From: a virus
Reading direction: 5' to 3' (one strand)
Length of the DNA: 64,000 nt
Virus record (IMG/VR): IMGVR_UViG_3300042558_005069
Span: 1-64,000 of that record
Below the pieces are notes generated by a model. The model searched no databases. It saw nothing but the letters and a program-made list of their open reading frames with translations, and was not told the origin of the DNA. The translations under genes were made by a program, and so were the position numbers. Shown in pieces: positions 1 to 64,000 of the stretch (positions within the stretch are counted from its first letter, which is position 1; each line of letters opens with the position of its first letter).

Positions 1-1
1 A

Positions 2-100
2 CCCCCCCCCAACAACCCGGGGGGGGGGGACTCTCAGTACTGGTGGGTACTGAGAGTCCCTAACTAAAGGATAATGCAGAGGGTTACATTATCCTTTAGT
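2..100. repeat. Three abutting inverted repeats: C9/G11 tracts, 14-bp stem GGGACTCTCAGTAC (27-40/47-60), 14-bp motif-A stem (63-76/87-100)
   Basis: Read directly from the sequence; lies just downstream of the stop of the minus-strand gene 109..573. Confidence 0.9.
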
Positions 101-108
101 AACAACCG

Positions 109-573
109 CTAACTAAATAGCGACTGAACTGCATCGGCTAGGGGACCACGACCTGAGTCGTCACCGCCCATAACCTCAACCTCGTTTAAGTCCTGAAATC
201 GGACAACGCTAGTTACTGAGTCGGCAGATGCACAGACAAGTAGGCGAACACGACGACGTGCTTCATGCTTGCTGGGTGCTGGCAAATCTTCATCGTTGCC
301 GTCGTAATTATCGGGCAATGGTGAAGCCCAACCAGTAGTTACCAATACGATACAGTCATACCATTTCGCTGCGAACCTCGCCCCATCGCTGGAGAGAAGA
401 TCGTAGATGTCCTCTGCTTCGGTCACTTGGTCAAATAGATGAACCTCATCGCCGTCTGTCTCTACACCAAAAAGCAACGGCTTCGCTAACTCAAAAGCCT
501 TATCTTCATTCTCACGAATGAGCAAATCGTGTATCTGTTGCTCAATGTTTTTGGAGATGTCTAGTGGTTTCAT
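109..573 (-). CDS. Hypothetical phage protein
   Basis: 154-aa ORF with GAAAGGG RBS and a motif-D promoter upstream. Confidence 0.8.
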   Translation of the reverse strand: MKPLDISKNIEQQIHDLLIRENEDKAFELAKPLLFGVETDGDEVHLFDQVTEAEDIYDLLSSDGARFAAKWYDCIVLVTTGWASPLPDNYDGNDEDLPAPSKHEARRRVRLLVCASADSVTSVVRFQDLNEVEVMGGDDSGRGPLADAVQSLFS

Positions 574-939
574 ATTTCCCTTTCATATGTGTCGTTGGTG
601 ACATTCTTACTGTACCTCATAGGGGACAGATTAGCAATTTGCATTATCCTTTAGTAGTGGGGCTATCCGCCACCGTCAAAGATTAGGGGACAACGTGACT
701 CCGCTCAAAGTCACAGCCCTCTAGATGGTGAGAAACTTCTTTAATCGGATGACATTATCGCAACGCGCCCCCGACGATGAGTTGGCTGGAGTCTGGCTTG
801 GGGCGACGGACAGAGCCCCGCTGCTCACCGCTTCAGCCGGGGCTTCGTCCCGATAAAGGTCATTTAATCGCCAACCTGTCCCCGTAGTGGTACGTTGTGA
901 ATGTCGGCAGCGGGTCGGCACATACGGAGAGGGTACGAA

Positions 940-1161
940 GTGGAAAAATTGTCTTGCTTAGATTTTGGCAGTGGTGAGTGCGTAGGCGATGTGGAACTAT
1001 CCCTCGCACAGCCTGTGCGCTATCGCACGAACGGGGAATTCATCATGTTCCCTCGTTGCGAAAAGCACTGGGACGAATACGCAGATAGGGCTCAGGCTCG
1101 CCAGGAGCGCCAGTGGGCGGCAGAACGGGCAGAGCGTGACGAATGGGCGAACTTTGAGTGA
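940..1161 (+). CDS. Hypothetical Cys-containing protein
   Basis: GTG start after GGAGAGG; motif-D promoter upstream. Confidence 0.65.
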   Translation: MEKLSCLDFGSGECVGDVELSLAQPVRYRTNGEFIMFPRCEKHWDEYADRAQARQERQWAAERAERDEWANFE

Positions 1162-1340
1162 GTCGCGCCAAACTTTGCGAACGTGCCGAGAACGTCTCTC
1201 GGCACGTTCGCTCTATTAGTTTGATCAAAGCCCCGGCCGAGGGCGAGCTCAGCGGGGCTCCAACCGCATTCGCGTCATCTAATCGCTAATCTGTCCCTGT
1301 CGTGGTATGTTGTGAATGTAGTCAAGCGAAAGGAAAAGTA

Positions 1341-1610
1341 ATGCAACAATCACATTCAAGAGTCACAGAGTTAGAGCTGGGGGCTCCCGTCGTAGTGGGG
1401 CATAGGCTCCTACTCTGGAAGCGTTCATTCTTCTACGCAAACCGTGTATCATACATTGTGTTCTGCAAAGCAGACCCCGATGAGGTTCACGGCTACGCTG
1501 TATGGCGAGTAGAGAAAAACGCTCACGGCGAATACTACGCCGAGACAGGCTACTACTTCGCCGAGTCCGATCTAGTCGAAGCCATACAGGCATACGACGC
1601 TAGAGATTAA
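1341..1610 (+). CDS. Hypothetical protein (paralog of 6663..6977)
   Basis: ATG after GAAAGGAA; shared Y-x-x-W...AExGxYF...YxAR pattern. Confidence 0.75.
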   Translation: MQQSHSRVTELELGAPVVVGHRLLLWKRSFFYANRVSYIVFCKADPDEVHGYAVWRVEKNAHGEYYAETGYYFAESDLVEAIQAYDARD

Positions 1611-1755
1611 CGAGTTACATTATCCTTTAGTGTTAGCGGGGGGTTCGCCCCCCGCTTTACATTATCCTTTAGTGTTAAACCTCTTTCTAAAGGATAATGC
1701 AGGCGGTTACATTATCCTTTAGTAAGAAAAGCACTTTAGTCGTCGCCGTGTTTCG

Positions 1756-2259
1756 TTAAACTCGCTTTGCACATACTGGACCGATACCACGAGCGACACT
1801 TTTTGCATCGGTTAGGTCTGCTCCACAGACACAGCACATAGACATTTCTACGCCTAAGGCGGTGGCTCGCTCAACGGTCATTCTGTCGCTTGCGCTTAAT
1901 CTCTGAATACTTCCACGCTCGTACTCAAAGCGCTCACTTTTTGTTGATGCTGTCGGGATAAAACGCATAGCGTACAAGTTGCCCGTTTCACGGCTCTGCT
2001 TGACCCTGTAAATACCTTCGGGGGTCTCGTACATTCCCGTAACGGTCACGGGGTCGCTTGGTGCTGACACTCTTACTTGGTCATTTGCCATAGAGCGTTC
2101 TACTGCTTCTATTTGGCGAATTGTTAATGAACCATAACGCTCAAACTTAGAGAGTAGGTCTGCATAGAACGAACTACGCCCTGAGTTGATAACGCAAAAC
2201 TTTACTACTTTGAGAGTGCGTTCGTCGGGATTGTTATTCTCAATTTCTTTGATGTCCAT
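1756..2259 (-). CDS. DUF6011-like zinc-ribbon protein
   Basis: C-terminal CxxCGxxLTDxxSxxRGIGPVC motif; RBS GAAAGGGG. Confidence 0.75.
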   Translation of the reverse strand: MDIKEIENNNPDERTLKVVKFCVINSGRSSFYADLLSKFERYGSLTIRQIEAVERSMANDQVRVSAPSDPVTVTGMYETPEGIYRVKQSRETGNLYAMRFIPTASTKSERFEYERGSIQRLSASDRMTVERATALGVEMSMCCVCGADLTDAKSVARGIGPVCAKRV

Positions 2260-2338
2260 TGTTGCCCCTTTCATGGGTGTAGTGGTTATTCATATTGTAC
2301 CTTATCGGGTACAGACTAGGGTCGTTTTACATTATCCT

Positions 2339-2536
2339 TTAGTGTTCGGGGTCGTCTGTCTGATGTTCGGGATCGTCTGTCCCTGCTTCGTAGGCGTGCG
2401 AGAGCCAGCAAAATGATGCACAGACAGGGCATACGACTACCTGCGGATAGTTCACGAGAACTCCATGCTCGTCTAAAACCTGAGAGCGTGTGAGTGGGTG
2501 TAGGGAACGGCAGTGTGAAAAATAGTAAGTCTTCAT
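2339..2536 (-). CDS. Small hypothetical protein with CxxC
   Basis: ATG at 2536; the stop codon lies inside motif A. Confidence 0.45.
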   Translation of the reverse strand: MKTYYFSHCRSLHPLTRSQVLDEHGVLVNYPQVVVCPVCASFCWLSHAYEAGTDDPEHQTDDPEH

Positions 2537-2878
2537 ATTACTTACGAGAAACCTTCGGTAAAAAGATGTCAAGGAAAAATGATTAAAACATTTCCTCAAG
2601 AACGTGACATCACGAAAGTTCCTTCCGCCACCGTCAATAATTTTGAGTCGTTCGGGGAACGCAGTAAATTTGCATTATCGCAACGCGCCCCCGACAGTGA
2701 TCCAGATTTTGCAAAAAACAGGAGCACGGACAAAGCCCCGCGTGAGACCGTTCCTGCCGGGGCTCTTTCGGATCATCCTCGAAAGCTGACTTTACGCGGC
2801 AATTCCGGGTTAGCGTCATTTAATCGCCAATCTGTACCTAGCGAGGTATGCTGCAAGCAACCCAACGAAAGGAAAGTA

Positions 2879-3223
2879 ATGAGAAAAATCAACTATGACA
2901 CGATCACCGTTTTCGACGATTGCGCCGAAGCCGATGAGTGGGAAAAAGAAAACGACAGAGAATGGATCCCTGTCGGCTGCATTGACACCGAGATTCCCTA
3001 CCGCTGGGAAGGCTCACAAGCGAAGATAGAACTGCATGCTGACCTGAATCAGTACTGGTGCGATGGCACCGTTCCTGGGTCTACTCGTGACTGTCTCATC
3101 AAGGATTGGAAAGTGGTTGTTTGGAAAGACAAGAACAACGACAACGACTACGAACTCCACTACGCAGAAAACGAACAAGACGGCAATGAAATCCTAGAGA
3201 GTCTCGCTGTTACATTATCCTAG
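2879..3223 (+). CDS. Hypothetical acidic protein
   Basis: ATG after GAAAGGAA and a motif-D promoter; the upstream ORF extension crosses regulatory repeats. Confidence 0.75.
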   Translation: MRKINYDTITVFDDCAEADEWEKENDREWIPVGCIDTEIPYRWEGSQAKIELHADLNQYWCDGTVPGSTRDCLIKDWKVVVWKDKNNDNDYELHYAENEQDGNEILESLAVTLS

Positions 3224-3586
3224 AGTATGTATTGAGGCTCGCTCCCGTGTGGGGGCGAGCCACTTACATTATCCTTTAGTGTTAGCGGCGAGCCTGACCC
3301 CGGGGGCTTTCCGCCACCGTCAAATAGTACAAGCAGGTATGACATCATTCTGAGCTCATGGCTGAAAGATGCACATTATCTGAACACGCCCCCGATGACG
3401 CAAATAAAAAGTTTGACGCGAGAAGCCAGACAAAGCCCCGCGGCTCACCGCCTTCAGCGGGGCTTCGATGCTCGAGACTTTACATTATCCTTCAGTGAAA
3501 GAAGCTCGGGAATCCCAGCGCGGGGGCGCGCTGGGATTCCCCTAACCAAAGGATAATGTGGGGAGTACATTATCCTTTGGTGTTAA

Positions 3587-4015
3587 TCATTCAATCGGGA
3601 ACGACTGAGCCTTTTTGATTAGCACGAGTAGTAGCGATTCTCTAGTGGGGACTAGATCCCTAATGAGTTCTAACGTTTCCGTGTGAAACTGATTGAATGA
3701 CTTTTCACTGAAACGCGCAACGCCTACTTGGTTGTGAAACCTTGTAGACGGGAACTGCTGCACGTTGAATGGTTCCCAAATAGTGACGGTGAAACCGGCT
3801 GCGGGCTGCCACCAAAGCAAGCGCATAGTGGCGGTGTACTGTTTGCGCTTTGGGTCGTGGGTGAACTCTAGTTCTACTTGCTCGCCTGCCATTGAATTAG
3901 TGCCGCTGTATCGCTGATCTAGTACTGGCGATCGCCACACGTATTTAATGCTACGGTCACCAATGATCGGTTGTGGGAACTTCAGGGTAATTTCTGGGTT
4001 TTGGGTTGTAGTCAT
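3587..4015 (-). CDS. Hypothetical protein, probably leaderless
   Basis: ATG 6 nt after the -10 hexamer of motif D. Confidence 0.75.
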   Translation of the reverse strand: MTTTQNPEITLKFPQPIIGDRSIKYVWRSPVLDQRYSGTNSMAGEQVELEFTHDPKRKQYTATMRLLWWQPAAGFTVTIWEPFNVQQFPSTRFHNQVGVARFSEKSFNQFHTETLELIRDLVPTRESLLLVLIKKAQSFPIE

Positions 4016-4257
4016 ACCCAAAGAGTACTAGCAAGGGTACAGATTAGTGAATGTTTGACATTATCTCAGCACGCCCCCGACAGGTGAATGAGCAAGAGCA
4101 GGTTCAAGCCCCGCGGCCAGACGCTTGTAGCGGGGCTTCGATGTGAAACATTGTCAGTCTCGGTCGGGGGCGCATTTGGATAATGTTGCTTTAATTAACA
4201 ATTTGATACTGACTAACTATAATGACAACGTAAGCAACTACTAGAAGGAGTACTACT

Positions 4258-4554
4258 GTGAACGATATTTATTGCCCAGTATGTGGCGAACCGTGGGACA
4301 ACGACACGCTACATGAATACGCCGAGGAATATGAAACAACCTATAGAGCGACCTACAAATTATTTTTTTCCGATGGTTGCGCTGTGGCGTTCAAAGAATG
4401 GGACATAGCGTGTGAACGCCCTGAGGGTGGTTCATCACGAGCCTTGTTTTCGTCATTGTTGGCAGAGATGCTAGGCGATGACGTGGACGGAATAATTAGC
4501 GAAATGCAGGACGCTGAGTTGCTTGGCTTACTGAACGACAATAGTAAAGGATAA
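4258..4554 (+). CDS. Hypothetical protein with N-terminal CPVCGEPWD zinc knuckle
   Basis: GTG after GAAGGAG. Confidence 0.75.
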   Translation: MNDIYCPVCGEPWDNDTLHEYAEEYETTYRATYKLFFSDGCAVAFKEWDIACERPEGGSSRALFSSLLAEMLGDDVDGIISEMQDAELLGLLNDNSKG

Positions 4555-4559
4555 TGTAA

Positions 4560-4871
4560 ATGCTAACAATAAACGAAAATAACCTATTATTGAACGGCGA
4601 TATTGTTGCCACGCTACCAAACACAAGCGCACGGCAAGTGCTATTACGCGCATTGCTTGAAAGCCTATCTAATCGCGATGGCGTATTTCTTGCGCTATCT
4701 CACTTAGGGGAAGCGCGTACTGCTGATATCGCTCATCTTGTTGGCATAGATAGGTCAAATGCTGGCAGGGTTCTAGACAGCCTATTGTTAGAGGGAATGG
4801 TAAAGGTAGTAAACGATTGCAATAAGGCTGGAACGGTAGGGCGACCATCTAGGGTTTGGGCGACCGTTTAA
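4560..4871 (+). CDS. Winged-helix DNA-binding protein
   Basis: TADIAHLVGIDRSNAGRVLDSL HTH and GRPSRVW wing. Confidence 0.7.
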   Translation: MLTINENNLLLNGDIVATLPNTSARQVLLRALLESLSNRDGVFLALSHLGEARTADIAHLVGIDRSNAGRVLDSLLLEGMVKVVNDCNKAGTVGRPSRVWATV

Positions 4872-4953
4872 CATTATCCTTTAGTGTGTGCGCGTCTATA
4901 TTGGCGCGCACACACTTGAACACTAAAGGATAATGTAAAGAGTACGAAAACTA

Positions 4954-5424
4954 TTATTCGCTCATCGGGTTTGGGGCAATTTCTCCGAATACAGCCTCGT
5001 ACATTTCTCGCCCTGCTTTCCACTCGTCCCACGACCCGTCAGATGAGACACGGATACACGACCCGTAAATAACCTTTGCTCTTATTAGTGAGGCGGTTAC
5101 TACTGCGTCGTATGGCTTGTAAGCCGTTTTGCAAAATGAGAAATGGTCGGGCTCATCTTTGCGCCACTCGGGTTGAGTCGGGATAGCGTCCCACCAAAAC
5201 GACTCGTGCCCATTGTCGCCGTTTTCATCGCTCACGCCATTAAATGCGAAATAACCCTCAGTACACACGGGCTGAGTGTTGGGTGCACCAAACGCGTCAC
5301 CTAGTGCAATTCCGTTTTCTTGTGCATAATCGCAAATTGCTTTTACGTCTAGTCCCAATTTGCCAAACATATAAGCCGACCCTGCGTTATTCATTGGTCG
5401 CGAAACATAGTGCGTATAGCCCAT
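4954..5424 (-). CDS. Conserved hypothetical phage protein (MGYTHY...FCKT..KPYD family)
   Basis: 156-aa ORF, AAGGAG RBS, motif-D promoter. Confidence 0.8.
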   Translation of the reverse strand: MGYTHYVSRPMNNAGSAYMFGKLGLDVKAICDYAQENGIALGDAFGAPNTQPVCTEGYFAFNGVSDENGDNGHESFWWDAIPTQPEWRKDEPDHFSFCKTAYKPYDAVVTASLIRAKVIYGSCIRVSSDGSWDEWKAGREMYEAVFGEIAPNPMSE

Positions 5425-5511
5425 TTCTTTTCTCCTTGTCTAGTAGTTATTATTAGATTACTTTACGATATTCAGACTAGCGATTAAATTACATTATCCT
5501 TTAGTGATAGT

Positions 5512-5784
5512 TCACAAGTCAGGGTTGAACCAACCCCAAGAACCATCAACGTTAATTACTACGTCCTCGGGCGCTAGGCAGTTGATTAGCGGAACAGCAG
5601 TACTATTCCAACTCCATGTAAAGTTTGGCTTTAGCGAAATATCGCAAATGGGTTTAGTTTCTCTATTGTCGCTTGTGATTAGTAACGTGGCAAGAACGAC
5701 GACAACGGAAGTCGCCAATCCCCATACTATTATTCTTACGAAAGTGCGTAGCGTGTAGTAAGCAGATGACTTTTCATTGTTCAT
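5512..5784 (-). CDS. Membrane-anchored hypothetical protein
   Basis: N-terminal hydrophobic helix; RBS and motif-D promoter. Confidence 0.7.
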   Translation of the reverse strand: MNNEKSSAYYTLRTFVRIIVWGLATSVVVVLATLLITSDNRETKPICDISLKPNFTWSWNSTAVPLINCLAPEDVVINVDGSWGWFNPDL

Positions 5785-6032
5785 ACTTTCCCCTTTTTCT
5801 AGTAGTTGTTATTAGACTACTTGACGCTATTCAGACTAGCGATTAAATGACATTATCTCAACACGCCCCCGACAAGAACAAGCGTGAGAGGTTTCAGCTT
5901 AAGCCCCGCAGGCCAGCCTGTCCCCCGGGGCTCCTACCGGATTCAGCCACAAGCGCATGACTCGAAATTGGCAAGCGCCGTTACTAAAGGATGATGCCGG
6001 ATTACATCATCCTTTAGTAACGATTGCTCCTA

Positions 6033-6452
6033 CTAGAGTCCCCGTTCCCTGCGCTGTTGTTCTGTCACAGGGCGCAACGTTGTCTCGCTGCCGGTTGGGG
6101 CATCGTGGTGAGATAGTGAGTATTCAACTCGGTCGGAATAAACCTCATAGTGCATGCGCCATTCACTTCTGACTGTCATGGCTATAAGCATTTCTTCAAC
6201 TTTGTCTACCTTGAAATGTCCGGATATATCGCCGTTCCAAAGTCGCAAATTCTCAACGGACCACCAATCAGTTTCGTTGCTGTGGCGTAGTTCCATTGTT
6301 GCCTCTCCGAACTCGGCTACTGAGTCGCTCCAGCAATAACCAAAACACTCGGATGCTTCTTTATAGTCTCCGGTGTTTTCGTCATAGGCGGTGCAAGTGC
6401 ATAGGTTGGTTATTTCTCCGGCTGTGATGAGTGTTTTTTTGGTTGTTGTCAT
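6033..6452 (-). CDS. Hypothetical protein, probably leaderless
   Basis: ATG 6 nt after the -10 hexamer of motif D. Confidence 0.75.
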   Translation of the reverse strand: MTTTKKTLITAGEITNLCTCTAYDENTGDYKEASECFGYCWSDSVAEFGEATMELRHSNETDWWSVENLRLWNGDISGHFKVDKVEEMLIAMTVRSEWRMHYEVYSDRVEYSLSHHDAPTGSETTLRPVTEQQRRERGL

Positions 6453-6662
6453 GTCTTCAATTTACCATTGAGGGTACAAACTAGCGTTTTTGCATTATCC
6501 TTTAGTAATGTTCTTTTCTCCAAATTTGCAAAACTTCTTTTTTCGTGTAATACAAGTAAAAGTGATAAGGGTAGTCATGAGTCCCATCACAGGGCAAGCG
6601 ATAAAACCCCGTTTTTGTTTTTTCTATACTTTTTAGTGTTGGTGTAATTTTTGGCATTGCGC

Positions 6663-6977
6663 TCACCAACCTCCCCGAGCCTCATAGTCTCCAACTGAAC
6701 GCTCAATTTCATTTGACAGAAAATAGTGTCCTGCCTCTGCAAGAAAACCCTCAGGGCGAGCGGAAATAATCCACGTCACGTACTTGTGATATGACCCCCT
6801 ATTGTTGGACTCACAGAGTGCAATCCAACTAGAGTAAGTATCCCCAATAACTCTCTCCGTGAGACGCTTGCAACGCAATACGGTGTGATCGGAAATGGAC
6901 ATACCTTTTGCAAGTAAGTTGAATTCTGCTTGTGTCTGCCCGTTGTGATCGTTAATTGTTTCTAATTCTGTTTGCAT
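6663..6977 (-). CDS. Hypothetical protein (paralog of 1341..1610)
   Basis: AGGAG RBS; shared C-terminal motif. Confidence 0.75.
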   Translation of the reverse strand: MQTELETINDHNGQTQAEFNLLAKGMSISDHTVLRCKRLTERVIGDTYSSWIALCESNNRGSYHKYVTWIISARPEGFLAEAGHYFLSNEIERSVGDYEARGGW

Positions 6978-7178
6978 TTTTTCTCCTAGCAATTGGTAGT
7001 AGGTGTTGTTAGTAACGTACCTTGCAGGTAACAGGCTAACTATAAATAAACATTATCGCAACACGCCCCCGATATGATCAGTCTGCGAGCCGGAGGGGAG
7101 AAGCCCCGCGTGGGGCGTGCGAAGCCGGGGCTTTAATGCTCGACAACAGCATTATCCTTGAGTGTCGGCGAGCGGCGC

Positions 7179-7511
7179 TTACCCGTGCCAGTTTTCAGAC
7201 CGCTCTATGAAGTTGCGCAAACTTTCCTCGTCGGTCATTTTTTCTTTCTCGCCTTCTTCGATAATCCAACCGAAAACGTCCTGACGTATGGCGCATCGTT
7301 CTTCTACTGCTTTCACAGCTTGAGCGGGCGTGAGTGCCTTTTCGCCAAAACCACGCAACCCGGCGTCCCATTCCCAACCGAACGACTCAACAAGATCGGC
7401 ATCGTCGTAGCACTCGTAGAGCTCTGACTCAAAAAGGTTCTGGGGGTCGCTGTAGAGCGGCATTGCTTTAATTGCGGCGACTATTTCGTCGTGTTGTGGG
7501 TGAGTTTTCAT
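7179..7511 (-). CDS. Hypothetical protein
   Basis: AAGGAG RBS, 110 aa. Confidence 0.75.
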   Translation of the reverse strand: MKTHPQHDEIVAAIKAMPLYSDPQNLFESELYECYDDADLVESFGWEWDAGLRGFGEKALTPAQAVKAVEERCAIRQDVFGWIIEEGEKEKMTDEESLRNFIERSENWHG

Positions 7512-7537
7512 TTCTTTCTCCTTTTGTTTGGGTTTGT

Positions 7538-7834
7538 TTAATAATTCATTTTGTCAAAAGCGGCGGCGGCGCCTTTAGCCATTGCGTCTTGACGAAAGGC
7601 ATAGGTCGTGTCAAACGCAACCCGCAGAACATTCCGGTGAAGTACTGAGATCTCCTCTTTTTCCAGAACGTCGTAATTTGCATTGTCGCCATACTCGCAC
7701 TCAAGCACGACTGCCACGCTGTGCTTTGTGAGCACGCTTTTAACCTTGACGAACTTAATTTCGCCATTCACTTTTGCGGCGAAAACTACTTTTTTGTTTT
7801 TGTCAATAGCGGCGCCGATGTCCCATACCTTCAT
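7538..7834 (-). CDS. Hypothetical protein
   Basis: AAGGAG RBS, motif-D promoter. Confidence 0.75.
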   Translation of the reverse strand: MKVWDIGAAIDKNKKVVFAAKVNGEIKFVKVKSVLTKHSVAVVLECEYGDNANYDVLEKEEISVLHRNVLRVAFDTTYAFRQDAMAKGAAAAFDKMNY

Positions 7835-8062
7835 GTTCTTGTCTCCTTGTGTGTGTTGTTCCTGCCGATGACTTAAAAATACCAGCAGGGGTACAGATTA
7901 GCGAAAAAGCTACCCTAATCAGGTTGAGGCGAGGCGAACAAGCCCCGGCTTCGTCCGCGCTCAGCGGGGCTCGCATGGGGTTGGTGTTCTTTTATCGCTA
8001 ATCTGTACCTGTCATGACAGAATAGGAACACGGGGGAAACGCCCTCGGGATTAGGGGAGATT

Positions 8063-8254
8063 ATGCCACTCTGGAAACAAAGAACAGAAGTAGACAAGGG
8101 CTACAAAGACATCGTGCTGAGGGAATTGGGAATAGAACAAGACCCCAAAGACTGGGAGCGCTCAAATTGGGTGATCTTTTTGTTGTGCGCTGGTTTTGAC
8201 ATAGAAACGATTACAAGGTTTCTAGCAGACGACGGTCGCTTCGTTTACGACTAA
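8063..8254 (+). CDS. Small hypothetical protein
   Basis: GGGGAG RBS, motif-D promoter, followed by a hairpin. Confidence 0.65.
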   Translation: MPLWKQRTEVDKGYKDIVLRELGIEQDPKDWERSNWVIFLLCAGFDIETITRFLADDGRFVYD

Positions 8255-8278
8255 AAAGATTATCCTAGATAGTTCGGG

Positions 8279-8312
8279 TGGCTTGCTCTCGTAGGGAGAG
8301 CAAGCCACTTTA
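8279..8312 (+). terminator. GC hairpin GTGGCTTGCTCTC/GAGAGCAAGCCAC followed by TTT and motif A
   Basis: Perfect 13-bp stem between convergent genes. Confidence 0.7.
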
Positions 8313-8378
8313 CATTATCCTTTAGTAATGGGTCGGGGTTTTCTCCCGACCCATTACGGTCTATTGTCGTAACGACCC

Positions 8379-8600
8379 CTAGTCGTACCACCTAGATGCT
8401 GGCAACTCGCACAGTAGGCAGATCGCGTTTCTTAGTTTTGCGAGAACTCGTGGGCTATGTCTTATTTTTGCAATGTCTGCACTAACTCCGTAAACTTCGC
8501 GGAGTTGGTGAACGGTGAAATCGTTACAGCAATACGAACAGATAAACCCTTCGCTGTCTTTGTCGTAAGCGACCGTCTCTAGATCTTTGTATTCATACAC
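8379..8600 (-). CDS. Small protein with two CxxC motifs
   Basis: GAGAGGA RBS; CSYC and CLLC. Confidence 0.6.
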   Translation of the reverse strand: MYEYKDLETVAYDKDSEGFICSYCCNDFTVHQLREVYGVSADIAKIRHSPRVLAKLRNAICLLCELPASRWYD

Positions 8601-8742
8601 AGTTAGTGTTTCCTCTCTTTATCCTTTAGAGGTTGCTTACCTCTGCTGATCGGACATTCAATAGAAAGAAAAACATCATCGCAATGTTCCCCCGAGTGCG
8701 TGATGCATCCACTTCACGACAAAGCCCCGCTGTAAACCGGCC

Positions 8743-9225
8743 CTAACGGGTCTCCATGCTTGGGAGAGTCTTCATCGAGCGCAGCTGATGCTTACCTAAG
8801 CGCCAAGACTCACGCCAGCCATTTGGATTGAAAAGGTTCTCGTCTTTTTTGACTTCGTACCCGTAGGCCCATCCGACAAAAAAGAAAACGTTCCCCATGA
8901 GTTGTGCAAATATATATCGCCTCTGAATGGGGTCGTTGTCTCGGATGATAAGGCCACCACGTGGGTGACTAGTTGCTCGAATCTCATTTTCTCCGTCATC
9001 GGGAATTTGGTGAAACTCATTTATGGGGTTGTGCCACAGTTTTTCATTGATGCGCGCCCAGGCTAGTTCTGCTCCAGCCCCAACTCTTTCCTGTTGGATT
9101 CTCTCGTCCATCGAGCGATCATATGTTGATGCATGGTTCAGTCCCTGTTTGCCAGACTCGGTTATGCGTAGCCTGACGGCTTTATCAACTTCTGCCCAGT
9201 CACTGTCTGTCATTGCGTATCTCAT
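8743..9225 (-). CDS. Conserved hypothetical phage protein
   Basis: GAGAELA...EIRAT...GLIIR...VGWAYG pattern; start codon uncertain. Confidence 0.65.
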   Translation of the reverse strand: MRYAMTDSDWAEVDKAVRLRITESGKQGLNHASTYDRSMDERIQQERVGAGAELAWARINEKLWHNPINEFHQIPDDGENEIRATSHPRGGLIIRDNDPIQRRYIFAQLMGNVFFFVGWAYGYEVKKDENLFNPNGWRESWRLGKHQLRSMKTLPSMETR

Positions 9226-9401
9226 CCCGTAAAGATATAGCCATTGCTCAGGTATTACAACCATTGAGGCTGTTCGTTTGAGGACTTTGTATTTAGCAGC
9301 TTCTATGCAGATACGCAAAAGCCCCCATGAGACTTTTCTCATAGGGGCTCTTGTATCTGCGATTGAACGTAGAACGTATCTATCGCAAAAACGTTTAATC
9401 C

Positions 9402-10319
9402 TTAAGCTCTTGCTCCTGGCTTGTTGGCGAGGAATTCAACCAAGCTCCTAATCCCTTGGTTGGGCAACCCACTGCATGTTACGTAGATATTGAACGTACC
9501 ATTTGGCTGCTTTTCTTGTTCGATCACCAACTGAGAAAGATCAAATCCGTAGTTCTGCCATTTCCAGCGGAATGTTTGCCAATAGCTCGACTTTGAAGTT
9601 CCTTCAGTTGCAAGCATTCTCGTATTGGGGCGTGAAACAACTTCAAGAAACTTTAGCTCTTGAGCGTTTATTGCGTATTTGCCCGCATGTGAAAGAGACG
9701 ATTGCGACACGCTAACTTTTTTACTGTTAGAGAATACGGGAGACCCGGAACGTACTGCATCCTCGATCTTTTTCAGCTTTTGCTGCAAAGCAGCGTATCG
9801 CGAATGACCCTGTGGGGACATTTTCCCACTATCCGTGTATCGAACATAATGAGAGATCATTCCGTTCTCATTGCGAGTGCGAAGCTCGAAACACGATCCG
9901 AACCCACCAAGGCCAACATTTGCTCGACGTGATTTAGATTTTGCAGCGATATGCCACTCTTCAGGAGAGGCCATGAGTGTGAGCATCAACATTTCTGTAT
10001 TTGTTAATTTTGGAACCCGTACCACAGCAGCGGCGCTGGAGTTGACACCAGTCAAGGATGGAGGAAGGTCCATCTTAATTGGAGCAGAGAGTCCCATGTT
10101 CTTAATAATTTTCGCCATTGACGTAAGTGTTGAAGGGTCAACAGGGGTGTCCGTAGGGTACATCGCTTTCTCGTTGATTGCTTCAACCAGCAATTTCTCA
10201 ATCTTGGAAGTTGATAAGGTTTTTCCTTTGACAACTTCATTTGACGTTTTTGTATCGACCATATGGTCCTCCATTCGGTTTTTTGTATCCCGCTTTTGCG
10301 GTAGTTGGAAAGTTAACAC
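9402..10319 (-). CDS. Hypothetical protein
   Basis: 305-aa ORF; the true start is probably slightly downstream. Confidence 0.65.
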   Translation of the reverse strand: MLTFQLPQKRDTKNRMEDHMVDTKTSNEVVKGKTLSTSKIEKLLVEAINEKAMYPTDTPVDPSTLTSMAKIIKNMGLSAPIKMDLPPSLTGVNSSAAAVVRVPKLTNTEMLMLTLMASPEEWHIAAKSKSRRANVGLGGFGSCFELRTRNENGMISHYVRYTDSGKMSPQGHSRYAALQQKLKKIEDAVRSGSPVFSNSKKVSVSQSSLSHAGKYAINAQELKFLEVVSRPNTRMLATEGTSKSSYWQTFRWKWQNYGFDLSQLVIEQEKQPNGTFNIYVTCSGLPNQGIRSLVEFLANKPGARA

Positions 10320-10445
10320 TTGTGATAACTAATGACAACCTGAATTCAAAACTTTTTATTAAAGGTTGATTGACCGTGTTGAGGATCGATTATATCCTTG
10401 TGCGGCAATAGCTATTACCCAAACCAAATCCCCGATAGGAACCAT

Positions 10446-10805
10446 GTGGCCTCGAAAAAGACAACCCCTTCAGTAAAAAAGTCAACGACTTCAAAGAATG
10501 ACGCAACGAGGAATTCAAAAGCAACACCAAATAAAACAACTGCAAAAAAAATAAACAAAACTATTGTTAAGAAAGCTGCTGCCAAGAAGGCTGCTCCAAA
10601 GAAAGCTGCTCCCAAGAAGAACCCATCCGTGAATTCGAAAGAACAGTCAAGCAGCGGTCTTGCCAATGGAACAAAAAAGGTTACGCCATTTCAAATGGCT
10701 AGTACTAAAACTACGACAACACCGGTAATGCAACTTATTGCAAATGTTACAAAGACTGCAACTTCTATCTCTGTACATAGAGATATTCGCTCAGACAAGA
10801 GATAA
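10446..10805 (+). CDS. Lys/Ala/Pro-rich histone-H1-like DNA-binding protein
   Basis: KKAAAKKAAPKKAAPKK repeats; GTG after AGGAA. Confidence 0.6.
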   Translation: MASKKTTPSVKKSTTSKNDATRNSKATPNKTTAKKINKTIVKKAAAKKAAPKKAAPKKNPSVNSKEQSSSGLANGTKKVTPFQMASTKTTTTPVMQLIANVTKTATSISVHRDIRSDKR

Positions 10806-10814
10806 GGTAAGGGC

Positions 10815-11072
10815 ATGATTACTAAAAACTTCACCGCAGCTGAAATTGAATTCAATGACTGGATCCGTATTGGTCTAGAGAAAGGCTGGTGCGGGCCCCC
10901 CGTTTGCTACACCCACGACGCCTTGCCTACTTCGCAAGAGGAAGATGACGCGTGGAGCGAGGGAGACGACCCATGCATGCATATTATCCGTCTTTACGAA
11001 AACGAAGAGCACATGGAGCAAGTTAAGGAAAATCATTCGCCGAGCGTATGGCGCGATCGTTTCAAGGGATAG
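10815..11072 (+). CDS. Conserved hypothetical actinophage-type protein (GWCGPPVCYTHD)
   Basis: 85-aa ORF within an operon. Confidence 0.7.
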   Translation: MITKNFTAAEIEFNDWIRIGLEKGWCGPPVCYTHDALPTSQEEDDAWSEGDDPCMHIIRLYENEEHMEQVKENHSPSVWRDRFKG

Positions 11073-11075
11073 TTA

Positions 11076-11333
11076 GTGCCGCATTACACCGTTACCTGGA
11101 CTCACAGTATTGAGTGCGAGAGTACCGAGCAAGCTGTGCACGCAGCGTTTAGAGAAATGCTGAAAGCAGGAGTGGGGAACGGCTTGAATAATAGTTTGAT
11201 TGTTTCTGATGATCAAACTGGCAACTCAGTTGAAATGACTATTCTTGATGGTGTTGTTAAAGTAGAGCCGATGTTGGTAGCGCAACTTCTTGGGTTCAGG
11301 CACATCATCTGGGCGGGTCAAGCAAGAAAGTAA
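11076..11333 (+). CDS. Hypothetical protein
   Basis: Closely packed ORF. Confidence 0.55.
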   Translation: MPHYTVTWTHSIECESTEQAVHAAFREMLKAGVGNGLNNSLIVSDDQTGNSVEMTILDGVVKVEPMLVAQLLGFRHIIWAGQARK

Positions 11334-11597
11334 CTACTTTTTCCTTGCTATCCATCTGTAGGGGGCAAGTACAACGCGTCCAATTTTCCATGTTCGCGAC
11401 GCCTTGACTGCTTGCAACTCTAGCCTTACTGCCCGCAGCTCTCGTTCGGCTTTTTCTTTTCTGTAGTTTGCTTCGTCGCGTTCTGCCCGCATCCCGATGA
11501 ATTGATCAGCGCGACGCATTGCCTGAAGTTCTTCCTCGATTGCTGCTTCTGTTTTTTTTGGTGCGTTTTTTTTGCTCATTGCCAAAATATAGTACAT
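11334..11597 (-). CDS. Coiled-coil hypothetical protein with SRTWKIGR tail
   Basis: ORF; the SxSWRIT-like tail is common on glycosyltransferase-associated coiled coils. Confidence 0.6.
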   Translation of the reverse strand: MYYILAMSKKNAPKKTEAAIEEELQAMRRADQFIGMRAERDEANYRKEKAERELRAVRLELQAVKASRTWKIGRVVLAPYRWIARKK

Positions 11598-11917
11598 GGC
11601 AAAGGTTAAAGCAATGAGCTTAGATTTAGGGGTTGTCTATTCCCACATCTCGTAGTTGCTGATGTCAAATTCACGAAATCTTAAAGCTGCCAAGGTGACC
11701 GCGAAAGCAGCAAGTGGAGCGATGACAACGAACAATAAAACCTTTTTCATCTTTTACCACTGCAGCATTTTATGATCGCATGGCGCGCTGGGCGGATTGT
11801 TTTCAACTCTGATGCAGGGATGAGGCGTTTGACAACTTCCTCTTGCTCTGGAGTCTCTGGGGCTTGGTTCTCTTCGGTGTCTTCCATCTAACAATTGTGA
11901 CATAAAGATCGTTAATT

Positions 11918-12127
11918 TCAGAACAGCGGAGGCTGGTTCAGGTCTTCCCCGTTCAAGCCTTTACAGACGTCATGTCGGTAACGAAATTGCTCCTGCTCAA
12001 TGGACGCCACGGTCTTACCCTTCCCTCTAAGCCAAACAAGGGTCAATCGGCTGACCGTTGAATCAGAAGGCCGCACGGACAGGCCGCAAACATCACAGGA
12101 ATACATAGGGGTAATTTCATTCATCAA
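11918..12127 (-). CDS. Small zinc-finger-like protein
   Basis: CDVC...HDVC; AAGGAG RBS. Confidence 0.6.
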   Translation of the reverse strand: MMNEITPMYSCDVCGLSVRPSDSTVSRLTLVWLRGKGKTVASIEQEQFRYRHDVCKGLNGEDLNQPPLF

Positions 12128-12368
12128 ACATCTCCTTGGAGCTATCTATCAATCGCCCGTAGGGCAATGTAGATGATACTCAGAACTATCACGATTATGT
12201 AGGTCATAATGAAATTATCCTTTTCTTGTCACGTAGACAAGAATACGTCACTGGACCGACTAATCAGGGGTCTCCGAAGAGAAGTATTGATTCTGCGAAA
12301 CTGCTAGGATTGGGTTCGAGGTCAGTTGGGCTGAAGTTTTTACTCTTTCAGCAGTTACTCATATTCTG

Positions 12369-14324
12369 TTGTTCGCTTTAAATAAAAGGTGGATATTTAA
12401 AATGAAGTTATATTTTGAGAAGAATGAAGTCGTTTTTGATTTTCCATTTGAAAGATCCCAAGTCGACGAGCTCAAGTCCATTCCTGGAGCCAAATGGGAC
12501 AAGGGGAACAAGGTCTGGCGACTGCCCGTAACGTCAATTCAAGCCGGGCGCGATTTTGCAATTAAGCATGGGTTCGACGTAACAATTGATGTTCTCAAGT
12601 TTGACGCTCCAAAGTTAGGGAAGACGTCTTCGGCTCGGGTAGTAATAGAAGACGACACAATCTTTATGTACTTCTCGTACGAGCGCGTGATAATAAAAGC
12701 TGTCAAACAAATACCCGCTGTCTCATGGGACTCCAAACGACACGGGTGGCAAGCTCCCCTGTCTTCTGCATCTAATGTGATTGAGTGGGCCGAAGCTTTC
12801 AATGTACCCATTGACGACAAAGTCATCGCAGTCAGTGACGAGATACGTCAAAAAATGAATCAGTTAATCGAGGCCTCCAGATCAACGGACGCACTGATTG
12901 AGGTCGAAGCAATAAACGGGGAAATGCTCCCGTACCAAAGGGCTGGGGTTATGTATGCATCAAACGCCCGCCGCACATTCATCGCCGACGAAATGGGGTT
13001 GGGAAAATCTCTGCAGGCAATTGCAACCATTGAGTACGTTCAAGATAGTTACCCAGTCGTTGTCGTGTGTCCCCCGAGCCTTGTTCTCAACTGGCAAGCA
13101 GAGTACACAAAATGGCTTCCCAATAGAAAAGTCTCAGTAGTTACTAACCGTAAAGATTTTCCAGAGTCTGGCTCATACGACGTAGTCGTGGTTGGTTACA
13201 GCAATATCCAGACATGGGAAAAGAAACTATCGAATCATCGCTCGTATGTCTTTGACGAATCCCACTACTGCAAGACACCCACGGCAGCCCGCACCAGGTC
13301 GGCAGTAAAGATTGCAAAGTCGGCACCCAAGGAAGGTCTAGTTCTTTGCTTGACCGGCACGCCGGTAACGAATCGCCCCAATGAGTATGCTTCCCAGTTG
13401 GAGATTCTCGGAAGACTGAAAGAGTTCGGTGGGCTTTGGGGATTCTATCGTCGATACTGCGGCGCATTTCAAGACCAGTTCGGGCAATGGAACATAAGTG
13501 GGCACTCGCACCTTGATGAGTTGAACGAAAGACTACGCTCAGCCTGTTACATCAGACGAACCAAAGATCAAGTGCTTACCGAACTCCCGCCCGTGATACA
13601 TAGCAGGATAGTTGTCGCAGGAACATCAGCAGGCATGAAGGAGTACGCAAAGGCAGAGAAAGATATTCTGTTTTATATCGCTGAAAGAGCGCGAGAGCTT
13701 GCCATTAAAGAGGGAAAAGACTCTAGCTACAAGGCTGCGATGGCTGCGATGATTCGAGCGGAAGCAAATGAGCATTTAGTTCGACTTTCGGTTCTACGTC
13801 GTCTCGCAGCAAAGGCGAAGATGGAAGAAGTACTGGAGTGGGTGGCAACCCGTGTAGAAAATGGCAAGAAAGTCGTAGTCGCAGCGCACCACAGAGAGAT
13901 AGTTGATGAAGTTGCTCGCCGTTACGGAGGAATAAAGATTCAAGGCGGGATGGCGGTAGAGGACGTTGAAGAAAACAAGAGAAAGTTTCAGGAACTCCCC
14001 GTAGAGGAAGTTCCAGTCATAGTGCTTTCCATGCAGGCTGCTAAGACTGGTCATACACTCACAGCGTCAGAAGAATGCTTATTCGTTGAACTCCCGTGGA
14101 CGCCCGCTGACGTAGATCAAACTTTCAGTAGATTGCACAGGTTAGGGCAAAAAGGCAGTGTCACTGCTACCTACATGCTTGCTGCTGGGACTATCGATGA
14201 GGACATCTATGAGCTCATTGAACGTAAACGCACAATCGTTGATGCCGCAGTTGATGGCATAGAAGCCATAGACAACGAAGGCGCTGTTCAGCTTATTATG
14301 AACCTTCTCAGCAGAGCTAGCTGA
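12369..14324 (+). CDS. SNF2-family helicase with two N-terminal HARP-like domains (SMARCAL1-like)
   Basis: ADEMGLGKS, DESH, LTGTP, QTFSRLHRLGQ; two G/AxxWDxxxxxW repeats at the N-terminus. Start probably ATG 12402. Confidence 0.9.
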   Translation: MFALNKRWIFKMKLYFEKNEVVFDFPFERSQVDELKSIPGAKWDKGNKVWRLPVTSIQAGRDFAIKHGFDVTIDVLKFDAPKLGKTSSARVVIEDDTIFMYFSYERVIIKAVKQIPAVSWDSKRHGWQAPLSSASNVIEWAEAFNVPIDDKVIAVSDEIRQKMNQLIEASRSTDALIEVEAINGEMLPYQRAGVMYASNARRTFIADEMGLGKSLQAIATIEYVQDSYPVVVVCPPSLVLNWQAEYTKWLPNRKVSVVTNRKDFPESGSYDVVVVGYSNIQTWEKKLSNHRSYVFDESHYCKTPTAARTRSAVKIAKSAPKEGLVLCLTGTPVTNRPNEYASQLEILGRLKEFGGLWGFYRRYCGAFQDQFGQWNISGHSHLDELNERLRSACYIRRTKDQVLTELPPVIHSRIVVAGTSAGMKEYAKAEKDILFYIAERARELAIKEGKDSSYKAAMAAMIRAEANEHLVRLSVLRRLAAKAKMEEVLEWVATRVENGKKVVVAAHHREIVDEVARRYGGIKIQGGMAVEDVEENKRKFQELPVEEVPVIVLSMQAAKTGHTLTASEECLFVELPWTPADVDQTFSRLHRLGQKGSVTATYMLAAGTIDEDIYELIERKRTIVDAAVDGIEAIDNEGAVQLIMNLLSRAS

Positions 14325-14778
14325 CTTCCGGAATTTGAGACTCCGTACCGTTTTCAGTACCATTCCTGATTATCTCCTCAGCGATCAATCGTGCGTACTT
14401 GCGGCGTAGTCGCCAAATCTTCTTGTTTAACTCGATCATCTCATCGCTTACGCGTGCCTTGATGATTGCTTTATCATCGAAAACCCCGTGTGTGTTAAAC
14501 ATTGCGTCCTGTATGTCTGCGTCTTCTATGATTATGTCCGATATCCAGCCCGCACGCTTGTCTATCGCGAGCATTAAGTCGCAAAGTCCCTCAATGCCAA
14601 ATTCAGCATGGACTTTATTCACGGCAAGTGAGCAAAAGTTCGTCCGGTAGAGCAACTGTGCTCGTTGGGATTGAGACATGAACTCGGACAGCCATACAGC
14701 GAGTTCTTCTCTCGATGGGGTTGCATCCTCGTGCATGAACTCTTCTGAAAACTCGTCTTCGTTATCGGGTTGGTTCAT
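14317..14778 (-). CDS. Hypothetical protein
   Basis: 153-aa ORF with GAGGG RBS. Confidence 0.7.
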   Translation of the reverse strand: MNQPDNEDEFSEEFMHEDATPSREELAVWLSEFMSQSQRAQLLYRTNFCSLAVNKVHAEFGIEGLCDLMLAIDKRAGWISDIIIEDADIQDAMFNTHGVFDDKAIIKARVSDEMIELNKKIWRLRRKYARLIAEEIIRNGTENGTESQIPEVS

Positions 14779-14831
14779 GTGCCCTCGATTTGCTAGTTGC
14801 TAATCAAAATAAATAATAACAGTAGTTGGAT

Positions 14832-15857
14832 CTAAGCCCGTGACAACAGATAATCCTGCGCACGCAGCTTCGAACGGGTCACCCATGAATTCGAGTCCAT
14901 AGACGCAATCGCACGTTCCTTCACTGTCGCATCACGATAATGATCTAGGTATTCTCCGATGGCATTTACCGTTGACCAAGCGTTGAACCCGTAGTTCTTG
15001 GCGTTGTTCTCGTTCATGTACACAGCTTTGACAAGCGCAATGATGTTGTCTCTGTTCTTCTGCTGCCTATCCGTCTGCTTGATAGATAAAGGAAACACTT
15101 GATTGAGAACATCGTCCATGATTTTCGATGAAGGAGGAACGCTTATGGATAGAAGCTTGTTGGCTGTAGCAGTAAACTCCGTAGCCCATGTGCGTGAAAT
15201 GCGCAAAACGTCATTCGCCTGCTCCATAGCCCGTTCTGCATTTCGTGTATGCCGCGCTGTGAACACGCGGTTAGCGGCAGAAACTCCAAGGACTACCGTG
15301 TTCTTACATACCGCCCGTATGCTCGTGTTGGCGAAGGTGATAGCGATCTTCCCGTCGTGCCCGTTACGGACGAGCAGGTATCTCGCAATCTCGTCGTTTA
15401 CGCCCATAGGGTCAATGACCAGCGGTCCTAGGTCGATGGATGAAAAGAACTCACGTCCTCCGTTGAGCACTCCACACGTGTCTACTACAGCATCGCCCGA
15501 TGAGGCTCCGACGATAGCAAGTGCGTAGTCAAGGCATTCACGGTTCTGCTGGACAACGTATCGAGTCCCCACGGTAGCCAATCCATTGAACGTTCCGTCC
15601 GGATTGACTCGTACGGTCGCTCTGCTGTCTGGAATCATTACGTATTGACCGTCTGGGTTCCTGATCGGCTGTCCTTGATCGTCACACACCGCAACGCGAG
15701 TGGTGACAACGTCGAAATCTGCCTGAGCTGCTGCGAGCATTGCTTCCGCTGTCTGCAAGCCCTCCATCGGCACCCCTAGGCGATGCCAAGGGATTTCCCT
15801 GTTGGAATAAGCCATTCTGGCTTGACCGTCTGATGCGAATTCTAACTGATGAGCCAT
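14832..15857 (-). CDS. DUF932 (LGT_TIGR03299-like) phage/plasmid protein
   Basis: MAH...PWHRLG, Y.VVQN.E, NGHDG, IRAVCKNT, RHT motifs. Confidence 0.85.
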   Translation of the reverse strand: MAHQLEFASDGQARMAYSNREIPWHRLGVPMEGLQTAEAMLAAAQADFDVVTTRVAVCDDQGQPIRNPDGQYVMIPDSRATVRVNPDGTFNGLATVGTRYVVQQNRECLDYALAIVGASSGDAVVDTCGVLNGGREFFSSIDLGPLVIDPMGVNDEIARYLLVRNGHDGKIAITFANTSIRAVCKNTVVLGVSAANRVFTARHTRNAERAMEQANDVLRISRTWATEFTATANKLLSISVPPSSKIMDDVLNQVFPLSIKQTDRQQKNRDNIIALVKAVYMNENNAKNYGFNAWSTVNAIGEYLDHYRDATVKERAIASMDSNSWVTRSKLRAQDYLLSRA

Positions 15858-16052
15858 TGCCTGTGTGTCTTCCTATGTAGTTAGATAAATCTATCTGAAG
15901 GAAGTGTACAAGGTGCCTAGCGTCGGAGAACGAAACAAACATGATGAAAGAGGCGATTACTATGCAGCAACCCGTAGACGTTGCGGCACAACGATATAAA
16001 GCCTCGGGTCTAGAAAGACAAAGACCTCGAATTTAGAAAAACGGCTCTACGT

Positions 16053-16454
16053 TTATTCCTTGACAGAGACGAGCCTCAGGCGAGGCGTTTGACCACTAGG
16101 GGTATTTCGTGGCTTCTTTACGTAAGTTGGGTGATCATGACGTGACTTTATTCGCGCCTCACAACGAGCGTTATACCACGCAACACAGAAGAGGGTGGCG
16201 AATACAGTTGCGGCGAGCGTCATGACGATCCCTACGTACAAGAGCGGTAGCGATTGGCTGTCAAAGGCGACCTTGATGTACAGCGACGACACAGGGGGTA
16301 GTAGCAGCACTAGTGCAGCACGTATCTTGCCAAATTTGATGTATGAGTTCATTATCTCTTCTTTCAGTAGGTTCCAGTATGTGGGCACATGATGTGCTCT
16401 TGTGCACAATACCCGTGGCACTTGGCAAAAGTCAAGCATTATTGAACAAGACAC
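16053..16454 (-). CDS. Two-TM membrane protein
   Basis: Hydrophobic segments; start likely at the internal MNSY. Confidence 0.55.
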   Translation of the reverse strand: MSCSIMLDFCQVPRVLCTRAHHVPTYWNLLKEEIMNSYIKFGKIRAALVLLLPPVSSLYIKVAFDSQSLPLLYVGIVMTLAATVFATLFCVAWYNARCEARIKSRHDHPTYVKKPRNTPSGQTPRLRLVSVKE

Positions 16455-16482
16455 AAGAAAGAATCTAAGATATTGTCACGTT

Positions 16483-16758
16483 ATGGGAATAATCTACAAA
16501 CAAGCAGCCGCAACAGACGATAATACGAAAGCAGACATTAGTTCGCTTGGGCAGTATGCGAAGTGGTTTGTGCTACACAATCTTAGCTTTTCTCTCAGGA
16601 ACGATGGCGGGACCTGGGTGTGCGAGGCGCTAGGTAGGCATGGGGATTTGCCATTCTCTGCACGAAGCAACAGGTGCGGATCTTCAGAGCAAGCAGTCTA
16701 TGAGTGCTTCGTTTCTGCACGTAATACCTTACGTGGAGAGCCTTACATAATGGGTTGA
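16483..16758 (+). CDS. Hypothetical protein
   Basis: ORF, internal ATG start. Confidence 0.5.
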   Translation: MGIIYKQAAATDDNTKADISSLGQYAKWFVLHNLSFSLRNDGGTWVCEALGRHGDLPFSARSNRCGSSEQAVYECFVSARNTLRGEPYIMG

Positions 16759-17072
16759 TCTGATCCATGTTCGCAGTGAGCAAACTCACAGCACGGCACG
16801 TCACCAACGTATGAATGGTGTCCTTGACCAAAGTGCTCAGCAAGCATGGGGAAAGTGCGAAAGAACGTAACGATGCAGTCGTGGCACATGATCCATTCGG
16901 CGCTGATCCGCTTCTCGAACAGTATGTCGAGTTGATCGCTGAATCCTCCATAGTAGCCAAAGGACTCAAAGGGGAGTATCCAACCGTGGTCGGGGTAAAT
17001 GCGCTGGGCAGTGCATGGATGTGATTGACCACAAGCAGAGCATCTAGCGTATCTGTCTTGGTTGATTGCCAT
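16743..17072 (-). CDS. Cys/His-rich hypothetical protein
   Basis: CSAC, GYYGGFSD, CHDC, CCEFA. Confidence 0.65.
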   Translation of the reverse strand: MAINQDRYARCSACGQSHPCTAQRIYPDHGWILPFESFGYYGGFSDQLDILFEKRISAEWIMCHDCIVTFFRTFPMLAEHFGQGHHSYVGDVPCCEFAHCEHGSDQPIM

Positions 17073-17167
17073 GCCTGTAGTCTCTCATCAATACCCGTGG
17101 CGCCTGCGCAACTTGGGAGGGGAAATGCGAAGGGCGTATCACAGGTGATACAGGGGTAGGCAGGGGG

Positions 17168-17515
17168 CTAGAGCCTGACGCCTGCTGACGTGGATCGGAT
17201 GAACGATGAATATGCATACCGCCTACGTCGCCTACGTTCTTCGTCTGTCACGTTCGCAAAGACATAGCCAAGCATTGACTCAGCCTCTAGCATCAGTTCG
17301 TCGAGGCTGAACTCAGCACCCGTGGCGGTCTGCGGCGTTACGTTGTGCCGCTTGCAGGCGGCGATCACAAGATGCGAGAACAGTGCTGATATGTGCTGAT
17401 ACTCCATCGCCTCCTCTGGAACGAGGCGACGCTTCTGCGTGGTGCGTATACGTATGGACTTACGTATCAGTCGCGTGCATACATAGAAACCTCTGAAGCG
17501 GTTGAGGTTGCTCAT
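17168..17515 (-). CDS. Hypothetical basic protein
   Basis: Internal ATG (MSNLNRF); the upstream extension is low-complexity. Confidence 0.5.
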   Translation of the reverse strand: MSNLNRFRGFYVCTRLIRKSIRIRTTQKRRLVPEEAMEYQHISALFSHLVIAACKRHNVTPQTATGAEFSLDELMLEAESMLGYVFANVTDEERRRRRRYAYSSFIRSTSAGVRL

Positions 17516-17602
17516 ATATTCTTGCCTGCCTTTGCCTTGTGTCGTTTGTCTGTGTATACATAGTACGCACAGTGCGATTGCCCCTGCACTCACTGTGTCC
17601 GT

Positions 17603-17632
17603 ACCCGCACCCGCACCCGCACCCGCACCCGC
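17603..17632 (+). repeat. Tandem (ACCCGC)5
   Basis: Read directly. Confidence 0.9.
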
Positions 17633-18243
17633 GAGGGGTGAACGCTCCTGCTGTGGGCGATACTCTGTTGAGATGAGCAAGAACGGCTCCAACCAATGCA
17701 GGTCTTCGCCTGAGCAGGTCGTAGGGCGATTCTAGGGGCGTATGGCGGAAGCCTTGCTCGCTCTCAAGAGGGGCGTGACGTGTGTAATCAAATGACTACG
17801 CACTAACTCAATCAGGCTGGTCAGGCATCGGCTCGGACTCTCGTCCTGAGCCTACGGCTTTTGCCTTTTGGCACTGCGTGACTTTCGCCGTGAAATCCTA
17901 GACTTTCACTCACTGCCCCACAGAGGGTGCCCCCCTCTGTATCTGCCGTAGTTTGTGGGTTTACGTGCAGGTCCCTGCATGGGGAGAGCCCCGCACGCTT
18001 TCTTGCGAACGCTCCAGCGCCGGGGGGTCAATGCAGCAGAAAATTGAGGTCGATTCATTTGTATAAATTTATCCAAACATGTTCTGATTTGCAACCCACA
18101 TGACGTGTTATTGTTCGTTTCTCAGCTATTTATTTCCTCCTAGTGGGTAGCTGACGCATGCATGCAAGGATAAGGCCCTGTAGTTGCTCTGGGGGCAGAG
18201 AACTATGGGGTCTTTCCTTTTGTTTTTGTGGTATAAATAATCT

Positions 18244-18639
18244 ATGACTGATCCACAAATTGACAACGAATATGGGGATTACCCTATCTTTATCTCATCT
18301 CTTAACAGCCTATGGGCGCATAATACCGACCCAGATCTGAAGTATGGCGATTTTTATCTTGCTGAATTAGAAAGACAACATCCGGAAGCGGCGCAGCTAG
18401 TTAAAGACTCTCCATTTGAAGTAGTTGGAAAAAATAGCTTTCCCAAAAACGTTCATGATCTTGTTGGAGGTTATTTTGGACGCAAATATTATTTCGAAAG
18501 CGGAGAGTTTGCCACTCACGGATTGAAAACATCATGGCGGAAAAATCCTTATCAAGGGCTACCTAGCGAAAAAATAAGGATGGGCCCTTCAGGGTATGAT
18601 CCAGATCCATCTACTTTCAAAAATAGGAATACAAATTAA
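18244..18639 (+). CDS. Hypothetical protein (paralog of the next gene)
   Basis: TGGTATAAAT -10 directly upstream (leaderless); similar to 18642..18968. Confidence 0.7.
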   Translation: MTDPQIDNEYGDYPIFISSLNSLWAHNTDPDLKYGDFYLAELERQHPEAAQLVKDSPFEVVGKNSFPKNVHDLVGGYFGRKYYFESGEFATHGLKTSWRKNPYQGLPSEKIRMGPSGYDPDPSTFKNRNTN

Positions 18640-18641
18640 AG

Positions 18642-18968
18642 ATGCCTTTATTCAAAGATTGGGAGTATGCCAATTACGAGGATTTTATTGCCGATGTAAG
18701 AAAAGCATATGAAGAAGAAAAAACAAAGCCAATATTTGGTGATCTATGGCTAGAGATGATGATTAAACACTGCCCATCGGTCGGAGAACGCATGAGAGGG
18801 ACTGAATTAGACCCTTCAGGCATGGATGAAATTCCTGTTTACATTACTAGAGCAGCAAATACATATTTTAATATGTTCTATGGTCCAGGCTGGTACAACC
18901 AGGGAGATCCAAATATATATCCCGGTAGTGGATATCAGTATTTCCTAGATGAATTGAACTCTGACTAA
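18642..18968 (+). CDS. Hypothetical protein (paralog of the previous gene)
   Basis: Y..Y..FI ... [YF]GD..L ... HP/CP ... YF pattern shared. Confidence 0.7.
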   Translation: MPLFKDWEYANYEDFIADVRKAYEEEKTKPIFGDLWLEMMIKHCPSVGERMRGTELDPSGMDEIPVYITRAANTYFNMFYGPGWYNQGDPNIYPGSGYQYFLDELNSD

Positions 18969-19139
18969 AATCAATGCAGGTATCCGTAACAGGACTTATT
19001 ATATTGCAGCCGTTTTGCCTTCAGTAATATATACATGAACTAGCTCTTGTTCGGATAAATTTATCTAAACCAAAAGAGTGAGTGAAAAAAAAATTGCGGA
19101 GGTTTTTAACTCTCCTTACAGGATACGGGCGGGCGGGCC

Positions 19140-19373
19140 CTACATATCTGCTTTGATATCGGGGTCGTACTTCCATGTGAAGATATACTCATTACTTTCC
19201 TGGACCGGCCATGGCAGGCTTTTGCGGGCGTGGAAGTTGATTCCTCGATCAATGAAGTTTGTAAAAGTGTACTTTTTTACATCCTCTGGCCAATCTCCGA
19301 AAAAAGTGACGGCGATTGTCCTTGTGTCTGGAGAGACATAAATTTCATAGTATCTGTCTGGTGTTATCATCAT
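19140..19373 (-). CDS. Hypothetical protein
   Basis: AGGAG RBS. Confidence 0.6.
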   Translation of the reverse strand: MMITPDRYYEIYVSPDTRTIAVTFFGDWPEDVKKYTFTNFIDRGINFHARKSLPWPVQESNEYIFTWKYDPDIKADM

Positions 19374-19612
19374 TTCTCCTGTTTAGTAGGTTTCGGTATC
19401 TGGGGCTAAAGGGTGAGGGAACTTCTTAGTAAGACCGTAAAGCAATTCGCCTTCCTCGGTCACTCCCTTAACTTCTATCAGACCTGCAAGAATGAGTGCT
19501 TCGAGGTCCCTGCTGAGGTCGGCTTTGGTGTATTCGTCGTTATGTTCCATGGACTAATCATAAGCGGAAAGAAAACGATTGTCAACAGTTTATGTTCTTT
19601 TATTTAGATTTA

Positions 19613-21073
19613 TTAAGATCCAATGATTAGGGGAATGTTCGGATTGTTTGTTTTCCAGCATTCTGCATCTTCCATGTCATTCAAAAGAGGTTGATTTTTT
19701 ATATTTAAACTAGTGTTTATGAGCACGGGAATTCCGGTTAAATTTTTCCACTTAGTCAAAACGGCGTGAAGGCCGGGATGTTGATCCTTGGATACCGTTT
19801 GAACTCTGCTTGTGCCGTCTACGTGCACTGCACCGGGTATTAAATTTGGTTTCTTGGCGCGTACGGCAAGCTGCATATATGGACTCATGGCGGGAAGATC
19901 AAACCATTCATTTGCGTCTTCTTCGAGGACCACTGGAGCGAATGGCCTAAATTTCTCCCTCATTTTTATCAAATTAACATTGTCGCGTGACGCTACGGAA
20001 CGAGGGTCCGCAAGGAGGCTCCTATTTCCTAGCGCCCTGGGTCCAAATTCGGCTCTGCCGTTCATTACTCCTACGACGCCAGTGTTAATTAACTCTTTTA
20101 TTACTTTTTCTACAGGGTAATGCCCCCCAATATTTTTACCTAAATACGGACCGCGCCATTCCACATGTTTTGCGTAGACTGAAAGCGCAGCTCCCAGACT
20201 TGAACCTGAATCTCCAGGGTTGGGCATTATCCATACCTTTTCAAATATGTTGTAGAGAATCGGATTTGCTGCACAATTTAATGCACAGCCGCCCATGTAA
20301 ACAAGATTTTTAGATTTGGTTAACCTCTGAGCAAAATTCATAATTTCACCGAGACGTTTCTCGAATACAGCCTGAGCTGCTGCGGCGATATCAAAAATAT
20401 CGTTTTCGTCTCGTATTGATCGTTCGGATAAAAGCTTTTTATGAAAACTCATTGTCTGAACATTGTGGGCCGGAAAAAATGCATCAAGGTTACCCTCGTA
20501 TTTTGTTTTGTCCCCATAGGCGGCCATTGCCATGAGAATGTATTCGTCGCGCCCTGGTTCTAGTCCAACGTAGTCGGTTATGAAACTATAAAAAAGACCA
20601 AATGATGTCGGGTATCTGAGACTCCAGATTTTTTTTATTTTGCCGTTTTGGCACGACCATATGCTGGCAGTCTCGAATTCCCCAATCGCATCGATCACAA
20701 CCGTGACGGCTTCATTAAAAGGCGAAGTAAGGAACCCAGCGCTTGCGTGGCTCCTGTGGTGACTTACCTGAATCTCTTTTATGCCTTGAAGTTCTTTGCC
20801 AAAAATTTTGTTTTTATATAGATTCGCAGCGTACTTTCCATTTTTTCCACCATGAAGAAACATGCGTAGTCTTTTTTTATTACGCTTCTCAAAGTAAGCA
20901 ATTTTATCAGGAACTCCAAATTCCAAAGCTTCATCCAATATTTGTTTATTCAAAGAAAAATCATTTTTAATTTTACTGTAACGCTCGGCGTGCGCTGCAA
21001 ATAGAATTTTGCCATTTTTTATCACGGACACAGATGCATCATGCGATGAGTCGTTGATTCCGAGAATATGCAT
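19613..21073 (-). CDS. Carbamoyltransferase (NodU/CmcH family)
   Basis: HDAS, ERYS, HHRSHA, DAIGE, GGCALNC, PGDSG, EFGPRALGNRS, KxRExFRPFAP, HVDGTSRVQTV, NTSLN. Confidence 0.95.
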   Translation of the reverse strand: MHILGINDSSHDASVSVIKNGKILFAAHAERYSKIKNDFSLNKQILDEALEFGVPDKIAYFEKRNKKRLRMFLHGGKNGKYAANLYKNKIFGKELQGIKEIQVSHHRSHASAGFLTSPFNEAVTVVIDAIGEFETASIWSCQNGKIKKIWSLRYPTSFGLFYSFITDYVGLEPGRDEYILMAMAAYGDKTKYEGNLDAFFPAHNVQTMSFHKKLLSERSIRDENDIFDIAAAAQAVFEKRLGEIMNFAQRLTKSKNLVYMGGCALNCAANPILYNIFEKVWIMPNPGDSGSSLGAALSVYAKHVEWRGPYLGKNIGGHYPVEKVIKELINTGVVGVMNGRAEFGPRALGNRSLLADPRSVASRDNVNLIKMREKFRPFAPVVLEEDANEWFDLPAMSPYMQLAVRAKKPNLIPGAVHVDGTSRVQTVSKDQHPGLHAVLTKWKNLTGIPVLINTSLNIKNQPLLNDMEDAECWKTNNPNIPLIIGS

Positions 21074-21075
21074 AG

Positions 21076-22131
21076 CTACTGAAGAAAGCCGCTTAAATCA
21101 TCATTTGTTATTTTCTGTTGTGTGAAGTGTTCAGCGAAATGGATGTGGTCATGTACTCCAGAGTGCCTTCCGTCTGACCCATACACCCAATAGTGCTCCT
21201 GCATCTCCGTCTGTGGTTCATGCTCACACTCGTTGCAGTCCGTTAGTCCAAGCACCTCCCATAACCTTGGTCCGGGATGGGGGGCAAAGCCTCTTGCCGC
21301 TTGCTCTGCTTCTATCTGCCGCCAGTAGGGGAGTTTTGGGCTGATACTTTTATTAATTTCAGGCATGTTCTTTACTGGAATATAAGAATCATATTTTACG
21401 TAGTTATTCAGAACTTTTTGTTCTTTTTGCGGCCATGTTGCAAATTTAAAATTAATATTTGCAGCTGCGCATAATGATTCAAAAATATCAATTATCAAGA
21501 ATGAATAAAAAACTATCAACTCTGGAGGAATTTGATAGTTCCTGTTGTCGCCAGCGTGAATCTCAAATTCCTTGGATGATCTCTCCCCCGGGTTTGCCTG
21601 ATTTCTGGTCTCTATGTAGGCTCCAACATTCTGATCCCAATCGATGTGCCTCATATCGATCAATCCATCAACCTCATTTAGGCGATGTGGCAACCACGCT
21701 CTGTCCAAGTTTGGGATTAAGTAATATATAGTATTTGGTGCGCCGAATGAACGTATTACGTCAGCGGCAAATCCAGATTGAAAAGCAACCCCACTTCCTG
21801 GATACCCACAATTATTTACTTTCAGTTTTGTTTTTTGCTCAATGATTTTTGACCAATTCAACATTGACGGGAGAGCGCCACCTTCAGTGAAAGAACAGCC
21901 CATTGTTAGTATTTCTGGGTTCTCGTAGAATCGAGACTTTTCTCCCATGGTCTTGTGTATAAAATTTCCGTTTTCGTCACGTTCTGAACTGCTTTTAATA
22001 AATGTTTTTGCATTTTCAAGAGTGTGCCTGTTGTACGCATCTCCATAAAAAACACCATTTCTTCCGTTTGCCGGTAGTTTGGAAGAAAGCAAACGCCTTG
22101 ATTCGACGCTCAATGATGGGTAATGCTGCAT
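21076..22131 (-). CDS. SGNH/GDSL-like hypothetical protein
   Basis: GCSFTEG, N.G.PGSG, C-terminal DGRHSG..H. Confidence 0.6.
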   Translation of the reverse strand: MQHYPSLSVESRRLLSSKLPANGRNGVFYGDAYNRHTLENAKTFIKSSSERDENGNFIHKTMGEKSRFYENPEILTMGCSFTEGGALPSMLNWSKIIEQKTKLKVNNCGYPGSGVAFQSGFAADVIRSFGAPNTIYYLIPNLDRAWLPHRLNEVDGLIDMRHIDWDQNVGAYIETRNQANPGERSSKEFEIHAGDNRNYQIPPELIVFYSFLIIDIFESLCAAANINFKFATWPQKEQKVLNNYVKYDSYIPVKNMPEINKSISPKLPYWRQIEAEQAARGFAPHPGPRLWEVLGLTDCNECEHEPQTEMQEHYWVYGSDGRHSGVHDHIHFAEHFTQQKITNDDLSGFLQ

Positions 22132-22336
22132 CTCTATAGCTCCAATACTCAGTAAATAAAATGGTCCGGGTCGTCTGTGTGATTTTTTTTCAAAGAAAAT
22201 TTTAATTTAAATATTCTTACCCAAAAAATTAGTCTTCTTTGAATACGTTTTATCCTGTAATTAATTCTATTAATTTTAATTTTCAAATTTTTATTCCATT
22301 CATAAGTTTCTTGCCGAACTTTGCAAACGATGCAAT

Positions 22337-22561
22337 TTAATCATCAAGGCGATGCTTGGTTTCTCGAGCTTCAATCCATACCCGTGCTCCACACGAATCA
22401 GGCGTATCTGACTGGACAACTGTTGCAGCAACAACCCCGCACCCGCAAGGGCATATAATATCAATTGTTCTGTGATGAGTAGACCCTTTATAGGTGCGAT
22501 CGATTATGGCATCTTGTTGCTTTTTGATGTTTTGTTGATGGACATGAATGATGTGTTTCAT
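22337..22561 (-). CDS. Conserved small phage protein (IHVHQQ...CGARVWIE)
   Basis: Coupled to the upstream gene. Confidence 0.65.
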   Translation of the reverse strand: MKHIIHVHQQNIKKQQDAIIDRTYKGSTHHRTIDIICPCGCGVVAATVVQSDTPDSCGARVWIEARETKHRLDD

Positions 22562-23202
22562 TTTCCGTCAGTTTTGTTCACATCGTAATGATATCTGCCG
22601 TCATCGGAGGTGAGCCATTTACTACCGTCCTCCACCCCCCAGATATCATCGCTCACTAAACGCTCAATGAGGTTTTGTCCTTTTTTTGTTGTGTGTGAAG
22701 GATCCCAGAGACGTATGCGGTTATTCGGTTGTATAGCAAAGTTCCCATCTTCTCTTTCGATGACATGACCACATTTGTGATTTGCTGCATTGATTGAGTA
22801 ATTTGAATCAGTTACGTTCATTTCTGGATGATGCCAATCAAGGGTAAACATGTACTTGCCGTCCACGTTCTCTTTGTGGCGGTCAACATAAGACATAGAC
22901 CTTCCGCGCATATGTTCAAAAGTCGTGACCGATATATAAGGAGAAAAACAATTCCACATTACTAAATCGTAGATTTCTACTTCAGGGCTATCTTCACGCA
23001 TACAAAAAGCATTTATTGGAGCTCTCCACCAAACTCCACCGTCCTCCATGAGAAAATGAAAAACAGGAGCCCTATCTGTAATGGAAGCTACGCCGAATAT
23101 AACTACGGGAAATTTTAGGTGATGACTATCGACCTGATTCCGTAAGAAATTTCCTCTTACTAAACAGTGAACAGGCGGAGTGTTTGCATTTAATTCTGGC
23201 AT
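22558..23202 (-). CDS. Conserved hypothetical phage protein
   Basis: LNAN.P, W.CFS, G.YMFTLDW, HKCGH, GNFA.QPNNR. Confidence 0.75.
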   Translation of the reverse strand: MPELNANTPPVHCLVRGNFLRNQVDSHHLKFPVVIFGVASITDRAPVFHFLMEDGGVWWRAPINAFCMREDSPEVEIYDLVMWNCFSPYISVTTFEHMRGRSMSYVDRHKENVDGKYMFTLDWHHPEMNVTDSNYSINAANHKCGHVIEREDGNFAIQPNNRIRLWDPSHTTKKGQNLIERLVSDDIWGVEDGSKWLTSDDGRYHYDVNKTDGK

Positions 23203-23250
23203 GCTAAAAACTTAGCATATGCAAACTTGACATGCACAATAGAATTATTA

Positions 23251-23574
23251 CTAAGAAATTTTTGATACGTATTTAGACATTGCATCCGATGCCCGTTCAA
23301 GTATGTCATCAAGCATCTCCGGGTCCATAGGGAGAGACATCATTGTTGGGTCTAATCTTAACCATTCGCAGTTTAGTACTTCCCGAAGGGCGCGATGGAG
23401 TCCATCAGCTACCACGGTCCACTCGTCGATTTCTCTGCGCATATCGCGCATGGACTGTCGTATAGCAACAAGGTCAGCTCTTTGGGTTGGCGTAAGTGGC
23501 GCTGAAATCTGAACGGATTCAGCGGATGTTGATATTTTTTTAGTAGTTAGATTCATGCTCTTTGTGTTATCCAT
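23251..23574 (-). CDS. Hypothetical protein
   Basis: 107-aa ORF. Confidence 0.55.
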   Translation of the reverse strand: MDNTKSMNLTTKKISTSAESVQISAPLTPTQRADLVAIRQSMRDMRREIDEWTVVADGLHRALREVLNCEWLRLDPTMMSLPMDPEMLDDILERASDAMSKYVSKIS

Positions 23575-23624
23575 ATCTTCATCTTATCCGTTTGTGGCTT
23601 TTTACGCCATCAGTTTACAATTTT

Positions 23625-23993
23625 TTACCAAACCTCAAAACCGCCACAGCTTTCTAAAAAAAACAAAAAAGATGAAGAAATTATTGATTGATAACCTGCC
23701 GGACTAAGTCTAAAGTTCTCATCAATTGAATATGGCCTAAAATCTTTATATTTATCAAAAGATTCTTCAATGCTTAAAAAATTTGCTTTCTCTCTCAACG
23801 TATCGCTTATTCGTGCGCAGTCCTGCGCAGATAATGAGAACCCATCGGAGAACATCATCTTTCGTGCTTCACTCTTGTCTATGGCCAGAAGATGATGCAT
23901 GATTATTAAGTAATCATGCCAAATCCACGTATTTAGGCGAAATGCTTTGCCATAAGAATTCAAAGGAGAAATTCCAATTAGATCATACGCCAT
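23625..23993 (-). CDS. Hypothetical protein (MAYDL...FLESCGGFEVW family)
   Basis: ORF overlapping the upstream stop. Confidence 0.65.
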   Translation of the reverse strand: MAYDLIGISPLNSYGKAFRLNTWIWHDYLIIMHHLLAIDKSEARKMMFSDGFSLSAQDCARISDTLREKANFLSIEESFDKYKDFRPYSIDENFRLSPAGYQSIISSSFLFFLESCGGFEVW

Positions 23994-24942
23994 TTTGTGT
24001 ACTCTCTTCCGAGTGAATGCGCGGTCCCATGTGGGTGCTGCTTAAGGAAAATTTAACGTCCAACTGCTGATATGTTTTTATGCTTAGTTTAGGGTCTTTG
24101 GGATCTGTTCGATGTTCTGGCAAATCAACGTATCCACATCTGACCATTGATGATTGATCTTCTGGATCCATGAATTTGTCAAAAATATTAGAAATGTAAC
24201 TTAAATAATTTTTATTGAGAACATCCGACCAGCGCAAACTCCCGTTAAGTTGAATTAAAGCTTGATCAAAATTCCTAAGAACTAACCCTTCTTCTAGATG
24301 TCCGTCGCTTTGGGGGTCGTGATACATTGGAGAAAGCCTTATTTTTTCTTTTAATTCTGGATCTATCGACTTCCATAGTTTATTAAGTACAGCAGTTATC
24401 AGCCATGGTCCACAATCCGGCCCAATTGCATGATCTTTCTTTTCGATCAAAAGATGACACATTTCTTCAGCGGCGTCACAAATTGCATTTATGAAAATAT
24501 TGTTTGGAGTTGAGCCAATAAAGTCGTTGTTTAACGCCAGGACATGATCTCGCTTCCCGAGCATGGAGACAATCAAATCTGATGGTTCAAAGTATTCTGG
24601 CGGTACGCCTACCGCTACGAACTGCTTACTCAAATCAACAAATTTAGTAATCGGCATTTTGGCGGCAATGTCGCAGTCTACGTAAATGCCTCCTAGGCTC
24701 TGCAGAACGACTATCCTCCAGATATCGGACTTTCCATTCCCGGTAATGTATGGATACCGAATAATTTTTGAAAATCGTCCATTTTGGAGACTATCTATTT
24801 GATCGATTGCCTCTTCGTTAGAAACGTATCTGTATTCAAAATCTGGATTTATTTCGCGCCACGTACCGGTTGCGGCCTCTATATATGGAGGGAGCTTATC
24901 GCCGGGGAATCTGTGCGTTTGCCAAATTGTTTTGGGAATCAT
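23983..24942 (-). CDS. Glycosyltransferase, GT32/DXD (OCH1-like)
   Basis: MIPKTIWQT, W...NPDFEY, KSDIWR, GGIYVDCD, CGP. Confidence 0.85.
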   Translation of the reverse strand: MIPKTIWQTHRFPGDKLPPYIEAATGTWREINPDFEYRYVSNEEAIDQIDSLQNGRFSKIIRYPYITGNGKSDIWRIVVLQSLGGIYVDCDIAAKMPITKFVDLSKQFVAVGVPPEYFEPSDLIVSMLGKRDHVLALNNDFIGSTPNNIFINAICDAAEEMCHLLIEKKDHAIGPDCGPWLITAVLNKLWKSIDPELKEKIRLSPMYHDPQSDGHLEEGLVLRNFDQALIQLNGSLRWSDVLNKNYLSYISNIFDKFMDPEDQSSMVRCGYVDLPEHRTDPKDPKLSIKTYQQLDVKFSLSSTHMGPRIHSEESTQNGV

Positions 24943-25006
24943 GCGCTAATGCTAGCACTTTTGGCAACTGCATGGAAGTTCGTAAATTACTACAGAACTT
25001 TGCCTC

Positions 25007-25052
25007 CCAAGTACTTAAGAATGGTGTAACCAAGTACTCAAGAATGGTGTAA
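25007..25052 (+). repeat. Tandem 23-bp duplication CCAAGTACT(T/C)AAGAATGGTGTAA in a divergent promoter region
   Basis: 25007-25029 and 25030-25052, one mismatch. Confidence 0.9.
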
Positions 25053-25096
25053 TATTTGTATGTTCTGTTTTTTCTATATCACATAAAGGATTAAAA

Positions 25097-25447
25097 ATGT
25101 CAACAGCAGCACTCGCCCCATCAACCATCACATTGAACATTGCTGGCGGACTTGCCACAACTAGCATCGTAACCATGAGAATGCCTTTTGCTGGCAAAAT
25201 CACTGGCGCTACCGTCGCAGTAACCACAGCCCCAGTGGGCTCAGCACTTACCGCAGACCTTAAAGTCGGTTCTGATGTAGCAGCAGCGTTCTCAATTGCA
25301 GCCGCAGCAACTTCAGCCGCAGGAACACTTACTGCAGCCAACTGCGATTTCACAGAAGGCGCCCTTGTCAGCCTTGACGTTTCAGCTGTTGGTTCTAGTA
25401 CTGCCGGTTCAAACATAACTGTCGCATTCACGGTTGTTGAAGGCTAA
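25097..25447 (+). CDS. Small Ala/Thr/Val-rich beta protein, possibly virion structural/decoration
   Basis: AAAGGA RBS, own terminator, composition. Confidence 0.6.
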   Translation: MSTAALAPSTITLNIAGGLATTSIVTMRMPFAGKITGATVAVTTAPVGSALTADLKVGSDVAAAFSIAAAATSAAGTLTAANCDFTEGALVSLDVSAVGSSTAGSNITVAFTVVEG

Positions 25448-25468
25448 GTAGTTCAACCTCCTACGATT

Positions 25469-25498
25469 AGGACGCCTCCTTCGGGGGGCGTCTTTTTT
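25469..25498 (+). terminator. Rho-independent terminator
   Basis: GACGCCTCC-TTCG-GGGGGCGTC followed by T6. Confidence 0.85.
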
Positions 25499-25582
25499 GT
25501 TTCTAGGGTTTTTTGCTTATCTTGTAAATGTATATTGTGACAATAAGATTTATTAGACCAATCGACCAACCGATGTAGTGCT

Positions 25583-26263
25583 TCATGGAGCGATTCTCCC
25601 ATTTTTGATCCAAGCCTCGTGCGTTATTGGCATTTGACTTTCAAATATTCGCTCTACTTCTTTTGCGCATTTACGTATGTCAACTTGCGCTGATTCGGCG
25701 GTTCTGAGTGAAAGAAAGTTCATTAGTGCTCGCGCGTTTACCGTCCAGTAGAACTGCGTGTACATAGAAACTGGGAGAACAGATCTGGCCAGCTCTTTCG
25801 CCACGCCCATTTCAAGTAGCTCCAGATATGAATTATATGCGGATATGTTGTTTTCTTCTATTATTTTTTTAGCCTTTTCTGCATCACTTAAGTCCATTTT
25901 TTCAAATGTATAAGAACCTGGTTTGCCTGTTTGCTTGCGGACGTCTTCCAGAAGTGGAGAAAAAAACTCGTTTGGGACCTCTGAGTAGCGGGCTGAGAAT
26001 TCATTAAAAGAACCTATCCTGTGGCGGAACCACTCTCTGGCTACGAAAATTGGGCATTTAATGTGGAATCTAAATGAGTTATGCTCAAACGGTGTGCCGT
26101 GACGCTCTCTCATTAAGAAATTTATTAACCCAACGGCTGAAGCATCCATATGCTCAGAACTCTTTGCAAAAGATACCCTTGCTGAATTTACTACCGAAAT
26201 ATCGTCTGCCATGAAGCCGTCTAGTCGCACGAAGCCGTATGTTTGATTTGATTTATTTTCCAT
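25583..26263 (-). CDS. thyX: FAD-dependent thymidylate synthase
   Basis: HGTPFEH, RHRxxSFNEFSARY, ELARxVLP, NARALMNFLSLR. Confidence 0.95.
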   Translation of the reverse strand: MENKSNQTYGFVRLDGFMADDISVVNSARVSFAKSSEHMDASAVGLINFLMRERHGTPFEHNSFRFHIKCPIFVAREWFRHRIGSFNEFSARYSEVPNEFFSPLLEDVRKQTGKPGSYTFEKMDLSDAEKAKKIIEENNISAYNSYLELLEMGVAKELARSVLPVSMYTQFYWTVNARALMNFLSLRTAESAQVDIRKCAKEVERIFESQMPITHEAWIKNGRIAP

Positions 26264-26317
26264 AGATCCCCTGATTAAAATACAAAATACAATTTAAAAG
26301 TTTGATAAAAAAATTTA

Positions 26318-26599
26318 CTAATGATGTCTGCTTCGCCACTCTATCAATCTGTCAATCTTTGCCCAAATGGTAGGAAGCTTATTTCTTTGTTTTTTTATTT
26401 TTCGAGAAATAGAATAAAATTTAATTGACTCGTTGTTTATTGAAAATTCAATATCGTCGATTAGGTATTTAATGTAGTTGTACTTGACGAGAATATGTTT
26501 TCTGCAAAGCTCATTTATCTCGGTGCATTCTTTACAGTCTCTCCGAGGCTTTAAGTCAGTGTCTTGATCATTGGTGAGAGTATTTTTTTTAATTTCCAT
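26318..26599 (-). CDS. Hypothetical protein
   Basis: 93-aa ORF with CxxC...CxxH. Confidence 0.5.
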   Translation of the reverse strand: MEIKKNTLTNDQDTDLKPRRDCKECTEINELCRKHILVKYNYIKYLIDDIEFSINNESIKFYSISRKIKKQRNKLPTIWAKIDRLIEWRSRHH

Positions 26600-26622
26600 T
26601 TTTATCGAGACCTTTGCATTTT

Positions 26623-27324
26623 TTAAATATAGCTAAGATGAGTTAATCTTTCACTTAATATAAGTTTAGTTTGTTCTTCGTTAACTTTTACCCCAAATCC
26701 GTGCAGTGAATCAATTAGGTATTTGGGGTTGCCGCTCCAGATGTCGTGATCGACAACGAGTACCTTGTTGGGGCCGAGCAATTCGGACTCGGCAACATCT
26801 AGCAACCAATCGCGACATTGTGCGATTTCATTTATAGAATCGTCACTATATTTCCAAAAAGAAGAACGTGAAACGTCTAGCGGGTTCCTCACATTGAATA
26901 TGAACTTAGAATCTGGAAATATTCTTGCCATGAACAGCAGGACTTCTGTGCTGAATTCAGCACCGTCACGCGCAGGGTTAATCATCGTCTCTTTCCACCC
27001 AGAGACGATCGTGCCCTCCCCTGGCTGCAGGATGATGTCGTGGAAGAAATTAACAATGGAGTCTTCCATGTTTGGCAGATTAACTAGATCGATTCCCTGG
27101 ATAGGGCTCAGATCACTGCCTACGGGTACTTCGGGCATTAGCTTTGGCACCTCAGAGATGAGGTTGCTTATGTCGCGAAATATTCTGTAGAAATTGTTTA
27201 TGATCCCGATTGACTCGCCCCTGATCGTATGGTCACTAGCCGTATTGACAACTCTCAACAAAGTTGTGGACCCGGTCCTAGGGTAAGTAATTATAAAAAG
27301 GTGTCTAACTTTTGATTGATTCAT
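26623..27324 (-). CDS. Sulfotransferase-family protein
   Basis: PRTGST PAPS-binding loop, GWKE, RNP...S. Confidence 0.75.
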   Translation of the reverse strand: MNQSKVRHLFIITYPRTGSTTLLRVVNTASDHTIRGESIGIINNFYRIFRDISNLISEVPKLMPEVPVGSDLSPIQGIDLVNLPNMEDSIVNFFHDIILQPGEGTIVSGWKETMINPARDGAEFSTEVLLFMARIFPDSKFIFNVRNPLDVSRSSFWKYSDDSINEIAQCRDWLLDVAESELLGPNKVLVVDHDIWSGNPKYLIDSLHGFGVKVNEEQTKLILSERLTHLSYI

Positions 27325-27326
27325 AT

Positions 27327-27950
27327 CTATCGCTCGTTGTTTATGTTGGTGCCCAAAAATGCCTTATTCAAATACCCAGGCTGCGCAAAAGAGGACCAGT
27401 CGGAAACAACGGTCTTGTCTGGCTCTGCTGGTTTGTAATTTGCGCTAATGCATATTCTGGGGTCATCACTCCAATGGCGATCCGTGTAGTGATCTAGATA
27501 GGAATTGAATATGACTAGCTTCCCTACGCTCGACTTGACCACAATTCTTTTCTGCATAGTGTTGCAGTAAGAAGCGTAAAAGTGAATATTGGCTCCGCCC
27601 TCAGGAGCGGATGGGTAATAAGCGACCGAATAGTACTCCTCTGGGTGAAGCTGGTAATTGTTTTTGTGGTTGTGCTGAGGAACAGATCCACCGGAGCTCA
27701 TTGAGAGCATCCAGAACTGCTTGCAGATCATCTGCTTTTGCGCAACTGTGTTCACTCTAAGTGAAATCTCATTTTCTAATTTAAGTGTTTCTGGCCCAGC
27801 TTCCGGAAACCGAACGTCAGCTAAATTTTGACTGTTTTCAGGGTTTGAGTAAAATTTATTCAGTTCATTCACTAAAGCAAAATTGTCTATAGATGTGATC
27901 GTTGATTCAAAAACACTTTGCTGAATAAGGGGAATTTCTCTTATATCCAT
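27327..27950 (-). CDS. 2OG-Fe(II) oxygenase (TIGR02466-like)
   Basis: HNH, SVAYY, IFNSYLDH, RICISAN. Confidence 0.8.
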   Translation of the reverse strand: MDIREIPLIQQSVFESTITSIDNFALVNELNKFYSNPENSQNLADVRFPEAGPETLKLENEISLRVNTVAQKQMICKQFWMLSMSSGGSVPQHNHKNNYQLHPEEYYSVAYYPSAPEGGANIHFYASYCNTMQKRIVVKSSVGKLVIFNSYLDHYTDRHWSDDPRICISANYKPAEPDKTVVSDWSSFAQPGYLNKAFLGTNINNER

Positions 27951-27959
27951 AGATGGATA

Positions 27960-28592
27960 CTACACCATTCTAGGGTTCTCAATTACCGGCCTGTCCCAGT
28001 AGATAGACCAGTCTGCGTTTGGGGTCTTATTTGGTTCAATGGGGGCGAGGTTCATACTTACAGATATTCTTGGTTCATCTATTCTGTGCCTAGTAGTCAT
28101 GTGCGTCATGTACGAGTTAAATATGACCAGCAGCCCAACTGACGGAACAATAGTTAATGTTCTCTGCATAACGCCGCACCATTCAGTTGCAAACATTAAT
28201 TCAGCAGAGCCCAATGATGCTTCTGGGTAGTAAACAATAGAAAAGTACTCTTCTGGGTGTGTGTGAAGATTTGAGTAGTGACTGTGAGAGATCACGCTTT
28301 GATTTTTAAGTAAATTTACAGCCAATATGTCTTCGACTTTATATTCTTTTCCAGTCAGCTCTTTGATCGTTTCCAAAACCCTATTCTCTAGTTTTGTGAT
28401 TTCTGGAGTAATCGGAACGATGATGTCGTCGAAGTGCACAAAGCCATTTTTTGTCCAGCCGATAGTTTTTTGATCCTTTGTTGTGCTAATCCCGTAATTG
28501 TTAAGGTCGAAAATAATTTGTTCGTTATTGATATCATCCAGGATCGCCGTATGTATGTTTTGAGATATTACTGGAACTGTTTTTATCGTCAC
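27960..28592 (-). CDS. 2OG-Fe(II) oxygenase (TIGR02466-like), paralog
   Basis: HSH, SIVYY, IFNSYMTH, RISVSMN. Confidence 0.8.
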   Translation of the reverse strand: MTIKTVPVISQNIHTAILDDINNEQIIFDLNNYGISTTKDQKTIGWTKNGFVHFDDIIVPITPEITKLENRVLETIKELTGKEYKVEDILAVNLLKNQSVISHSHYSNLHTHPEEYFSIVYYPEASLGSAELMFATEWCGVMQRTLTIVPSVGLLVIFNSYMTHMTTRHRIDEPRISVSMNLAPIEPNKTPNADWSIYWDRPVIENPRMV

Positions 28593-28792
28593 GGTAGGCC
28601 TTGAGTTTGCGGAATGTTTCTAAAATATTTTTCTTCGGGAAATATTTCTTCTACGACTACAGGGATTTCCTTGCATAGTCCACATCTTCCGGAATATGCG
28701 TAGGCGTGACTGATGTGACAAGGCCAATCTCTGCAGCAACGAAGTACTATAACTTCATTAAAAAAGTTTCCAGTAAACTCAGCCATTGGCAT
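28589..28792 (-). CDS. Small Cys-rich protein
   Basis: Coupled ORF. Confidence 0.5.
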   Translation of the reverse strand: MPMAEFTGNFFNEVIVLRCCRDWPCHISHAYAYSGRCGLCKEIPVVVEEIFPEEKYFRNIPQTQGLP

Positions 28793-29045
28793 TTCTCGTG
28801 TTCTTTTTTGTGGTCACTATGTGCGCCGCAGCTTCATGTCGATCCGGCATTGCGCGAACCAGTATTGCTAGGTCCACAAGGATGTCCATCAATTCACTGT
28901 CCTTGAGTTCTTGCTCTTCTTCAAACCATGCAAGCAGCTTGCCATTGGCGTACTCGTCCCAGATTATGGCCATTGCTTGAACTGCTGTCGTGCCGAGGTT
29001 GTAGTAGTTCTCCCAGATCAGATCCCGTACCTCTAGGTTGCTCAT
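28779..29045 (-). CDS. Hypothetical protein
   Basis: Internal start MSNLEV after GAAGGGG, overlapping the upstream stop. Confidence 0.6.
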   Translation of the reverse strand: MSNLEVRDLIWENYYNLGTTAVQAMAIIWDEYANGKLLAWFEEEQELKDSELMDILVDLAILVRAMPDRHEAAAHIVTTKKNTRNANG

Positions 29046-29263
29046 TTCCCCTTCTTCCATATGTGTGCATTTCTTGTGTAAACGAGAATATAGGAAATCG
29101 AACCAACTATAAACCCGTAAGTTTTTGTTTGCAACGCAAAAACAATCCAAAGACACTCCATGACTATGAGCCACAGAAATGCTTCCCAGCGTTTTTTCCC
29201 AATAAAGTACATCCCCAGTACTCCCATCCCGGCCAGCAGCCAAGACCACTGAAGTGGTGTCAT
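29042..29263 (-). CDS. Small PnuC-like membrane protein
   Basis: Three hydrophobic segments, W...G..G.Y..G.K.W...W pattern. Confidence 0.6.
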   Translation of the reverse strand: MTPLQWSWLLAGMGVLGMYFIGKKRWEAFLWLIVMECLWIVFALQTKTYGFIVGSISYILVYTRNAHIWKKGK

Positions 29264-29421
29264 TTTTTCTTTTTCTTTATCTTGTACCCATTGAGTTTAA
29301 GTTCTTCTACGATATGTTCAGCTATCCCTTTGTTCAGGCAGATTCCTTTATGAACAAGGGCCTGTGTAATAACGTCAAGTTTTTTGTTTTCATATATTGG
29401 TTGCATTTTGCCTCCTGGTAG

Positions 29422-29495
<74 letters not shown>

Positions 29496-29499
29496 GTAT

Positions 29500-29652
29500 T
29501 TATTTAATTTTGTACTCTTTGTAAAACAACTCAAGTGCTTGTCTAATAACGGAACTTTTAGCAAGTTTCATGTTTTGGGATGCTAGTTCCATCTTTCGAG
29601 CGCTTTCTCCAGAAAGGTAAACAACCAATCTCTCTGATTCTTTCTTACTCAT
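29500..29652 (-). CDS. Ribbon-helix-helix (CopG-like) protein, 50 aa, absent from the ORF track
   Basis: MSKKESERLVVYLSGESARKMELASQNMKLAKSSVIRQALELFYKEYKIK. Confidence 0.6.
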   Translation of the reverse strand: MSKKESERLVVYLSGESARKMELASQNMKLAKSSVIRQALELFYKEYKIK

Positions 29653-29893
29653 CATTTACCTCCTCCGACCCGGTAGAACCCATAAATTTATTAGCAGCTG
29701 GAGTTCCAGGAGGGAAGCGCATCATTGATTTGCTCATGTCGGAGTAGGTAGGCAGGCGTGCTAATTCAAGCTCATGCTCTAGTTCGTGTATCTTCAGTTG
29801 AAGAGCAAGCACGTCTGGATAGTTGTCTATGGAACGTGGACATTCGTTGCACGTGTACTTTCCACCTGTGGTAAATGGTTTCCAATGTTTCAT
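29645..29893 (-). CDS. Hypothetical protein
   Basis: Coupled ORF. Confidence 0.55.
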   Translation of the reverse strand: MKHWKPFTTGGKYTCNECPRSIDNYPDVLALQLKIHELEHELELARLPTYSDMSKSMMRFPPGTPAANKFMGSTGSEEVNDE

Positions 29894-30065
29894 TTGTCAT
29901 ACTTTTCTATTATGTCTTGGATAATTGTATTTTCTTCATGCCTAGTCAATGGTATTCGTTCTGCATGATTGTGCAGTAAGCAGCTTTCGGATTCTCGATA
30001 CCAAGAAATGACATTGGGGATACTGACGTTAATGTTTTTCTTTTTTGATTTTACATTGCTGGTGT

Positions 30066-30305
30066 TCATCTTTTCCCATTCTTGCTTGTAGGAAGACCAT
30101 TGACGCATTTGTGGTTTTTGTACCACATTTCAACATGCCTCCAGTCTGGCCATCTGAAGGATGTTTTATTGCACGATGAGCATTGTCCTTTAAAGTTTCG
30201 ACCTTCGCTTAAATTTATTAAAATTGGTTTATCTACGGTAAAAATTTTAATCTCTGCATTTGTTTGTTTTTGAGAGAATAGTTTAACCATGTCTAGTTCA
30301 GGCAT
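30066..30305 (-). CDS. Hypothetical protein with CxxC...HxC
   Basis: AAAGGA RBS. Confidence 0.55.
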   Translation of the reverse strand: MPELDMVKLFSQKQTNAEIKIFTVDKPILINLSEGRNFKGQCSSCNKTSFRWPDWRHVEMWYKNHKCVNGLPTSKNGKR

Positions 30306-30419
30306 TCATTCTTTCCTTTACGAATTGTTCTTATATCCGAACAAGCCTTTGTAGCAATTCATTATTCCGTTAACTTATAACTATTTGTGCGCTTTTTGAT
30401 GTTCGTTGAACCTTGGCAG

Positions 30420-30492
30420 TGGGCTAGACGGGAATTGAACCCGCGACCACCATTTTATAAGAATGGGGCTCTTACCACTGAGCTACTAGCCC
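30420..30492 (-). tRNA. tRNA-Ile(TAT)
   Basis: Cloverleaf, anticodon arm CCATT-CTTATAA-AATGG. Confidence 0.88.
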
Positions 30493-30499
30493 TAATGGA

Positions 30500-30889
30500 C
30501 TACAGCTCACGTATTCGTTGAATAGTAGACATGAGCTCCGACATATCTGCTTCGACATCTACTGGGATAGAGAGAGAGTTGGCGATCTTTATAAACATTT
30601 TTCTCTTGTTGAAACCGCCAGCTGTATCTATCTTGGAGGAAAACTCTCCATCCTTAAAGAGAAGAAGTGCAGGGATTGACCTAATGTCATATCGTTGTGC
30701 CAGTTCTGGGCTTTCGTCAACATTCAATTCGACAAATTTTAAAATACCAGAAAAATCAACGCTCAATTCGTCCAGTAGCGGTTTTATCATTTTACACGGG
30801 CCACACCAAGGAGCCCAAAAATCAACCAAAACTGGAAGTTCGGATGATTTAATGAATTCGTCAAAAATGTCTGTTGTTATGGATTGCAT
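30500..30889 (-). CDS. trxA: Thioredoxin
   Basis: VDFWAPWCGPC, cis-Pro SIP, FKDG. Confidence 0.95.
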   Translation of the reverse strand: MQSITTDIFDEFIKSSELPVLVDFWAPWCGPCKMIKPLLDELSVDFSGILKFVELNVDESPELAQRYDIRSIPALLLFKDGEFSSKIDTAGGFNKRKMFIKIANSLSIPVDVEADMSELMSTIQRIREL

Positions 30890-30989
30890 TTAATCCTCTT
30901 TTGTCTGTTTTTTTATTTTGATAATATTAGCTTGATCTTAGCAATGGAAATGTTGTATTGCAACAGGATTACTAAATCATCTTCTGTAA

Positions 30990-31793
30990 TTATTTCCCGC
31001 CGTATATGGACCAGTTCCTAAGTCTTCCTGAGCTGTTTTCCATAATCCATTTGGCAACTTTTAGATTGCAGTCAACTTTAAGCAAAGCCTCAAGATCCCG
31101 ACGAAATGAACCCGTGTCAACTTTGCAGACTTCACGAACAATTCTAACCCATGACGAGTTTATTTGCACTAATCCGCTGTCCCATGTTCCGTTGTTATTA
31201 AGCGTGTAGGTCAGTTGACCTTTGCTGTTCCAACGAGCATTAACTGCTTTTGGGTTACATTTACTTTCTCTGTAGGCAATGTACGAGAACACCTCCACGG
31301 GGAGTCCGTATTCCTCGAACTTTGCTTCCCATTTTGGGCAGCGTAAAGTCTTATCGCTAGGGAAACGTGGACCCGTTGATGTTTTGTACACAACTGCTGG
31401 AACATGCTTGATAGACATGTCACGGGTAGACAAAGCATATATATGAGCATTTCGTGTCTTCGATCCGTAGTACCCGTCTACTTTCACGTTCCAAAGCAGA
31501 ATCTGAAGGTTTCTTACGGATTCGCTACGTTCGCCAAACCTGTACGTCTTCCTAAGCGCTGCCTGTATTTTCGCTTCTCTTGTTTGCGTTTCGAGGCTCG
31601 CAGGGGAAGCTGGTTTAGCTTTAAAGGAAACATCACTGGATGGTGTGAGCGCTGGTACGCTCATCACCGCCTTCCCGCTTTGAGTTGTTGCCGAAACGCT
31701 CGGCGTGGCAACTCCAAGTACTAGTGCGGATAATGCGGTGGCCCATACTGTGGTTTGTTTCAATGTTTTTCCTAACGTCGGCGGATATGACAA
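30990..31793 (-). CDS. Secreted lytic transglycosylase-like protein with peptidoglycan-binding domain
   Basis: Signal peptide; G..SE.V..LQ..L...VDGYYG..T; IAYRES.CNP and DSGLVQIN. Confidence 0.75.
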   Translation of the reverse strand: MSYPPTLGKTLKQTTVWATALSALVLGVATPSVSATTQSGKAVMSVPALTPSSDVSFKAKPASPASLETQTREAKIQAALRKTYRFGERSESVRNLQILLWNVKVDGYYGSKTRNAHIYALSTRDMSIKHVPAVVYKTSTGPRFPSDKTLRCPKWEAKFEEYGLPVEVFSYIAYRESKCNPKAVNARWNSKGQLTYTLNNNGTWDSGLVQINSSWVRIVREVCKVDTGSFRRDLEALLKVDCNLKVAKWIMENSSGRLRNWSIYGGK

Positions 31794-31944
31794 TAAGCTT
31801 TTAGTAATAAGCTGATTTATTTATTGTGAGAACCCCCGCCAAGGGGTTGATCAATTATATCAAATATCAAGCGTTTGGCAACTTGAAGAACTTTTTTTGT
31901 GAAAAATCACAACATTCTCCTTATTTTAAGCCATTTCGTAAAAA

Positions 31945-32205
31945 TTATTTTTCAGGGTCAATCACCATTCCAGTAAAATATTCGGTTGGATCGTAGAGTT
32001 TGACAGAGGCCACAATTCGCTCAGGAGAGCTTTGCTCGATATCAAATTCTATTCCCATTGTCTCCATCATGTCGTCAACTATATCCTCAACGGCTCTTCT
32101 TGCATCGGGATTATCATATTCATTGAAAAAGGTAATCGCTTCTGTCATCTTGTCTGACAGTAGTAATCGTAAATCTGCTGATGATGTTTTGTCCATGGTT
32201 GACAT
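31945..32205 (-). CDS. Hypothetical acidic protein
   Basis: 86-aa ORF. Confidence 0.55.
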   Translation of the reverse strand: MSTMDKTSSADLRLLLSDKMTEAITFFNEYDNPDARRAVEDIVDDMMETMGIEFDIEQSSPERIVASVKLYDPTEYFTGMVIDPEK

Positions 32206-32253
32206 CCTAGTACATCGTGTGTATGATTACTTCCTACGTAAACATTTAAGGAG

Positions 32254-32763
32254 ATGGAAATAATGAACTTAGCACCAATAACATTAATTGGGAACTTGAC
32301 TAGTGACCCAGAAATCACATTTACAAGCTCTGGGCAGGCACGTCTGGCTTTCTCGGTAGCAGTAAACCACATCTGGTACGACCAAAATCAGGAAAAGCAA
32401 GAGAAGCCTAGCTATTTTAACGTTGTTGCGTGGCGATACCTTGCAGACAACTCTGCTAGAACCTTGGAAAAAGGAATTGGAGTCGTAATTGTCGGCCGTT
32501 TGGAACAGCGTTCCTATGACGACAAAGAAGGCAATAAGCGCTCAGTTGTTGAGGTTATCGCAGAAGAAATAGGCATCGCAACAAAATCACTAGAGACCGT
32601 TACTCGGCGTACGGCAAAGGCTGGGGAAGGTGGTTCGCCACAAGGTGGTTCACCACGGTCAGCACAGCAGGGATCGGCGCAACGTCGTCAACGTCCAGCG
32701 ATGTCCGGGGTTGCTTCTCTCATAAAGACTGAAGAAGAAGTACCGAGCGGTGATCCGTTTTAG
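32254..32763 (+). CDS. ssb: Single-stranded DNA-binding protein
   Basis: IGNLTSDPE, FSVAVN, GRLEQRSY, acidic C-terminal DPF. Confidence 0.95.
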   Translation: MEIMNLAPITLIGNLTSDPEITFTSSGQARLAFSVAVNHIWYDQNQEKQEKPSYFNVVAWRYLADNSARTLEKGIGVVIVGRLEQRSYDDKEGNKRSVVEVIAEEIGIATKSLETVTRRTAKAGEGGSPQGGSPRSAQQGSAQRRQRPAMSGVASLIKTEEEVPSGDPF

Positions 32764-32785
32764 TAATAAATAAAATTTAAATATT

Positions 32786-32831
32786 AAAACGCTCGTCGTC
32801 TGTCCGAATCGTCAGATGACGAGCGTTTTTT
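32786..32831. terminator. Bidirectional-type terminator
   Basis: AAAACGCTCGTCGTCTG...CAGATGACGAGCGTTTTTT. Confidence 0.75.
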
Positions 32832-32931
32832 ATTGTGTAAAAATATTTTTGAAAGGTTGTTATTTTAAAATCTGTGTTGGTAATATTCACTTGTACTTAC
32901 ACCTTCAATACTAAAATGCTAAGGAGAAAAA

Positions 32932-33207
32932 ATGACAGAGTACAGTAAACTCAAAGAAAAAGGAATGGGCAGGGGAAGGCCGAAACACACCGCAGAACAA
33001 AAGGCGGCTGCGGAAATAAAAAATCGCGCAAGAACCGAATCTCGCCGTCGTGCCGTTCTGGTGCTAGTGGATAGGCACAGGGAAGAATTTCAAGATATTT
33101 CAGATGTTGAATTCTTGGCTTGCGTTAAAGAAATCGAGGCCGCTATGAACAAAGGGCAGCAAGCGAGCGCTTCGCCAAAAAAGTCCAGCAAGAGTACGCG
33201 CAAATAA
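32932..33207 (+). CDS. Basic hypothetical protein with AT-hook-like GRGRPK
   Basis: AAGGAG RBS. Confidence 0.7.
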   Translation: MTEYSKLKEKGMGRGRPKHTAEQKAAAEIKNRARTESRRRAVLVLVDRHREEFQDISDVEFLACVKEIEAAMNKGQQASASPKKSSKSTRK

Positions 33208-33223
33208 CTAAAACAATCTAAAT

Positions 33224-33412
33224 CTATTCATTAATTGGCGGGGTCCCTATTTGGGTCTCGCCAATTTTTGCATCTAGTTGCCCTATGAGTTCATTCATGA
33301 CAAGTATTGCATCAAGTTGTTTTTCGAAGTCACGACGTTGCTTTGCATGAATTTTATTAATATCTTCAAGTTGATCTTCCATTGGCTTGCTGTCGTCCAT
33401 TGGCATAGGCAT
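33224..33412 (-). CDS. Small hypothetical protein
   Basis: Coupled ORF. Confidence 0.5.
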   Translation of the reverse strand: MPMPMDDSKPMEDQLEDINKIHAKQRRDFEKQLDAILVMNELIGQLDAKIGETQIGTPPINE

Positions 33413-33603
33413 TATATTTGGTCCCTTTGTTTAATTATTTTTTTACCGTTTTTTTTATGCGTTTTTGACTTTGATCTTCCGTACTCTATTTCTAGCCAAT
33501 CATCGAAATCTTCATATGCTCCAGGGGAGGTTTTAATGTATCGCTCATACTCTGCAAGAAGTTCGATATATTCTTCGTCTGTTTCGTCGAAATAGCTTCC
33601 CAC
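33412..33603 (-). CDS. Small hypothetical protein
   Basis: GAGGA RBS, coupled. Confidence 0.55.
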   Translation of the reverse strand: MGSYFDETDEEYIELLAEYERYIKTSPGAYEDFDDWLEIEYGRSKSKTHKKNGKKIIKQRDQI

Positions 33604-33605
33604 TT

Positions 33606-34100
33606 TTATTTCCTCACACTCCTTGAAGCCGACTCTGCAGCTCTTGTATTCTTTATGAATTGAGCTCCGGATCTACTCCCGAGAAGTTTTTTTCTATTTG
33701 TTGCTCGACGCTGAGCAGGAGTAAGGCGGCTCCAGGCTTTTGCTGGTAAATATCTTCTCGTTCCGCCCTTGCGAATAGCTGGCTTCCCGTCGCTTGTCGT
33801 CCATTTTTCTCGAGTCCATTTTTTCAATGATCGTTGAGTTTTCTTAACTCCACCCCTGTACCCGCCACCAGCTTTTCTGTACTCAATCGCTACAAGTTGA
33901 GCTTTTCTGGCTGACCACTGCCCAGGCTTCCCACCTTTAGACCCGGCCATAATGCGCTTCTTGATTCTTTCTCGCACTTCTGGTTTCGTATAAGACATTT
34001 TTGCAGACTTGACAATAAAATCCGGAGCATTATTTATAAAATCCGATGCTGACTGATCTACCCATGCTGGAGCATTCTCTGTCTGTGTTGTTTCACGCAC
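33606..34100 (-). CDS. DUF5872-like basic protein
   Basis: YTKP..RERIK...GSKGG.PGQWSARKAQL...GGGY, KWT.EKW, RYLP; GTG start at 34100 preferred. Confidence 0.7.
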   Translation of the reverse strand: MRETTQTENAPAWVDQSASDFINNAPDFIVKSAKMSYTKPEVRERIKKRIMAGSKGGKPGQWSARKAQLVAIEYRKAGGGYRGGVKKTQRSLKKWTREKWTTSDGKPAIRKGGTRRYLPAKAWSRLTPAQRRATNRKKLLGSRSGAQFIKNTRAAESASRSVRK

Positions 34101-34101
34101 T

Positions 34102-34350
34102 TTAGTTATCCTTTGATTTTTTTTCAAGTCGCTTAACTTCCGTATCCATAATGCTTCTGATGGATATAGGAAGAGCTTTGTACCAAACGTAATTTCGTTG
34201 TATCCTTTTAATTGACTCAAGCCTGGATTTTCCATTTTTAGGAATATTCATAATTTTTTGCAGAGAGTCCCAAGTCACGTCTCCTGGAATGTCAAGACCC
34301 CGATACTTGATCCAGTCTGAATTTTGTGGATTATTGTCTATGTTTATCAT
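34102..34350 (-). CDS. Hypothetical protein
   Basis: Operonic ORF. Confidence 0.55.
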   Translation of the reverse strand: MINIDNNPQNSDWIKYRGLDIPGDVTWDSLQKIMNIPKNGKSRLESIKRIQRNYVWYKALPISIRSIMDTEVKRLEKKSKDN

Positions 34351-34372
34351 ATAAATCTACAATCAGTTTACT

Positions 34373-34573
34373 CTAGTTTTTTACCGTGTTTTGCCAATCT
34401 GGTTCAATTAAGTCCCAGTTTGAGCGCATCAGTACATCGTCCATATCTACACTAATTTTTTTTCCATTCCCAAAGATTATGTGCCCAAATCTTTTCTTAC
34501 CAAAAACTGTATCGATTGTTTTATCGTAGTAAAGAGTATCTTTTCCTCTTTTGGCCACTAGGAGATTATTCAT
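34373..34573 (-). CDS. Hypothetical protein
   Basis: AAAGGA RBS. Confidence 0.6.
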   Translation of the reverse strand: MNNLLVAKRGKDTLYYDKTIDTVFGKKRFGHIIFGNGKKISVDMDDVLMRSNWDLIEPDWQNTVKN

Positions 34574-34592
34574 TGTCGTCCTTTATTTGTTT

Positions 34593-37500
34593 TTACTCTA
34601 AAAAATTAGATTCGTCAATGTAGACGACTCCACTATTGTAATCTTGATCACTCAATGATATTTCCTCTTCAAATCTACGAACTGGCACCCCGAGTTTCTC
34701 TTGCATTTCAAGCTGTTGTTCTGCGGAAATCTCATCATCATCGCGCAGTAAGATGTAAGCAATGTCGTCTTTTGTAACCCCGCTTTTACCATTCCCTGGG
34801 TGAACTTGGGCCTCTATGTAGTCAACTGCTGTTTTAATTTCTCCACCAAATATGTCATCATCTAAGTCTATGTACTGATCAGACATTGCCCTCATTCCAA
34901 ATCCTGGAGCATTGAATGATGACGCAGATGCCATTGTCGAAAGTGAGTCAACCTCAGAAACGGTAGATCTAGAATTTACGCTCGGCTTAAGAACTACAAG
35001 GAACTGCCCATACCCTAAGCCTATGTCCTCCATCTCTTCACCTATTCCTCCGTAGGTTGCGAAACCGTATATCGGACGCAGGCGAGGCTCCATCGATGGA
35101 TGATAGCCGAACATCGATACTTCTTGAGCAGCCCTGTAGCCAGGGTCGTATGCACCATTTGATCTTCCTGCTTCAAATTGAGAAAGTATTCTTCGATCGT
35201 CTCCAGTGCCATCAAAAATTTCTTCTAGCGCGTCCATGTCAAGAGCAATGACCACTCTGTCCTCTTTGAATGGACCTCGGCGCATTGTTCCGAATGTTTT
35301 AGGAACAAAATCAGAATCTGTTAGCTGGAAGTAATAATCTGTAAGTCTTCTAGTCTGATTTATCATTTTTTCGATTAGTGACGATACTGTAACTCCCAAT
35401 TCTTTAGCTTCTCTTTCTGCCCATAGCGTGCGCGTTGCAATAGTTGTTGCACGCTGGAGTAGTCCATTGGCAATGATGTCAGCTTCAAATTCGCGCAAGT
35501 CTGAATACTTTCTTTGCAATATTTCAAGCATTTTAATTTTAGATATCAATAACTGGCGCCTGACTTCACCAGTTATATCTGGAGTCCGAACGGAGGCATA
35601 AGGGTGTATTTGATTGTATTTGAAGTAAAATTTAAAATCTTTATTATTCAACAGTTCATCGATTAGTTCACCCATGGATTCGCCTATCTCCGGGTCTATT
35701 GTCTCGTTGAGTAGCCAAGAAAGTGGTCTTCCTTCGTTTTTTGCCACCTCTAAAGAATTTGTTGGTTTTCTGAAATCAGCATCTACTGATTTCTTACCTT
35801 CTTCAAGACCTAATCCAGCAATCACTCTTGCATTTGTATTCTTTATATGACTGTATATTTCACCAGATTTAAATCGGTTACGCCCAGTGTTTTCTCGTTT
35901 CCCACTGCCTGAATACTCATCGCTACCGCTAGATAGTCTTGCTTCTGGAAGGTCGTATGTTCCCCAGTCAACGTCTCCTGATATGAATTTTCTTTCAATT
36001 TCGGCAAACTTGTCTGATAGCGCAGAGGGCCCATTGGGAAGTTCATGTATCTGAGTAACAATTGCTTTTCTTTTTTTGCCGAGGGTTACGATCTCGGACT
36101 CATTTAGGCACCCCATGCCGGTAAATGGGTTGGCTAGAATTTCCTCTATGGGAATATAGGTGAAATATATGTGTGGAACTTCTTCTTCTACTCCGGCCAT
36201 GCGTAAATCTGCAAAATCAAAAGCCGTATTTCGGTTAGTGGACCAAGATGAAATCGGTCTACTTTCAATCGAAGCCTCGAATAAGAGTGGTTCATTAGTT
36301 TCTGGAATTTTCGTTATTCTTCTAGAATCGTAACCGGATTGTTCTACTGTCATAAGTGATCCACGATAAGCCGGGACATGTGTGATGCCTTTTGACTTAT
36401 AGTATTCCTGCGTTGACTGATACATCGATGAAATAAACTCTTGCAATACTTGCGCTTGAGAAGGGGTCAACTCTGGCGCAGAATCATATTTTTGTGATCC
36501 GTTTGAGATGATGTCTTCTTCTGCCAAGGTACGAAGAAATCCAGGCTTACTTAACGATAAAGCAGAAGATTGAAAAAGATCGGCCGTGGTTGCTGAAGGC
36601 TTTACTTGCCATCCTACCGCTTCATCCAGAGAGAACATCCCCCTTGCTACATGCTGTATTGCTAAAGACACTGGGTTTTCGTCATTTGCTGATATTGACC
36701 ATGAACGAATTAGTTCGGAAACAATTTGTTCCTTTAGTATATTTTCAAAATCAGAACTATCTTTTGAAATAATGTCTTGACCGAAGTAGCTCTTTATGAA
36801 AGTTTCTTGGTCAATAAACCCCGACAAATAATACCTATTTTCAGAAAGCGGGAACGGGGTCCCCTTCAACGGCAGTTCCCCATCGACGAATGCTTCCCAG
36901 AATTGATCAGCTTTGATTTTTCCGGTTTTCACGTATTGGTAAAAACCTAAATTTAACGCACTTGTGAAGTTTGTATTGTACATGAGTGAACTAAGCTGCT
37001 CAAAAAACTTAGGAAATTTTTCGTAGTTTTCTACAATCGAATCCATTAACTTAACGTCAACTTCTTCAGGATTGCCAGAAATTGTAGAATAAATTTTTGT
37101 CATTGCTTCCGTTTGAAAGTCAAAATAAAACTTTTTATTTTCCCAGTAGTTTATTGTTTCTAGTTTAGACACAACACTGTAGATCTCTTCGTCTACCCTG
37201 TTTCTGTATTCGTCTTCGCCCATATCTATAATTGGCTGAACAAATATTTCATGCAGCTCTTTTCTTTTTTCTAGGGTCAGATCTGTTACTTCGTCTACTC
37301 TTGTTTTCTCATTAAATATTTGTCCATCGGTGATATTCAACAAGAATTTGCCTGTTCCGCCATCTTCTACGTCAACCAGTATCTCAACTACTCTCTGAAA
37401 AGAGTCACCGTCCGTGATGAAGGGGAGTCTATCAAAATCTCTTGGATCATCAGAAAGAAAGTTTTGAATTACTGGCTTAGCTCTTCCTTTTTCAACAAAA

Positions 37501-40500
37501 GCGTCCACAATTTCACGCAATGAAACGTTCATTTGTCGAGAAATGTTTTTAGCTATAAAAGATTTTGCTCGAGACGCTGGACTAACTGCCATATCCATGT
37601 CTTGTTGTCTTGTAATTTTATGGATGTCGTCTAGCAAGTCTGAGTTTATGTCCCAAGTCGAAGCAGTAACTTGCCCATTATTTGTTTTTTGTGCTTTTAG
37701 CTTAGGAGATGCTCCTGGCTTGAAGAAAATCTGCCCATTATCGTCTTCGACCATGTATTTTGATTTCTTAGCCTCTTCCCCTGAAGAGAAACTGTCGCTT
37801 ATTTTTTCGAGGACTACGACATCTCGATCCATCATTCTTTTGCTGTATGGATTTTTTATTTGTCGTTTTTCAATCCCTGATACCTTGAACTTCCCTGAAA
37901 CAATGCCTTCCACAATCCCGTAATTTCCACCTTCGGCGCTTGGCTTGCCTCTTGCTGACAATCCTTGCTCGTCGAAAAAAATTCCTCTTGTATCATCGGG
38001 GAATTCAAATATAAACTTTTCAGGAATTGAACGAATAGCTGACAATTCATCGTACTCATATTTGATGGCGTCATTTATCCCGGAAGCAACAGCTGCTGCT
38101 CTAAAATTCAGTTCTTCTCCAATATTTACTACTGACCCAACATCGGGAGTCAGTCTTGCCACCCTGTATGTCCTGTGGCCGATAGGAGGGGCAGACTCAA
38201 GACCATTCCTGATTATCTCAGCAGCTCGATAAAGGGCGGCGTCTTCGGGTACATTCTCTAGATTTTCGACCTCACCAGCTAGATGTCGACTAATCTTCCT
38301 ACTTTCAGCAAAGCTACTGCGCCACAAATTGAGAGTATCTCCCAATTCGGTATCACTCGGTACAATGCCAGGATGCCAGTGTGAGCGAATTAAGAAATTG
38401 CTCATCCTGTTTCTGTCGTTCAGCTTGTCAAGGGCATCTGAAGAACTGTCCAACTCTCCGCTTGTCGGCACGTATCTATACTGATTGCCATATCCAGACT
38501 CTTTTCTAAAATGCATATTTGGGAATCTTGCGATCATCACACTCATTGGGAATTCGTCTTTGAACCATGCTTCTGGAATAGAGATGCGTTCCGGGCCAGT
38601 TCCGGCAGATCTAATTTGGCTTCGGGCTGAGTCGGGATCTACAATTTCGTTTATGTTCGACAATATCTCGCCACCAGAAAAAAAAGCAGTTTGACCGGAC
38701 TCGTCAACTGGGGTTGAATAATCGTTTCTAGATGTTGAAAATCTGTCATTATTTGCAATTCTTAGAATTGCGTTTTCGCTCAATAGGTAAAGAAGCGTAT
38801 CTTGCTGTAATCGATCGTCTTCTCCGATTCTGAATATATCTTTTATTTTAGGGTCAGATGTGAAAGCCGTTATACTTTCTAACTTTAATTGCGTGCTTCC
38901 AGAGTGCGGTCTTGAATCAACTCTTAGATCAAAAGCAATGTCGCGCATTTTTAGATCTATATTTTCCTTTGATCCATCTTCCCCACCGGGGAGTATCGGC
39001 GTTACGTATTTTGAGTTACCGGTCGCTTGTACTCCTGCTTCCCCGAGAGCTTCGTTTACAAGTCTTTGTCGCTCTTTCATAGTTTCGGCAAAAGCTGATT
39101 CCCAAACTTGTTGCTGTTCTGGAGTCCACTCATATTGGAGACCTTCAGGTTTTTCAACCTTAGAGTAGTCGGCTACGGCTGGTAGCTCGATTACGCGATA
39201 GGTGCCTGCTGAAAATAAAATTCCATCTTCGGGTGGGGGCGTTAAGTAGCTGTCGACGACATACAGGTTCTCTAGAGACCCGGGATTATCCTCGTTTACT
39301 TTTTTCATCTGACTTACGATTGCATAACTTTTTCCCTGTGCGCTGGGCCTGTACAGATGACCTTGAACAAGGTGATTTAATGAAAAATGGACACTGTGCC
39401 TATTCGTCCTTAGTGGCTCCCCGGTATATGGGTTTATTACGACTTGTTGAGTATCTTGATTTACTACATCGTAATCGCCATTTGGGTAAATTCTTAAATT
39501 TCCATCTTTGTCAATTTGTGGCTTATGAACAGTTTCATGGACCAGGAATAAGTCATCAAATTTTAGTATCCGAGTTTTGGACTCATATTGATCTTTTTCA
39601 GTGGTAACCATGATATCGCCTGCGCGGTAGTTATTTACCCACCATGCATCGTCTCTATCTTCCGGTCTTACTCCTCCAAGGGAATACCTAGGGCTTGAAC
39701 TGAAGAAATTTTCTCTTCTGTCTGTGAATATTTTTTCAGCAACGGCACTCAGTCTTTCAAGTTCTGCTAAGGCATCCCTGTCTCCACGGGCCGCAGCATA
39801 CAGTAAGGCTGATGTTCTTGATTCCCGAGAACGGTCTTCATCTACTTGCGCAACTGTGGCCATAAACCAAAGACGAGCGAATTCTCGCCCCTCCTTTGAC
39901 TTTGGTGAGGTATTGGAAATGACATATGGGTTCACTGGGAGTCGAAGCACACCTGGGGCATCAATTGAATCTCTTGTGAATGCTATTTGTTTTCCATTTA
40001 TGTCGTGAACTGGAACAAGTGTATCTGTCGTTTCGTTTCTGTCAGGCCTTGCGTATATCTTTCCTTTTACTTCTGCCACTGGATCTTTGGATACAGTTCC
40101 TATTCTGTCGATATCGTTTGCCCCAGAGGAGAGCCGCATGCGTTGTTCTCTAAATGAATTGCGTTGTCTAGTTGAAACCCCAGACCTCTTTGAAGGTCTT
40201 CTTAGAACTATCCTATCCCGTGGGCCAAGATAAACCCCACCCACTGTTCTGCCGGTAATTTCATCTATTCTTCTATCCGATCCGCTTGCAAAATTTCTTC
40301 TTTCCGCGCTGCCTTCTTCGTATTCGTCATGGGTTATAAAGCGGTCGGATGTATTTGCAATTCTTGCTCGATGATTGTCCGACAATACTGCCCAACTAAT
40401 AGGGTCGACAATTAAATTCCTCAATTTGTCTTCGTCGTCTGTGACTTTCTCTATGTCATGGGAGTTTGAGTTGAAATGTCCCCTGGCAGTGACCATTAAT

Positions 40501-43500
40501 TCAGTTGCGATTTGTCCGACCTTGAGGTCCTGATGATCATTCGAGCTCGATCCTCCGGTCTCTCCACCATCAAACGAGTTAGTACCGAAAGATAAAAGCA
40601 ACTGTCTCAACTCTTCATCTACATTTTCAGATGACTCGTTATTTTCAAGTATTGTTGCTCCACGTAATACGAGTGGTTTTTCTGGTTCTGGGACAAACCA
40701 TGAATCAATAACGAACAAGTTTTCAAGAGCTCCTGGATTATCCTCTATAACACTTCTTAAAGGAGTTACGATAATATTGGATTTAGATTTTCTTTCCCTG
40801 AATGAATGTCCCCTGGCTAGGTGATTCAACGTAAAGTGAATGGTTTGTCTGTGATGCTTATATACACCACCATCTTCCGTTGGGATATAACCATAGTCTC
40901 CGGCTGGTCTAAGAAGTACGTTTCCAGCTTCATCTTTTACTATGTCGTATGTTGTTTCATGAACGACATAAAGATCATCTATTGAAAGATTTCCTATACC
41001 TTTTTCATCTGCGGTAGCTTGAAAATACTTTATTTGCGCTGGAGAAAGACGTCCTTCTGTTTGTATTCTTCTTTGTTCTTCTATTAGAAGCTCGCCCTTT
41101 TTCGCAAGATCTTCAAACTCCAACATCGAATCTGCGTCTCCACGCATTCCAGCATAAAGTAAAGCGTCTACATATGTTGATGCTTGGTCCCCGGAACTTT
41201 CGTAACGAGCAGCTCTTGCCGCTATCCAACGGATGGCCGTGTCGCGCCCCTCTGCCGAAGTTGGCGAAAGGCCACTTATGACGTACGGGTTTAATGGAAT
41301 AATCTTTATTTCTTTATCAGTAATTTGGCTCTTTATTTTTTCAGGAATATGACCAAAATAAATTTTATCGTTCCCTATGGCGTGAACTTCTCCACGCATG
41401 CGGACATCTTTACCATTTCTGTCCTGATAAACATTAGACAATAACGTTTTTTGAGTCTGTTTATTAAAAGCTCCAGCTGGGTATACTTGAGCTGGGCCTC
41501 CTGAAGAAAATCTTAAATCTTCGTTTTTGAGTATCTCTCTTCTGTTTGGTCCAAGCATCTCCATTGCAAGAGAGGAAGCTGGCCCGGATCGATCACGACC
41601 CTTTGGATTATTAACAAGCCTAAGTTTTGAAGAGGAGCTTTGATTTGTATTCTGTGGAATCCGACGTTGACGTTCAGCACCAGATGACAAACGCATATCT
41701 ATGACTTTTCTAATTTGACTTCTAGCTACGTCGATGCGGTCTCTGGCTGCGCTTCTTAAATTTGTACCAATAGAAGTTCTTTTGATTAACCTATCTCTCT
41801 CTTCTATTTCTTTCCACGGCGTCTCTCCGTCCCGCAATCCAAGAAATGCACGAGCATCATCTCGTAGTTTTTTTGTAATCCATCTTTCTTGAGCGGTTGG
41901 GTCTGGATGGAGAACCGCTACTGCTCCTTCTGCCAATGCCTCTATCAGGTTTGTGTTCCCGTAACTGTGCGCCGTGCTTGCAAAAGGAAGATTTAACCAT
42001 TGCTCGTCAAATCCTGCTCCGTTCGGGTCTTTGGCTAGCGTGCTCTTTTGAATACTCTGTTGATCTATTAATGGTTCGAAACTATAATATTCTTCCGCGA
42101 CACGTAGACCTCGGTAGCGTGCCGCTCTTCCCTCAGCGGTGCCGTAGTCTCGAATGTACTGACGACCCGTCGCTTTTAGGTCTCTGTAAGGAAGTGCGGC
42201 TGGGTTAGTAGCAAAAACCCCTCCCAGCTCAGCCTCAATCATTGCCCGCATATGTATGTAATGAACGAGTTCGTGTTTAAAAACAGCAGATATAGATCGA
42301 TCCATCACTGTTGTGCTGCCAATACTGAATTCCGAGGTAAGATCTATTTCTCCCTGAGATGTTCTTCCGGTTTCAATTGCTTCCCACGCAGCAACAATGT
42401 TCAGAGTTGGGACAAGTTGATCCAGCCAGGCTGCAGAAAGCGAATCATCTGTCTGAATGTTTTTTACTATAGGGGGAGACCCGAATGTCTCCATTAGCCA
42501 TTTAAGCTCAGGACTCGCATCGAGTGAAGCTTCAACAGCTTTTCTCAAAAGATTTACATTTTGCGGAGAAAAATCAATTTCTGTCTTGCGCGATTTTAGC
42601 AATTCAATTATTAGTTTTCTCATTAATGTTCGTATTTCTTCTGGTGAAGCCCAATTGCTCGGAGGAATTGGAAACAAATCAAAAATAATTTCCATGTATT
42701 CATCTTCACTAGAAGGCACCATTAAGTTTGCAATCTGACTTGATGATAGCCCCTGCAAGAAACCAGGAGTTGATATTCTTAGTTCAACACCCATCTCCGT
42801 TATCTGCCCATATCTATAATCCATAGATTGATGCCTCTTGAGCTGCTCTAACTCATCGCGACGCAGTGGCTTAAGGAGAGGATCAATCTTTATTATTGGC
42901 CTGTCTCTATCTGGTTTTGCAGGAGGTATTCCGACATCCAGTATTGGTCGGTCATCGTCCCCCGAGGAAAACCTTGCAGTTTCACTTTCAAAATTTATAA
43001 ATCTTCTCTTAGCTGCGTCAAATTCTTCACGTGCAGTTTGAAAATTCTTTGTTCTCTCGTCTAGGAAATCTTCTCTTTGGGCCCTGTCTAGAATTCTGTT
43101 ATCCCAACCGCGACTTTCTGCCTGATTAATCATCGCGTGCATGACCATTCCGGCAGCAGTTGCATCCTGTTCCGCTGAATGATGCCTATCGAGGCGCACT
43201 TCAAGATATTCGGCTAGAGCGCTTAGTGTAGTAGATGCGACTCTTGTGTCTCCGCGGATGACTGATGGACCATCTTTGTTTTCTTCAGAATATTTTGGAA
43301 GAACCATTTGAGCCATATCAAGAGAATCAATGTATCCAGATGGACGCCACATAATCCCGGCCTCCGCGAGAGCATCCTCAAGGACGTTTTTGTCAAATAT
43401 TGCGTTTTGTACGCCCATTATTGCGCCCGGGCCAGCGAACTCAGCGACCATGCGATGAGCGTCCTGAATACTCATCTGCTGTGCAAGCCACTCATCGGTA

Positions 43501-46500
43501 AGCGGCTCTCCGTCTGTTCTGTAAAGATTCAACCTTGACCACTCTCTCAATGGTTCGGTCGGATTCATAAACAAATTTAATTTGTCTATAACTTTTCCAC
43601 CTCTCATCTTCACAAGAGCTATTTCTACTGGCTTACCATTGCTCGCACGTTCCCTGAAGCGGTCAAAGTCAATACCTGTAGTTTCGTAATCAATAAAAAT
43701 TATGTCTCTATTGTTAAATATTTCTCTTAGCTCGCGCCAAGTTTTTGCTTCACCAAATATGAAGTCAGCCTCACCTATAAACGGTCCGTAACTTGGTTCG
43801 CGGGGAAATGACGGCATTTTTACTTCACCACTGCTAAGGCGTCGGGGGTTATCGTCTGGATCATAACCAAATTCGAGAAGAGAATTTCCTTCAGTGAAAA
43901 GGTGCTTTGCTTTTACTCGCTGACTTACTATTCTGTATTTTCCTTTTCCTCCCAGATTGGAGTCTCCGTGAAGTTTTGCGTATGACCGCAATGGGCTAAC
44001 CCAGTCGCCAGCGTTTATTTTTAGATTTTTGTCAATGTGCTTTGCATTCCTAAGCATTTCTATTTCTCGACTAATTTCGTCATAGTATTCGTTTATGTCT
44101 GATATATCTGCAGAAACATACTTTGGAACTCGGCCATATTGTAAAATATGTGATTTCTGTGTTTCTAGTTCTTTTATTCTCTCATTGGGGAGTAAAGGAA
44201 CAGCACGATAGACCGTAACTAGCGCTTCAGGCTTGCCCTTGATTTGCTTTATAATTCTAAGTGCTTCTGGAGCCAACGGGTCGGTACTGGCGTAGAGGGC
44301 AGCACCGTTTGGCCCATAGACTTCTTCTGGATACATTCCGTCAGCAATATTGTGCATCGGAGCGCCACTGTTCCTATCGGGAGCCTGGTGGAAACCTCTG
44401 TAGTCTTCGTCCTTACTAAATGGAACATCGGAAGTACCGCTTGAAAATCTGTCAGACCCAAGTTTGCTATCGAAACGCCTATCAGTCACATTAATTAACG
44501 CCGAGCGACGAGGCCCCTTTACGGGACCAGTCCCTCCAGTTGCGGCCTTCCACCATTTGTCGCCATCGTCTGTTGTCGCTCCCGCTGAAATCTCATAAGT
44601 TGGCATACTGATGCGTAATGCGTCAAGGAGGGCCGACCCAATCCCCATCCTTTTAAAATCTTCGCCTACTTCTATCATCGCCACAACAGCAGTACTGTCG
44701 ATACTTTCGGAATTGTAATCAATGTATCCTGCTAGCTTCCCACTTTCATCGAAAGCAGCTAAGTATCCGTTGTACTGATCACGACCGGGGGAGTCACCGC
44801 CATGAGACAAAGTAAACCTTTTGCCCCCAACATTGAATCCGACCGGGTCATCAAACGGTTTATCTTTTCCTAGCCGCTCAATTTCTATCGTTACTTTCTG
44901 GCCTGAGGAAAATTTATTATCGTGATCCTTAACTGCTGATGAAAGAAATTTTATTGGGCTTATTTCCCCCGATGCTAGCGGAAGTTTGTTTTTAGTTGCA
45001 GCGTTCCGTGAGTTCATTTCGCTTGTAGACCATTCGTCGACTACTGACGCAGGGAGCCGATCAAGCAATAGCTTTAAGCGGAGATCTTGATTTTTTTGAT
45101 ATCGCTCCTTATCTATTACTCTGCGATAGCCAACTTCTATGCCATTTCCGTTATTCAATTCCGAAAAGAAAGTAGATAAAGATTCTTTATTTGCTTTTGA
45201 CAGCATCTCTTCAGGATTCTTAAAGGATGAATAAGTCATTCCGTTTTCAGTGTAGTAACCGCTTAGGAGTTGTTCTCTTTCTGTTTTTGTAAAATATTTT
45301 TTTGTTGCGGTGTCGTTGTTTTCTGCCAAAAGCTGCCTATGCAGCGCCCCGACCATTTTTGATCTAGAGGCGGCCCCATTCCACTCAAAACCGTTCATGC
45401 CCCAATAGGTTGCTCCGTTTGAGGAATAGGCATCTCCAAATGGAGAGTCCTTCACTATGTCGGATCTGCCGGTGAGACTTATTGAATCAACTTCTAGAGC
45501 TTTCCATATATTTTCAGAGTAAGCCATGAAAGAAGTGCTAATCCCTGAATTCCTAAGCTCAGGCTTTACGAAAATTTGGTTTAAATCAACCGAGAGACCG
45601 GTATTTGTAATTGATAATTTAAAGCTAGCCGTACCAACGTCTGACAATTCTTGAACATTTGTTCCAGCTACATTTTCTTGAGGAAAACTTAATTTTACAT
45701 CAACATAAACGGGCAAAGATTCTCCCGATGCAACAACGCTCGCTCCGTAGTCCACGCTGCTTACTTGAGATGATAAAGGCAATTCTTCTTGTGCGAATAT
45801 GTTTGATCGAGAAACATCGATCAACAATTCTGATCCAAGATTGAACCTCTCTCCACTAGAGCTTTCTACTACAACATTATTTCTTAGAGGAATAGAAATA
45901 TTGTTAAATAATTTATTCAGTGATTGCAAAAAGTTGTCTTTTAGGCTGTCGTCATCGGCAAATTCTAAGTATGAAAATCTTTCTGGCTGCTCAATATTCT
46001 TGTTTTCTGGAGTAAATAATTTTCCAGAACGCCATTGAATCGATGGTAAAACAAAGTTGACAATCATGTCTCTTGTGTCGAAAGCGTTGGTAAGTTTTTC
46101 ACCATCTAGTTTTTGTCTTTCGACTTCTGTTTCATAATTGGCACCAGAAGAAAAGGTGTCCGAGCCACCATCGACGGAGCTAATTTCTCTATCTTCAAAG
46201 TCTATTGAAGTATTTTTATCTAAATTATAAAACTCGTGAAGGTTAGAAATTGTATTTAGCAAACCATTTAATGGTCGATTAGCAGGGGTTGCCTCTGCGA
46301 ATGCTCTACCGTCATCGCTAAGTGCGTTGCTGTGTTGAAGGTTGAATTCTGGAAAAGCTTCTCTTTGCGTGTAGAACATCTCTGCCGCAATACCGCGCCT
46401 GCGGTGACCGCGTCTTGTCTGGATTTCCAAAACTTCTAGCTGGCCATCATTTGGAGCCCAAACTGACATCCTTGCTATGACTGGTGCGGTTCCTTTTCCC

Positions 46501-48287
46501 GTAAGGCTCCGAAGTACGTCCTGGTCATCGACATCATTTGGACCAATTGGTGATTTCTTTTTATTAAAAGGGTTTTCGCCTTGTTCGTCAAATATTTTTG
46601 CAAGAGAATTGCGTTCTTTTTCAATGTCTGACTCCAAATAGGATACGACATCTCCATTTTGCGTGACGATTATTCTATATTCAGTATCTTTATTTTTAAC
46701 TTTTTTTGAAGCGAATATATCTCCATAGTCGTGAAGATTCAGTGGTGACAGTTGCTCCATACCGCTGGAAAACGCACCAACAAGCTCTCTGTCGTTACTT
46801 AATCTGCGCTCGTACCCAATTGTTACGTTTTTCTCCTGAAACAAACTAGTTGCCTGTTCAAAAGCAAGAAGTTCTTCCGCGCTTGAATCTGTTTCAAACA
46901 CAGAATTACCATCTACTCTTCTTTCTTCTATTAGGAGAGATATCCGTTTTCTCTCTTCTTCGCTAAACCAATTTTGCGTTTGGTCGTCAAGTCCATCTTT
47001 AATTACGCGAAGAAAATCTTGTTTTGCTTTTTCTCCAGACCACGTAAATCCATTTTTTGGCCAGTGCGTTGCCCCAATTCGATTTCCCTCTTTGTCGGAC
47101 AACCCGCCCGTATATATTCTTTTTGCGTCAATCGCATTATATATTTTTTCATTACTTGCATTAAATAAGCTACCTATGCCAAGACCCTGTGATGGCTCGT
47201 TTAGAAAGAAAGTATCGTGGATAACTGTTATTCCAGAGTCTTTTTCTCTAGTATTAAACATTATTGTCCTGGAAGATGAACCAAACTGGATTCGGTCAAG
47301 TTCCGGAGTTCCTTCTGGGAGTGCATAAGCGTTTTCGAGCATTTCTTCTGGCACTCCGGCTTTCGCCAACCGATCCATTGCTTCCTCTGACGGAGCCAAC
47401 CTCATGCGAAGCTTTATATTCATAAATGTTTGTTTTTCGGAATCTTCATCAAAAATTGTTGTATATAGCTGTTCTTCTGCCTGTTCATTAATATCATTTA
47501 AATTTATGTCCGCTAGCTCAATATCCCAGCCCTTATATTTATTACCTGGCCGGACAGAAATGCGAACCGTTTTTCCTAAATTTATTTTTTCACCGTTTTT
47601 GGCGGTAACTACAATGTCTTTTTCCAGTTCTATTTCGCTATTAAAAATTTCCGCGAGCAAATCATGTATTCTTTTTTTTGCTTCCAACCGCTCCGGTGAG
47701 TCGGCCAGTTCTTTCGTGTCTTCGTCAAAAATGTCTTTGATTGTCGTGAATTCATCTTGCTCAACAAGCAAATCACTTCTTAGTAGTTCTTTTAGTTCTT
47801 CTATTTTCTGTAATTTTTCTTGCGTTAATTCGGGCCGGGAATCAACAAGCTCTTGATATGTTGCTCCAGAAGAAAAAGTGGTTGACCTATCTGGAGATTC
47901 CTCACCGCCAAAAAGCTGACTTCCTGACGATGGTCTGGTTTTTTTGGGGGAAAGTTCCGAATCCCTAGTGCTCTGTTTTGGTTTTTTACCCTCGGATGCA
48001 GTGCCAACATATATTGGCTTTGTTGTTCCTTCGTCAGCCCAGCCGTCACCGTCTGGGTCTCTTCTTGAGCCAGTCGGCTTTCTTGTGCCGGGCTTACCTC
48101 CGGTGGGTAGGTCTATGTCTCCCTGGCTGCGCCCGCCGCGACGACGGCCAAGGCTAGGAATCCCGGAAAGCCTGTTTGAAGCATAGGAAGCAAGACGTCG
48201 ACCAAGAGCTTTTTCCTCAAGGTCTGGTTCGCGGCCTTTGCGTGATTCATCAAAGGGGATGAGAAATTCATTTTCTTCACTTGACAT
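34593..48287 (-). CDS. Giant multidomain (polyvalent) protein: 4x GNAT, ART-like domains, DEDDh exonuclease, zincin, duplicated unknown domain, DUF3626-like C-terminus
   Basis: 4564-aa ORF. GNAT motifs QGLGIG, RRRGIA, RNSGIS, KRMGIG; DEDDh DYETTG..NAIFD..HSAEQD; zincin HELVH..EALAE; ART YRG..SSWST..ESE; C-terminal RPIYG..YIEAQVH. Confidence 0.9.
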   Translation of the reverse strand: MSSEENEFLIPFDESRKGREPDLEEKALGRRLASYASNRLSGIPSLGRRRGGRSQGDIDLPTGGKPGTRKPTGSRRDPDGDGWADEGTTKPIYVGTASEGKKPKQSTRDSELSPKKTRPSSGSQLFGGEESPDRSTTFSSGATYQELVDSRPELTQEKLQKIEELKELLRSDLLVEQDEFTTIKDIFDEDTKELADSPERLEAKKRIHDLLAEIFNSEIELEKDIVVTAKNGEKINLGKTVRISVRPGNKYKGWDIELADINLNDINEQAEEQLYTTIFDEDSEKQTFMNIKLRMRLAPSEEAMDRLAKAGVPEEMLENAYALPEGTPELDRIQFGSSSRTIMFNTREKDSGITVIHDTFFLNEPSQGLGIGSLFNASNEKIYNAIDAKRIYTGGLSDKEGNRIGATHWPKNGFTWSGEKAKQDFLRVIKDGLDDQTQNWFSEEERKRISLLIEERRVDGNSVFETDSSAEELLAFEQATSLFQEKNVTIGYERRLSNDRELVGAFSSGMEQLSPLNLHDYGDIFASKKVKNKDTEYRIIVTQNGDVVSYLESDIEKERNSLAKIFDEQGENPFNKKKSPIGPNDVDDQDVLRSLTGKGTAPVIARMSVWAPNDGQLEVLEIQTRRGHRRRGIAAEMFYTQREAFPEFNLQHSNALSDDGRAFAEATPANRPLNGLLNTISNLHEFYNLDKNTSIDFEDREISSVDGGSDTFSSGANYETEVERQKLDGEKLTNAFDTRDMIVNFVLPSIQWRSGKLFTPENKNIEQPERFSYLEFADDDSLKDNFLQSLNKLFNNISIPLRNNVVVESSSGERFNLGSELLIDVSRSNIFAQEELPLSSQVSSVDYGASVVASGESLPVYVDVKLSFPQENVAGTNVQELSDVGTASFKLSITNTGLSVDLNQIFVKPELRNSGISTSFMAYSENIWKALEVDSISLTGRSDIVKDSPFGDAYSSNGATYWGMNGFEWNGAASRSKMVGALHRQLLAENNDTATKKYFTKTEREQLLSGYYTENGMTYSSFKNPEEMLSKANKESLSTFFSELNNGNGIEVGYRRVIDKERYQKNQDLRLKLLLDRLPASVVDEWSTSEMNSRNAATKNKLPLASGEISPIKFLSSAVKDHDNKFSSGQKVTIEIERLGKDKPFDDPVGFNVGGKRFTLSHGGDSPGRDQYNGYLAAFDESGKLAGYIDYNSESIDSTAVVAMIEVGEDFKRMGIGSALLDALRISMPTYEISAGATTDDGDKWWKAATGGTGPVKGPRRSALINVTDRRFDSKLGSDRFSSGTSDVPFSKDEDYRGFHQAPDRNSGAPMHNIADGMYPEEVYGPNGAALYASTDPLAPEALRIIKQIKGKPEALVTVYRAVPLLPNERIKELETQKSHILQYGRVPKYVSADISDINEYYDEISREIEMLRNAKHIDKNLKINAGDWVSPLRSYAKLHGDSNLGGKGKYRIVSQRVKAKHLFTEGNSLLEFGYDPDDNPRRLSSGEVKMPSFPREPSYGPFIGEADFIFGEAKTWRELREIFNNRDIIFIDYETTGIDFDRFRERASNGKPVEIALVKMRGGKVIDKLNLFMNPTEPLREWSRLNLYRTDGEPLTDEWLAQQMSIQDAHRMVAEFAGPGAIMGVQNAIFDKNVLEDALAEAGIMWRPSGYIDSLDMAQMVLPKYSEENKDGPSVIRGDTRVASTTLSALAEYLEVRLDRHHSAEQDATAAGMVMHAMINQAESRGWDNRILDRAQREDFLDERTKNFQTAREEFDAAKRRFINFESETARFSSGDDDRPILDVGIPPAKPDRDRPIIKIDPLLKPLRRDELEQLKRHQSMDYRYGQITEMGVELRISTPGFLQGLSSSQIANLMVPSSEDEYMEIIFDLFPIPPSNWASPEEIRTLMRKLIIELLKSRKTEIDFSPQNVNLLRKAVEASLDASPELKWLMETFGSPPIVKNIQTDDSLSAAWLDQLVPTLNIVAAWEAIETGRTSQGEIDLTSEFSIGSTTVMDRSISAVFKHELVHYIHMRAMIEAELGGVFATNPAALPYRDLKATGRQYIRDYGTAEGRAARYRGLRVAEEYYSFEPLIDQQSIQKSTLAKDPNGAGFDEQWLNLPFASTAHSYGNTNLIEALAEGAVAVLHPDPTAQERWITKKLRDDARAFLGLRDGETPWKEIEERDRLIKRTSIGTNLRSAARDRIDVARSQIRKVIDMRLSSGAERQRRIPQNTNQSSSSKLRLVNNPKGRDRSGPASSLAMEMLGPNRREILKNEDLRFSSGGPAQVYPAGAFNKQTQKTLLSNVYQDRNGKDVRMRGEVHAIGNDKIYFGHIPEKIKSQITDKEIKIIPLNPYVISGLSPTSAEGRDTAIRWIAARAARYESSGDQASTYVDALLYAGMRGDADSMLEFEDLAKKGELLIEEQRRIQTEGRLSPAQIKYFQATADEKGIGNLSIDDLYVVHETTYDIVKDEAGNVLLRPAGDYGYIPTEDGGVYKHHRQTIHFTLNHLARGHSFRERKSKSNIIVTPLRSVIEDNPGALENLFVIDSWFVPEPEKPLVLRGATILENNESSENVDEELRQLLLSFGTNSFDGGETGGSSSNDHQDLKVGQIATELMVTARGHFNSNSHDIEKVTDDEDKLRNLIVDPISWAVLSDNHRARIANTSDRFITHDEYEEGSAERRNFASGSDRRIDEITGRTVGGVYLGPRDRIVLRRPSKRSGVSTRQRNSFREQRMRLSSGANDIDRIGTVSKDPVAEVKGKIYARPDRNETTDTLVPVHDINGKQIAFTRDSIDAPGVLRLPVNPYVISNTSPKSKEGREFARLWFMATVAQVDEDRSRESRTSALLYAAARGDRDALAELERLSAVAEKIFTDRRENFFSSSPRYSLGGVRPEDRDDAWWVNNYRAGDIMVTTEKDQYESKTRILKFDDLFLVHETVHKPQIDKDGNLRIYPNGDYDVVNQDTQQVVINPYTGEPLRTNRHSVHFSLNHLVQGHLYRPSAQGKSYAIVSQMKKVNEDNPGSLENLYVVDSYLTPPPEDGILFSAGTYRVIELPAVADYSKVEKPEGLQYEWTPEQQQVWESAFAETMKERQRLVNEALGEAGVQATGNSKYVTPILPGGEDGSKENIDLKMRDIAFDLRVDSRPHSGSTQLKLESITAFTSDPKIKDIFRIGEDDRLQQDTLLYLLSENAILRIANNDRFSTSRNDYSTPVDESGQTAFFSGGEILSNINEIVDPDSARSQIRSAGTGPERISIPEAWFKDEFPMSVMIARFPNMHFRKESGYGNQYRYVPTSGELDSSSDALDKLNDRNRMSNFLIRSHWHPGIVPSDTELGDTLNLWRSSFAESRKISRHLAGEVENLENVPEDAALYRAAEIIRNGLESAPPIGHRTYRVARLTPDVGSVVNIGEELNFRAAAVASGINDAIKYEYDELSAIRSIPEKFIFEFPDDTRGIFFDEQGLSARGKPSAEGGNYGIVEGIVSGKFKVSGIEKRQIKNPYSKRMMDRDVVVLEKISDSFSSGEEAKKSKYMVEDDNGQIFFKPGASPKLKAQKTNNGQVTASTWDINSDLLDDIHKITRQQDMDMAVSPASRAKSFIAKNISRQMNVSLREIVDAFVEKGRAKPVIQNFLSDDPRDFDRLPFITDGDSFQRVVEILVDVEDGGTGKFLLNITDGQIFNEKTRVDEVTDLTLEKRKELHEIFVQPIIDMGEDEYRNRVDEEIYSVVSKLETINYWENKKFYFDFQTEAMTKIYSTISGNPEEVDVKLMDSIVENYEKFPKFFEQLSSLMYNTNFTSALNLGFYQYVKTGKIKADQFWEAFVDGELPLKGTPFPLSENRYYLSGFIDQETFIKSYFGQDIISKDSSDFENILKEQIVSELIRSWSISANDENPVSLAIQHVARGMFSLDEAVGWQVKPSATTADLFQSSALSLSKPGFLRTLAEEDIISNGSQKYDSAPELTPSQAQVLQEFISSMYQSTQEYYKSKGITHVPAYRGSLMTVEQSGYDSRRITKIPETNEPLLFEASIESRPISSWSTNRNTAFDFADLRMAGVEEEVPHIYFTYIPIEEILANPFTGMGCLNESEIVTLGKKRKAIVTQIHELPNGPSALSDKFAEIERKFISGDVDWGTYDLPEARLSSGSDEYSGSGKRENTGRNRFKSGEIYSHIKNTNARVIAGLGLEEGKKSVDADFRKPTNSLEVAKNEGRPLSWLLNETIDPEIGESMGELIDELLNNKDFKFYFKYNQIHPYASVRTPDITGEVRRQLLISKIKMLEILQRKYSDLREFEADIIANGLLQRATTIATRTLWAEREAKELGVTVSSLIEKMINQTRRLTDYYFQLTDSDFVPKTFGTMRRGPFKEDRVVIALDMDALEEIFDGTGDDRRILSQFEAGRSNGAYDPGYRAAQEVSMFGYHPSMEPRLRPIYGFATYGGIGEEMEDIGLGYGQFLVVLKPSVNSRSTVSEVDSLSTMASASSFNAPGFGMRAMSDQYIDLDDDIFGGEIKTAVDYIEAQVHPGNGKSGVTKDDIAYILLRDDDEISAEQQLEMQEKLGVPVRRFEEEISLSDQDYNSGVVYIDESNFLE

Positions 48288-48330
48288 TTAGAGCAATAAT
48301 ACCATTTGTTGATGGCTTAAAATGCGGAAA

Positions 48331-48645
48331 CTAAAGCCTTTGGCCACACTTTGTGCATATTTTTGCCCAAGGGTAAAAACGCGTCATATTCATAGGGTGA
48401 TCACATTCTAAAATACGCTTAGCCTCTACGTTTAGCGCATTTCTTATCCACGCTGACAGCGATATCTGCTCATGTGTTGACGCTTCTTTCCATCTATTGC
48501 GTTCAGCATCCGTTGTTCGTATTAGGACCTGCTTGTCGGAAGGATTGCCATTCTCGTTTGGGTTCCCTCGGGCAATCGTCGGTTCAAGGTTTTCAGCAAC
48601 CTTGTTCATGGCTGCAACTATGTTGTTTTCTTCGTCGCTACTCAT
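48331..48645 (-). CDS. RHH-like DNA-binding protein with C-terminal zinc knuckle
   Basis: QVLIR....ERNRWKEAS....SLSAWIR; CDH...CTKC. Confidence 0.6.
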   Translation of the reverse strand: MSSDEENNIVAAMNKVAENLEPTIARGNPNENGNPSDKQVLIRTTDAERNRWKEASTHEQISLSAWIRNALNVEAKRILECDHPMNMTRFYPWAKICTKCGQRL

Positions 48646-49270
48646 TCTCTTCCTCGGTCTCGTTGATATCTTCAACAATCTCAGCATCAATTATTTCCGA
48701 TTCGCTCTCTCCCATGAGGGCTTTTACAGTTCCTTCAGGCAAAACTCCTGCTATTGCCATTAGTTCTAGAAGTTTTCTTGCCTCTGATTCTGGATCAAAC
48801 CCGGTAGATGGCTTTATAACACCAGGCTGGCCAGCGATTGTCGCTCTAACTTGTTGATTATTATTGTCAACCTGAACATTTACATTTGTCTGCTCCATGC
48901 CCATTAGCTTACTTCTTCTGTCCATGATGGATAGGACTTGCTGAATGGCTTTCATGTCTGGTTCGACTTGAACTTCTGTCCCGTCATCCATGACCACTCG
49001 TCGATGCTGTGTCATCGGCCAAATTGCTTGTTGCAGGTTGTCAAGCCTTTCAAGCTCCAGCCTGAGAACCTCGGGGTAGGCAAGAATTGCCTCTCTGTTC
49101 ATTTTTTGGAGCTGTCGCTCAATGGACCTAGAGACGCTAGGGGCAGACATACCAAATCTTCTTGCTATCTCGGTTACAGAAGTTCCAGCTTGTCGCATCT
49201 TGAATATGCGAAGATCACGTTCGCTTAGGAATTCTTTTGTAGTTATTGGCTTAGCTTTATCGTCACTCAT
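48638..49270 (-). CDS. HTH protein, possible terminase small subunit
   Basis: MRQAGTSVTEIARRFGMS HTH; ELERLD..Q..IW; IMDRRSKLMG. Confidence 0.6.
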   Translation of the reverse strand: MSDDKAKPITTKEFLSERDLRIFKMRQAGTSVTEIARRFGMSAPSVSRSIERQLQKMNREAILAYPEVLRLELERLDNLQQAIWPMTQHRRVVMDDGTEVQVEPDMKAIQQVLSIMDRRSKLMGMEQTNVNVQVDNNNQQVRATIAGQPGVIKPSTGFDPESEARKLLELMAIAGVLPEGTVKALMGESESEIIDAEIVEDINETEEENE

Positions 49271-51107
49271 TGCTTATTTTGGCCCACTCCGTAACTTCGA
49301 AGGGGAACATCCCTCCACGTTTCATTTTAGTCGGCCAATTACGTTCGTCACGTGCACCACGAAAATGCTTAATATCGTAACCATACTCACCGACACACAT
49401 CGGATCAGGCTGAAGTGAAATTCCAAATTCAGGCCACCTAGACCAGACTGCAGACCCAAAAGGGCGCAGATCGCGAGAGCTCCCAGAGGCGCCGAGAGGG
49501 GCATGATGCTCAATCCAAAGAGCACAGCCATAAATCACCCGAATCTGATCTAAATACCTTGCCATCTCAATCGCCACCGCCTCGGAAGTCCGAGAACCAG
49601 GGTCGACAAAAGCTTTGTAAAGTGGACCAATAAGGAGCAATTCTGGCTGTATTTCCTCTAGTGCATTTTCGAGCAGGGCCCTGTCTGCCCCTCTGAGCAG
49701 ATCCATGCCGGACGGTTTTGTATAAAGATATGAATCAAGTCTTTTGCTGCCAGACCGAGTCATCGCTACGTTGGCGATCTTTCTACTTGTTCTTCTAATA
49801 ATTGTGTCTGGATTTTCCAAGTCAATAGTCAAAGTTCTTATTGGGCGCATCGGCTGGTAAGAGAATGGATGTATTCCTGCCCCTCCGAGTATGGCTACCT
49901 GCCTGGCTAACATTGTCTTGCCGACGCCCTCCGCTGCAACCACTATTACGCGTTCCCCACGCTCGATGATATGCGGAATGACCCATTCGTACGTGTCTCG
50001 ATCTGCTTCGGCAAGAAGATCATTCCACTGGATTAATCGACCTGCGTCAAGAACTGGACCCGATCCCGAAGACGAGATGATCAAACTTGATTTAGCCAAC
50101 TTGAGTTTTGAACTTAAATCTTCCCTAGATAAAAGATCCTGAAGCTTTTCGATGGCTTCATCTTCAAACGATATTTCGTGTTCAGGCTCTTCTGATTCAT
50201 TCAAAACAGCAGAATCTTGATTTTCATTGGACAGGGCTGTGTGGTCGACGAAGACGCCTTCGTCTTCGACGGGTTCCAACTCGTCTATTCCTTTCCCCGC
50301 TTCAATGTGATCTGTAATGTCTTTATGAGTGGGAGAAATCCAAACTTGAGCTTCACACCCAGCTGCTCGCAACCTACGACAAACATCAACCGCATGCTGT
50401 ATCCCAACGTCGTCGTGGTCAGCAATTATTTCTACTGTTTTAGCTCCACTGAGGGTTTCTGTATGAAGATCAAGCCAGCTTCCAGCACCATTAGGCATTG
50501 TCGTTGCAACTTGGCCTAGCGAAATGAGGGTATTTGCGTCTTTTTCTCCTTCGACTACCCATATTGTTTCGTCATTATTTTTAGCGCGAACAACTTCTGG
50601 CAAGTTATAAAGAACTTTTGGGATATCCGAAGCGCTATAAATCCAACCTCCGTTACCGTCTGGTTTCCTTTGTCTAAAAGTTTTCCGTCCAGCATCGTCG
50701 ACCAGTCGTATTTTCTGAAAGAGTAAATTGCCGTCTTCATCCGTATAGTCGTAAGACTCAACGAACTTTGTTTTAGGAGCCGCTTTCACGGCTTTTTGTT
50801 GCCTTGGAATGATGGGTGGCTTTTCCCCACTAAAACGAGAAATATCAAGAACGCTTGGCGGGTCAGATTGAGGCATCAGATCGGATACCTTGATCCCCAC
50901 TGAAGTACATATCTTTTCGACGTCGCAGGAAAGCCCCCGGTGGCACTTTATGAGTGTTCTACCATCATCCCCTTGCCCCACGGACAGCGACGGGTTGTCG
51001 TCGTCGTCTCTACAAGGGCAGCATGCCTGCCATCCCCCTGAAGTTTTTCTCACACCCTGCAATCTGTTAAGAAAGTTAAGAGTTTGCGTCGAAGGCGAGG
51101 TCGTCAT
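49263..51107 (-). CDS. Primase-helicase (Zn finger + TOPRIM + RepA/AAA_25 helicase)
   Basis: CPC..D..PSLS...KCH; VVEGEKD, DHDDVG; AAEGVGKT; RPFGS. Confidence 0.88.
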   Translation of the reverse strand: MTTSPSTQTLNFLNRLQGVRKTSGGWQACCPCRDDDDNPSLSVGQGDDGRTLIKCHRGLSCDVEKICTSVGIKVSDLMPQSDPPSVLDISRFSGEKPPIIPRQQKAVKAAPKTKFVESYDYTDEDGNLLFQKIRLVDDAGRKTFRQRKPDGNGGWIYSASDIPKVLYNLPEVVRAKNNDETIWVVEGEKDANTLISLGQVATTMPNGAGSWLDLHTETLSGAKTVEIIADHDDVGIQHAVDVCRRLRAAGCEAQVWISPTHKDITDHIEAGKGIDELEPVEDEGVFVDHTALSNENQDSAVLNESEEPEHEISFEDEAIEKLQDLLSREDLSSKLKLAKSSLIISSSGSGPVLDAGRLIQWNDLLAEADRDTYEWVIPHIIERGERVIVVAAEGVGKTMLARQVAILGGAGIHPFSYQPMRPIRTLTIDLENPDTIIRRTSRKIANVAMTRSGSKRLDSYLYTKPSGMDLLRGADRALLENALEEIQPELLLIGPLYKAFVDPGSRTSEAVAIEMARYLDQIRVIYGCALWIEHHAPLGASGSSRDLRPFGSAVWSRWPEFGISLQPDPMCVGEYGYDIKHFRGARDERNWPTKMKRGGMFPFEVTEWAKISNE

Positions 51108-51445
51108 CTCGCATCTCGCAATCTTGGAATCACTGGATCAAATGGCTCTCTTTGAACCATGAGAATATTGTGTCGTTTTCTTAATAGTTTGCGCTCACGC
51201 TCCGTGGTTCCGCCCCAGATGCCAAAAATTTCATGATACAGCGCATAATTTAAACACGGATCGATTTGCTTGCAGTCACTGCATATCGCTTTTGCTAAGT
51301 TCGTTTGCTCATTTGCTTTTCGATACTGGACAGAGAAATCTCTTCCCTTGCTTCTTTCCGCATGAGGAAACCACATTTTTACATCTTTACCGATGCAGTC
51401 GCCTCCAGTTGGGGGTGTATCGATCCGTTCGTGTGTTGGTCTCAT
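51104..51445 (-). CDS. whiB: WhiB-family Fe-S transcription factor
   Basis: C...AKAICSDC....C..YAL...FGIWGGTTERER; ATG 51445 after GGAGGGG. Confidence 0.92.
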   Translation of the reverse strand: MRPTHERIDTPPTGGDCIGKDVKMWFPHAERSKGRDFSVQYRKANEQTNLAKAICSDCKQIDPCLNYALYHEIFGIWGGTTERERKLLRKRHNILMVQREPFDPVIPRLRDAR

Positions 51446-51474
51446 TTCCCCTCCTATGGATTTAATTTTGCATA

Positions 51475-51897
51475 CTACCTTGGCGTTACGATTCTTGTCA
51501 CATCTGCAGCAGATAAATATATAACACAATTTCTAACAACCAAAGATCCAGCAACATCTTCAACCGAAAGACCGATTGCGTCAATTGGGACATTGAACCT
51601 AGCGGCCAATGTGGCACGAATTTTTTCCACTCTTAGTTCTTCATCAACAAGACTTGGTCCATCATCGTACGAGGAGAGAGGAGTTGGTTGAGGAGAAAAA
51701 AGACCCCTTAATTCTTCTTCTCGCCCATCTGTGCGCAAACACAAGACACAAGTTATCTCCTCTGTCCTGGCTGCTCTTTTTCTACTTTCTGTATGTCCAC
51801 AGTCAAGCGTGTGTAGATACTGAAATTTACCCCAGGCACCAACGCGATCGACGCTGACAACACGGCGACGTGGGGCGCGCCTGTGTTCAGTTGTCAT
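51475..51897 (-). CDS. Hypothetical protein with LDCGH...CVLC zinc motif
   Basis: 140-aa ORF. Confidence 0.65.
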   Translation of the reverse strand: MTTEHRRAPRRRVVSVDRVGAWGKFQYLHTLDCGHTESRKRAARTEEITCVLCLRTDGREEELRGLFSPQPTPLSSYDDGPSLVDEELRVEKIRATLAARFNVPIDAIGLSVEDVAGSLVVRNCVIYLSAADVTRIVTPR

Positions 51898-51906
51898 TTA
51901 AGGTCT

Positions 51907-52272
51907 TTATTTTTTTTTCGATTTAGTCAATCGAATTTTATTTAGGAATCTACGAATCCAGCTTTTTACGGCAACTACTTCAATATTCACTCCAGCTATT
52001 TCTTCAACATTCGACTCGACGCGGTTAATGACAGAATCAATAACTTCGACCATCTCTGTATGAAGTTTTTCGCTCTCTTTGTCAATTGCTAAAGCTGCCG
52101 AGGTGATTGTGTCATCGATAACTTCTTCGATGAACTTTGGGGCTTTGGGCTTGGCTGGTTTTTTGCTAGCTGTTGACTTGCTTGGCTGGCTCTTCTTTGT
52201 TTGTGCACTTGATTTTTTATGAGCACTTTTTTTAGAAGTTGTTTTTTTTGTTATTTTTTTATCTTCGGTCAT
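51907..52272 (-). CDS. Protein with Lys-rich N-terminus
   Basis: Start at MTEDKK. Confidence 0.6.
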   Translation of the reverse strand: MTEDKKITKKTTSKKSAHKKSSAQTKKSQPSKSTASKKPAKPKAPKFIEEVIDDTITSAALAIDKESEKLHTEMVEVIDSVINRVESNVEEIAGVNIEVVAVKSWIRRFLNKIRLTKSKKK

Positions 52273-52358
52273 GCCACAACAATAGCCGAAATTTTGCCTC
52301 CCGTGCAACACATAAACTATTTACGATTTTTTTTAAAATCCATGTTTAGTATTTAGTC

Positions 52359-52994
52359 ATGGAGGAGTATGTCAACGATTTTGCCAAAATGGCGCTGGCC
52401 CTTGCCTCGGCGCAGCTTGCCAAAGAAACGGCAATCAAGGAGCAAGGAATTGGGGAAGACCTTAAAGCGCATTTTATGGGATGGAATGAAGAAGACTTAA
52501 CGATCGTCGCCCAGATGAAAGAAGATGTTTCCAGGTACTCCCAGGCAGACAGATTTGAAAGATGTGCAATACTCTGTAAAATCCTTAGAAAACATTGGTG
52601 GGTGTCTTCCCTGACGATGGTGAGTGAAGGCTATTGCTCCCTGGACTACCCAACGACGGAAAATTACGATTTAGCAGTTGCCTATGCCGACACGTCACTT
52701 CCTGTTTTTGAGTGCATTACTGTAATTCACGTCACCCTTGACGAGTCTGGAATAATTTCCCCTGTATCTATGGTGGCCGCCCCTTACGTGACGAAGATTG
52801 GGAGGGTTGTGGAGTGGCAGGACGTTCTAGTGTATCCGGAAATAACTGCCAAAAACCTTAGACAATACAAGTACCCATTAATGCTCACAAATTCTATGAT
52901 GGAGCGATTGTCGGAAGATTCAAACGAAGAAACAATAATGCAAGCAAGAGCAGAAGTCGAACAATGCGGTTTCTTATTGCAAGAATTATATTAA
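52359..52994 (+). CDS. Hypothetical protein
   Basis: 211-aa ORF. Confidence 0.7.
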   Translation: MEEYVNDFAKMALALASAQLAKETAIKEQGIGEDLKAHFMGWNEEDLTIVAQMKEDVSRYSQADRFERCAILCKILRKHWWVSSLTMVSEGYCSLDYPTTENYDLAVAYADTSLPVFECITVIHVTLDESGIISPVSMVAAPYVTKIGRVVEWQDVLVYPEITAKNLRQYKYPLMLTNSMMERLSEDSNEETIMQARAEVEQCGFLLQELY

Positions 52995-53007
52995 GTACAA
53001 TAATTAA

Positions 53008-53334
53008 ATGAACGCGTTTTATGAAAGCCCTAGCTTCGGAGGAAGCGAAGATTACGAAATTCTTGACGGGGTTAAAGTATCGCGAGCCGATAGAGCCCCT
53101 TGCCCGGTCTGTGGTCACTCCACCGGCGATTGCGCACCGCCTGACGAAGTAGGCCCAGGCATCATTTTTGGGTACAACACAAATTCCACATTGGACGATA
53201 CTCAAACGTTCGTTGTCCCTGAAGACATCTATGATCAAAGAGAAATTGCGCCAGGCGTAACTATGCGGCTACTTCTTTACAAGCAAGGAAAAGTAATTCC
53301 GCTTATCAAGGCCAAGGAGTTGGGGCTTATTTAA
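53008..53334 (+). CDS. Hypothetical protein with CPVCGH..GDC
   Basis: 108-aa ORF. Confidence 0.7.
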   Translation: MNAFYESPSFGGSEDYEILDGVKVSRADRAPCPVCGHSTGDCAPPDEVGPGIIFGYNTNSTLDDTQTFVVPEDIYDQREIAPGVTMRLLLYKQGKVIPLIKAKELGLI

Positions 53335-53423
53335 AAATTTTTATTTCGCTGGACTTTTTCACTATTCAATATTGGGCTACACTGAACAGTTCCAAATCAA
53401 AACAATATTAGCTAGGAAAAAAA

Positions 53424-55349
53424 ATGGCATTTATCGAAGATAGCTTTGTAAAAGATTACTTGACACAGAAATCTCCGTGGGGATTTAACGGAATGGGCGA
53501 AATAGTTTTTTTGCGAACATACAGCCGCAAGAAAAATGATGGAACAACAGAAGTCTGGCCAGAGACGATCCAGCGCGTTGTAAACGGAGCAATTGCTATC
53601 GGAGTTCCCTACACGCAGGATGAGGCTGAAAGGTTGTTTGATCACATGTTCAACCTTCGCTGCTCAATGAGTGGAAGAGCGCTATGGCAGCTAGGAACGC
53701 CAATGGTTGAAAAGTTTGGCGGAGCTTCTTTAAATAACTGTTATTTTACTAATATCGAAAAAGTGGAAGATTTTGAATTTTTGTTTGAGTATTTAATGCT
53801 GGGTGGCGGTGTCGGTTTTTCTGTAGAGCGCTCAAAAATACACGACTTGCCTAAAGTGAAAAATGCAGTAGTAATCACTCACGAGCGATCAAACGACGCT
53901 GACATAATTGTTCCCGATAGTCGAGGTGGATGGAAGAGACTCCTCCACAGCGTTTTAAAATCTTATTTTGAAACAGGAAAATCTTTTACATATTCGACAA
54001 TTCTGGTGCGCGAATACGGCGCTCCGCTTAAGGGATTTGGCGGCACAGCGTCTGGTCCGGGTGCTTTGATTGACGGAATTGCGGATATATGTAAAGTCCT
54101 AGATAATAGAGCTGGAAAAAAATTACGCTCTATTGATGTCCTCGACATCTGTAACATCATTGGGCGCATCGTTGTCTCGGGCTCATCAAGAAGATCAGCA
54201 CAAATCTCAATGGGTGATCCGGATGATGCTTTGTTCATTAGGGCAAAGAACTGGGCGTCGGGCTCGATCCCTGCATGGAGAGCAAATAGCAATAACTCGC
54301 TCTATGCTGATGGGTGGGACGAGATCCCCTCGGAGCTCTGGAAGGGCTATGACGGTACGGGGGAGCCATATGGCCTTGTGAACCGAAAGCTCGCACGTCG
54401 CTATGGGCGGTTAGGTGAAGTCAGGGTAGATAATAGTATTGAGGGCTTCAACCCATGCGCCGAGATAGGTCTAGCTGATGGAGAATCATGTAATTTGGCG
54501 ACTGTTTTCCTGCCGAATATCGAATCCATAGAGCAATTCAAGGAGATATCCCGTCTTCTTTATCTAACGCAGAAGCAGATTACTCGTTTGCCGTATCCGT
54601 ATGAAAAAACAACACAAATTGTCCGTCAGAATGCAAGACTTGGACAAAGCGTGACAGGGATTCTTCAATCAACAGCAGAACAGTTGTCTTGGCTGTCCGC
54701 TGGATACGTAGCCCTAAGAGAGCTAGACAAGAAGTATTCCGCCGAAAACGGGTTCCCGGAGTCTGTTCGTATGACGACCGTACAGCCCTCTGGGACGCTC
54801 TCTCTGCTTCCAGGGGTAACCCCCGGCATACATCCGGCCTATGCTCCGTATTATATCCGTCGCGTTCGTTTTGGCTCCAGTGACCCTCTAGTCGATGCCT
54901 GCCGCAAGCGTGGATACAAGGTGATTTGGGATATCGGAATCGATGGACGGGAAGACCATACTCGCTATGTGGTCGAGTTCCCTTGCCGGTCTCCAGAGGG
55001 TTCTGTTCTCGCAGTTGACATGACAGCGGTTGAGCAGCTCGAATGGGTGAGGAAGATGCAAACAGAGTGGGCCGATAATGCAGTTTCCGTGACTGTTTAC
55101 TACCGCAAGGAAGAGCTCCCGTTAATTAAAGAATGGCTTGAAAAGAACTACGACAAGAGCGTTAAATCCGTTTCTTTCCTGCTGCATAGCGATCATAATT
55201 TTTCCCTTCCTCCCTACGAGGAAATTACAAAAGAATCCTATGAAAAACTTTCAGCGCGGGTTGACATGTCCATTCCCCTTGTCCAGTCAGCATTTGACGG
55301 AGAAATAATGGTGGATGATTGCGCTACTGGAGCTTGCCCTGTAAAGTAA
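53424..55349 (+). CDS. nrdJ: Class II (B12-dependent) ribonucleotide reductase
   Basis: RTYSR, LNNC, GGGVGF, RRSAQI, NPCAEI..CNL, TVQPSGT, C-terminal CATGACP; no small subunit nearby. Confidence 0.93.
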   Translation: MAFIEDSFVKDYLTQKSPWGFNGMGEIVFLRTYSRKKNDGTTEVWPETIQRVVNGAIAIGVPYTQDEAERLFDHMFNLRCSMSGRALWQLGTPMVEKFGGASLNNCYFTNIEKVEDFEFLFEYLMLGGGVGFSVERSKIHDLPKVKNAVVITHERSNDADIIVPDSRGGWKRLLHSVLKSYFETGKSFTYSTILVREYGAPLKGFGGTASGPGALIDGIADICKVLDNRAGKKLRSIDVLDICNIIGRIVVSGSSRRSAQISMGDPDDALFIRAKNWASGSIPAWRANSNNSLYADGWDEIPSELWKGYDGTGEPYGLVNRKLARRYGRLGEVRVDNSIEGFNPCAEIGLADGESCNLATVFLPNIESIEQFKEISRLLYLTQKQITRLPYPYEKTTQIVRQNARLGQSVTGILQSTAEQLSWLSAGYVALRELDKKYSAENGFPESVRMTTVQPSGTLSLLPGVTPGIHPAYAPYYIRRVRFGSSDPLVDACRKRGYKVIWDIGIDGREDHTRYVVEFPCRSPEGSVLAVDMTAVEQLEWVRKMQTEWADNAVSVTVYYRKEELPLIKEWLEKNYDKSVKSVSFLLHSDHNFSLPPYEEITKESYEKLSARVDMSIPLVQSAFDGEIMVDDCATGACPVK

Positions 55350-55417
55350 AGGCACGCTAGAAGTCATATCTCAATACGTGATCTTCTTGGCAATTAATGG
55401 TCAGATAAAAATCATTA

Positions 55418-55490
<73 letters not shown>

Positions 55491-55492
55491 CT

Positions 55493-56647
55493 ATGGAAAA
55501 TGACATTTTTAACAAAGAACTGTATCGTGACCCTTTTGCCATGTTCGCACAGTGGCGCGCAAGTCCTACTTTGCCGTACGACAAAAAAACAAATACCTAT
55601 GCATTGTCTCGGCACGCTGACGTAAATTTCGCATTGCGAAGTCCTGAAATATTTACCAGTTCGTTTGGGGGCAGGGCAAACTCAATAGCACAGCCTTTTA
55701 TGGTTGACGTAGACGACCCAGGGCACAGAGTGCAACGTTCAGTTATTGAAAAAATGCTCACTCCAAGTGCGGTTAGCAAGCATTCTGAATATGTTACCGC
55801 AGTGATCGACATAGCAGTAAAAGGGATAATCGGAGCTGGCAGCGTCGAGGTCGTAAATGCCATTGCTCAGACACTTCCCGTAACTTTTATCGGTTCCTTG
55901 CTGGGCGTAAGGGATTCTGACTTTCCTCTACTCAGGAAGTGGGGTGAAGCCATGGTGGAGGGAGCCGATGGATGGGAAAACGTCACAGAAGAAGTGGTTG
56001 AGGCTGTAATAAACTGGTTTGACTATTTTGACGATCTGTCGAAAACGGGATATTGGGACGACAAAGAAGGAATAATATCTCTGCTCTTGAATGCTTCAAA
56101 AGAAAATGGGAGCATAACCTACGAAGAGGCTAGAGGTAATTCGTTGGCGATTCTCATCGGTGGAAACGAAACAGCAAAATATCTACTTTCTGGGGCTATC
56201 GATCTTTATGTAGAAAATCCAGACATAGCCACAATCTACAAAGATGTAGGACCGGAAAAATTCATCAATGAGGTATTGCGATACCTGAGTCCTGTAGTTA
56301 GTTCAGCTAGAAGAACGACAACGGATGTTGCGGTTGGTGAGAATATCATCCCTGCTGGAGCTCAGGTGATGCTGTTCTTGACATCTGCAAACATGGACGA
56401 ATCTGTATTTGAGAATCCAGAACTATTTAACCCAGCGCGTAATAGTTCAGCGCATTTGTCTCTTGGCTTCGGGCCCCACTTCTGCATTGGAGCATCCTTG
56501 GCGAAGATACAGCTTCAAGCGTTGTTTGAATATTTTATAAATAACAAAATAAAAATAACAAAAGACGAAAGCGCTCCGATGAAGTTTAAGTACTCAACAT
56601 TCTTGCGTGGTATAAAAGAAATGCGTGCATTCGTTGAGAAAAATTAG
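55493..56647 (+). CDS. Cytochrome P450
   Basis: D.PGH...R, I-helix GGNETA, ExxR (EVLR), SANMDE.VF..P..F, heme motif LGFGPHFCIG. Confidence 0.95.
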   Translation: MENDIFNKELYRDPFAMFAQWRASPTLPYDKKTNTYALSRHADVNFALRSPEIFTSSFGGRANSIAQPFMVDVDDPGHRVQRSVIEKMLTPSAVSKHSEYVTAVIDIAVKGIIGAGSVEVVNAIAQTLPVTFIGSLLGVRDSDFPLLRKWGEAMVEGADGWENVTEEVVEAVINWFDYFDDLSKTGYWDDKEGIISLLLNASKENGSITYEEARGNSLAILIGGNETAKYLLSGAIDLYVENPDIATIYKDVGPEKFINEVLRYLSPVVSSARRTTTDVAVGENIIPAGAQVMLFLTSANMDESVFENPELFNPARNSSAHLSLGFGPHFCIGASLAKIQLQALFEYFINNKIKITKDESAPMKFKYSTFLRGIKEMRAFVEKN

Positions 56648-56649
56648 AA

Positions 56650-57048
56650 TTATTTAAACTCGGACCAAGTTTTGTTTCCAACCCCAAAGTACTCTCGAGC
56701 GTAACCTGACTCTATGATATCCAAATTCAAGCAAGCAGTTTTTACATCATCAATGTCTTCTGAGGAAAATATCCTTGCGAGAACCCGTCCGTATTTGTCA
56801 TTTTTGTCTGGGATTGTATTCACGTAAACCCATTTATGCTTGGAAATCCAGTCTTCTGTGAATTTCTTTGCGCTCAGACCCATCTGCTTTTCGGCTAGGT
56901 CTTTTGTTCTTGTCTCGGGCGTGTTGACGCCATATAGGCGAACTCTAATTTTGTGGTGAATATTGAAACCAAGATCAATCATTAGATCGACAGTGTCTCC
57001 GTCTACAACCCTCAGTACGGTAGCTCCGTACCAAAAGCGAGCACTCAT
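56650..57048 (-). CDS. Thermonuclease (SNase-like)
   Basis: VVDGDT, RVRLYGVNTPE, DKYGRVLA. Confidence 0.9.
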   Translation of the reverse strand: MSARFWYGATVLRVVDGDTVDLMIDLGFNIHHKIRVRLYGVNTPETRTKDLAEKQMGLSAKKFTEDWISKHKWVYVNTIPDKNDKYGRVLARIFSSEDIDDVKTACLNLDIIESGYAREYFGVGNKTWSEFK

Positions 57049-58043
57049 TACGAGGCCTGTGCCGGAATTAGTTTTTCTCCAGTTAGTGTAACTCTGTTAA
57101 CCAAACGTGGGGAATGTCCAATATCTCCGACTACAGCGTGCTGTGTCGATATATTGTCAGAGAATATAACGTCTCCCTGAGTCCAGTGATGGCGGACAGT
57201 AAATTCGTAGCGAGTTGTATGTTTGAAAAGGAATTGAAGGATTGCGTCGCTTTCAGGTTTTGAAAAGTCCACAATTCTTCTTGTGAACCCCGGATTTATG
57301 AATAATGATTCTTCTCCAGTTTCCGGATGGACTATAACAACTGGATGACGAGCGGTAACTTGCGCAGCACGCTTCAGGTAATCCCAGTGGTCGACTAGTC
57401 CGTTTTCTTCTTTGCCGTTAATTCCTTCTATCTTTGCTCCAGTATTGGACATTCCACCTTTACCCATGCCCATGTCAGAAACTTCAGACGCATCGTGAAT
57501 AGCCATTGTGCCTCGTAGTGCATCTTTCATTCTCTTGCTTAGAGATCTGAATGCCGCTTCTTGGTCGCACCACATGGTGTCTCCGCCAGCGTAGGGGATG
57601 ATGACGCCATTCAGTATTGAACATTTTGGCGGATTTTCAATAAACGTTATGTCAGTATGCCAGGCAACGCCACGTTCCTGAAACTTTGTTTTATCACTGT
57701 TCTCATATTCTGGATACTGCACACCCGGAATGGTGTAATCAACTTCGAATATGTTTGGAAAATCTTTTTTACCAGGAAGAAGTGGATGAGCGCTTCTTGG
57801 TGTTCCAAAGAGCGCTGCAAAAGCTTCATGCTGTACAGGATTAAGATTTTGTTTTCTAAAAAAAACAACCTTATGACGCAACATCAGGTTATAAATTGTC
57901 TCAATAATTCCTGCATCTTTATGGTCAATCAAGTCAATTAAATTAACTCCCTCGATTTCTGCTCCAAGCTTTCCGGCTACTGGCTTTACCAACAAGCCAG
58001 CTTCGGTATATTCTACGTGATGCTCTTTAACCATTATTGACAT
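57048..58043 (-). CDS. TauD/TfdA-family 2OG-dependent dioxygenase
   Basis: LGAEI.G, HKVVFFR.Q, WHTD, GGDT.W, HPVV..HPETG, DN.STQH, R. Confidence 0.92.
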   Translation of the reverse strand: MSIMVKEHHVEYTEAGLLVKPVAGKLGAEIEGVNLIDLIDHKDAGIIETIYNLMLRHKVVFFRKQNLNPVQHEAFAALFGTPRSAHPLLPGKKDFPNIFEVDYTIPGVQYPEYENSDKTKFQERGVAWHTDITFIENPPKCSILNGVIIPYAGGDTMWCDQEAAFRSLSKRMKDALRGTMAIHDASEVSDMGMGKGGMSNTGAKIEGINGKEENGLVDHWDYLKRAAQVTARHPVVIVHPETGEESLFINPGFTRRIVDFSKPESDAILQFLFKHTTRYEFTVRHHWTQGDVIFSDNISTQHAVVGDIGHSPRLVNRVTLTGEKLIPAQAS

Positions 58044-58920
58044 TTTTTTTGGCCTTTGCTATCTTTGATTTTTTATTTTTTTTCTTTTTTCTTATTCGCA
58101 TCATATCAGTATGTGCTTGCCCCATGCGCTTAACGTCCCGAATGGATCCACCAACATATGATCCATACCCAGTCTTCGCTGCTATGACACTATTGGAAAG
58201 TTCTTCCAATACAAGCCTTCTTCTCCTGCTGTCGGTTATCTGATTCAAGTCCGAATCGTATACCGAATCGATCCCCTTCCCCGTCATGCCTTTCATATAT
58301 GAAGGAACCTCAACATTTATTAATGCTTTTGTTGATAAATGAGAAGTTACAACAACGTCTTCTGATAACGACTTCTTTTTTTTCTTAGCGTTTGCGTATC
58401 GCTCAAGGAGGCGTCGTCCCTTGGCAGCAAGAGCTGCCGCGTCGGAAGAGTTCTGGGGAACAGGCTCCCCCCACGCTGCAGCAGAAAGAGCCAATCTAGT
58501 AGAGCGCCCTTTGTCATCTTTCATCGGCCCAGATGGATTTGTAAAAAATCTTGTTAAGAAAGAACCTTTGCGACGCATCTTTTCAGGAGTGTTCGCTGGC
58601 CCCATTACACCAGGTTTCAGATTTGATCCTTCTTTTCTTTTGAAGTAAGCCCTGCCCGCTGCGGTAAGCCCCCCCTTCGGATCGCGAAGCACTGGACGTC
58701 TTTTTGCCGCTTTGGAGTTCAGTTCATCAGCAGATATTTTTATTTCTCCGACAACAGTAGATCCCCAATATTCATCATAAATAGGCATCATTGAAGAGGA
58801 CTTGAACTCCACAAAAGATTGCTCAATCAATTGATTAAATTCTTCTTCCTGGTCAAGTTTTTCTGAAAACTGCAAAAGCGAATCAAATAGTTCTTCATCT
58901 TTTTCATTTGTCATTTCCAT
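58027..58920 (-). CDS. DUF6321-like basic head-region protein
   Basis: DPKGGLTAAGR...NLKP, RR.SF..R, TRLALS...W. Confidence 0.6.
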   Translation of the reverse strand: MEMTNEKDEELFDSLLQFSEKLDQEEEFNQLIEQSFVEFKSSSMMPIYDEYWGSTVVGEIKISADELNSKAAKRRPVLRDPKGGLTAAGRAYFKRKEGSNLKPGVMGPANTPEKMRRKGSFLTRFFTNPSGPMKDDKGRSTRLALSAAAWGEPVPQNSSDAAALAAKGRRLLERYANAKKKKKSLSEDVVVTSHLSTKALINVEVPSYMKGMTGKGIDSVYDSDLNQITDSRRRRLVLEELSNSVIAAKTGYGSYVGGSIRDVKRMGQAHTDMMRIRKKKKNKKSKIAKAKKNVNNG

Positions 58921-59021
58921 TATCCAATTCTGGCACAGGTCAAGCCGTATAAGCGAAACCCCCTGGTTTCACTGCCAAAGCAATTACTCCCAGGGGGTCC
59001 GTTAATTAAGGGTATTGTTAA

Positions 59022-60407
59022 TTACGCAGTAGGAGCGGCGTCGAATTCAACCTTGACGAATGCTTCTGGACGCTTTACCGCAAGGGCGAGGCGTTGTTCG
59101 GCGAGAATAACAATCGCGTTGCGGATGAAGAAATCGCTGTGCTGCTCACTGATGCGGATAGATGCCTGCTCGCGGTCATAAAGCTGAGCACCGGTGCCAA
59201 ACGCGCCGACCAAAGCCATACCTTCCTGCATTGCTGGAGTATCAACAAGTGGCATTCTCCATACTCTTGGCTCGCCACCCATCGCAACAGAAACTGCGAT
59301 GAGGTACTGGCCATTGACGTCTTTTGTCAATTCGATGTCTTCCCAATCATTTGGGTGAACAACGATACCGCTTGGCTCGTAGTAAGCCAAGAAGGAGAGT
59401 GTAGCCGCACGGCGAATTGCGTCAGCTTTGGTGTCACCAGCCGTAACGTTTGCAACTCCAGCAACACCGTCAGACCAAGCGTATTCCTGGACTCCTGGGG
59501 TGTTCATCACGCCGAGCAAGTTTTCGCCCAGTCCGTCACCGTTGAGGATTTGATTGTCCTCAAGGAGGCGCAAGCCGTACATAAGCTCGTTGTCGATGAT
59601 TGAGCGAAGCTGTGGTTCATCGGCAAGAACGTTGCGGTGTGCTGCTTCCCAGTGAGCGAGTGTTCTAATTGGGGCCTGTTCACCAACGAACTGGAATGAA
59701 GATTGTGGCTTCAACCCAAATACTCCGCCAACTCTTTCAGCGACAGTAGACGCTGCGTTGTTGGTTGAGTAGGTGCTTGCAGTTACGCCTGGAGCAGAAA
59801 TCGTCGTAAAACCGATTTGACGGAAGTACTCAATAACTGCTGCTGTTGTAGTCCGAACAGGGAACAAGTCACGAACGCGCTTTGTGCGTGTTGGTGGTGT
59901 TACCATCGGATCGCGCTGAACCGTACCGAAAGAGCCGAGACGGCTGTCAGCTACGGTTGTTGAAGGCAAGCCAGAGAAGACATCCTTCACATTGTAGCCA
60001 CTCAAAGAGATGTTTGCCATCCATGGAGCTGCCATGTTTGCGCCGTTACGGCCACCAGCAAGTGCCTTGAACTCTACTGAGTCAAGGAACATCTGACCGA
60101 TGCTCTTGATCTCGCTTGAGGTCAATTGGCTGATTTCTGATGCTGCAGCTGAATAGCTTGATGCGACCGACTCTGATGCTGGCTGCGAAGACCAGCTGTC
60201 AACGTCACCCATTGTCTGCAAGTCAGAAAGGAGTGATTTAATTTCCTTAATGTCACGCATGTTCTTGTCGAATGCTGTTTTTTGTTCTGAAGAAACAACA
60301 ACTGTTCCTTCTTCTACCTTGAATGAGTCAGCAATGGCCTTATTGTCAGCCATTTTAACTCTGAGAGCTGATTGCAGCTCATCAATTCTTCCATTGTCTT
60401 GCGACAT
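59022..60407 (-). CDS. Major capsid protein, HK97 fold
   Basis: N-terminal coiled delta domain; EDNQILNGDG...NL.G, VHPNDW..I...KD.NG.Y, F.RN...ILAEQRL..AV.RPEAF. Confidence 0.93.
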   Translation of the reverse strand: MSQDNGRIDELQSALRVKMADNKAIADSFKVEEGTVVVSSEQKTAFDKNMRDIKEIKSLLSDLQTMGDVDSWSSQPASESVASSYSAAASEISQLTSSEIKSIGQMFLDSVEFKALAGGRNGANMAAPWMANISLSGYNVKDVFSGLPSTTVADSRLGSFGTVQRDPMVTPPTRTKRVRDLFPVRTTTAAVIEYFRQIGFTTISAPGVTASTYSTNNAASTVAERVGGVFGLKPQSSFQFVGEQAPIRTLAHWEAAHRNVLADEPQLRSIIDNELMYGLRLLEDNQILNGDGLGENLLGVMNTPGVQEYAWSDGVAGVANVTAGDTKADAIRRAATLSFLAYYEPSGIVVHPNDWEDIELTKDVNGQYLIAVSVAMGGEPRVWRMPLVDTPAMQEGMALVGAFGTGAQLYDREQASIRISEQHSDFFIRNAIVILAEQRLALAVKRPEAFVKVEFDAAPTA

Positions 60408-60566
60408 ATTGACTCCTGTTTGTTGAAGGGTTGGTTTTATGATGCTTTTCTTTGCTCGGCTTAGGTAAGCACCCAGCCCTAGTAATAATCAAAAATAACA
60501 GATTATTCACTACCTCTATTGCAACTAATTATATTTTGCAATTAAAGTGTGTAAATAGTAAATGAA

Positions 60567-61310
60567 TTACTTATTTTTGAGTTGTTCTATTAGGGCAACT
60601 TTCCTCTTCGGACGTCTTGAATCAAGGTCTGCAACAACTGTTCTAGTTGCTCTTTCCATTTCTCTTTTTTTATTTTTTTCAATATTTCTGCGGCCTAACG
60701 ATGTTGTCCCGACCCTATTTGCATAGTCCGTCATGTTTGTGCATGGCATCCAGACCGCTCTGCCATTTTTGCTTACTCGCCTACTAATTCCAATACAGCC
60801 AATTTGCCTTGACCGCGCACGAGCTGATTCCGGATCGAGGAAAACATCAGAATCTGATTCCCTAACAAATTCAGGGCCTACTGCAGATTTAGTTTTTATT
60901 GGAACACAATTGGGGACAAGTTTTCCCTTTTTGCCTTTTTTCATACCCTGCATGACATACCCATCCCAGCAGGGGTTCACTTCTTTTGCCCCAAAAAGAT
61001 TACCGGACACTAGACCACTATCTATAGAGACAATCCCCATGATTGGTTTTTCGGTAAGGTTCTCCCAATCTTTAGGTCTTTTTTTTCGCTTTCCTTTGCT
61101 TCTGCTTTTGTCTTCACTTTTTTTATAGCCAGGGACAACCGACCTCCATTTACCGGTTTCGGCTGTCTCGGAAATTCTATTTAGCTCATCCATTGACGAG
61201 CATGGCATCCATTCCCCATCTGAAGACTTGTGCGCCCCAGAGCACCCAATTTGCGCAGCAACTTTTAGAGCTTCAGCTTTTTTGGTTAATTCTGATTTTT
61301 CTTTTGCCAT
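60567..61310 (-). CDS. Head-region protein with duplicated IGC.G...WMPC motif and CWDGY...VPNCVP motif
   Basis: Motifs read directly; adjacent to the capsid gene. Confidence 0.7.
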   Translation of the reverse strand: MAKEKSELTKKAEALKVAAQIGCSGAHKSSDGEWMPCSSMDELNRISETAETGKWRSVVPGYKKSEDKSRSKGKRKKRPKDWENLTEKPIMGIVSIDSGLVSGNLFGAKEVNPCWDGYVMQGMKKGKKGKLVPNCVPIKTKSAVGPEFVRESDSDVFLDPESARARSRQIGCIGISRRVSKNGRAVWMPCTNMTDYANRVGTTSLGRRNIEKNKKREMERATRTVVADLDSRRPKRKVALIEQLKNK

Positions 61311-61319
61311 TGCCTATCC

Positions 61320-62060
61320 TTAATGAAGACGCGATTTTAATGATTCTTTAAACTTGTGAGAAAATTGTTTTGTTGATGAGCTTTCATCGTCAACTGCCGT
61401 AAGTGAGTTTGCTCTTCTATTTGCTCTTCTATTTACGTTTGAAGTGCTGTCTTGGACCGTAATTGACTTTCGTTGCATAAATCTTCTTACTGTCCCAGCC
61501 CCAGTCAGCCGTATGACGCGATCTATGATCGCATTTGACATTGGATCGTCTTTTTTGGCAACGAGGATGTTTTTATTTGAGTCAAAAGAGATCTTGTTGC
61601 TATTTAAAGTGGCAACTACGCTTCCGAGGCTGCTGGTTGTTACAAATTTTGACGCTTTGTAGTCAATCAGGTTCAATTTTGAATCAACGCTATTGGCAAG
61701 TCTGATGGGGACGGCAGACGAAGACATGCGCAACCTAGAACGCATAATAACGTTTCGCTCATTGTGTGATTTTGCAGTTTGTGAAGAACTTGCTTTATTT
61801 ATTAACTTAATTCTTTCAATTTCCGGGTCGACGTATGTTTCTAAAACCATATTTGCAATGTTGTCACTCACGTGCTTGAAGTCGGTTGCTCCAAACCCAT
61901 CAGGCAGGCCTTTATGGTTTATTTTGCCATTTGTTTGGATCGCCATAGCTATGCCTGCCCCAAACTCCGTTACTGACTTTGCAAGAATCGAGTCGCCTGT
62001 TCTTGCAACCACTACGTGAGGCGTTCCTCTTAGCAGATCTTTTATTATTGATATTTCCAT
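61320..62060 (-). CDS. Hypothetical head-region protein
   Basis: 246-aa ORF, coupled. Confidence 0.7.
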   Translation of the reverse strand: MEISIIKDLLRGTPHVVVARTGDSILAKSVTEFGAGIAMAIQTNGKINHKGLPDGFGATDFKHVSDNIANMVLETYVDPEIERIKLINKASSSQTAKSHNERNVIMRSRLRMSSSAVPIRLANSVDSKLNLIDYKASKFVTTSSLGSVVATLNSNKISFDSNKNILVAKKDDPMSNAIIDRVIRLTGAGTVRRFMQRKSITVQDSTSNVNRRANRRANSLTAVDDESSSTKQFSHKFKESLKSRLH

Positions 62061-64000
62061 TACCTACCACCCATCAATATTGTTCGAATATCATTTTTTT
62101 GCGAGCTCAAAGAGTCCAAACGGCTTTCAAACAACTTAGTAATGATATTTAGATGTATTTTTTCCCCAGTTGACATTCCGTAATTTTTAGAGCCAGAGAA
62201 CGAATTCCTTGGATTATAAGTTCTTGCTCTTCTTATTAATTGATTTATATACTTGATAAAAAGAACTCGTTGATCAGCTTTTAATTGCTGGTAATAATCA
62301 CTGTAAGCTGGGACTAGCTCAGCTTCGTAGAAATCTCTAAGACGTGCTTTCATCCTCTCTGTTATCTGCACTTTAGACAGATCGACTAATCCGGAAGATG
62401 TATTTTGTGCAAGTGCAGCCCTTAGTTCCTGTCCACTTGTTATTGGATAAATTGAAGTAGATGGACGAGATCTTTGATCAGTTAGATAATCAGAGATCAT
62501 TATTCTTGCTACGTCCTCTGGGCTTAGATCTGTAAATTTTTTAGATGAGTCAAACTTTGCATCGGGGAATGTCATTTCAACGTCTTGTCGAATATACTGT
62601 CTTACTTCCCCTGGCTTGCCAATAGGCAGAACTTCCGGAGCAGGCAACCCAAGATACCGCTGCAGGTCGGAAGCAAACATCTCTCCCATGTGCTGAAATT
62701 TGGCAGGATTTTCGTACACGAAATACTTGCCAGCCGAATCCTCTATTATCGATATGGTTTCATTTATTTTCTGTCGCTTCACAGCCTGCGTTTTGCTAAG
62801 GACATCGCCGATTATCTTCGGATCTAAGTCTGACAGCGTTCCGCCATTTTCTAGGTGCTGTATCGCGTTGTCGATATTGGATATTTTTTTCCTGGTACGA
62901 CCAATGTCAATATCTTCTTCTTCATCCTGGCTTGCCTTCGGAGTTTTAATTTTTTTACCTGAAAGCAAGGCGGAAGCCCATTTTGGTTTTCCCGACTTTC
63001 CGATACTATTAGGGTCGGAAACTCCAATAATATTCTCGGAAAAAGCAATCGCTCCTTCGAGTTCTTGTGAAACGTTCTTTAGTCGCGCAGAAGGGTCTTT
63101 TGAATTATCGACTTCCATTGAACTGTTCACAACTCTGCCGAGCTTTCTTCTTTCGCCAACTGAAAGTTTTCTTGCTTTTTCAAGAGTTAGGGTTGATCCT
63201 CCTGGAAGGACATAGAGCAGTTTCTGCACGCCGGTGTTAGAAAGCAAGCCGAGCTCTTCAGAACCTATTGAAGGAGAATCAAGTACGCCCATCATGAAGG
63301 TTGCTCCCTCCATGTCTCTATTGTCGGGGATTGCTCTTAGTACGTTATTGGCCACAACGGGCTCCAGAACAAAGCCATCGCGCCGTATCATTCTTCTTGT
63401 CGGCTCCGAGCTCTGAGAAAGGAAAGATCCTATTTCTTTTGTTAAAGTTTTGGCTTTTGCGGATGAAACTTGCCTGTTTTCATTTCCAACTCTTGGGATT
63501 TGAGCCTGTCTGGACTGAATTATGGAACTATCAGCCTGCTCTCCAGTTGCTATTCTCCCAGTAATTGTAGGGGTGGCTACACCTGAAACTGCTCTCCGTA
63601 CTGCCGAAATTGCAGCTCCCAAAATTGAAGGGATCGCAAAAAGTTGAGCTCCGCAAGTTGTAAACCTATTATCTGTAAATCTTCCGCCATACTGATAGCC
63701 CTCGGGGCATCGATGAGCTCTGTTCTCTCCAGGTCTTGACCCACCTCTTCTGCCTCCGCCAAATCCAGGCGTCAAAGTTCGGTAGATTGACGACCTCACG
63801 GGGGATCTAAGAGGGCTTGAGTCACCAGGGATAGCTGAGCTTAAGATGCTACTTCCAATTTGACGTAAAGCGTTTGCCTTAAATTTTATTTCTCCATATT
63901 TAGAAACGGAAGTTTTTTTTCTAGTGTTTCCGTTTAATCTGGAAAGAGCTTTATACGTAACTAATTGCTGCGTTTCTGCTGGAGCTCCACGAATGTAGTC
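62060..64000 (-). CDS. Head-region protein, 5' truncated by the window, with a C-terminal kinase-like (HipA/PI3K-like) domain
   Basis: Frame stays open from 63799 to 64000; RCPEG..GGRFTD..CG; E..AS.L...LGL.AP, DYL.DQR.R. Confidence 0.65.
   Translation of the reverse strand, partial: DYIRGAPAETQQLVTYKALSRLNGNTRKKTSVSKYGEIKFKANALRQIGSSILSSAIPGDSSPLRSPVRSSIYRTLTPGFGGGRRGGSRPGENRAHRCPEGYQYGGRFTDNRFTTCGAQLFAIPSILGAAISAVRRAVSGVATPTITGRIATGEQADSSIIQSRQAQIPRVGNENRQVSSAKAKTLTKEIGSFLSQSSEPTRRMIRRDGFVLEPVVANNVLRAIPDNRDMEGATFMMGVLDSPSIGSEELGLLSNTGVQKLLYVLPGGSTLTLEKARKLSVGERRKLGRVVNSSMEVDNSKDPSARLKNVSQELEGAIAFSENIIGVSDPNSIGKSGKPKWASALLSGKKIKTPKASQDEEEDIDIGRTRKKISNIDNAIQHLENGGTLSDLDPKIIGDVLSKTQAVKRQKINETISIIEDSAGKYFVYENPAKFQHMGEMFASDLQRYLGLPAPEVLPIGKPGEVRQYIRQDVEMTFPDAKFDSSKKFTDLSPEDVARIMISDYLTDQRSRPSTSIYPITSGQELRAALAQNTSSGLVDLSKVQITERMKARLRDFYEAELVPAYSDYYQQLKADQRVLFIKYINQLIRRARTYNPRNSFSGSKNYGMSTGEKIHLNIITKLFESRLDSLSSQKNDIRTILMGGR

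Follow-up and report, generated by a model that had tools for sequence, protein, structure and literature searches.

A lineage-specific word at expression-unit boundaries in a shufflable region of a large lake phage: a putative stoperator-like site

Results

A repeated word confined to one hyperplastic region

An uncultured lake phage with a large genome (~150 kb) carries a polar, repeated word at the boundaries of about 35 small, self-contained, mostly leftward expression units, which together make up an 18-kb hyperplastic region. Our preferred explanation, which we hold tentatively and at somewhat less than even confidence, is that the word is a putative stoperator-like boundary site for a lineage-specific phage DNA-binding protein, in a shufflable region resembling those built from promoter-early stem-loop (PeSL) cassettes.

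Coordinates are positions in the window, the whole stretch of 64,000 nt analysed here, which is part of a 104,099-bp record. With up to two mismatches allowed, CATTATCCTTTAGT has 23 matches (13 exact), all of them at 63-8630, compared with a chance expectation of 0.6 and a maximum of 2 in 100 shuffles; at the same threshold the word is absent from the remaining 95 kb of the record. A sequence-only reading of this DNA had counted about 22 copies in the first 8.3 kb and none later, and had set a uniform genome-wide spread against such confinement; the scan agrees with the count and finds all copies in one region. Its strand bias (16 plus, 6 minus) is likewise recovered at 17 plus and 6 minus, as is its observation that minus copies are mostly partners in inverted pairs, since five of the six are arms of such pairs (63/87, 1686/1710, 3545/3568, 5983/6005, and 4872/4922). 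The word is 14 nt long (17 with flanks) and non-palindromic, and its edges are sharp, with conservation lost within 2 to 3 nt and flanks that are unrelated to each other.

The sequence-only reading had also described an early region saturated by the word. A position at a genome end is not borne out, and window position 1 proves to be an assembly break: bases 1-19 lack support in four other assemblies, and independent metagenome contigs continue the array for ~9.5 kb leftwards. In independent assemblies the region is internal, with conserved genes flanking both sides. The composite of the record and the leftward contigs contains 44 copies (up to two mismatches; 25 exact) over 18 kb. Because 28 of the 36 genes in the word region are leftward, the word is biased to the plus strand. 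A Pfam search of 30 proteins from the region left most of them without a family; the capsid is closest to those of Gordonia phages, and from sequence the host group is probably Actinobacteria. A word-bearing repeat of 66 nt at 8261-8326 recurs 9.15 kb to the left, and the segment between the two repeats forms a loop in four assembly graphs, closing on a 33-nt node at 8294-8326 (as seen in contigs only), with the loop arm at 0.54 to 0.86 of core depth in four runs.

Placement and orientation of the copies

The word follows a simple positional rule. Its sense form, ACTAAAGGATAATG, lies 0 to 50 nt past a unit's stop codon; in tandem arrays this places it a few nucleotides upstream of the following unit's promoter, and at convergent junctions copies either stand on both sides of a hairpin terminator or have an inverted partner. 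Only 5 of the 44 copies fall inside called open reading frames (ORFs), compared with 31 expected (minimum of 20 in 2000 permutations), these positional counts being dependent on gene calls that are home-made and rough. Orientation had been described as independent of gene direction, but the word's strand tracks the local direction of transcription: in the composite, 22 plus and 6 minus copies lie between two leftward genes, and the lone rightward tandem junction in this phage (4543) has a minus copy.

Four copies, all exact and on the plus strand, abut leftward promoters, as the sequence-only reading had it. The copy at 642-655 is 2 nt upstream of the promoter box at 623-639 (gene 109-573), in a divergent-promoter gap where neither flanking promoter transcribes it; that at 2330-2343 supplies in its TAA the stop of the leftward ORF 2339-2599 and abuts the promoter of gene 1756-2259; that at 5492-5505 is 6 nt past the stop of 5512-5784 and abuts the next promoter; and that at 6493-6506, whose TAA is the stop of 6502-6666, is 3 nt upstream of the promoter box at 6473-6489. 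The GC hairpins said to be flanked by the word are so flanked at every site named. One, at ~1636-1655, has plus-strand exact copies on its left (1618-1631, 7 nt past the stop of rightward gene 1341-1610) and right (1660-1673); another lies between a degenerate plus copy with two mismatches (3213-3226, over the stop of rightward gene 2879-3223) and an exact plus copy (3267-3280, followed by a B box at 3311). Exact copies at 4872-4885 (plus, immediately past the stop of 4560-4871) and 4922-4935 (minus, 18 nt 3' of leftward gene 4954-5424) are the outer arms of a long hairpin (-34.8 kcal/mol), and an exact plus copy at 8313-8326, within the 66-nt repeat, follows a GC hairpin at ~8276-8308.

Inverted pairs have spacers of 8 to 10 nt. 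In four pairs in the window the left arm is a minus copy and the right arm a plus copy, the latter just 3' of a leftward gene. The exact copies 63-76 and 87-100 (8 nt from gene 109-573) fold into a 16-bp hairpin (-20.3 kcal/mol, z -8.2), and 1686-1699 (one mismatch) and 1710-1723 (exact, 32 nt from gene 1756-2259) fold at -19.9 kcal/mol. Pair 3545-3558 and 3568-3581 (5 nt from gene 3587-4015; -20.3 kcal/mol) has an identical A-to-G change in both arms, and pair 5983-5996 and 6005-6018 (14 nt from gene 6033-6452; -26.1 kcal/mol) an identical T-to-C change. In all, three inverted pairs have matching substitutions in their two arms, a pattern more indicative of base pairing than of protein contacts at these sites. 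Most copies are single, with no stem-loop partner arm. Three of the other plus copies are at 3483-3496 (one mismatch), 19 nt right of a palindrome at 3435-3463; at 7150-7163 (one mismatch), between a palindrome at 7103-7131 (18 nt to its left) and the 3' end of leftward gene 7179-7511 (15 nt to its right); and at 8617-8630, the rightmost, a degenerate copy (two mismatches) that precedes the start of 8379-8600 by 16 nt.

The minus copy at 4543-4556 (one mismatch) is in sense orientation between two rightward genes, and contains both the stop of 4258-4554 and the Shine-Dalgarno (SD) sequence of the winged-helix gene 4560-4871; its proposed role as a ribosome binding site at 4543-4562 is thereby upheld. 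The wider proposal, that the reverse strand reads TAA-AGGA-TAATG (stop, SD-like, ATG), stands in part: the TAA is a stop in four cases, and 2 of the 44 copies serve as SD or start, but the resemblance is incidental, as the words of relatives have neither an ATG nor such an SD.

Relatives retain the layout and replace the word

G003, a complete syntenic relative of 158 kb, is collinear with the lake phage outside the region, and inside it the units are reordered and flipped. CATTATCCTTTAGT is absent from G003, which carries a word of its own, ACTTACCTACACC, in 83 copies, all but two of them within or just beside 11.7-46.5 kb. Promoter core, co-oriented B box, and layout are the same in both phages: ACTTACCTACACC too lies upstream of the promoter core and forms inverted as well as tandem pairs. 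Its copies too are intergenic (14 of 80 inside ORFs, compared with 54 expected) and oriented with transcription, with 36 plus and 5 minus between two leftward genes, and 1 plus and 4 minus between two rightward genes. In each phage, orthologous units are followed just 3' of the stop by the word of that lineage, and where a ParA-like unit is flipped in G003 the word is flipped along with it.

Three further lineages each have their own word, giving five words in five lineages. All five are co-oriented with the conserved B box, and they have only a TTAYC half in common, the other half being different in each; the promoter core and B box stayed constant while the word changed. The sequence-only reading had staked its proposal on conservation in related phages; the word itself is not conserved, whereas its grammar is. 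The change extends beyond the word, as a separate C element begins with the lineage's half-word (CATTATC in the lake phage, AYYTACCT in G003), and two different elements have therefore changed in parallel.

These comparisons dispose of several identities for the word. Different words in the same places in relatives exclude readings as an SD/ATG, a U tract, or a -10 element. Intrinsic (rho-independent) terminators are rejected because the word-word hairpins are AU-rich and lack a U tail, single copies have no hairpin, and the G003 word is not U-rich. The DnaA box consensus is a 9-mer of the TTATCCACA type, of which the word matches TTATCC alone, and it is precisely the CACA part that differs among the lineage words. 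Three helix-turn-helix (HTH) proteins common to both phages have identical recognition helices and so cannot read a lineage-specific word; they are rejected as readers. The winged-helix gene 4560-4871 has no homolog in G003. G003 also has no integrase or resolvase match, so that neither lysogeny nor an immunity repressor finds support there.

Discussion

We infer that a protein binds the word, and what follows about its action and identity is conditional on this. The word would be recognized by a fast-evolving, lineage-specific protein of the phage that binds DNA sequence-specifically, and the site would be bipartite, with the conserved TTAYC half and the variable half. At unit boundaries the bound protein could block or insulate transcription in a polar manner, or it could silence the region. 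As a by-product, the repeated boundary sequences may be where units join and part, allowing their loss, gain, relocation, and inversion, as with PeSLs. Because the 642 copy lies outside both flanking transcripts, it favors action on DNA. The analogy to stoperators that the sequence-only reading had raised survives, the word being an asymmetric 14-mer in tens of intergenic copies, with an orientation tied to transcription and a lineage-specific sequence.

A rather unlikely alternative is that the word has no dedicated reader and is purely a cis-acting cassette linker, a piece of PeSL-like cassettes (promoter plus stem-loop) that is kept identical by recombination or gene conversion and acts only as hairpin arms and short shuffling homology. 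The hyperplasticity of the region, the reordering and flipping of units relative to G003, the assembly-graph loop on the 66-nt repeat with its reduced depth, and the stable hairpins of the inverted pairs all agree with this, and PeSLs in T4-type phages behave likewise (PMC2839356). However, conversion tracts short enough to leave sharp edges 14 to 17 nt apart in unrelated flanks are unlikely at 44 sites, and most copies have no partner arm to pair with. The parallel half-word change in the unrelated C element also speaks against a linker, and constancy of the promoter core and B box beside a changed word fits different readers better than homogenization.

A second alternative, which we think decidedly unlikely, is that the word acts in the sense transcript as an RNA-level signal, read by a lineage-specific phage factor (an endoribonuclease, termination factor, or stabilizer) or through antisense pairing, and marking where unit mRNAs are processed or have their 3' ends. 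Its attraction is that no positional rule holds more consistently in the two lineages than sense orientation directly past stop codons, that polarity comes built in, and that pairs fold at -20 to -26 kcal/mol, three of them keeping their pairing through changes in both arms. But three of the six variant pairs here, and most pairs in G003, have arm changes that do not match, no U tail follows the hairpins, and there is no known candidate RNA-binding protein or RNase. Furthermore, the 642 copy is upstream of the leftward start site with no same-direction unit upstream of it; a few G003 copies are in similar gaps, where the flanking gene calls are mostly weak.

It is improbable that a phage RNA polymerase or sigma factor uses the word as a lineage-specific promoter, or that an activator of the adjacent host-type promoters docks at it. 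Promoters of the T7 group are intergenic, oriented with transcription, and lineage-specific, as the word is, and the word is just upstream of 12 of 19 promoter cores in G003 and 4 of 10 in the lake phage. Nonetheless, only about one-sixth of the copies adjoin a promoter, their distance from the promoter box differs by several nucleotides between copies, with no helical phasing, and all five rightward promoters in the lake phage lack the word. Inverted pairs would amount to face-to-face promoters 8 to 10 nt apart, and copies past rightward genes would drive antisense RNA into those genes. G003 has no match to sigma70 region 2 and none to a T7-type polymerase (PF00940) in a search that had no positive control.

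Very improbable is a signal linked to DNA ends, with the word marking oriented nicks or guiding injection, translocation, or packaging close to a leading genome end. Strand bias and confinement are strong, and T5-type first-step-transfer regions are repeat-rich, but the word's orientation flips with flipped units, unlike that of a genome-polar signal, and the region is at 11.7-46.5 kb in the complete relative. The DNA-entry and translocation analogy offered earlier is left without foundation, since the apparent genome end here does not hold up beyond the one contig.

Returning to a reader-bound boundary site, if a protein reads the words, this would be a stoperator-type system outside the temperate Cluster A phages, in a large and apparently non-integrating phage, and dedicated to a shufflable accessory region. 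It would explain how dozens of small genes with their own promoters are packed on both strands without transcriptional interference, as well as where such regions break and rejoin in phage evolution. In a more far-reaching form, which we consider unlikely, a family of large freshwater actinophages would use an 'address code', in which each lineage has a bipartite boundary word, made of the shared TTAYC half and a private half, and a co-evolving, probably monomeric two-domain reader of a new kind insulates swappable single-gene units, and could silence a co-infecting relative's equivalent region only if the words match; if true, phages that lack a lysogeny module would here possess specificity of an immunity-like sort. 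The five words are a natural specificity series, with the same promoters and B box and a different word in each, and reading of the words by a protein is therefore open to direct test with oligonucleotides and a few small proteins. The words might also supply Actinobacteria with orthogonal parts that serve as insulators and operators.

Three known systems invite comparison. First, the PeSL cassettes of T4-type phages (Arbiol et al. 2010, PMC2839356) are likewise repeated regulatory cassettes gathered in a hyperplastic region of small genes of unknown function, with a promoter and stem-loop for each unit and upstream stop codons inside the cassette, and their recombination gives indels and shuffling; a possible parallel here is the 9.15-kb segment between word-bearing repeats, which is at sub-core depth in contigs. 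PeSL conservation is explained by a host sigma-70 promoter and terminator (PMC2839356), the repeat itself being promoter plus stem-loop; the word, in contrast, is separate from the promoter core, is neither promoter nor terminator, and changes by lineage while the core is constant. Second, the start-associated sequences (SAS and ESAS) of Cluster K mycobacteriophages (PMC3203893) share with the word an oriented 13-bp sequence with an SD-like core at gene boundaries, a subset with inverted repeats and variable spacers (4 to 13 bp), and a consensus slightly different between subclusters. SAS are 3 to 8 bp upstream of start codons, however, whereas the word keeps to the stop codon before it and comes ahead of the following promoter, with just two of its copies serving translation and no SD or ATG in relatives' words.

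Third are the stoperators of Cluster A mycobacteriophages, the sites of L5 gp71-type repressors. These are immunity-repressor sites of temperate phages that block elongation in one orientation; they are spread across the genome in both arms, whereas the word is confined to one region of 18 to 35 kb, is also used as inverted-pair arms and hairpin-terminator brackets, and belongs to a large phage in which an immunity role is not evident. Stoperators are asymmetric 13-mers in more than 20 copies, tied to transcription direction and read by a two-domain monomer, and the motif differs between subclusters along with the repressor (PMC9283540, PMC6550527). The likeness lies in an asymmetric word of 13 to 14 bp in tens of copies per genome, in short intergenic spaces and sometimes over stop or start codons, in a single orientation relative to transcription, with related but distinct words in related lineages and a host group that is probably also Actinobacteria. 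The conserved and variable halves of the word would fit a two-domain monomeric reader of the same kind.

Extent of the array and the left end of the record

With up to two mismatches, the oriented word CATTATCCTTTAGT has 23 matches in the window (13 exact), all at 63-8630, against a chance level with a mean of 0.6 and a maximum of 2 in dinucleotide-preserving shuffles. Over the whole 104,099-bp record, allowing one mismatch, there are 21 copies, every one below 8.4 kb. Aligned copies give a slightly longer consensus, TTA-CATTATCCTTTAGT-R-W, beyond which the flanks are unrelated. The word was found in no paper in the literature, and a 17-mer form has 70 single matches in unrelated taxa among 185,579 prokaryote genomes, which by a rough estimate is about chance, so that the word is neither a host site nor a prophage.

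The sequence-only reading placed the array in an early region; a location at a genome end does not hold, as the region is internal to independent assemblies and the array extends further leftwards. Window 1-19 is missing from the Logan contigs of all four lake-water DNA runs, which begin at 19-22 with other modular sequence ahead of that point. We note that the first 19 bases are a C run and then AACAACCCG, before a G run, and that the metagenome contig Ga0164292_10001593 likewise lacks them; both this contig and the Logan contigs read other sequence ahead of the G run. This stretch (window 1-21) probably arose from misassembly at a homopolymer, so position 1 of the record is not a physical end. 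A metagenome scan with an 18-nt form of the word recovered Ga0164292_10001593 (18.4 kb) and B570J29032_109955001. One part of the former is window 22-2360 at 99.9%, and its other end matches IMG/VR contig 3300013004_005466 (G001, 17.2 kb) in reverse complement; B570J29032_109955001 spans the join independently. These overlaps give the order G001 (reversed), 4.2 kb, and the window from 22 onwards, which synteny with the complete relative G003 confirms. The resulting composite carries 44 word copies over 18 kb (34 plus, 10 minus; 25 exact), and word-free conserved genes border the region on either side.

Position and orientation relative to genes

By rough gene calls (codon log-odds trained on long ORFs, with a Shine-Dalgarno [SD] score), the region has about 36 genes, 28 of them leftward, and only 5 of the 44 copies fall inside called ORFs, versus 31 expected. 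As the main rule, plus copies sit directly left of a leftward gene, with ACTAAAGGATAATG following the stop codon on that gene's sense strand. For 38/44 copies a leftward gene's 3' end is the right neighbor, often at -5 to 15 nt, and the TAA of the word doubles as the stop codon in four cases. At tandem junctions (n=7) the next leftward promoter comes 2-4 nt beyond the word; at convergent junctions, copies flank GC hairpins or make inverted pairs. At the sole rightward-rightward junction (4543) the copy is on the minus strand, again in sense orientation. The plus-strand bias (17 plus and 6 minus copies in the window) had been described as independent of gene direction; it instead mirrors the leftward gene majority. 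The placement of copies by promoters and GC hairpins, as first described, is correct. The copy at 642 lies in a divergent-promoter gap transcribed by neither flanking promoter, which mildly favors action at the level of DNA rather than RNA; a few G003 copies lie in comparable gaps, where the flanking gene calls are mostly weak.

Five of the six minus copies in the window are arms of inverted pairs. Four pairs (63/87, 1686/1710, 3545/3568, and 5983/6005) have spacers of 8-10 nt, and a wider one (4872/4922) encloses a GC hairpin. Folding predictions give hairpins with 15-18-bp stems and energies of -20 to -26 kcal/mol (z about -7 to -10), with no U tail. In three inverted pairs the two arms share a variant base, a hint that base pairing between them matters; variants are unmatched in three other pairs here and in most variant pairs of G003.

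Other repeat families

Four more repeat families occupy the same stretch: the B box, the C element, palindromes, and a promoter. The B box, TCCGCCACCGTCAA (for example at window 667-679, 2625-2637, and 3311-3323), is always on the plus strand (14/14 in the composite); it is common to many IMG/VR phage contigs, co-oriented without exception, and occurs with small variants in many word-less viral contigs (such as L494, L447, L448, and L468). The palindromes read AGCCCCG-N17-CGGGGCT in this region of the composite. The C element, beginning CATTATC, is part of C-D cassettes at 753-843, 2673-2763, 3374-3463, 4059-4136, 5851-5931, and 7051-7131, nearly always on the plus strand, in which C opens with the word's first 7 nt and the palindrome lies 50-60 nt further on. 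G003 has the same cassette, opening with its own half-word and containing CCGTGTTG, the reverse complement of CAACACGG here. Scanning IMG/VR for the C and E motifs returned chance matches only.

Promoters were placed at 623-639, 866-896, 1281-1310, 2822-2851, 4036-4052, 6473-6489, 7890-7906, and 7993-8022. They are specific to the region; their spacer holds a conserved box, TCTGTMCC, and their -10 is extended (TGGTAYnnT). The rest of the record has no good match to a stricter 17-nt promoter box, and a sigma-70 consensus scan of window 1-9000 was not above chance.

Replacement of the word between lineages

G003 (3300032291_003679; 158,021 bp, with direct terminal repeats and rated complete), one of the contigs that share the B box, is collinear with the composite and the rest of the record, at 30-80% protein identity, and has zero copies of CATTATCCTTTAGT. 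It carries instead another word, ACTTACCTACACC, in 83 copies (two or fewer mismatches; 57 plus), nearly all at 11.7-46.5 kb, which is the syntenic region. Their layout matches the one here: they are placed after the stop codons of orthologous units (small self-contained genes with their own promoters), 7-15 nt upstream of leftward promoters, and also in inverted pairs with short spacers and in tandem pairs. Orientation again tracks the direction of transcription: leftward-gene gaps hold 36 plus and 5 minus copies, and rightward-gene gaps 1 plus and 4 minus. A promoter core, TCTGWMCC-N6-9-GKTAnnnT, is common to both genomes, with 19 occurrences in the syntenic region of G003 and 10 here, and the word lies upstream of it at 12/19 and 4/10, respectively. 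One unit, ParA-like, is inverted and relocated in G003, and its word is inverted along with it. The gene concerned encodes a ParA/MinD-like ATPase within the word-rich region (L313:3169-3777, minus; G003 33060-33680, plus) and is shifted by about 10 kb in G003; no centromere-binding partner for the ATPase was identified.

Three other B-box contigs carry further words, ACTTATCTAGT, ACTTATCTACTCC, and AGTTATCTATTAG. When the five words are oriented by the B box, a TTAYC half is common and the other half is divergent. The C element, in the two lineages examined, opens with its own lineage's half-word (CATTATC here, AYYTACCT in G003). The five-member series with a shared half is new, as are the finding that the C element changed in parallel and the correction of the genome-end reading.

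Shuffling and possible cargo

A 66-nt repeat comprising a GC hairpin and the word (94% alike) occurs at window 8261-8326 and L313:4903-4966, and the two repeats bound a 9.15-kb segment. In the assembly graphs and contigs of four runs, this segment forms a loop on a 33-nt node (8294-8326), with a depth 0.54-0.86 of that of the core genome right of 8326, which suggests that there are genomes with and without the segment, or with another arm. Shuffling is read as a consequence of the repeated boundaries and not their purpose. Also present are DUF6011, DUF3846, and DUF932 proteins (window 1756-2259, L313:2589-3074, and window 14832-15857) and an SNF2 protein at window 12369-14324. Leading regions of conjugative elements typically carry such a set of genes, a hint that the region may hold anti-defense cargo.

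Interpretation of the word

A sharp-edged word is kept at dozens of unit boundaries and replaced wholesale between lineages. Such replacement, together with the parallel change in a second element, is the outcome expected from a trans-acting reader that co-evolves. Stoperators are asymmetric 13-mers present in more than 20 copies and tied to the direction of transcription; they are read by a monomer with two DNA-binding domains, and their motifs vary between subclusters together with the repressor (PMC9283540, PMC6550527). From the replacement pattern and this precedent, we tentatively prefer, as the likeliest mechanism, a stoperator-like putative protein site at unit boundaries: a predicted lineage-specific protein would bind the word there, and once bound may form a polar barrier, insulate, or silence.

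The main rival, that the word is a purely cis-acting linker, is less likely. The varying spacers of the inverted pairs, and the three pairs with one variant in both arms, count against a protein site. A host factor as reader is unlikely, since the word was exchanged between lineages that retained one promoter core and B box, and since the 17-mer is, by a rough estimate, at about chance in prokaryotes. A genome-polar DNA signal is also unlikely, as independent assemblies place the region internally and a flipped unit carries a flipped word. As a promoter, the word is a poor geometric fit, with face-to-face pairs and copies aimed into rightward genes; all five rightward promoters in the region lack it. 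A site-specific recombination site was rejected, as the complete relative has no tyrosine or serine recombinase, and the B box fails as the word's -35 element because the spacing varies (25-58 nt). The stop-SD-start cassette (or ribosome sink), U-rich terminator tract, GATAAT -10 box, and DnaA box were all discarded because their features or letters are not kept in other lineages' words; the SD-ATG-TAA, U-rich-tail, and GATAAT resemblances are therefore incidental, although the TAA and SD are used opportunistically at a few places here, among them the start codon of a conserved 159-aa gene in G001.

Several DNA-binding proteins were considered as readers. An XRE helix-turn-helix (HTH) protein, an HA plus sigma-70 region-4 HTH protein, and a second winged-helix protein were rejected because their recognition helices are identical across both lineages; the conserved B box or promoter box would suit them better as a target. 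A TrmB/MarR-like winged helix (4560-4871), whose SD is a word copy, is absent from G003; its recognition helix is invariant in three metagenomic homologs, and its alignment found no relatives in IMG/VR. A conserved 159-aa protein (L124:1950-2429, in G001) starts at the ATG of a word copy, and the gene upstream of it ends in the overlapping TAA. Its model (pLDDT 84) combines a helical N-terminal domain, which is variable, with a C-terminal winged helix, which is invariant; Foldseek returned nothing at E <= 0.001, the weak matches being winged-helix domains. None of the proteins considered goes beyond the status of a candidate.

Relation to known systems

Megablast of window 1-9000 against cultured phages gave no match, a related-locus search of IMG/VR found no relatives of the ORF at 9402-10319, and Rfam returned three tRNAs only. 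The word region behaves as do the hyperplastic, PeSL-rich regions in T4-type phages (PMC2839356), with units reordered and flipped between lineages. The site logic of the word is that of stoperators and the logic of its region that of PeSLs, making the array a variant of both known kinds.

Follow-up and report, generated by a model that had tools for sequence, protein, structure and literature searches.

A conserved palindrome between early-gene units in a family of uncultured lake phages, tentatively read as an open-loop hairpin that insulates them

The nine palindromes at the start of this viral contig are, judged from sequence comparison, copies of a boundary element that lies between early-gene units, just upstream of promoters, in a large family of uncultured lake phages whose hosts are probably Actinobacteria. 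The explanation that we favor, at somewhat below an even chance, is that the element would be an open-loop hairpin with a sequence-specific stem, insulating neighboring early transcription units as part of a terminator and promoter cassette that resembles PeSL (promoter-early stem-loop) cassettes. Its main rival is a protein site on duplex DNA.

A motif scan of the window, the whole 64,000-nt stretch of DNA analyzed here, found eight exact copies of AGCCCCG-N17-CGGGGCT (starting at 814, 1229, 2734, 3434, 4107, 5902, 7102 and 7941) and one at 8723 with a single mismatch (right arm CGGGTCT), all within 814–8753. Shuffled sequences gave 0.00 exact matches, and 0.08 when two mismatches were allowed. 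All nine spacers are 17 nt long, each has a different sequence, and their self-complementarity does not exceed that of shuffled spacers. There is no U-tract 3′ of the palindromes, whose flanks hold short T/C-rich stretches only (TTCG, TCC or TTTG). These results bear out the earlier note's description of nine palindromes with near-invariant arms and no U-tract, as well as its placing of every copy in the first 8.8 kb, since scanning the other 95 kb of the 104,099-base record added none. Base 1 of the window is a contig end, not a genome end. The palindromes (C) and their companion elements have the following positions.

753–774, plus strand: box B; read on the opposite strand, a G-run and then GATAAT
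2673–2694, 3374–3395, 4059–4080, 5851–5872 and 7051–7072, plus strand: further copies of box B
4164–4185, minus strand: further copy of box B
near 8672–8696: degenerate copy of box B
868–896, plus strand: early promoter D, TCGCYA-N17-TAnnnT with an extended −10 TGG
1283–1311 and 2824–2852, plus strand: further copies of promoter D
609–637, 4022–4050, 7014–7042 and 7876–7904, minus strand: further copies of promoter D
814–844, no strand: palindrome copy 1, between divergent genes 109–573 (minus) and 901–1161 (plus); box B 36 nt to the left, plus-strand promoter D to the right
1229–1259, no strand: palindrome copy 2, between tandem plus-strand genes, followed by a plus-strand promoter D and preceded by a separate terminator-like hairpin (1177–1211)
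2734–2764, no strand: palindrome copy 3, between divergent genes, with box B 36 nt to its left
3434–3464, no strand: palindrome copy 4, between convergent genes, with box B 36 nt to its left
4107–4137, no strand: palindrome copy 5, at the center of a symmetric B-C-B′ unit with divergent promoters on either side
5902–5932, no strand: palindrome copy 6, between tandem minus-strand genes; in the minus sense, upstream of box B and a minus-strand promoter D
7102–7132, no strand: palindrome copy 7, between tandem minus-strand genes; in the minus sense, upstream of box B and promoter D at 7014–7042
7941–7971, no strand: palindrome copy 8, between divergent promoters D (minus strand, 7876–7904; plus strand, from 7993)
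8723–8753, no strand: palindrome copy 9, degenerate; CGGGTCT leaves an unpaired C/T; overlaps the 3′ end of ORF 8743–9342 (minus)
9316–9350, no strand: long hairpin of the ordinary kind; stem C-like (AGCCCCC..AGGGGCT), loop short, flanked on both sides by A/T tracts

The last of these shows a C-type stem serving as a conventional terminator-like hairpin. Four of the nine palindromes separate divergent genes and are entered by no known transcript, and only the copy at 8723 overlaps a stop codon.

The palindrome belongs to early-gene promoter modules, as had been proposed, and its arms are conserved by sequence. Box B (CATTATCnnARCRCGCCCCCGA) is found 24–36 nt upstream of seven of the nine palindromes, and the spacer of promoter D contains a conserved CTGTMCC box. 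The reported promoter motif, (A/T)ATCGCYAAYCTGTMCC, does begin 21 nt past the palindrome ends at 844, 1259 and 7971, and the −35-like hexamer TCGCYA begins after 23 nt; this exact placement holds for these three copies in the window, and in the remaining copies box B intervenes. The cassette order, palindrome and then promoter D, is the same in this phage and its relatives. Throughout the family, the distance from an arm to the next conserved box is 30±2 nt whatever the loop length (30±2 nt to the G-run, 30–32 nt to the CTGTMCC box), the intervening sequence is unconserved, and about 10 solo arms keep the same spacing. The palindrome stands 30–71 nt from the core promoter, with no helical phasing, and the stem-loop lies 23–100 nt upstream of the −35. 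Besides the G-run/GATAAY box, the cassette has two extra conserved boxes, A and E, and where cassettes stand back to back a single shared palindrome sits between them.

We then compared the element across relatives. Identical arms are present in 13 of 17 large relatives, seven of which carry 5–16 copies, and further contigs carry up to 16 copies each; one further contig, at 62% GC, has an N17 spacer in 15 of 16 copies. The copies cluster in early-gene arrays at the same operon boundaries, which is also where they are found in a syntenic array shared by six genomes. One gene family has an upstream palindrome in nine of nine genomes, and in other families the palindrome lies 16–55 nt past the stop codon (five of five and six of seven genomes). 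By reading of the sequence, the palindrome is the sole hairpin between operons at some syntenic boundaries. Positions at orthologous boundaries are kept across phages whose major capsid proteins are 70–83% identical, and the arms are invariant over 103 copies in nine genomes. The element is lineage-restricted: several relatives have lost the palindrome yet keep the other boxes, and no substitute palindrome was found in the relatives that lack it.

The spacer behaves differently from the arms. Across the 103 copies, it measures 16–20 nt in 87% (16 nt in 12 copies, 17 nt in 40, 18 nt in 19, 19 nt in 16 and 20 nt in 3) and 24–29 nt in 12%. The earlier note read an invariant 17-nt spacer as fitting a dimeric protein or recombinase site better than a terminator; the length is indeed constant in this phage, but relatives have spacers of 15–20 and 24–29 nt, even inside one genome, a variation that the note itself had named as telling against its reading. 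Single genomes mix lengths of 16, 18, 19, 20, 24 and 25 nt (G006 and G009; G002 is also mixed), and the preferred length differs by phage, 17 nt here and 18 or 19/16 nt elsewhere, so that an invariant 17 nt is specific to this phage. Variable spacers, even within one genome, argue against a rigid dimer operator. A dimeric operator with fixed half-site spacing was rejected on the same ground.

A looser protein site on duplex DNA is harder to dismiss, although on balance we consider it unlikely. Each CGGGGCT arm would then be a half-site for a conserved core phage regulator or a host factor, and the bound protein would organize the region upstream of the early promoter as an activator, a shut-off repressor or an insulating roadblock. 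The arm-to-box spacing, fixed while the sequence between varies and maintained even by solo arms, is more easily explained by proteins on duplex DNA. The exact 23 nt to the −35 in three copies would put the near arm at about −63, and some copies lie between divergent promoters. Invariant arms, relatives without a substitute palindrome and a spacer of phage-specific length but free sequence also suit a duplex site; the last is typical of a DNA spacer as well and counts against a hairpin. Candidate regulators (a GerE/sigma-region-4-like HTH at 48638–49270, an RHH at 48331–48690 and WhiB) belong to the core set found in 20 of 20 relatives. However, because the core HTH and RHH also occur in palindrome-free phages, their co-occurrence is uninformative, and the wHTH at 4560–4871, formerly put forward as the local binder, is missing from 19 of 20 relatives, though most carry the palindrome. 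The geometry is also unfavorable: a rigid dimer would not tolerate the mixed spacers of G006 and G009, half-sites whose centers are 24 bp apart face different sides of the helix, and the distance to the core promoter is not phased.

The positions just inside the arms bear on the choice between the two. The first inner pair is complementary in 15 of 103 copies, compared with 34±4 expected, and the second in 19 copies, compared with 31 expected; in a phage with 8-bp arms, the depletion moves one step inward. Loops are slightly less structured than shuffled loops (z ~ +0.3). Structure is absent from the spacers, and bases that could pair immediately inside the arms are actively avoided. Positions 17 nt apart meet only in a folded strand, and this depletion therefore favors a folded hairpin over duplex half-sites, for which complementarity inside the arms would be meaningless. 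The variable spacers argue against a rigid dimer and leave a DNA-bound protein as a rival.

The same statistics bear on whether the palindrome has any function at all. It could be a functionless stem, derived from a terminator, that is carried along with the promoter cassette and homogenized by recombination; its lineage-restricted occurrence, its loss from relatives that retain the other boxes, and the presence of the same stem type in the ordinary hairpin at 9316–9350 and in fully paired variants (G016) would all suit such a remnant or selfish repeat. We give this possibility little weight, as positions at orthologous boundaries are kept across the diverged capsid lineages and in the 62%-GC contig, the arms are perfectly preserved amid diverging surroundings, and neither the range of loop lengths nor the avoidance of inner pairing is random.

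Under the favored hairpin reading, the cassette in gene direction consists of the palindrome, about 30 nt, the G-run/GATAAY box, a sigma-A-type promoter with an extended −10 and the gene, and the ancestral layout of the family would have palindromes as punctuation between tandem early operons. The element would most likely act once transcribed, when it would fold into a 7–10 bp GC-clamped stem with an open, unstructured loop of 16–20 nt. Such a hairpin could halt or attenuate read-through in either direction, cap RNA 3′ ends, or both, so that every early unit would be insulated from its neighbors. Because the stem does not co-vary and no U-tract is present, we infer a trans-acting factor that would read the stem by its sequence, either a conserved phage protein or a part of the host transcription machinery, and would assist or regulate the transcription block. 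Several observations count in favor of the hairpin: the shared clusters, the orthologous boundaries and the boundaries where it is the sole hairpin; the inner-pair depletion, the weakly structured loops and the tolerance of 16–20 nt; and the three AGTCCCG..CGGGGCT copies of G016, which combine a G.U-type pair with fully paired spacers, along with an excess of G.U in the flanking pairs of G003 (nine G.U vs four A.C).

Other observations count against it. A 16–20 nt loop without a U-tract is one, and mycobacterial RNA polymerase reportedly requires a U-tract (PMC3993855). The four copies between divergent genes are another, and G.T and A.C mismatches occur equally often across the outer flanks as a whole. 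Neighboring hairpins flanked by motif A co-vary and have the look of the ordinary terminators; for termination, the palindrome may therefore be superfluous.

The arrangement of two hexamers around a 17-nt spacer also recalls a promoter, and the element could be a bidirectional site of the −35/−10 type or a hairpin promoter that is extruded; either a phage protein resembling sigma region 4 or an injected polymerase would recognize it. Its spacer distribution, peaking at 17 nt, does resemble promoter spacer statistics; the element heads every early unit and centers divergent pairs; a core protein has a weak sigma-70 region 4/Mor-like HTH; and the phage packages giant multi-domain proteins with unassigned regions. 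We nevertheless regard this as very improbable. For sigma-70-type recognition, a ‘−10’ without A/T has no known precedent; each palindrome is followed by ordinary sigma-A-like promoters; and one class of copies has 24–29 nt spacers. The giant 4564-aa protein gave no RNA polymerase signal (a PF00940 search was left aside, as its control was silent).

The note's second proposal, a recombination site, fared worse. Here the palindrome would be a favored crossover point, site-specific or driven by microhomology, that moves or inverts early modules. Compared with six syntenic relatives, this phage has a rearranged early gene order, and several of the breakpoints fall at palindrome-bearing boundaries; for example, families 16 and 19 are neighbors in relatives and are mutually inverted here, with the copy at 1229 between them. 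PeSL cassettes are documented as mediating such shuffling (PMC2839356), and the single palindrome shared by back-to-back cassettes would fit. On the suggested check for inversions, contigs of four lake populations, which cannot reveal rare forms, contain no joints, inversions or strand changes at any palindrome. The edges of boxes A, B, D and E do show joints; these have short matches on their sides and are unreliable. Palindromes are stably inherited at orthologous boundaries, and 7-bp arms are short for homologous exchange. No recombinase was found beside the region; in a Pfam scan of 20 early ORFs, 18 had no match and none matched a recombinase family, and a search of the record found no Y1 transposase. 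Shuffling would be a by-product of the element's conservation, not its reason, and we assign a recombination site only a small probability. A site-specific recombination site (invertase or integrase core, attC, REP/RAYT) was likewise rejected among the families searched.

Among known systems, N4-type hairpin promoters serve a virion RNA polymerase and have a 5–7 bp stem and a 3-nt loop; this class was rejected on the 16–20 nt loops and the lack of a polymerase signal. The operator sites of phi29 p4 are 6-bp repeats about 15 bp apart, and the actinophage phiC31 has conserved inverted repeats in intergenic regions. Like the element, these are short inverted repeats with a long non-conserved spacer, in several copies around early promoters. 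Their spacing is fixed and their cognate protein is known, whereas here the spacer varies within genomes, the pairing status inside the arms is under selection, and cognate proteins are candidates only.

Intrinsic (Rho-independent) terminators share the GC-rich stem, the intergenic position between transcription units and a purine-rich upstream and pyrimidine-rich downstream flank, which is symmetric here. They differ in their loop (3–8 nt vs 16–20 nt here), in their 7–9 nt U-tract, absent here, and in a stem that co-varies where ours is invariant. A standard consensus scan did not call the palindromes, and the earlier judgment that they are not canonical intrinsic terminators stands. As for described RNA families, Rfam 15 covariance models returned only three tRNAs at gathering score and nothing over a palindrome at E ≤ 5.

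Two precedents count in favor of the hairpin. The TRIT motif of mycobacteria is palindromic, terminator-like, sequence-conserved and bidirectional (Gardner et al. 2011, PMC3152330). It shares with our element the actinobacterial context, many hairpin copies conserved in sequence and structure, and bidirectionality through palindromy at gene ends. TRIT is chromosomal, confined to Mycobacterium and centered about 8 nt before stop codons, whereas our element is carried by phages, is linked to promoter cassettes and has a loop that is both large and open.

The second precedent is the PeSL cassette of T4-type phages, whose sequence-conserved stems terminate transcription (Arbiol et al. 2010, PMC2839356; Comeau et al. 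2014, PMC4122927). The differences are several: our phages belong to an unrelated lineage (the capsid protein is nearest to actinophages, and WhiB is carried); the loop is 16–20 nt, kept open and of phage-specific preferred length; the stem-loop is set 23–100 nt upstream of the −35, whereas PeSL has it within or adjoining the promoter; the G-run/GATAAY, A and E boxes are additional; and one identical stem recurs across many divergent genomes. Terminator activity and mini-circles are features of PeSL; in the present element, termination is a predicted activity. The PeSL authors also asked if a protein might target the conserved GGGG...CCCC stem (PMC2839356; PMC4122927). In its overall design, the element resembles these stem-loop-plus-promoter cassettes: in both, one intergenic unit combines a G/C stem-loop of conserved sequence with a strong early promoter of host type; both recur in many copies where the genome is plastic and the early genes are small and mostly orphans; and both flank single genes or small operons whose order is shuffled among relatives.

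A scan of the window for AGCCCCG-N17-CGGGGCT finds eight exact copies, starting at 814, 1229, 2734, 3434, 4107, 5902, 7102 and 7941, and a ninth at 8723 with one mismatch (right arm CGGGTCT); dinucleotide shuffles of the window contain no exact copies. Spacer sequences vary from copy to copy and are no more prone to folding than shuffled ones. A pattern scan of the remainder of the 104,099-base record found no further copy, which confines the palindromes to the first 8.8 kb. Reading their flanks, we found no U-tract 3' of the window palindromes, and a conserved promoter motif starts 21 nt past the palindrome ends at 844, 1259 and 7971. The earlier note's description of the pattern, made from the sequence alone, was accurate. 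The -35-like hexamer TCGCYA starts 23 nt past the same three ends.

The first 8.8 kb form an array of small genes on both strands, where 18 of 20 ORFs have no Pfam match, and five motifs recur within it.

Repeated boxes of the early region
Box A: ACATTATCCTTTAGT; 23 copies, window 63-8630
Box B: CATTATCnnARCRCGCCCCCGA; 7 copies and 1 inverted copy
Box C: the palindrome, AGCCCCG-N17-CGGGGCT
Box D: TCGCYA-N17-TAnnnT, a sigma-A/sigma-70-like promoter; its -10 is extended, and its spacer contains a conserved CTGTMCC box
Box E: TTGACGGTGGCGGAA in minus sense (TTGACGGTGGYGGAAGA); window ~668-685, 2628-2645 and 3310-3325

Along the gene that it serves, a cassette runs from C through about 30 nt to B (G-run, then GATAAT), D, the ribosome site and the gene. 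Box B lies 24-36 nt left of seven of the nine window palindromes, and a symmetric B-C-B' unit with divergent promoters on either side has copy 4107 at its centre. By gene context, four copies are divergent, four tandem and one convergent. Early promoters with CTGTMCC in the spacer lie at 609-637, 868-896, 1283-1311, 2824-2852, 4022-4050, 7014-7042 and 7876-7904; together with the GGTAC of the extended -10 region, this box makes an inverted repeat, CTGTACC..GGTACAG, which may be an operator overlapping the -10. The early ORF at 1756-2274(-) has a C-terminal DUF6011 domain (E 1e-10), and its family occurs in the early regions of seven relatives. The contig itself opens with C10 and G11 homopolymers and a hairpin (window 1-60); because other lake-run contigs extend left of about base 20 into module sequence, base 1 is an assembly end and not a genome end.

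The region also contains hairpins of other kinds. Those adjoining box A have short loops, variable stems and T-rich tails (for example 1177-1211, 3508-3541 and 8325-8357), and look like ordinary terminators. Motif A occurs in 20-33 copies per early region (the window and the relatives' stretches L296, L297 and L351), where it flanks hairpins whose stems differ between copies and which are probably real terminators; its arrangement is reminiscent of stoperator-type sites. A long, conventional hairpin at 9316-9350 has a stem, AGCCCCC..AGGGGCT, like that of the palindrome, with a 4-nt loop and flanking A- and T-tracts, which suggests that the palindrome's arms derive from a terminator stem. Box E, the most widely conserved box of the early region, occurs even in relatives without the palindrome (L293, L294 and L295), with 5-9 copies in each, all on a single strand; it often includes the TGA stop of one gene and precedes the next, and might act as a promoter element or couple genes in the manner of a Shine-Dalgarno signal.

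The palindrome is widespread among related phages. A scan of IMG/VR with the exact pattern returned other contigs with several copies, and relatives of the major capsid protein (59022-60407), 68-83% identical to it, number more than 320 and come from contigs as long as 170 kb. AGCCCCG..CGGGGCT occurs in 13 of 17 large relatives, seven of them with 5-16 copies within one 10-20 kb stretch, and the reversed control pattern has no matches. The palindrome-rich stretches are early-gene arrays, with many gene families in common with the window. Most capsid-anchored partial contigs are missing the early region; in relatives lacking the element, no substitute palindrome was found. Across relatives, boxes A and B have phage-specific versions, such as the GATAA-core forms TAGATAACT, TAGATAAGT and AAAGATAGC of motif A in place of AGGATAATG, and C and E are unchanged. 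Several units in the related genomes G003 (stretches L208/L209) and G014 (L296) have an imperfect conserved hairpin after box B, CTGGCGCACCC...GGGYTTGCCCAC, which requires G.U pairs on the gene strand and may be a leader RNA structure. In G002 (L210, 5000-13400), cGAAC-N4-GTTCg boxes stand 5-10 nt upstream of many palindromes and resemble the LexA (Cheo/SOS) box of Gram-positive and actinobacterial hosts.

A near-identity search of GenBank phages gave no match. The nearest cultured phages by capsid protein are Gordonia GMA6, Gordonia ChisanaKitsune and Brevibacterium Cantare (45-54% identity), each with one chance-level palindrome copy. Because of this affinity, and because the phage encodes a WhiB gene, the host is very probably an actinobacterium; a search among bacterial genomes with the phage ribonucleotide reductase found no relative.

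The copies keep their positions relative to genes. Early gene order is maintained in G006, G009, G013 and G014, with G001 and G003 in the opposite orientation, and palindromes (C) fall at the same boundaries between blocks of gene families, for example 1 /C/ 6-15-12-10-9-2 /C/ 24.. /C/ 3-5 /C/ 4 /C/ 7 /C/ 0 /C/ 8-22 /C/ 17 /C/ 16-19 /C/ 21. The family of the window gene at 109-573 has a palindrome 150-242 nt upstream in 9/9 genomes, another family has one upstream in 8/8, and two more have one 16-55 nt past the stop codon (5/5 and 6/7 genomes). By reading, the palindrome is the sole hairpin at some orthologous boundaries. From these shared positions, we infer that ancestrally the palindrome punctuated tandem early operons, standing immediately before the promoter cassette that follows. 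In the window phage this order has been rearranged: families 16 and 19, for example, which are adjacent and co-directional in other genomes, here point in opposite directions on either side of copy 1229, and it is through rearrangement of the early region that four window copies now lie between divergent genes.

We then compiled statistics on 103 copies from nine genomes, leaving out G010 (12 copies). The constancy of GCCCCG/CGGGGC in this set is by construction, since the search required those arms; the A and T that flank those arms occur in 100 of the 103 copies, and near-variants of the arms are rare, few of them compensated. Spacers are 12 nt (1 copy, the shortest), 16 nt (12 copies), 17 nt (40), 18 nt (19), 19 nt (16), 20 nt (3) and 24-29 nt (12) long. 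Each phage has its preference: 17 nt in the window phage (9/9), G001, G003, G014 and a 62%-GC contig (15/16), 18 nt in G013, and 19 and 16 nt in G006 and G009; in the sole contig with the same version of box A as the window phage, spacers measure 15, 16 and 18 nt. Other genomes use N17 at about 34%, so that nine of nine would arise by chance with a probability of about 6e-5 (our own arithmetic), and the uniform 17 is consequently a real but phage-specific preference. The earlier note's invariant 17-nt spacer thus describes the window phage and not its relatives, and the 12-29 nt range across the 103 copies is the kind of variation that the note had named as refuting its reading as a protein or recombinase site.

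The base pairs just inside the arms carry a signal of their own. The first is Watson-Crick in 15/103 copies (34±4 expected) and C.C or G.G in 54/103, and the second is Watson-Crick in 19/103 (31 expected). Among 34 further distinct copies, mostly from a phage with 8-bp arms, the depletion moves one step inward (4 versus 9.4 and 3 versus 8.6). Selection on pairing between bases 15-17 nt apart is sensible only when the strand folds; the counts suggest that the loop must stay open and the end of the stem must stay defined. The spacers themselves show no self-complementarity (mean z +0.3 against shuffles) and have a weak central YCGG.

Proteins bound to duplex DNA would more readily explain a second set of measurements. 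The G-run of box B begins 30±2 nt outward from the arm on 79 of 206 sides (against 2.4% of random windows), at a distance uncorrelated with loop length, and where box B is absent the CTGTMCC of promoter D lies 30-32 nt from the arm. The 30-nt linker is unconserved and weakly structured (z -0.58, no strand bias), the two linkers of the symmetric B-C-B' unit show no complementarity, and about ten solo arms keep the same 30-nt spacing. Of two surviving readings, a protein site on duplex DNA is favored by the invariant arms, the constant 30-nt distance to the next box, the solo arms and a preferred spacer length per phage with free spacer sequence; we give it something under one chance in three, somewhat below a hairpin.

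Several other readings were tried and rejected. As guides, the spacers match the genome no more than shuffled spacers do; as a tRNA-like minihelix (7 + 17 + 7), the spacer forms no T-arm. A single long hairpin across B-C-B' fails because the B boxes alone mirror each other, and stem extension via a single bulge shows no enrichment past one C-G pair. Small ORFs across B and C (725-856 and 3358-3498) vary by copy in their frame relative to the palindrome, and one contains a stop codon. Box B fits an extended -10 promoter (TGnGATAAT) in the window phage alone and not in the relatives' versions. An ECF-type GGAAC..GTT reading of the loops and a G-quadruplex reading are inconsistent among copies.

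Four encoded proteins were considered as binders.

Putative DNA-binding proteins of the window
4560-4871: wHTH, TrmB/MarR-like; in 1/20 relatives
48331-48690(-): RHH protein, NikA-like; core gene, 20/20 relatives
48638-49270(-): HTH protein, GerE/sigma-70-region-4/Mor-like, 210 aa; core gene, 20/20 relatives
51104-51529(-): WhiB; core gene

The wHTH had been the earlier note's proposed binder, and its presence in a single relative of 20 means that it is not the palindrome's conserved partner. The RHH, HTH and WhiB genes adjoin the primase gene, and their products are candidate readers of the conserved boxes; relatives without palindromes also encode the RHH and HTH proteins, so presence or absence does not discriminate. 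The 4564-aa protein gave no RNA polymerase signal; a search for T7-like RNA polymerases carries no weight here, its control being silent.

Recombination at the palindromes, also proposed earlier, finds no support in the lake contigs. Contigs from four lake metagenomes, spanning several years, contain the window's early region (96-100% of sampled words) and show no joint or inversion at any palindrome, although contigs are blind to rare forms; the joints seen coincide with the borders of other boxes, and the matching sequence on their sides is short. These contigs hold single-base variants at 7952, within the spacer of copy 7941, and at 3429, just upstream of copy 3434. The record has no Y1 transposase. 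To the palindrome as a recombination linker, as a promoter-like site or as a functionless remnant we assign still smaller shares of probability.

The palindrome is neither an ordinary intrinsic terminator nor a rigid dimer operator; its anatomy, conservation, positions and statistics are observed. The earlier preference for a dimeric-protein or recombinase site over a terminator was right in its second half, and the varying spacer lengths argue against a rigid dimer. Our leading interpretation, which we hold tentatively and at somewhat less than an even chance, is a hairpin insulator with a sequence-specific helper factor: transcription would pass through the palindrome, the transcript's hairpin would block read-through, and the helper factor would assist it. 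In favor of the hairpin are its place at operon boundaries, loops that may be 16 to 20 nt long and are open, the scarcity of pairing immediately inside the arms, variants of G.U type in G016 whose spacers are fully paired, the nine G.U versus four A.C in the flanks of G003, and the precedents of PeSL stems (PMC2839356) and TRIT (PMC3152330). A more ambitious proposal, to which we give a low probability, is a dedicated recognition module, an invariant stem with an open loop of phage-specific length, read by a putative conserved factor of the phage family or by the actinobacterial transcription machinery; it might act as a switchable insulator (regulated termination/anti-termination), or even be where a non-canonical polymerase or holoenzyme starts transcription in both directions.

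These phages are a large, abundant and uncultured lake family (more than 320 related contigs, genomes of 150-170 kb) whose early host-takeover region follows a conserved five-box grammar, with the palindrome its most invariant box. It offers a test case for how transcription is ended or insulated in actinobacteria and their phages when no U-tract is present, and for whether sequence-conserved hairpins such as TRIT and the PeSL stems act via a bound factor; as a practical marker, it can also help to locate early regions and the limits of operons in phage genomes from metagenomes. If it were such a recognition module, it would represent a new regulatory grammar of early gene expression in very abundant lake phages, and interest would be high if a dedicated factor or a non-canonical mechanism of transcription came to light.

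By function and architecture, and not by descent, the nearest known elements are the PeSL (promoter-early stem-loop) cassettes of T4-type phages, whose stems terminate transcription in reporter assays (PMC2839356); the other closest is the TRIT motif, a palindromic terminator-like motif of mycobacteria (PMC3152330). In contrast to both, the palindrome has a large, deliberately open loop of phage-specific length, its arms are identical in many divergent genomes from 44% to 62% GC, and its distance to further boxes is fixed; it has no match among Rfam families.

Follow-up and report, generated by a model that had tools for sequence, protein, structure and literature searches.

One gene of the viral record IMGVR_UViG_3300042558_005069, here called P0001, stays open for 4,564 aa and carries the same short peptide at many points along its length, which raises the question of whether its product works as one chain or is a precursor divided at those points, and of what would read the peptide. 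The window, meaning the whole stretch of DNA that was analysed, comprises positions 1 to 64,000 of the record (64,000 nucleotides), and its features are collected in Table 1. This stretch is present in 20 lake-water DNA sequencing runs; no RNA run is listed. Capsid, portal, primase and WhiB genes in the genome give P0001 a phage context, and, as in phage polyvalent proteins, GNAT and RNase_T domains above Pfam cut-offs are joined in it to a conserved HExxH module. P0001 is most likely a polyvalent effector polyprotein of an uncultured lake-water phage, the host of which is probably an actinobacterium.

The preliminary description of this DNA reported 14 copies of [FL][SA]SG in P0001 together with single FFSG, FKSG and PSSG variants. 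All were found again at the residues given in Table 1, and the nucleotide coordinates quoted for motif copies were right. Enrichment was tested against 2,000 composition-preserving shuffles of P0001, giving 14 copies of [FL][SA]SG against 0.52 expected (0 of 2,000 shuffles reached 14), 12 of [FL]SSG against 0.31 and 7 of R[FL]SSG against 0.02. The 14 copies vary in their codons for Ser (both codon families), Leu, Gly and Arg. Because different codons are used, selection acts on the peptide, as had been argued. An origin of the motif as a DNA repeat was ruled out on the same codon differences. The consensus junction signal is [R/K/S]-[F/L]-S-S-G, it is selected, and it stands at nearly all joints between enzyme-sized modules. 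Some copies are paired, 17-56 aa apart (1104/1126, 2200/2260, 2666/2719 and 4118/4139).

Table 1. Features of the giant gene P0001 and of the capsid gene, with nucleotide positions in the window.
Feature	Position	Strand	Remarks
Giant ORF P0001	34593..48287	-	4,564 aa; homologs P0002-P0008
N-terminal leader, aa 1-118	47934..48287	-	basic, disordered-looking; conserved N-terminally in related giants; followed by PSSG 119 and FSSG 138
Junction FSSG, aa 138	47865..47876	-	motif scan
Junction FSSG, aa 506	46761..46772	-	motif scan
Junction FSSG, aa 712	46143..46154	-	invariant in 6 homologs
Double junction LASG 1104 + FSSG 1126	44901..44978	-	18-aa spacer; pLDDT <50
GNAT acetyltransferase module, aa 1130-1280	44448..44900	-	Pfam Acetyltransf_1; folded block in AF2 model
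Junction RFSSG, aa 1281	44436..44447	-	motif scan; AF2 model
Junction RLSSG, aa 1484	43827..43838	-	motif scan; AF2 model
DEDDh 3'-5' exonuclease module, aa 1488-1772	42972..43826	-	Pfam RNase_T; at many positions in homologs
Junction RFSSG, aa 1773	42960..42971	-	column conserved across 18 divergent modules
HExxH (zincin-like) module, aa 1777-2199	41691..42959	-	HELVH at aa 2005, nt 42261-42275
Double junction RLSSG 2200 + RFSSG 2260	41499..41690	-	56-aa spacer, conserved
Module X, aa 2264-2665	40293..41498	-	paralog of X'
Double junction NFASG 2666 + RLSSG 2719	40122..40292	-	motif scan
Module X', aa 2723-3201	38685..40121	-	paralog of X
Variant junction FFSG, aa 3202	38673..38684	-	F, S and G invariant among homologs
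Junction FSSG, aa 3500	37779..37790	-	motif scan
Double junction RLSSG 4118 + RFKSG 4139	35862..35936	-	motif scan
C-terminal module, aa 4143-4564	34596..35861	-	only phrog_8314 (function not known) matched
V-F-S-G, aa 143-146 of major capsid protein (gene 59022-60407)	59970..59981	-	near projected maturation cut

About 12 modules had been proposed between these junctions; the number is roughly right, but several of the labels have no profile support. One of four supposed GNAT domains reaches the Pfam threshold (core aa 1171-1224, Acetyltransf_1, 28.2 bits where 20.7 are required), whereas the other three have no Pfam match and show just an R/Q-x-x-G-x-G/A/S-like string. The DEDDh label holds: RNase_T matches aa 1530-1712 over nearly its full length (44.6 bits, profile positions 1-160 of 164), and the module also matches PolC exonuclease chains in a PDB profile search. 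The ART labels found no support: no ART family matched P0001 in Pfam at E <= 0.1, and a profile of six homologs searched against the PDB gave the exonuclease and a weak GNAT only. In the homolog P0006 an ADPrib_exo_Tox domain at aa 315-475 has a junction copy on either side, at aa 297 and 509. A DUF3626-like C-terminal domain likewise had no Pfam match at E <= 0.1, and module X gave no usable match in the protein atlas.

That motif copies keep out of the modules was supported wherever it could be tested, namely in an AF2 model, in flank hydropathy and in the ends of BLAST HSPs. In the AF2 model of residues 1100-2270, 7 of 7 copies have pLDDT <50 and form coil between folded GNAT, DEDDh and HExxH blocks, although the overall confidence of the two AF2 models is low to moderate (mean pLDDT 48 and 63); the junction at aa 2200 sits where a long predicted helix ends, not in plain coil. 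Motif flanks are strongly hydrophilic (KD -1.19 against -0.58; 0 of 2,000 random sets as low), and 42% of HSP ends lie no more than 15 aa from a motif, against 10% under random motif placement. Indels near junctions showed no enrichment (p = 0.31). Across six homologs the motif columns are conserved at 0.75-0.90 and the flanks at 0.51-0.68, and most sites keep an unchanged S-S-G or S-G core in homologs as distant as 45% overall identity. These values bear on the possibility that the peptide stays uncut, as a conserved hinge or docking element bound by a partner or modified on Ser, in a giant that works as one chain. N4 vRNAP and plasmid ArdC/TraC1 do stay whole (PMC5512222), and Ser or Thr occurs in each of four lineage variants of the peptide described below, so Ser/Thr modification is conceivable. 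A plain flexible linker, however, needs no four-residue signature conserved to this degree amid variable flanks, and the paired copies resemble the borders of an excised spacer; an uncut chain is considered improbable.

Comparison with relatives bears on the same point. In hundreds of related contigs from lake phages the joints retain the motif while the modules stand in shuffled order, which is the pattern that the preliminary description had asked homologs to show, and the joint motif is conserved in homologs down to about 25% module identity. Among homologs of the HExxH module at 21-30% identity, 13 of 17 retain a copy on either side. Modules occur in any order and in different carrier proteins, which also argues against an uncut chain, and the DEDDh and X modules are present too in head-locus giants of other phages. 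Relatives were also searched for stand-alone ORFs beginning or ending at P0001 junctions, which gave only one case, with its C terminus 12 aa past aa 1773. In one relative a protease module of family Peptidase_S78, found in this genome at the head of another giant, is a separate 802-aa ORF where the present genome has a junction at aa 720, again at odds with a single working chain. Cultured relatives were sought by megablast, in which the gene matched none of 50,697 phage records, and by tblastn with the S78-led N terminus, for which cultured phages gave ArdC-type pieces only. The proposal that modules are interchangeable units thus finds strong support in the comparative evidence, and sequence comparison strongly supports reading P0001 as a modular precursor with a selected peptide at its joints.

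P0001 is one of three giants (4,564, 2,524 and 3,207 aa) that make up about 30% of the 104-kb contig. The other two, G2524 and G3207, lie outside the window and carry 3 and 4 motif copies (0.29-0.30 expected); BLAST found no similarity among the three. Among the remaining 21,824 residues encoded by the genome there is 1 copy, inside a doubtful 87-aa ORF, and a proteome scan found no strict motif in other credible genes of the window or genome. G3207 (genome 74635-84258) adjoins the portal gene and starts with Peptidase_S78 (aa 31-174), with ArdC-N, MPTase and a helicase among its other domains. No head protease other than S78 was detected in the genome, and a search of 5 relatives found Peptidase_S78 in all 5. 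Among S78-led relatives with enough sequence, the motif mostly makes its first appearance at about aa 640-720 (up to about 870), past the protease-led N-terminal module, and in some relatives V-F-A-S-G-P-M follows right behind the S78 domain. A leader of about 100 aa is N-terminal in more than 30 giants, where the motif nearly always comes next (about aa 100-140); in S78-led giants it can be internal, at about aa 540-650, just ahead of their first junction, as seen in 5 database proteins and in 7 of 64 relatives from IMG/VR. These leader positions, like the DEDDh and X modules in head-locus giants, are taken as hints of packaging.

The capsid protein offers a further candidate site. On HK97 chain alignments the HK97 cut between K103 and S104 projects to between capsid residues of about 147 and 148, within about 2 residues of V-F-S-G. 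This is a relaxed match to the motif, and relatives in all lineages have V-Y-S-A there whatever their junction peptide; neither the capsid protein nor the scaffold candidate nor the portal contains the strict motif. The preferred site of assemblin-fold proteases is (V/L/I)-x-A↓S. Herpesvirus assemblin shares its fold class with S78, and its maturation and release sites have a similar shape (hydrophobic P3, small P1, small P1'), but here P1 would be Ser and P1' Gly, and assemblin substrates are scaffold proteins rather than enzyme polyproteins, so the resemblance is taken as a lead only.

The model favoured here, with a probability that falls just short of even, is that the junctions are cutting sites for the prohead protease (Peptidase_S78), acting on capsid-packaged cargo. 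In this model the three giants would enter the procapsid, P0001 with the aid of its N-terminal leader. The S78 protease would then cut behind the second Ser (F-S-S↓G) and likewise in the capsid protein (V-F-S↓G), yielding about 12 separate enzymes and short spacer peptides, and the pieces would remain in the head, leave with the DNA and act on the next host. The location of P0001 counts against a capsid-cargo role, since its neighbours are replication genes (primase, WhiB) and the head module is elsewhere.

Four junction variants were found by lineage: FSSG, [IV][ST]GxM, GMRS and GSKSTT. In 24 related contigs both giant loci share one junction peptide, and never carry the other of the two commonest. 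The phages with the four different peptides have capsid proteins 70-83% identical, and all come from lake-type metagenomes. One code per genome together with four lineage variants fits co-evolution with a phage-encoded reader. The S78 domains are 69-82% identical across lineages with FSSG, ISGxM, GMRS and GSKSTT junctions, and this similarity despite differing codes points either to broad S78 specificity or to another reader. Proteins of staphylococcal phage 80alpha are trimmed by the host protease Prp, and a host protease acting in the same way would explain how unrelated giants of one phage come to share a code. Four codes among such closely related lake phages nevertheless fit a phage-encoded reader better, and a host reader is regarded as very unlikely.

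A second candidate within the phage itself is the HExxH (zincin-like) module of each giant, which would cut in cis or in trans after translation or ejection, with no capsid step. All three giants carry HExxH (aa 2005 in P0001, 596 in G2524 and 941 in G3207), and at least one such module per giant is as expected if giants process themselves; a neighbourhood of replication genes would also suit action within the infected cell. The H, E and H of the P0001 module are preserved in all of 18 homologs at 25-30% identity, a downstream E..AEG is conserved, and the best fold matches are sequence-specific zincin endopeptidases, with modest Z (6.3 and below), although Foldseek gave nothing at E <= 0.001 and Pfam no MPTase match. 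The P0001-type module (HE[WY]GHW) was detected solely in giants with the FSSG peptide and evolves fastest, at 25-31% identity where the DEDDh modules of those proteins show 39-54%. Of complete ORFs that span 900 aa or more, HExxH is present in 38 of 39 that have 3 or more junction copies and in 4 of 17 without, an association confounded by protein length and shared descent. Self-processing by peptidases has, moreover, already been proposed for polyvalent proteins (PMC5512222).

Other properties of these modules fit a common reader poorly. The HExxH modules fall into at least 8 families, with several in each giant, and those of the three giants have no mutual BLAST similarity, so that many unrelated proteases would need one specificity and would have to change it in concert. 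The HExxH of G3207 (Pfam MPTase-PolyVal, 117 bits) sits in a complete ArdC-type module that elsewhere is a stand-alone antirestriction protein. In the AF2 model of P0001 neither flanking junction enters the HExxH active site, the junctions being low-confidence coil. Reading by the HExxH modules is judged unlikely; the prohead protease, for which new links were found, is the tentatively favoured candidate.

Processing of polyvalent proteins by their peptidase domains, and their delivery with DNA, were proposed previously (Iyer et al., 2017; PMC5512222). Like the proteins of that study, P0001 joins GNAT, nuclease and candidate zincin modules, and G3207 joins ArdC-N, MPTase and helicase. Assemblin-like peptidases in polyvalent proteins were described as always C-terminal (PMC5512222), whereas S78 is N-terminal here, three giants share one code and the code differs by lineage. 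No description of a recurring junction peptide was found in PMC5512222, and a literature search found no published description of one in polyvalent proteins. New here are the two sister giants with the motif, the many relatives that keep it between reordered modules, the lineage codes, the capsid V-F-S-G and the leader inside protease-led giants.

Prohead proteases of other phages recognise short motifs: L/I-x-E for T4 gp21, S/A/G-x-E for phiKZ gp175 and A-x-E for SPN3US gp245 (PMC10052503, PMC5694885). SPN3US gp245 removes propeptides of 111-254 aa from ejection proteins, and T4 propeptides direct proteins into the prohead (PMC10052503). The likeness is that a short motif recurs in head and ejection proteins, the protease cuts itself and the cargo is ejected. 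Those proteases trim propeptides from many separate proteins, whereas here single chains of 2,500-4,600 aa would be divided into about a dozen enzymes, by a protease of the HK97-type S78 family unlike theirs. A 2,811-aa polyvalent protein (gp47) was detected in phi24B virions (10.64898/2026.04.10.717836). Both this protein and the T4 internal proteins, Alt included, are single proteins that have no internal junctions, and for the giants packaging is inferred. In T4, Alt and the internal proteins owe their packaging into the head to an N-terminal targeting peptide, which is cleaved off by the prohead protease.

RNA-virus polyproteins are cut at domain borders by a viral protease (3C/3CL, NS3) with a lineage-dependent site preference. 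The giants resemble them in having one precursor, a short site recurring at domain borders and a preference that varies by lineage, but the genome is that of a tailed dsDNA phage, whose genes are expressed in the ordinary way. A polyprotein is then unneeded for expression, and co-packaging or co-delivery is its likely purpose.

Since 2017 the conversion of polyvalent proteins to working enzymes has been a matter of proposal, and a defined junction peptide opens it to direct test, since exact neo-termini are predicted. If the model is true, it would supply a rule by which thousands of giant phage ORFs that lack annotation could be split into functional units, would show how capsids are loaded with enzyme cargo and would offer natural pairs of linker and protease for engineering phage cargo. 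Prohead-protease biology would widen from propeptide trimming to the dicing of enzyme polyproteins, and capsid loading with host-takeover enzymes would be plug-and-play. It is tentatively proposed, at somewhat less than an even chance, that a large family of lake phages runs a true polyprotein strategy on dsDNA, in which three cargo polyproteins would take up about 30% of coding capacity under a private code, one protease would both read that code and mature the capsid, the code would drift between lineages (FSSG, ISGxM, GMRS, GSKSTT) and cassettes would move freely between carriers.

The 4,564-residue ORF (P0001) was translated and copies of the junction peptide, [FL][SA]SG, were recounted. 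All 14 lie exactly at the residue positions listed in the preliminary description, the variants FFSG (3202), FKSG (4139) and PSSG (119) are present as claimed, and the quoted nucleotide positions are correct. Expectations were derived from 2,000 composition-keeping shuffles. The peptide is far above expectation: 14 copies of [FL][SA]SG were observed against 0.52 expected, 12 of [FL]SSG against 0.31 and 7 of R[FL]SSG against 0.02, each count being reached in 0/2,000 shuffles. Six Ser codons (TCT, TCC, TCA, TCG, AGC and AGT) are used among the copies, and Leu, Gly and Arg codons are also varied. Because codons differ between copies, the repeat lies in the peptide and not in the DNA, as had been proposed. 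A logo of 74 sites in seven giants gave [R>S,K]-[F/L]-S-S-G-[A/R/G], flanked by polar or acidic residues. Cutting at both members of a pair of copies (table) would set free short spacers, of which the 56-aa one (aa 2204-2259) is itself well conserved in homologs.

An AF2 model of residues 1100-2270 (alignment of 8 sequences, mean pLDDT 48) contained folded GNAT and DEDDh exonuclease modules and the folded first half of the zincin-like HExxH module. All seven junction copies in this model are coil with pLDDT below 50; as ~52% of the model falls below that value, the chance of seven out of seven is about 0.01. A second model, built from 18 sequences and spanning the HExxH module plus flanking residues (pLDDT 63), placed copies 1773 and 2260 in low-confidence coil and copy 2200 at the end of a long helix. 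Residues flanking the junctions are strongly hydrophilic compared with random positions (KD -1.19 vs -0.58; 0/2,000 random sets as low). Conservation across six homologs was 0.75-0.90 in the four motif columns and 0.51-0.68 in the flanks. When P0001 was compared with 143 related giant ORFs by BLAST, 42% of HSP ends fell within 15 aa of a motif, against 10% for random motif placement (maximum 35% in 1,000 placements).

Homologs of 4,300-4,700 aa with 44-93% identity keep 15-17 copies, and two proteins sharing only 6-9% of P0001 still carry 10-17. The expectation that homologs retain the peptide while swapping modules was borne out by shuffled module order and flanking copies. The DEDDh module is located anywhere from aa 121 to 3145, with the HExxH module before or after it depending on the homolog. 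A junction copy stands on each side of the HExxH module in 13/17 homologs of that module, at only 21-30% identity. In the homolog P0006, a Pfam ADP-ribosyltransferase domain (aa 315-475) has copies at aa 297 and 509 on either side. Head-locus giants of other phages also carry DEDDh and X modules, X being the module at aa 2264-2665 of P0001. In IMG/VR the capsid protein was found on 321 contigs (68-83% identity among 80 loci kept) and the exonuclease module on 116.

The window covers the initial 64 kb of a 104,099-bp contig with a tailed phage gene set (WhiB-like regulator, primase, ribonucleotide reductase, ThyX) and an HK97-type capsid protein 46% identical to Gordonia phage capsid proteins. 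The stretch was nearly complete in 20 lake-water metagenome runs (2018-2024), and a protein identical to P0001 occurs on 11 contigs of up to 150 kb. The record is probably incomplete, because the contig showed no terminal repeat and relatives are as long as 137-170 kb. Two further motif-bearing giants, G2524 and G3207, lie beyond the window and share the strand of P0001; the rest of the proteome (21,824 residues) holds one copy, inside a doubtful 87-aa ORF. G2524, a giant of the head locus, had no Pfam or PHROG match. Its motif-free N-terminal ~1,300 aa, with HEFAH at aa 596, are followed by three junction copies; the homolog P0008 joins a similar motif-free, HExxH-bearing N-terminal region to P0001-type modules. 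G3207 directly follows the portal gene and carries at its N terminus (aa 31-174) the HK97-type prohead protease Peptidase_S78. Behind it ~3,000 aa are fused in frame: ArdC-N and MPTase-PolyVal with copies at aa 720 and 1094 either side, then a P-loop module and a UvrD-like helicase. Assemblin-like peptidases of polyvalent proteins were described as always C-terminal (Iyer et al., 2017; PMC5512222), whereas the S78 of G3207 is N-terminal, as in dozens of relatives.

Coordinates of features (window positions unless marked genome)
Feature	Coordinates	Strand	Remarks
Giant ORF P0001	34593-48287	minus	open for 4,564 residues
Paired junction copies	41499-41690, 40122-40292, 44901-44978, 35862-35936		17-56 aa apart
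G2524	genome 65210-72784	minus	2,524 aa; 3 copies vs 0.29 expected
G3207	genome 74635-84258	minus	3,207 aa; 4 copies vs 0.30 expected
NodU/CmcH-like carbamoyltransferase	19613-21073	minus	auxiliary gene
ThyX-type thymidylate synthase	25583-26263	minus	auxiliary gene
Ribonucleotide reductase	53424-55349	plus	auxiliary gene
TauD/TfdA-family dioxygenase (189 bits) and DUF6321 protein	57048-58920	minus	directly downstream of capsid gene; unusual place for an oxygenase
247-aa protein	60567-61310	minus	just upstream of capsid gene; two DUF3721 repeats
C9 and G11 runs, then perfect hairpin-like palindrome	1-60		
G+C ~0.47-0.53; many short ORFs, mixed orientation	~1-18000		
G+C ~0.40-0.44 after a drop at around 18 kb	18000-64000		

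The 247-aa protein is a scaffold candidate by position; it gave no scaffold or protease match.

More distant relatives lack FSSG, and different peptides mark the joints of their giants: [GS]-[IV]-[ST]-G-x-M-[SGA], [RG]-G-M-R-S-[RQ]-[ST] (sometimes tandem, GMRSRSGGMRSRS) or G-S-K-S-T-T. The GMRS-type and GSKSTT variants were seen in IMG/VR relatives L140-L144 and L152. At least three copies of the first junction type were present in 69 of 143 giant ORFs, of the second type in 22, and of both in 0. On 24 contigs fetched with two separate giant loci, both loci had the same type in 24/24 (21 first type, 3 second), although two first-type loci were represented by a truncated ORF with just 0-1 copies. 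Uniformity of the code within a genome, together with differences among close relatives, suggests a reader that the phage encodes and that co-evolves with its sites.

The prohead protease S78 is one candidate reader. It is itself part of a motif-bearing giant, and no other head protease was detected in this genome. In those S78-led relatives that were read far enough, the first junction usually lies at ~aa 640-720 (up to ~870), beyond the protease-led N-terminal module, which one relative encodes as a separate 802-aa ORF. V-F-A-S-G-P-M stands right behind the S78 domain in some relatives and P-S-G-P-M in G3207; in another lineage the position is taken by Q-G-G-M-R-Q-S, a near match to that lineage's junction peptide. 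Alignment with HK97 capsid chains projects the K103/S104 cut onto capsid residues ~147/148, next to V-F-S-G at 143-146 (V-Y-S-A in relatives); the chance of a four-residue string so near is about 3%, a rough post-hoc estimate from residue frequencies. The site shape, hydrophobic - any residue - Ser / small, is reminiscent of assemblin sites. However, S78 domains from all four junction variants share 69-82% identity, and the capsid site stays the same whatever the variant. The HExxH modules are the second candidate. HExxH occurs in each of the three giants and in 38/39 motif-rich complete ORFs vs 4/17 others; the P0001-type module was found only with the FSSG variant, evolves fastest, and has zincin endopeptidases as best fold matches (top Z a modest 6.3). 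Against such a role, at least eight unrelated HExxH families occur, several per giant, and in G3207 the HExxH is part of a full ArdC-type unit.

The first ~100 residues of P0001 form a conserved leader; a search of 1.8 billion proteins found it in just 44 cluster representatives. With few exceptions it stands at residue 1 of a large protein, and the first junction nearly always follows at ~aa 100-140. The largest leader-bearing relative, P0022 (Logan contig, 6,526 aa), combines five HExxH motifs with 15 junction copies on a single chain. Five database proteins and 7/64 IMG/VR relatives have the leader inside an S78-led giant, at ~aa 380-470 or 540-650, just ahead of that protein's first junction, a position that links the leader to the head-assembly polyprotein. 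The leader is comparable to the long propeptides lost by SPN3US ejection proteins and also to T4 targeting peptides (PMC10052503). A polyvalent protein was found in phi24B virions (10.64898/2026.04.10.717836).

Peptidase processing of polyvalent proteins was proposed by Iyer et al. (2017; PMC5512222), who described no junction peptide; no later description was found in the literature searched. The preliminary observation on P0001 was borne out and extended. Cleavage, the scissile bond, the protease and packaging are all inferred, but among the readings of the giant ORF a modular effector precursor that would undergo processing has the best support.
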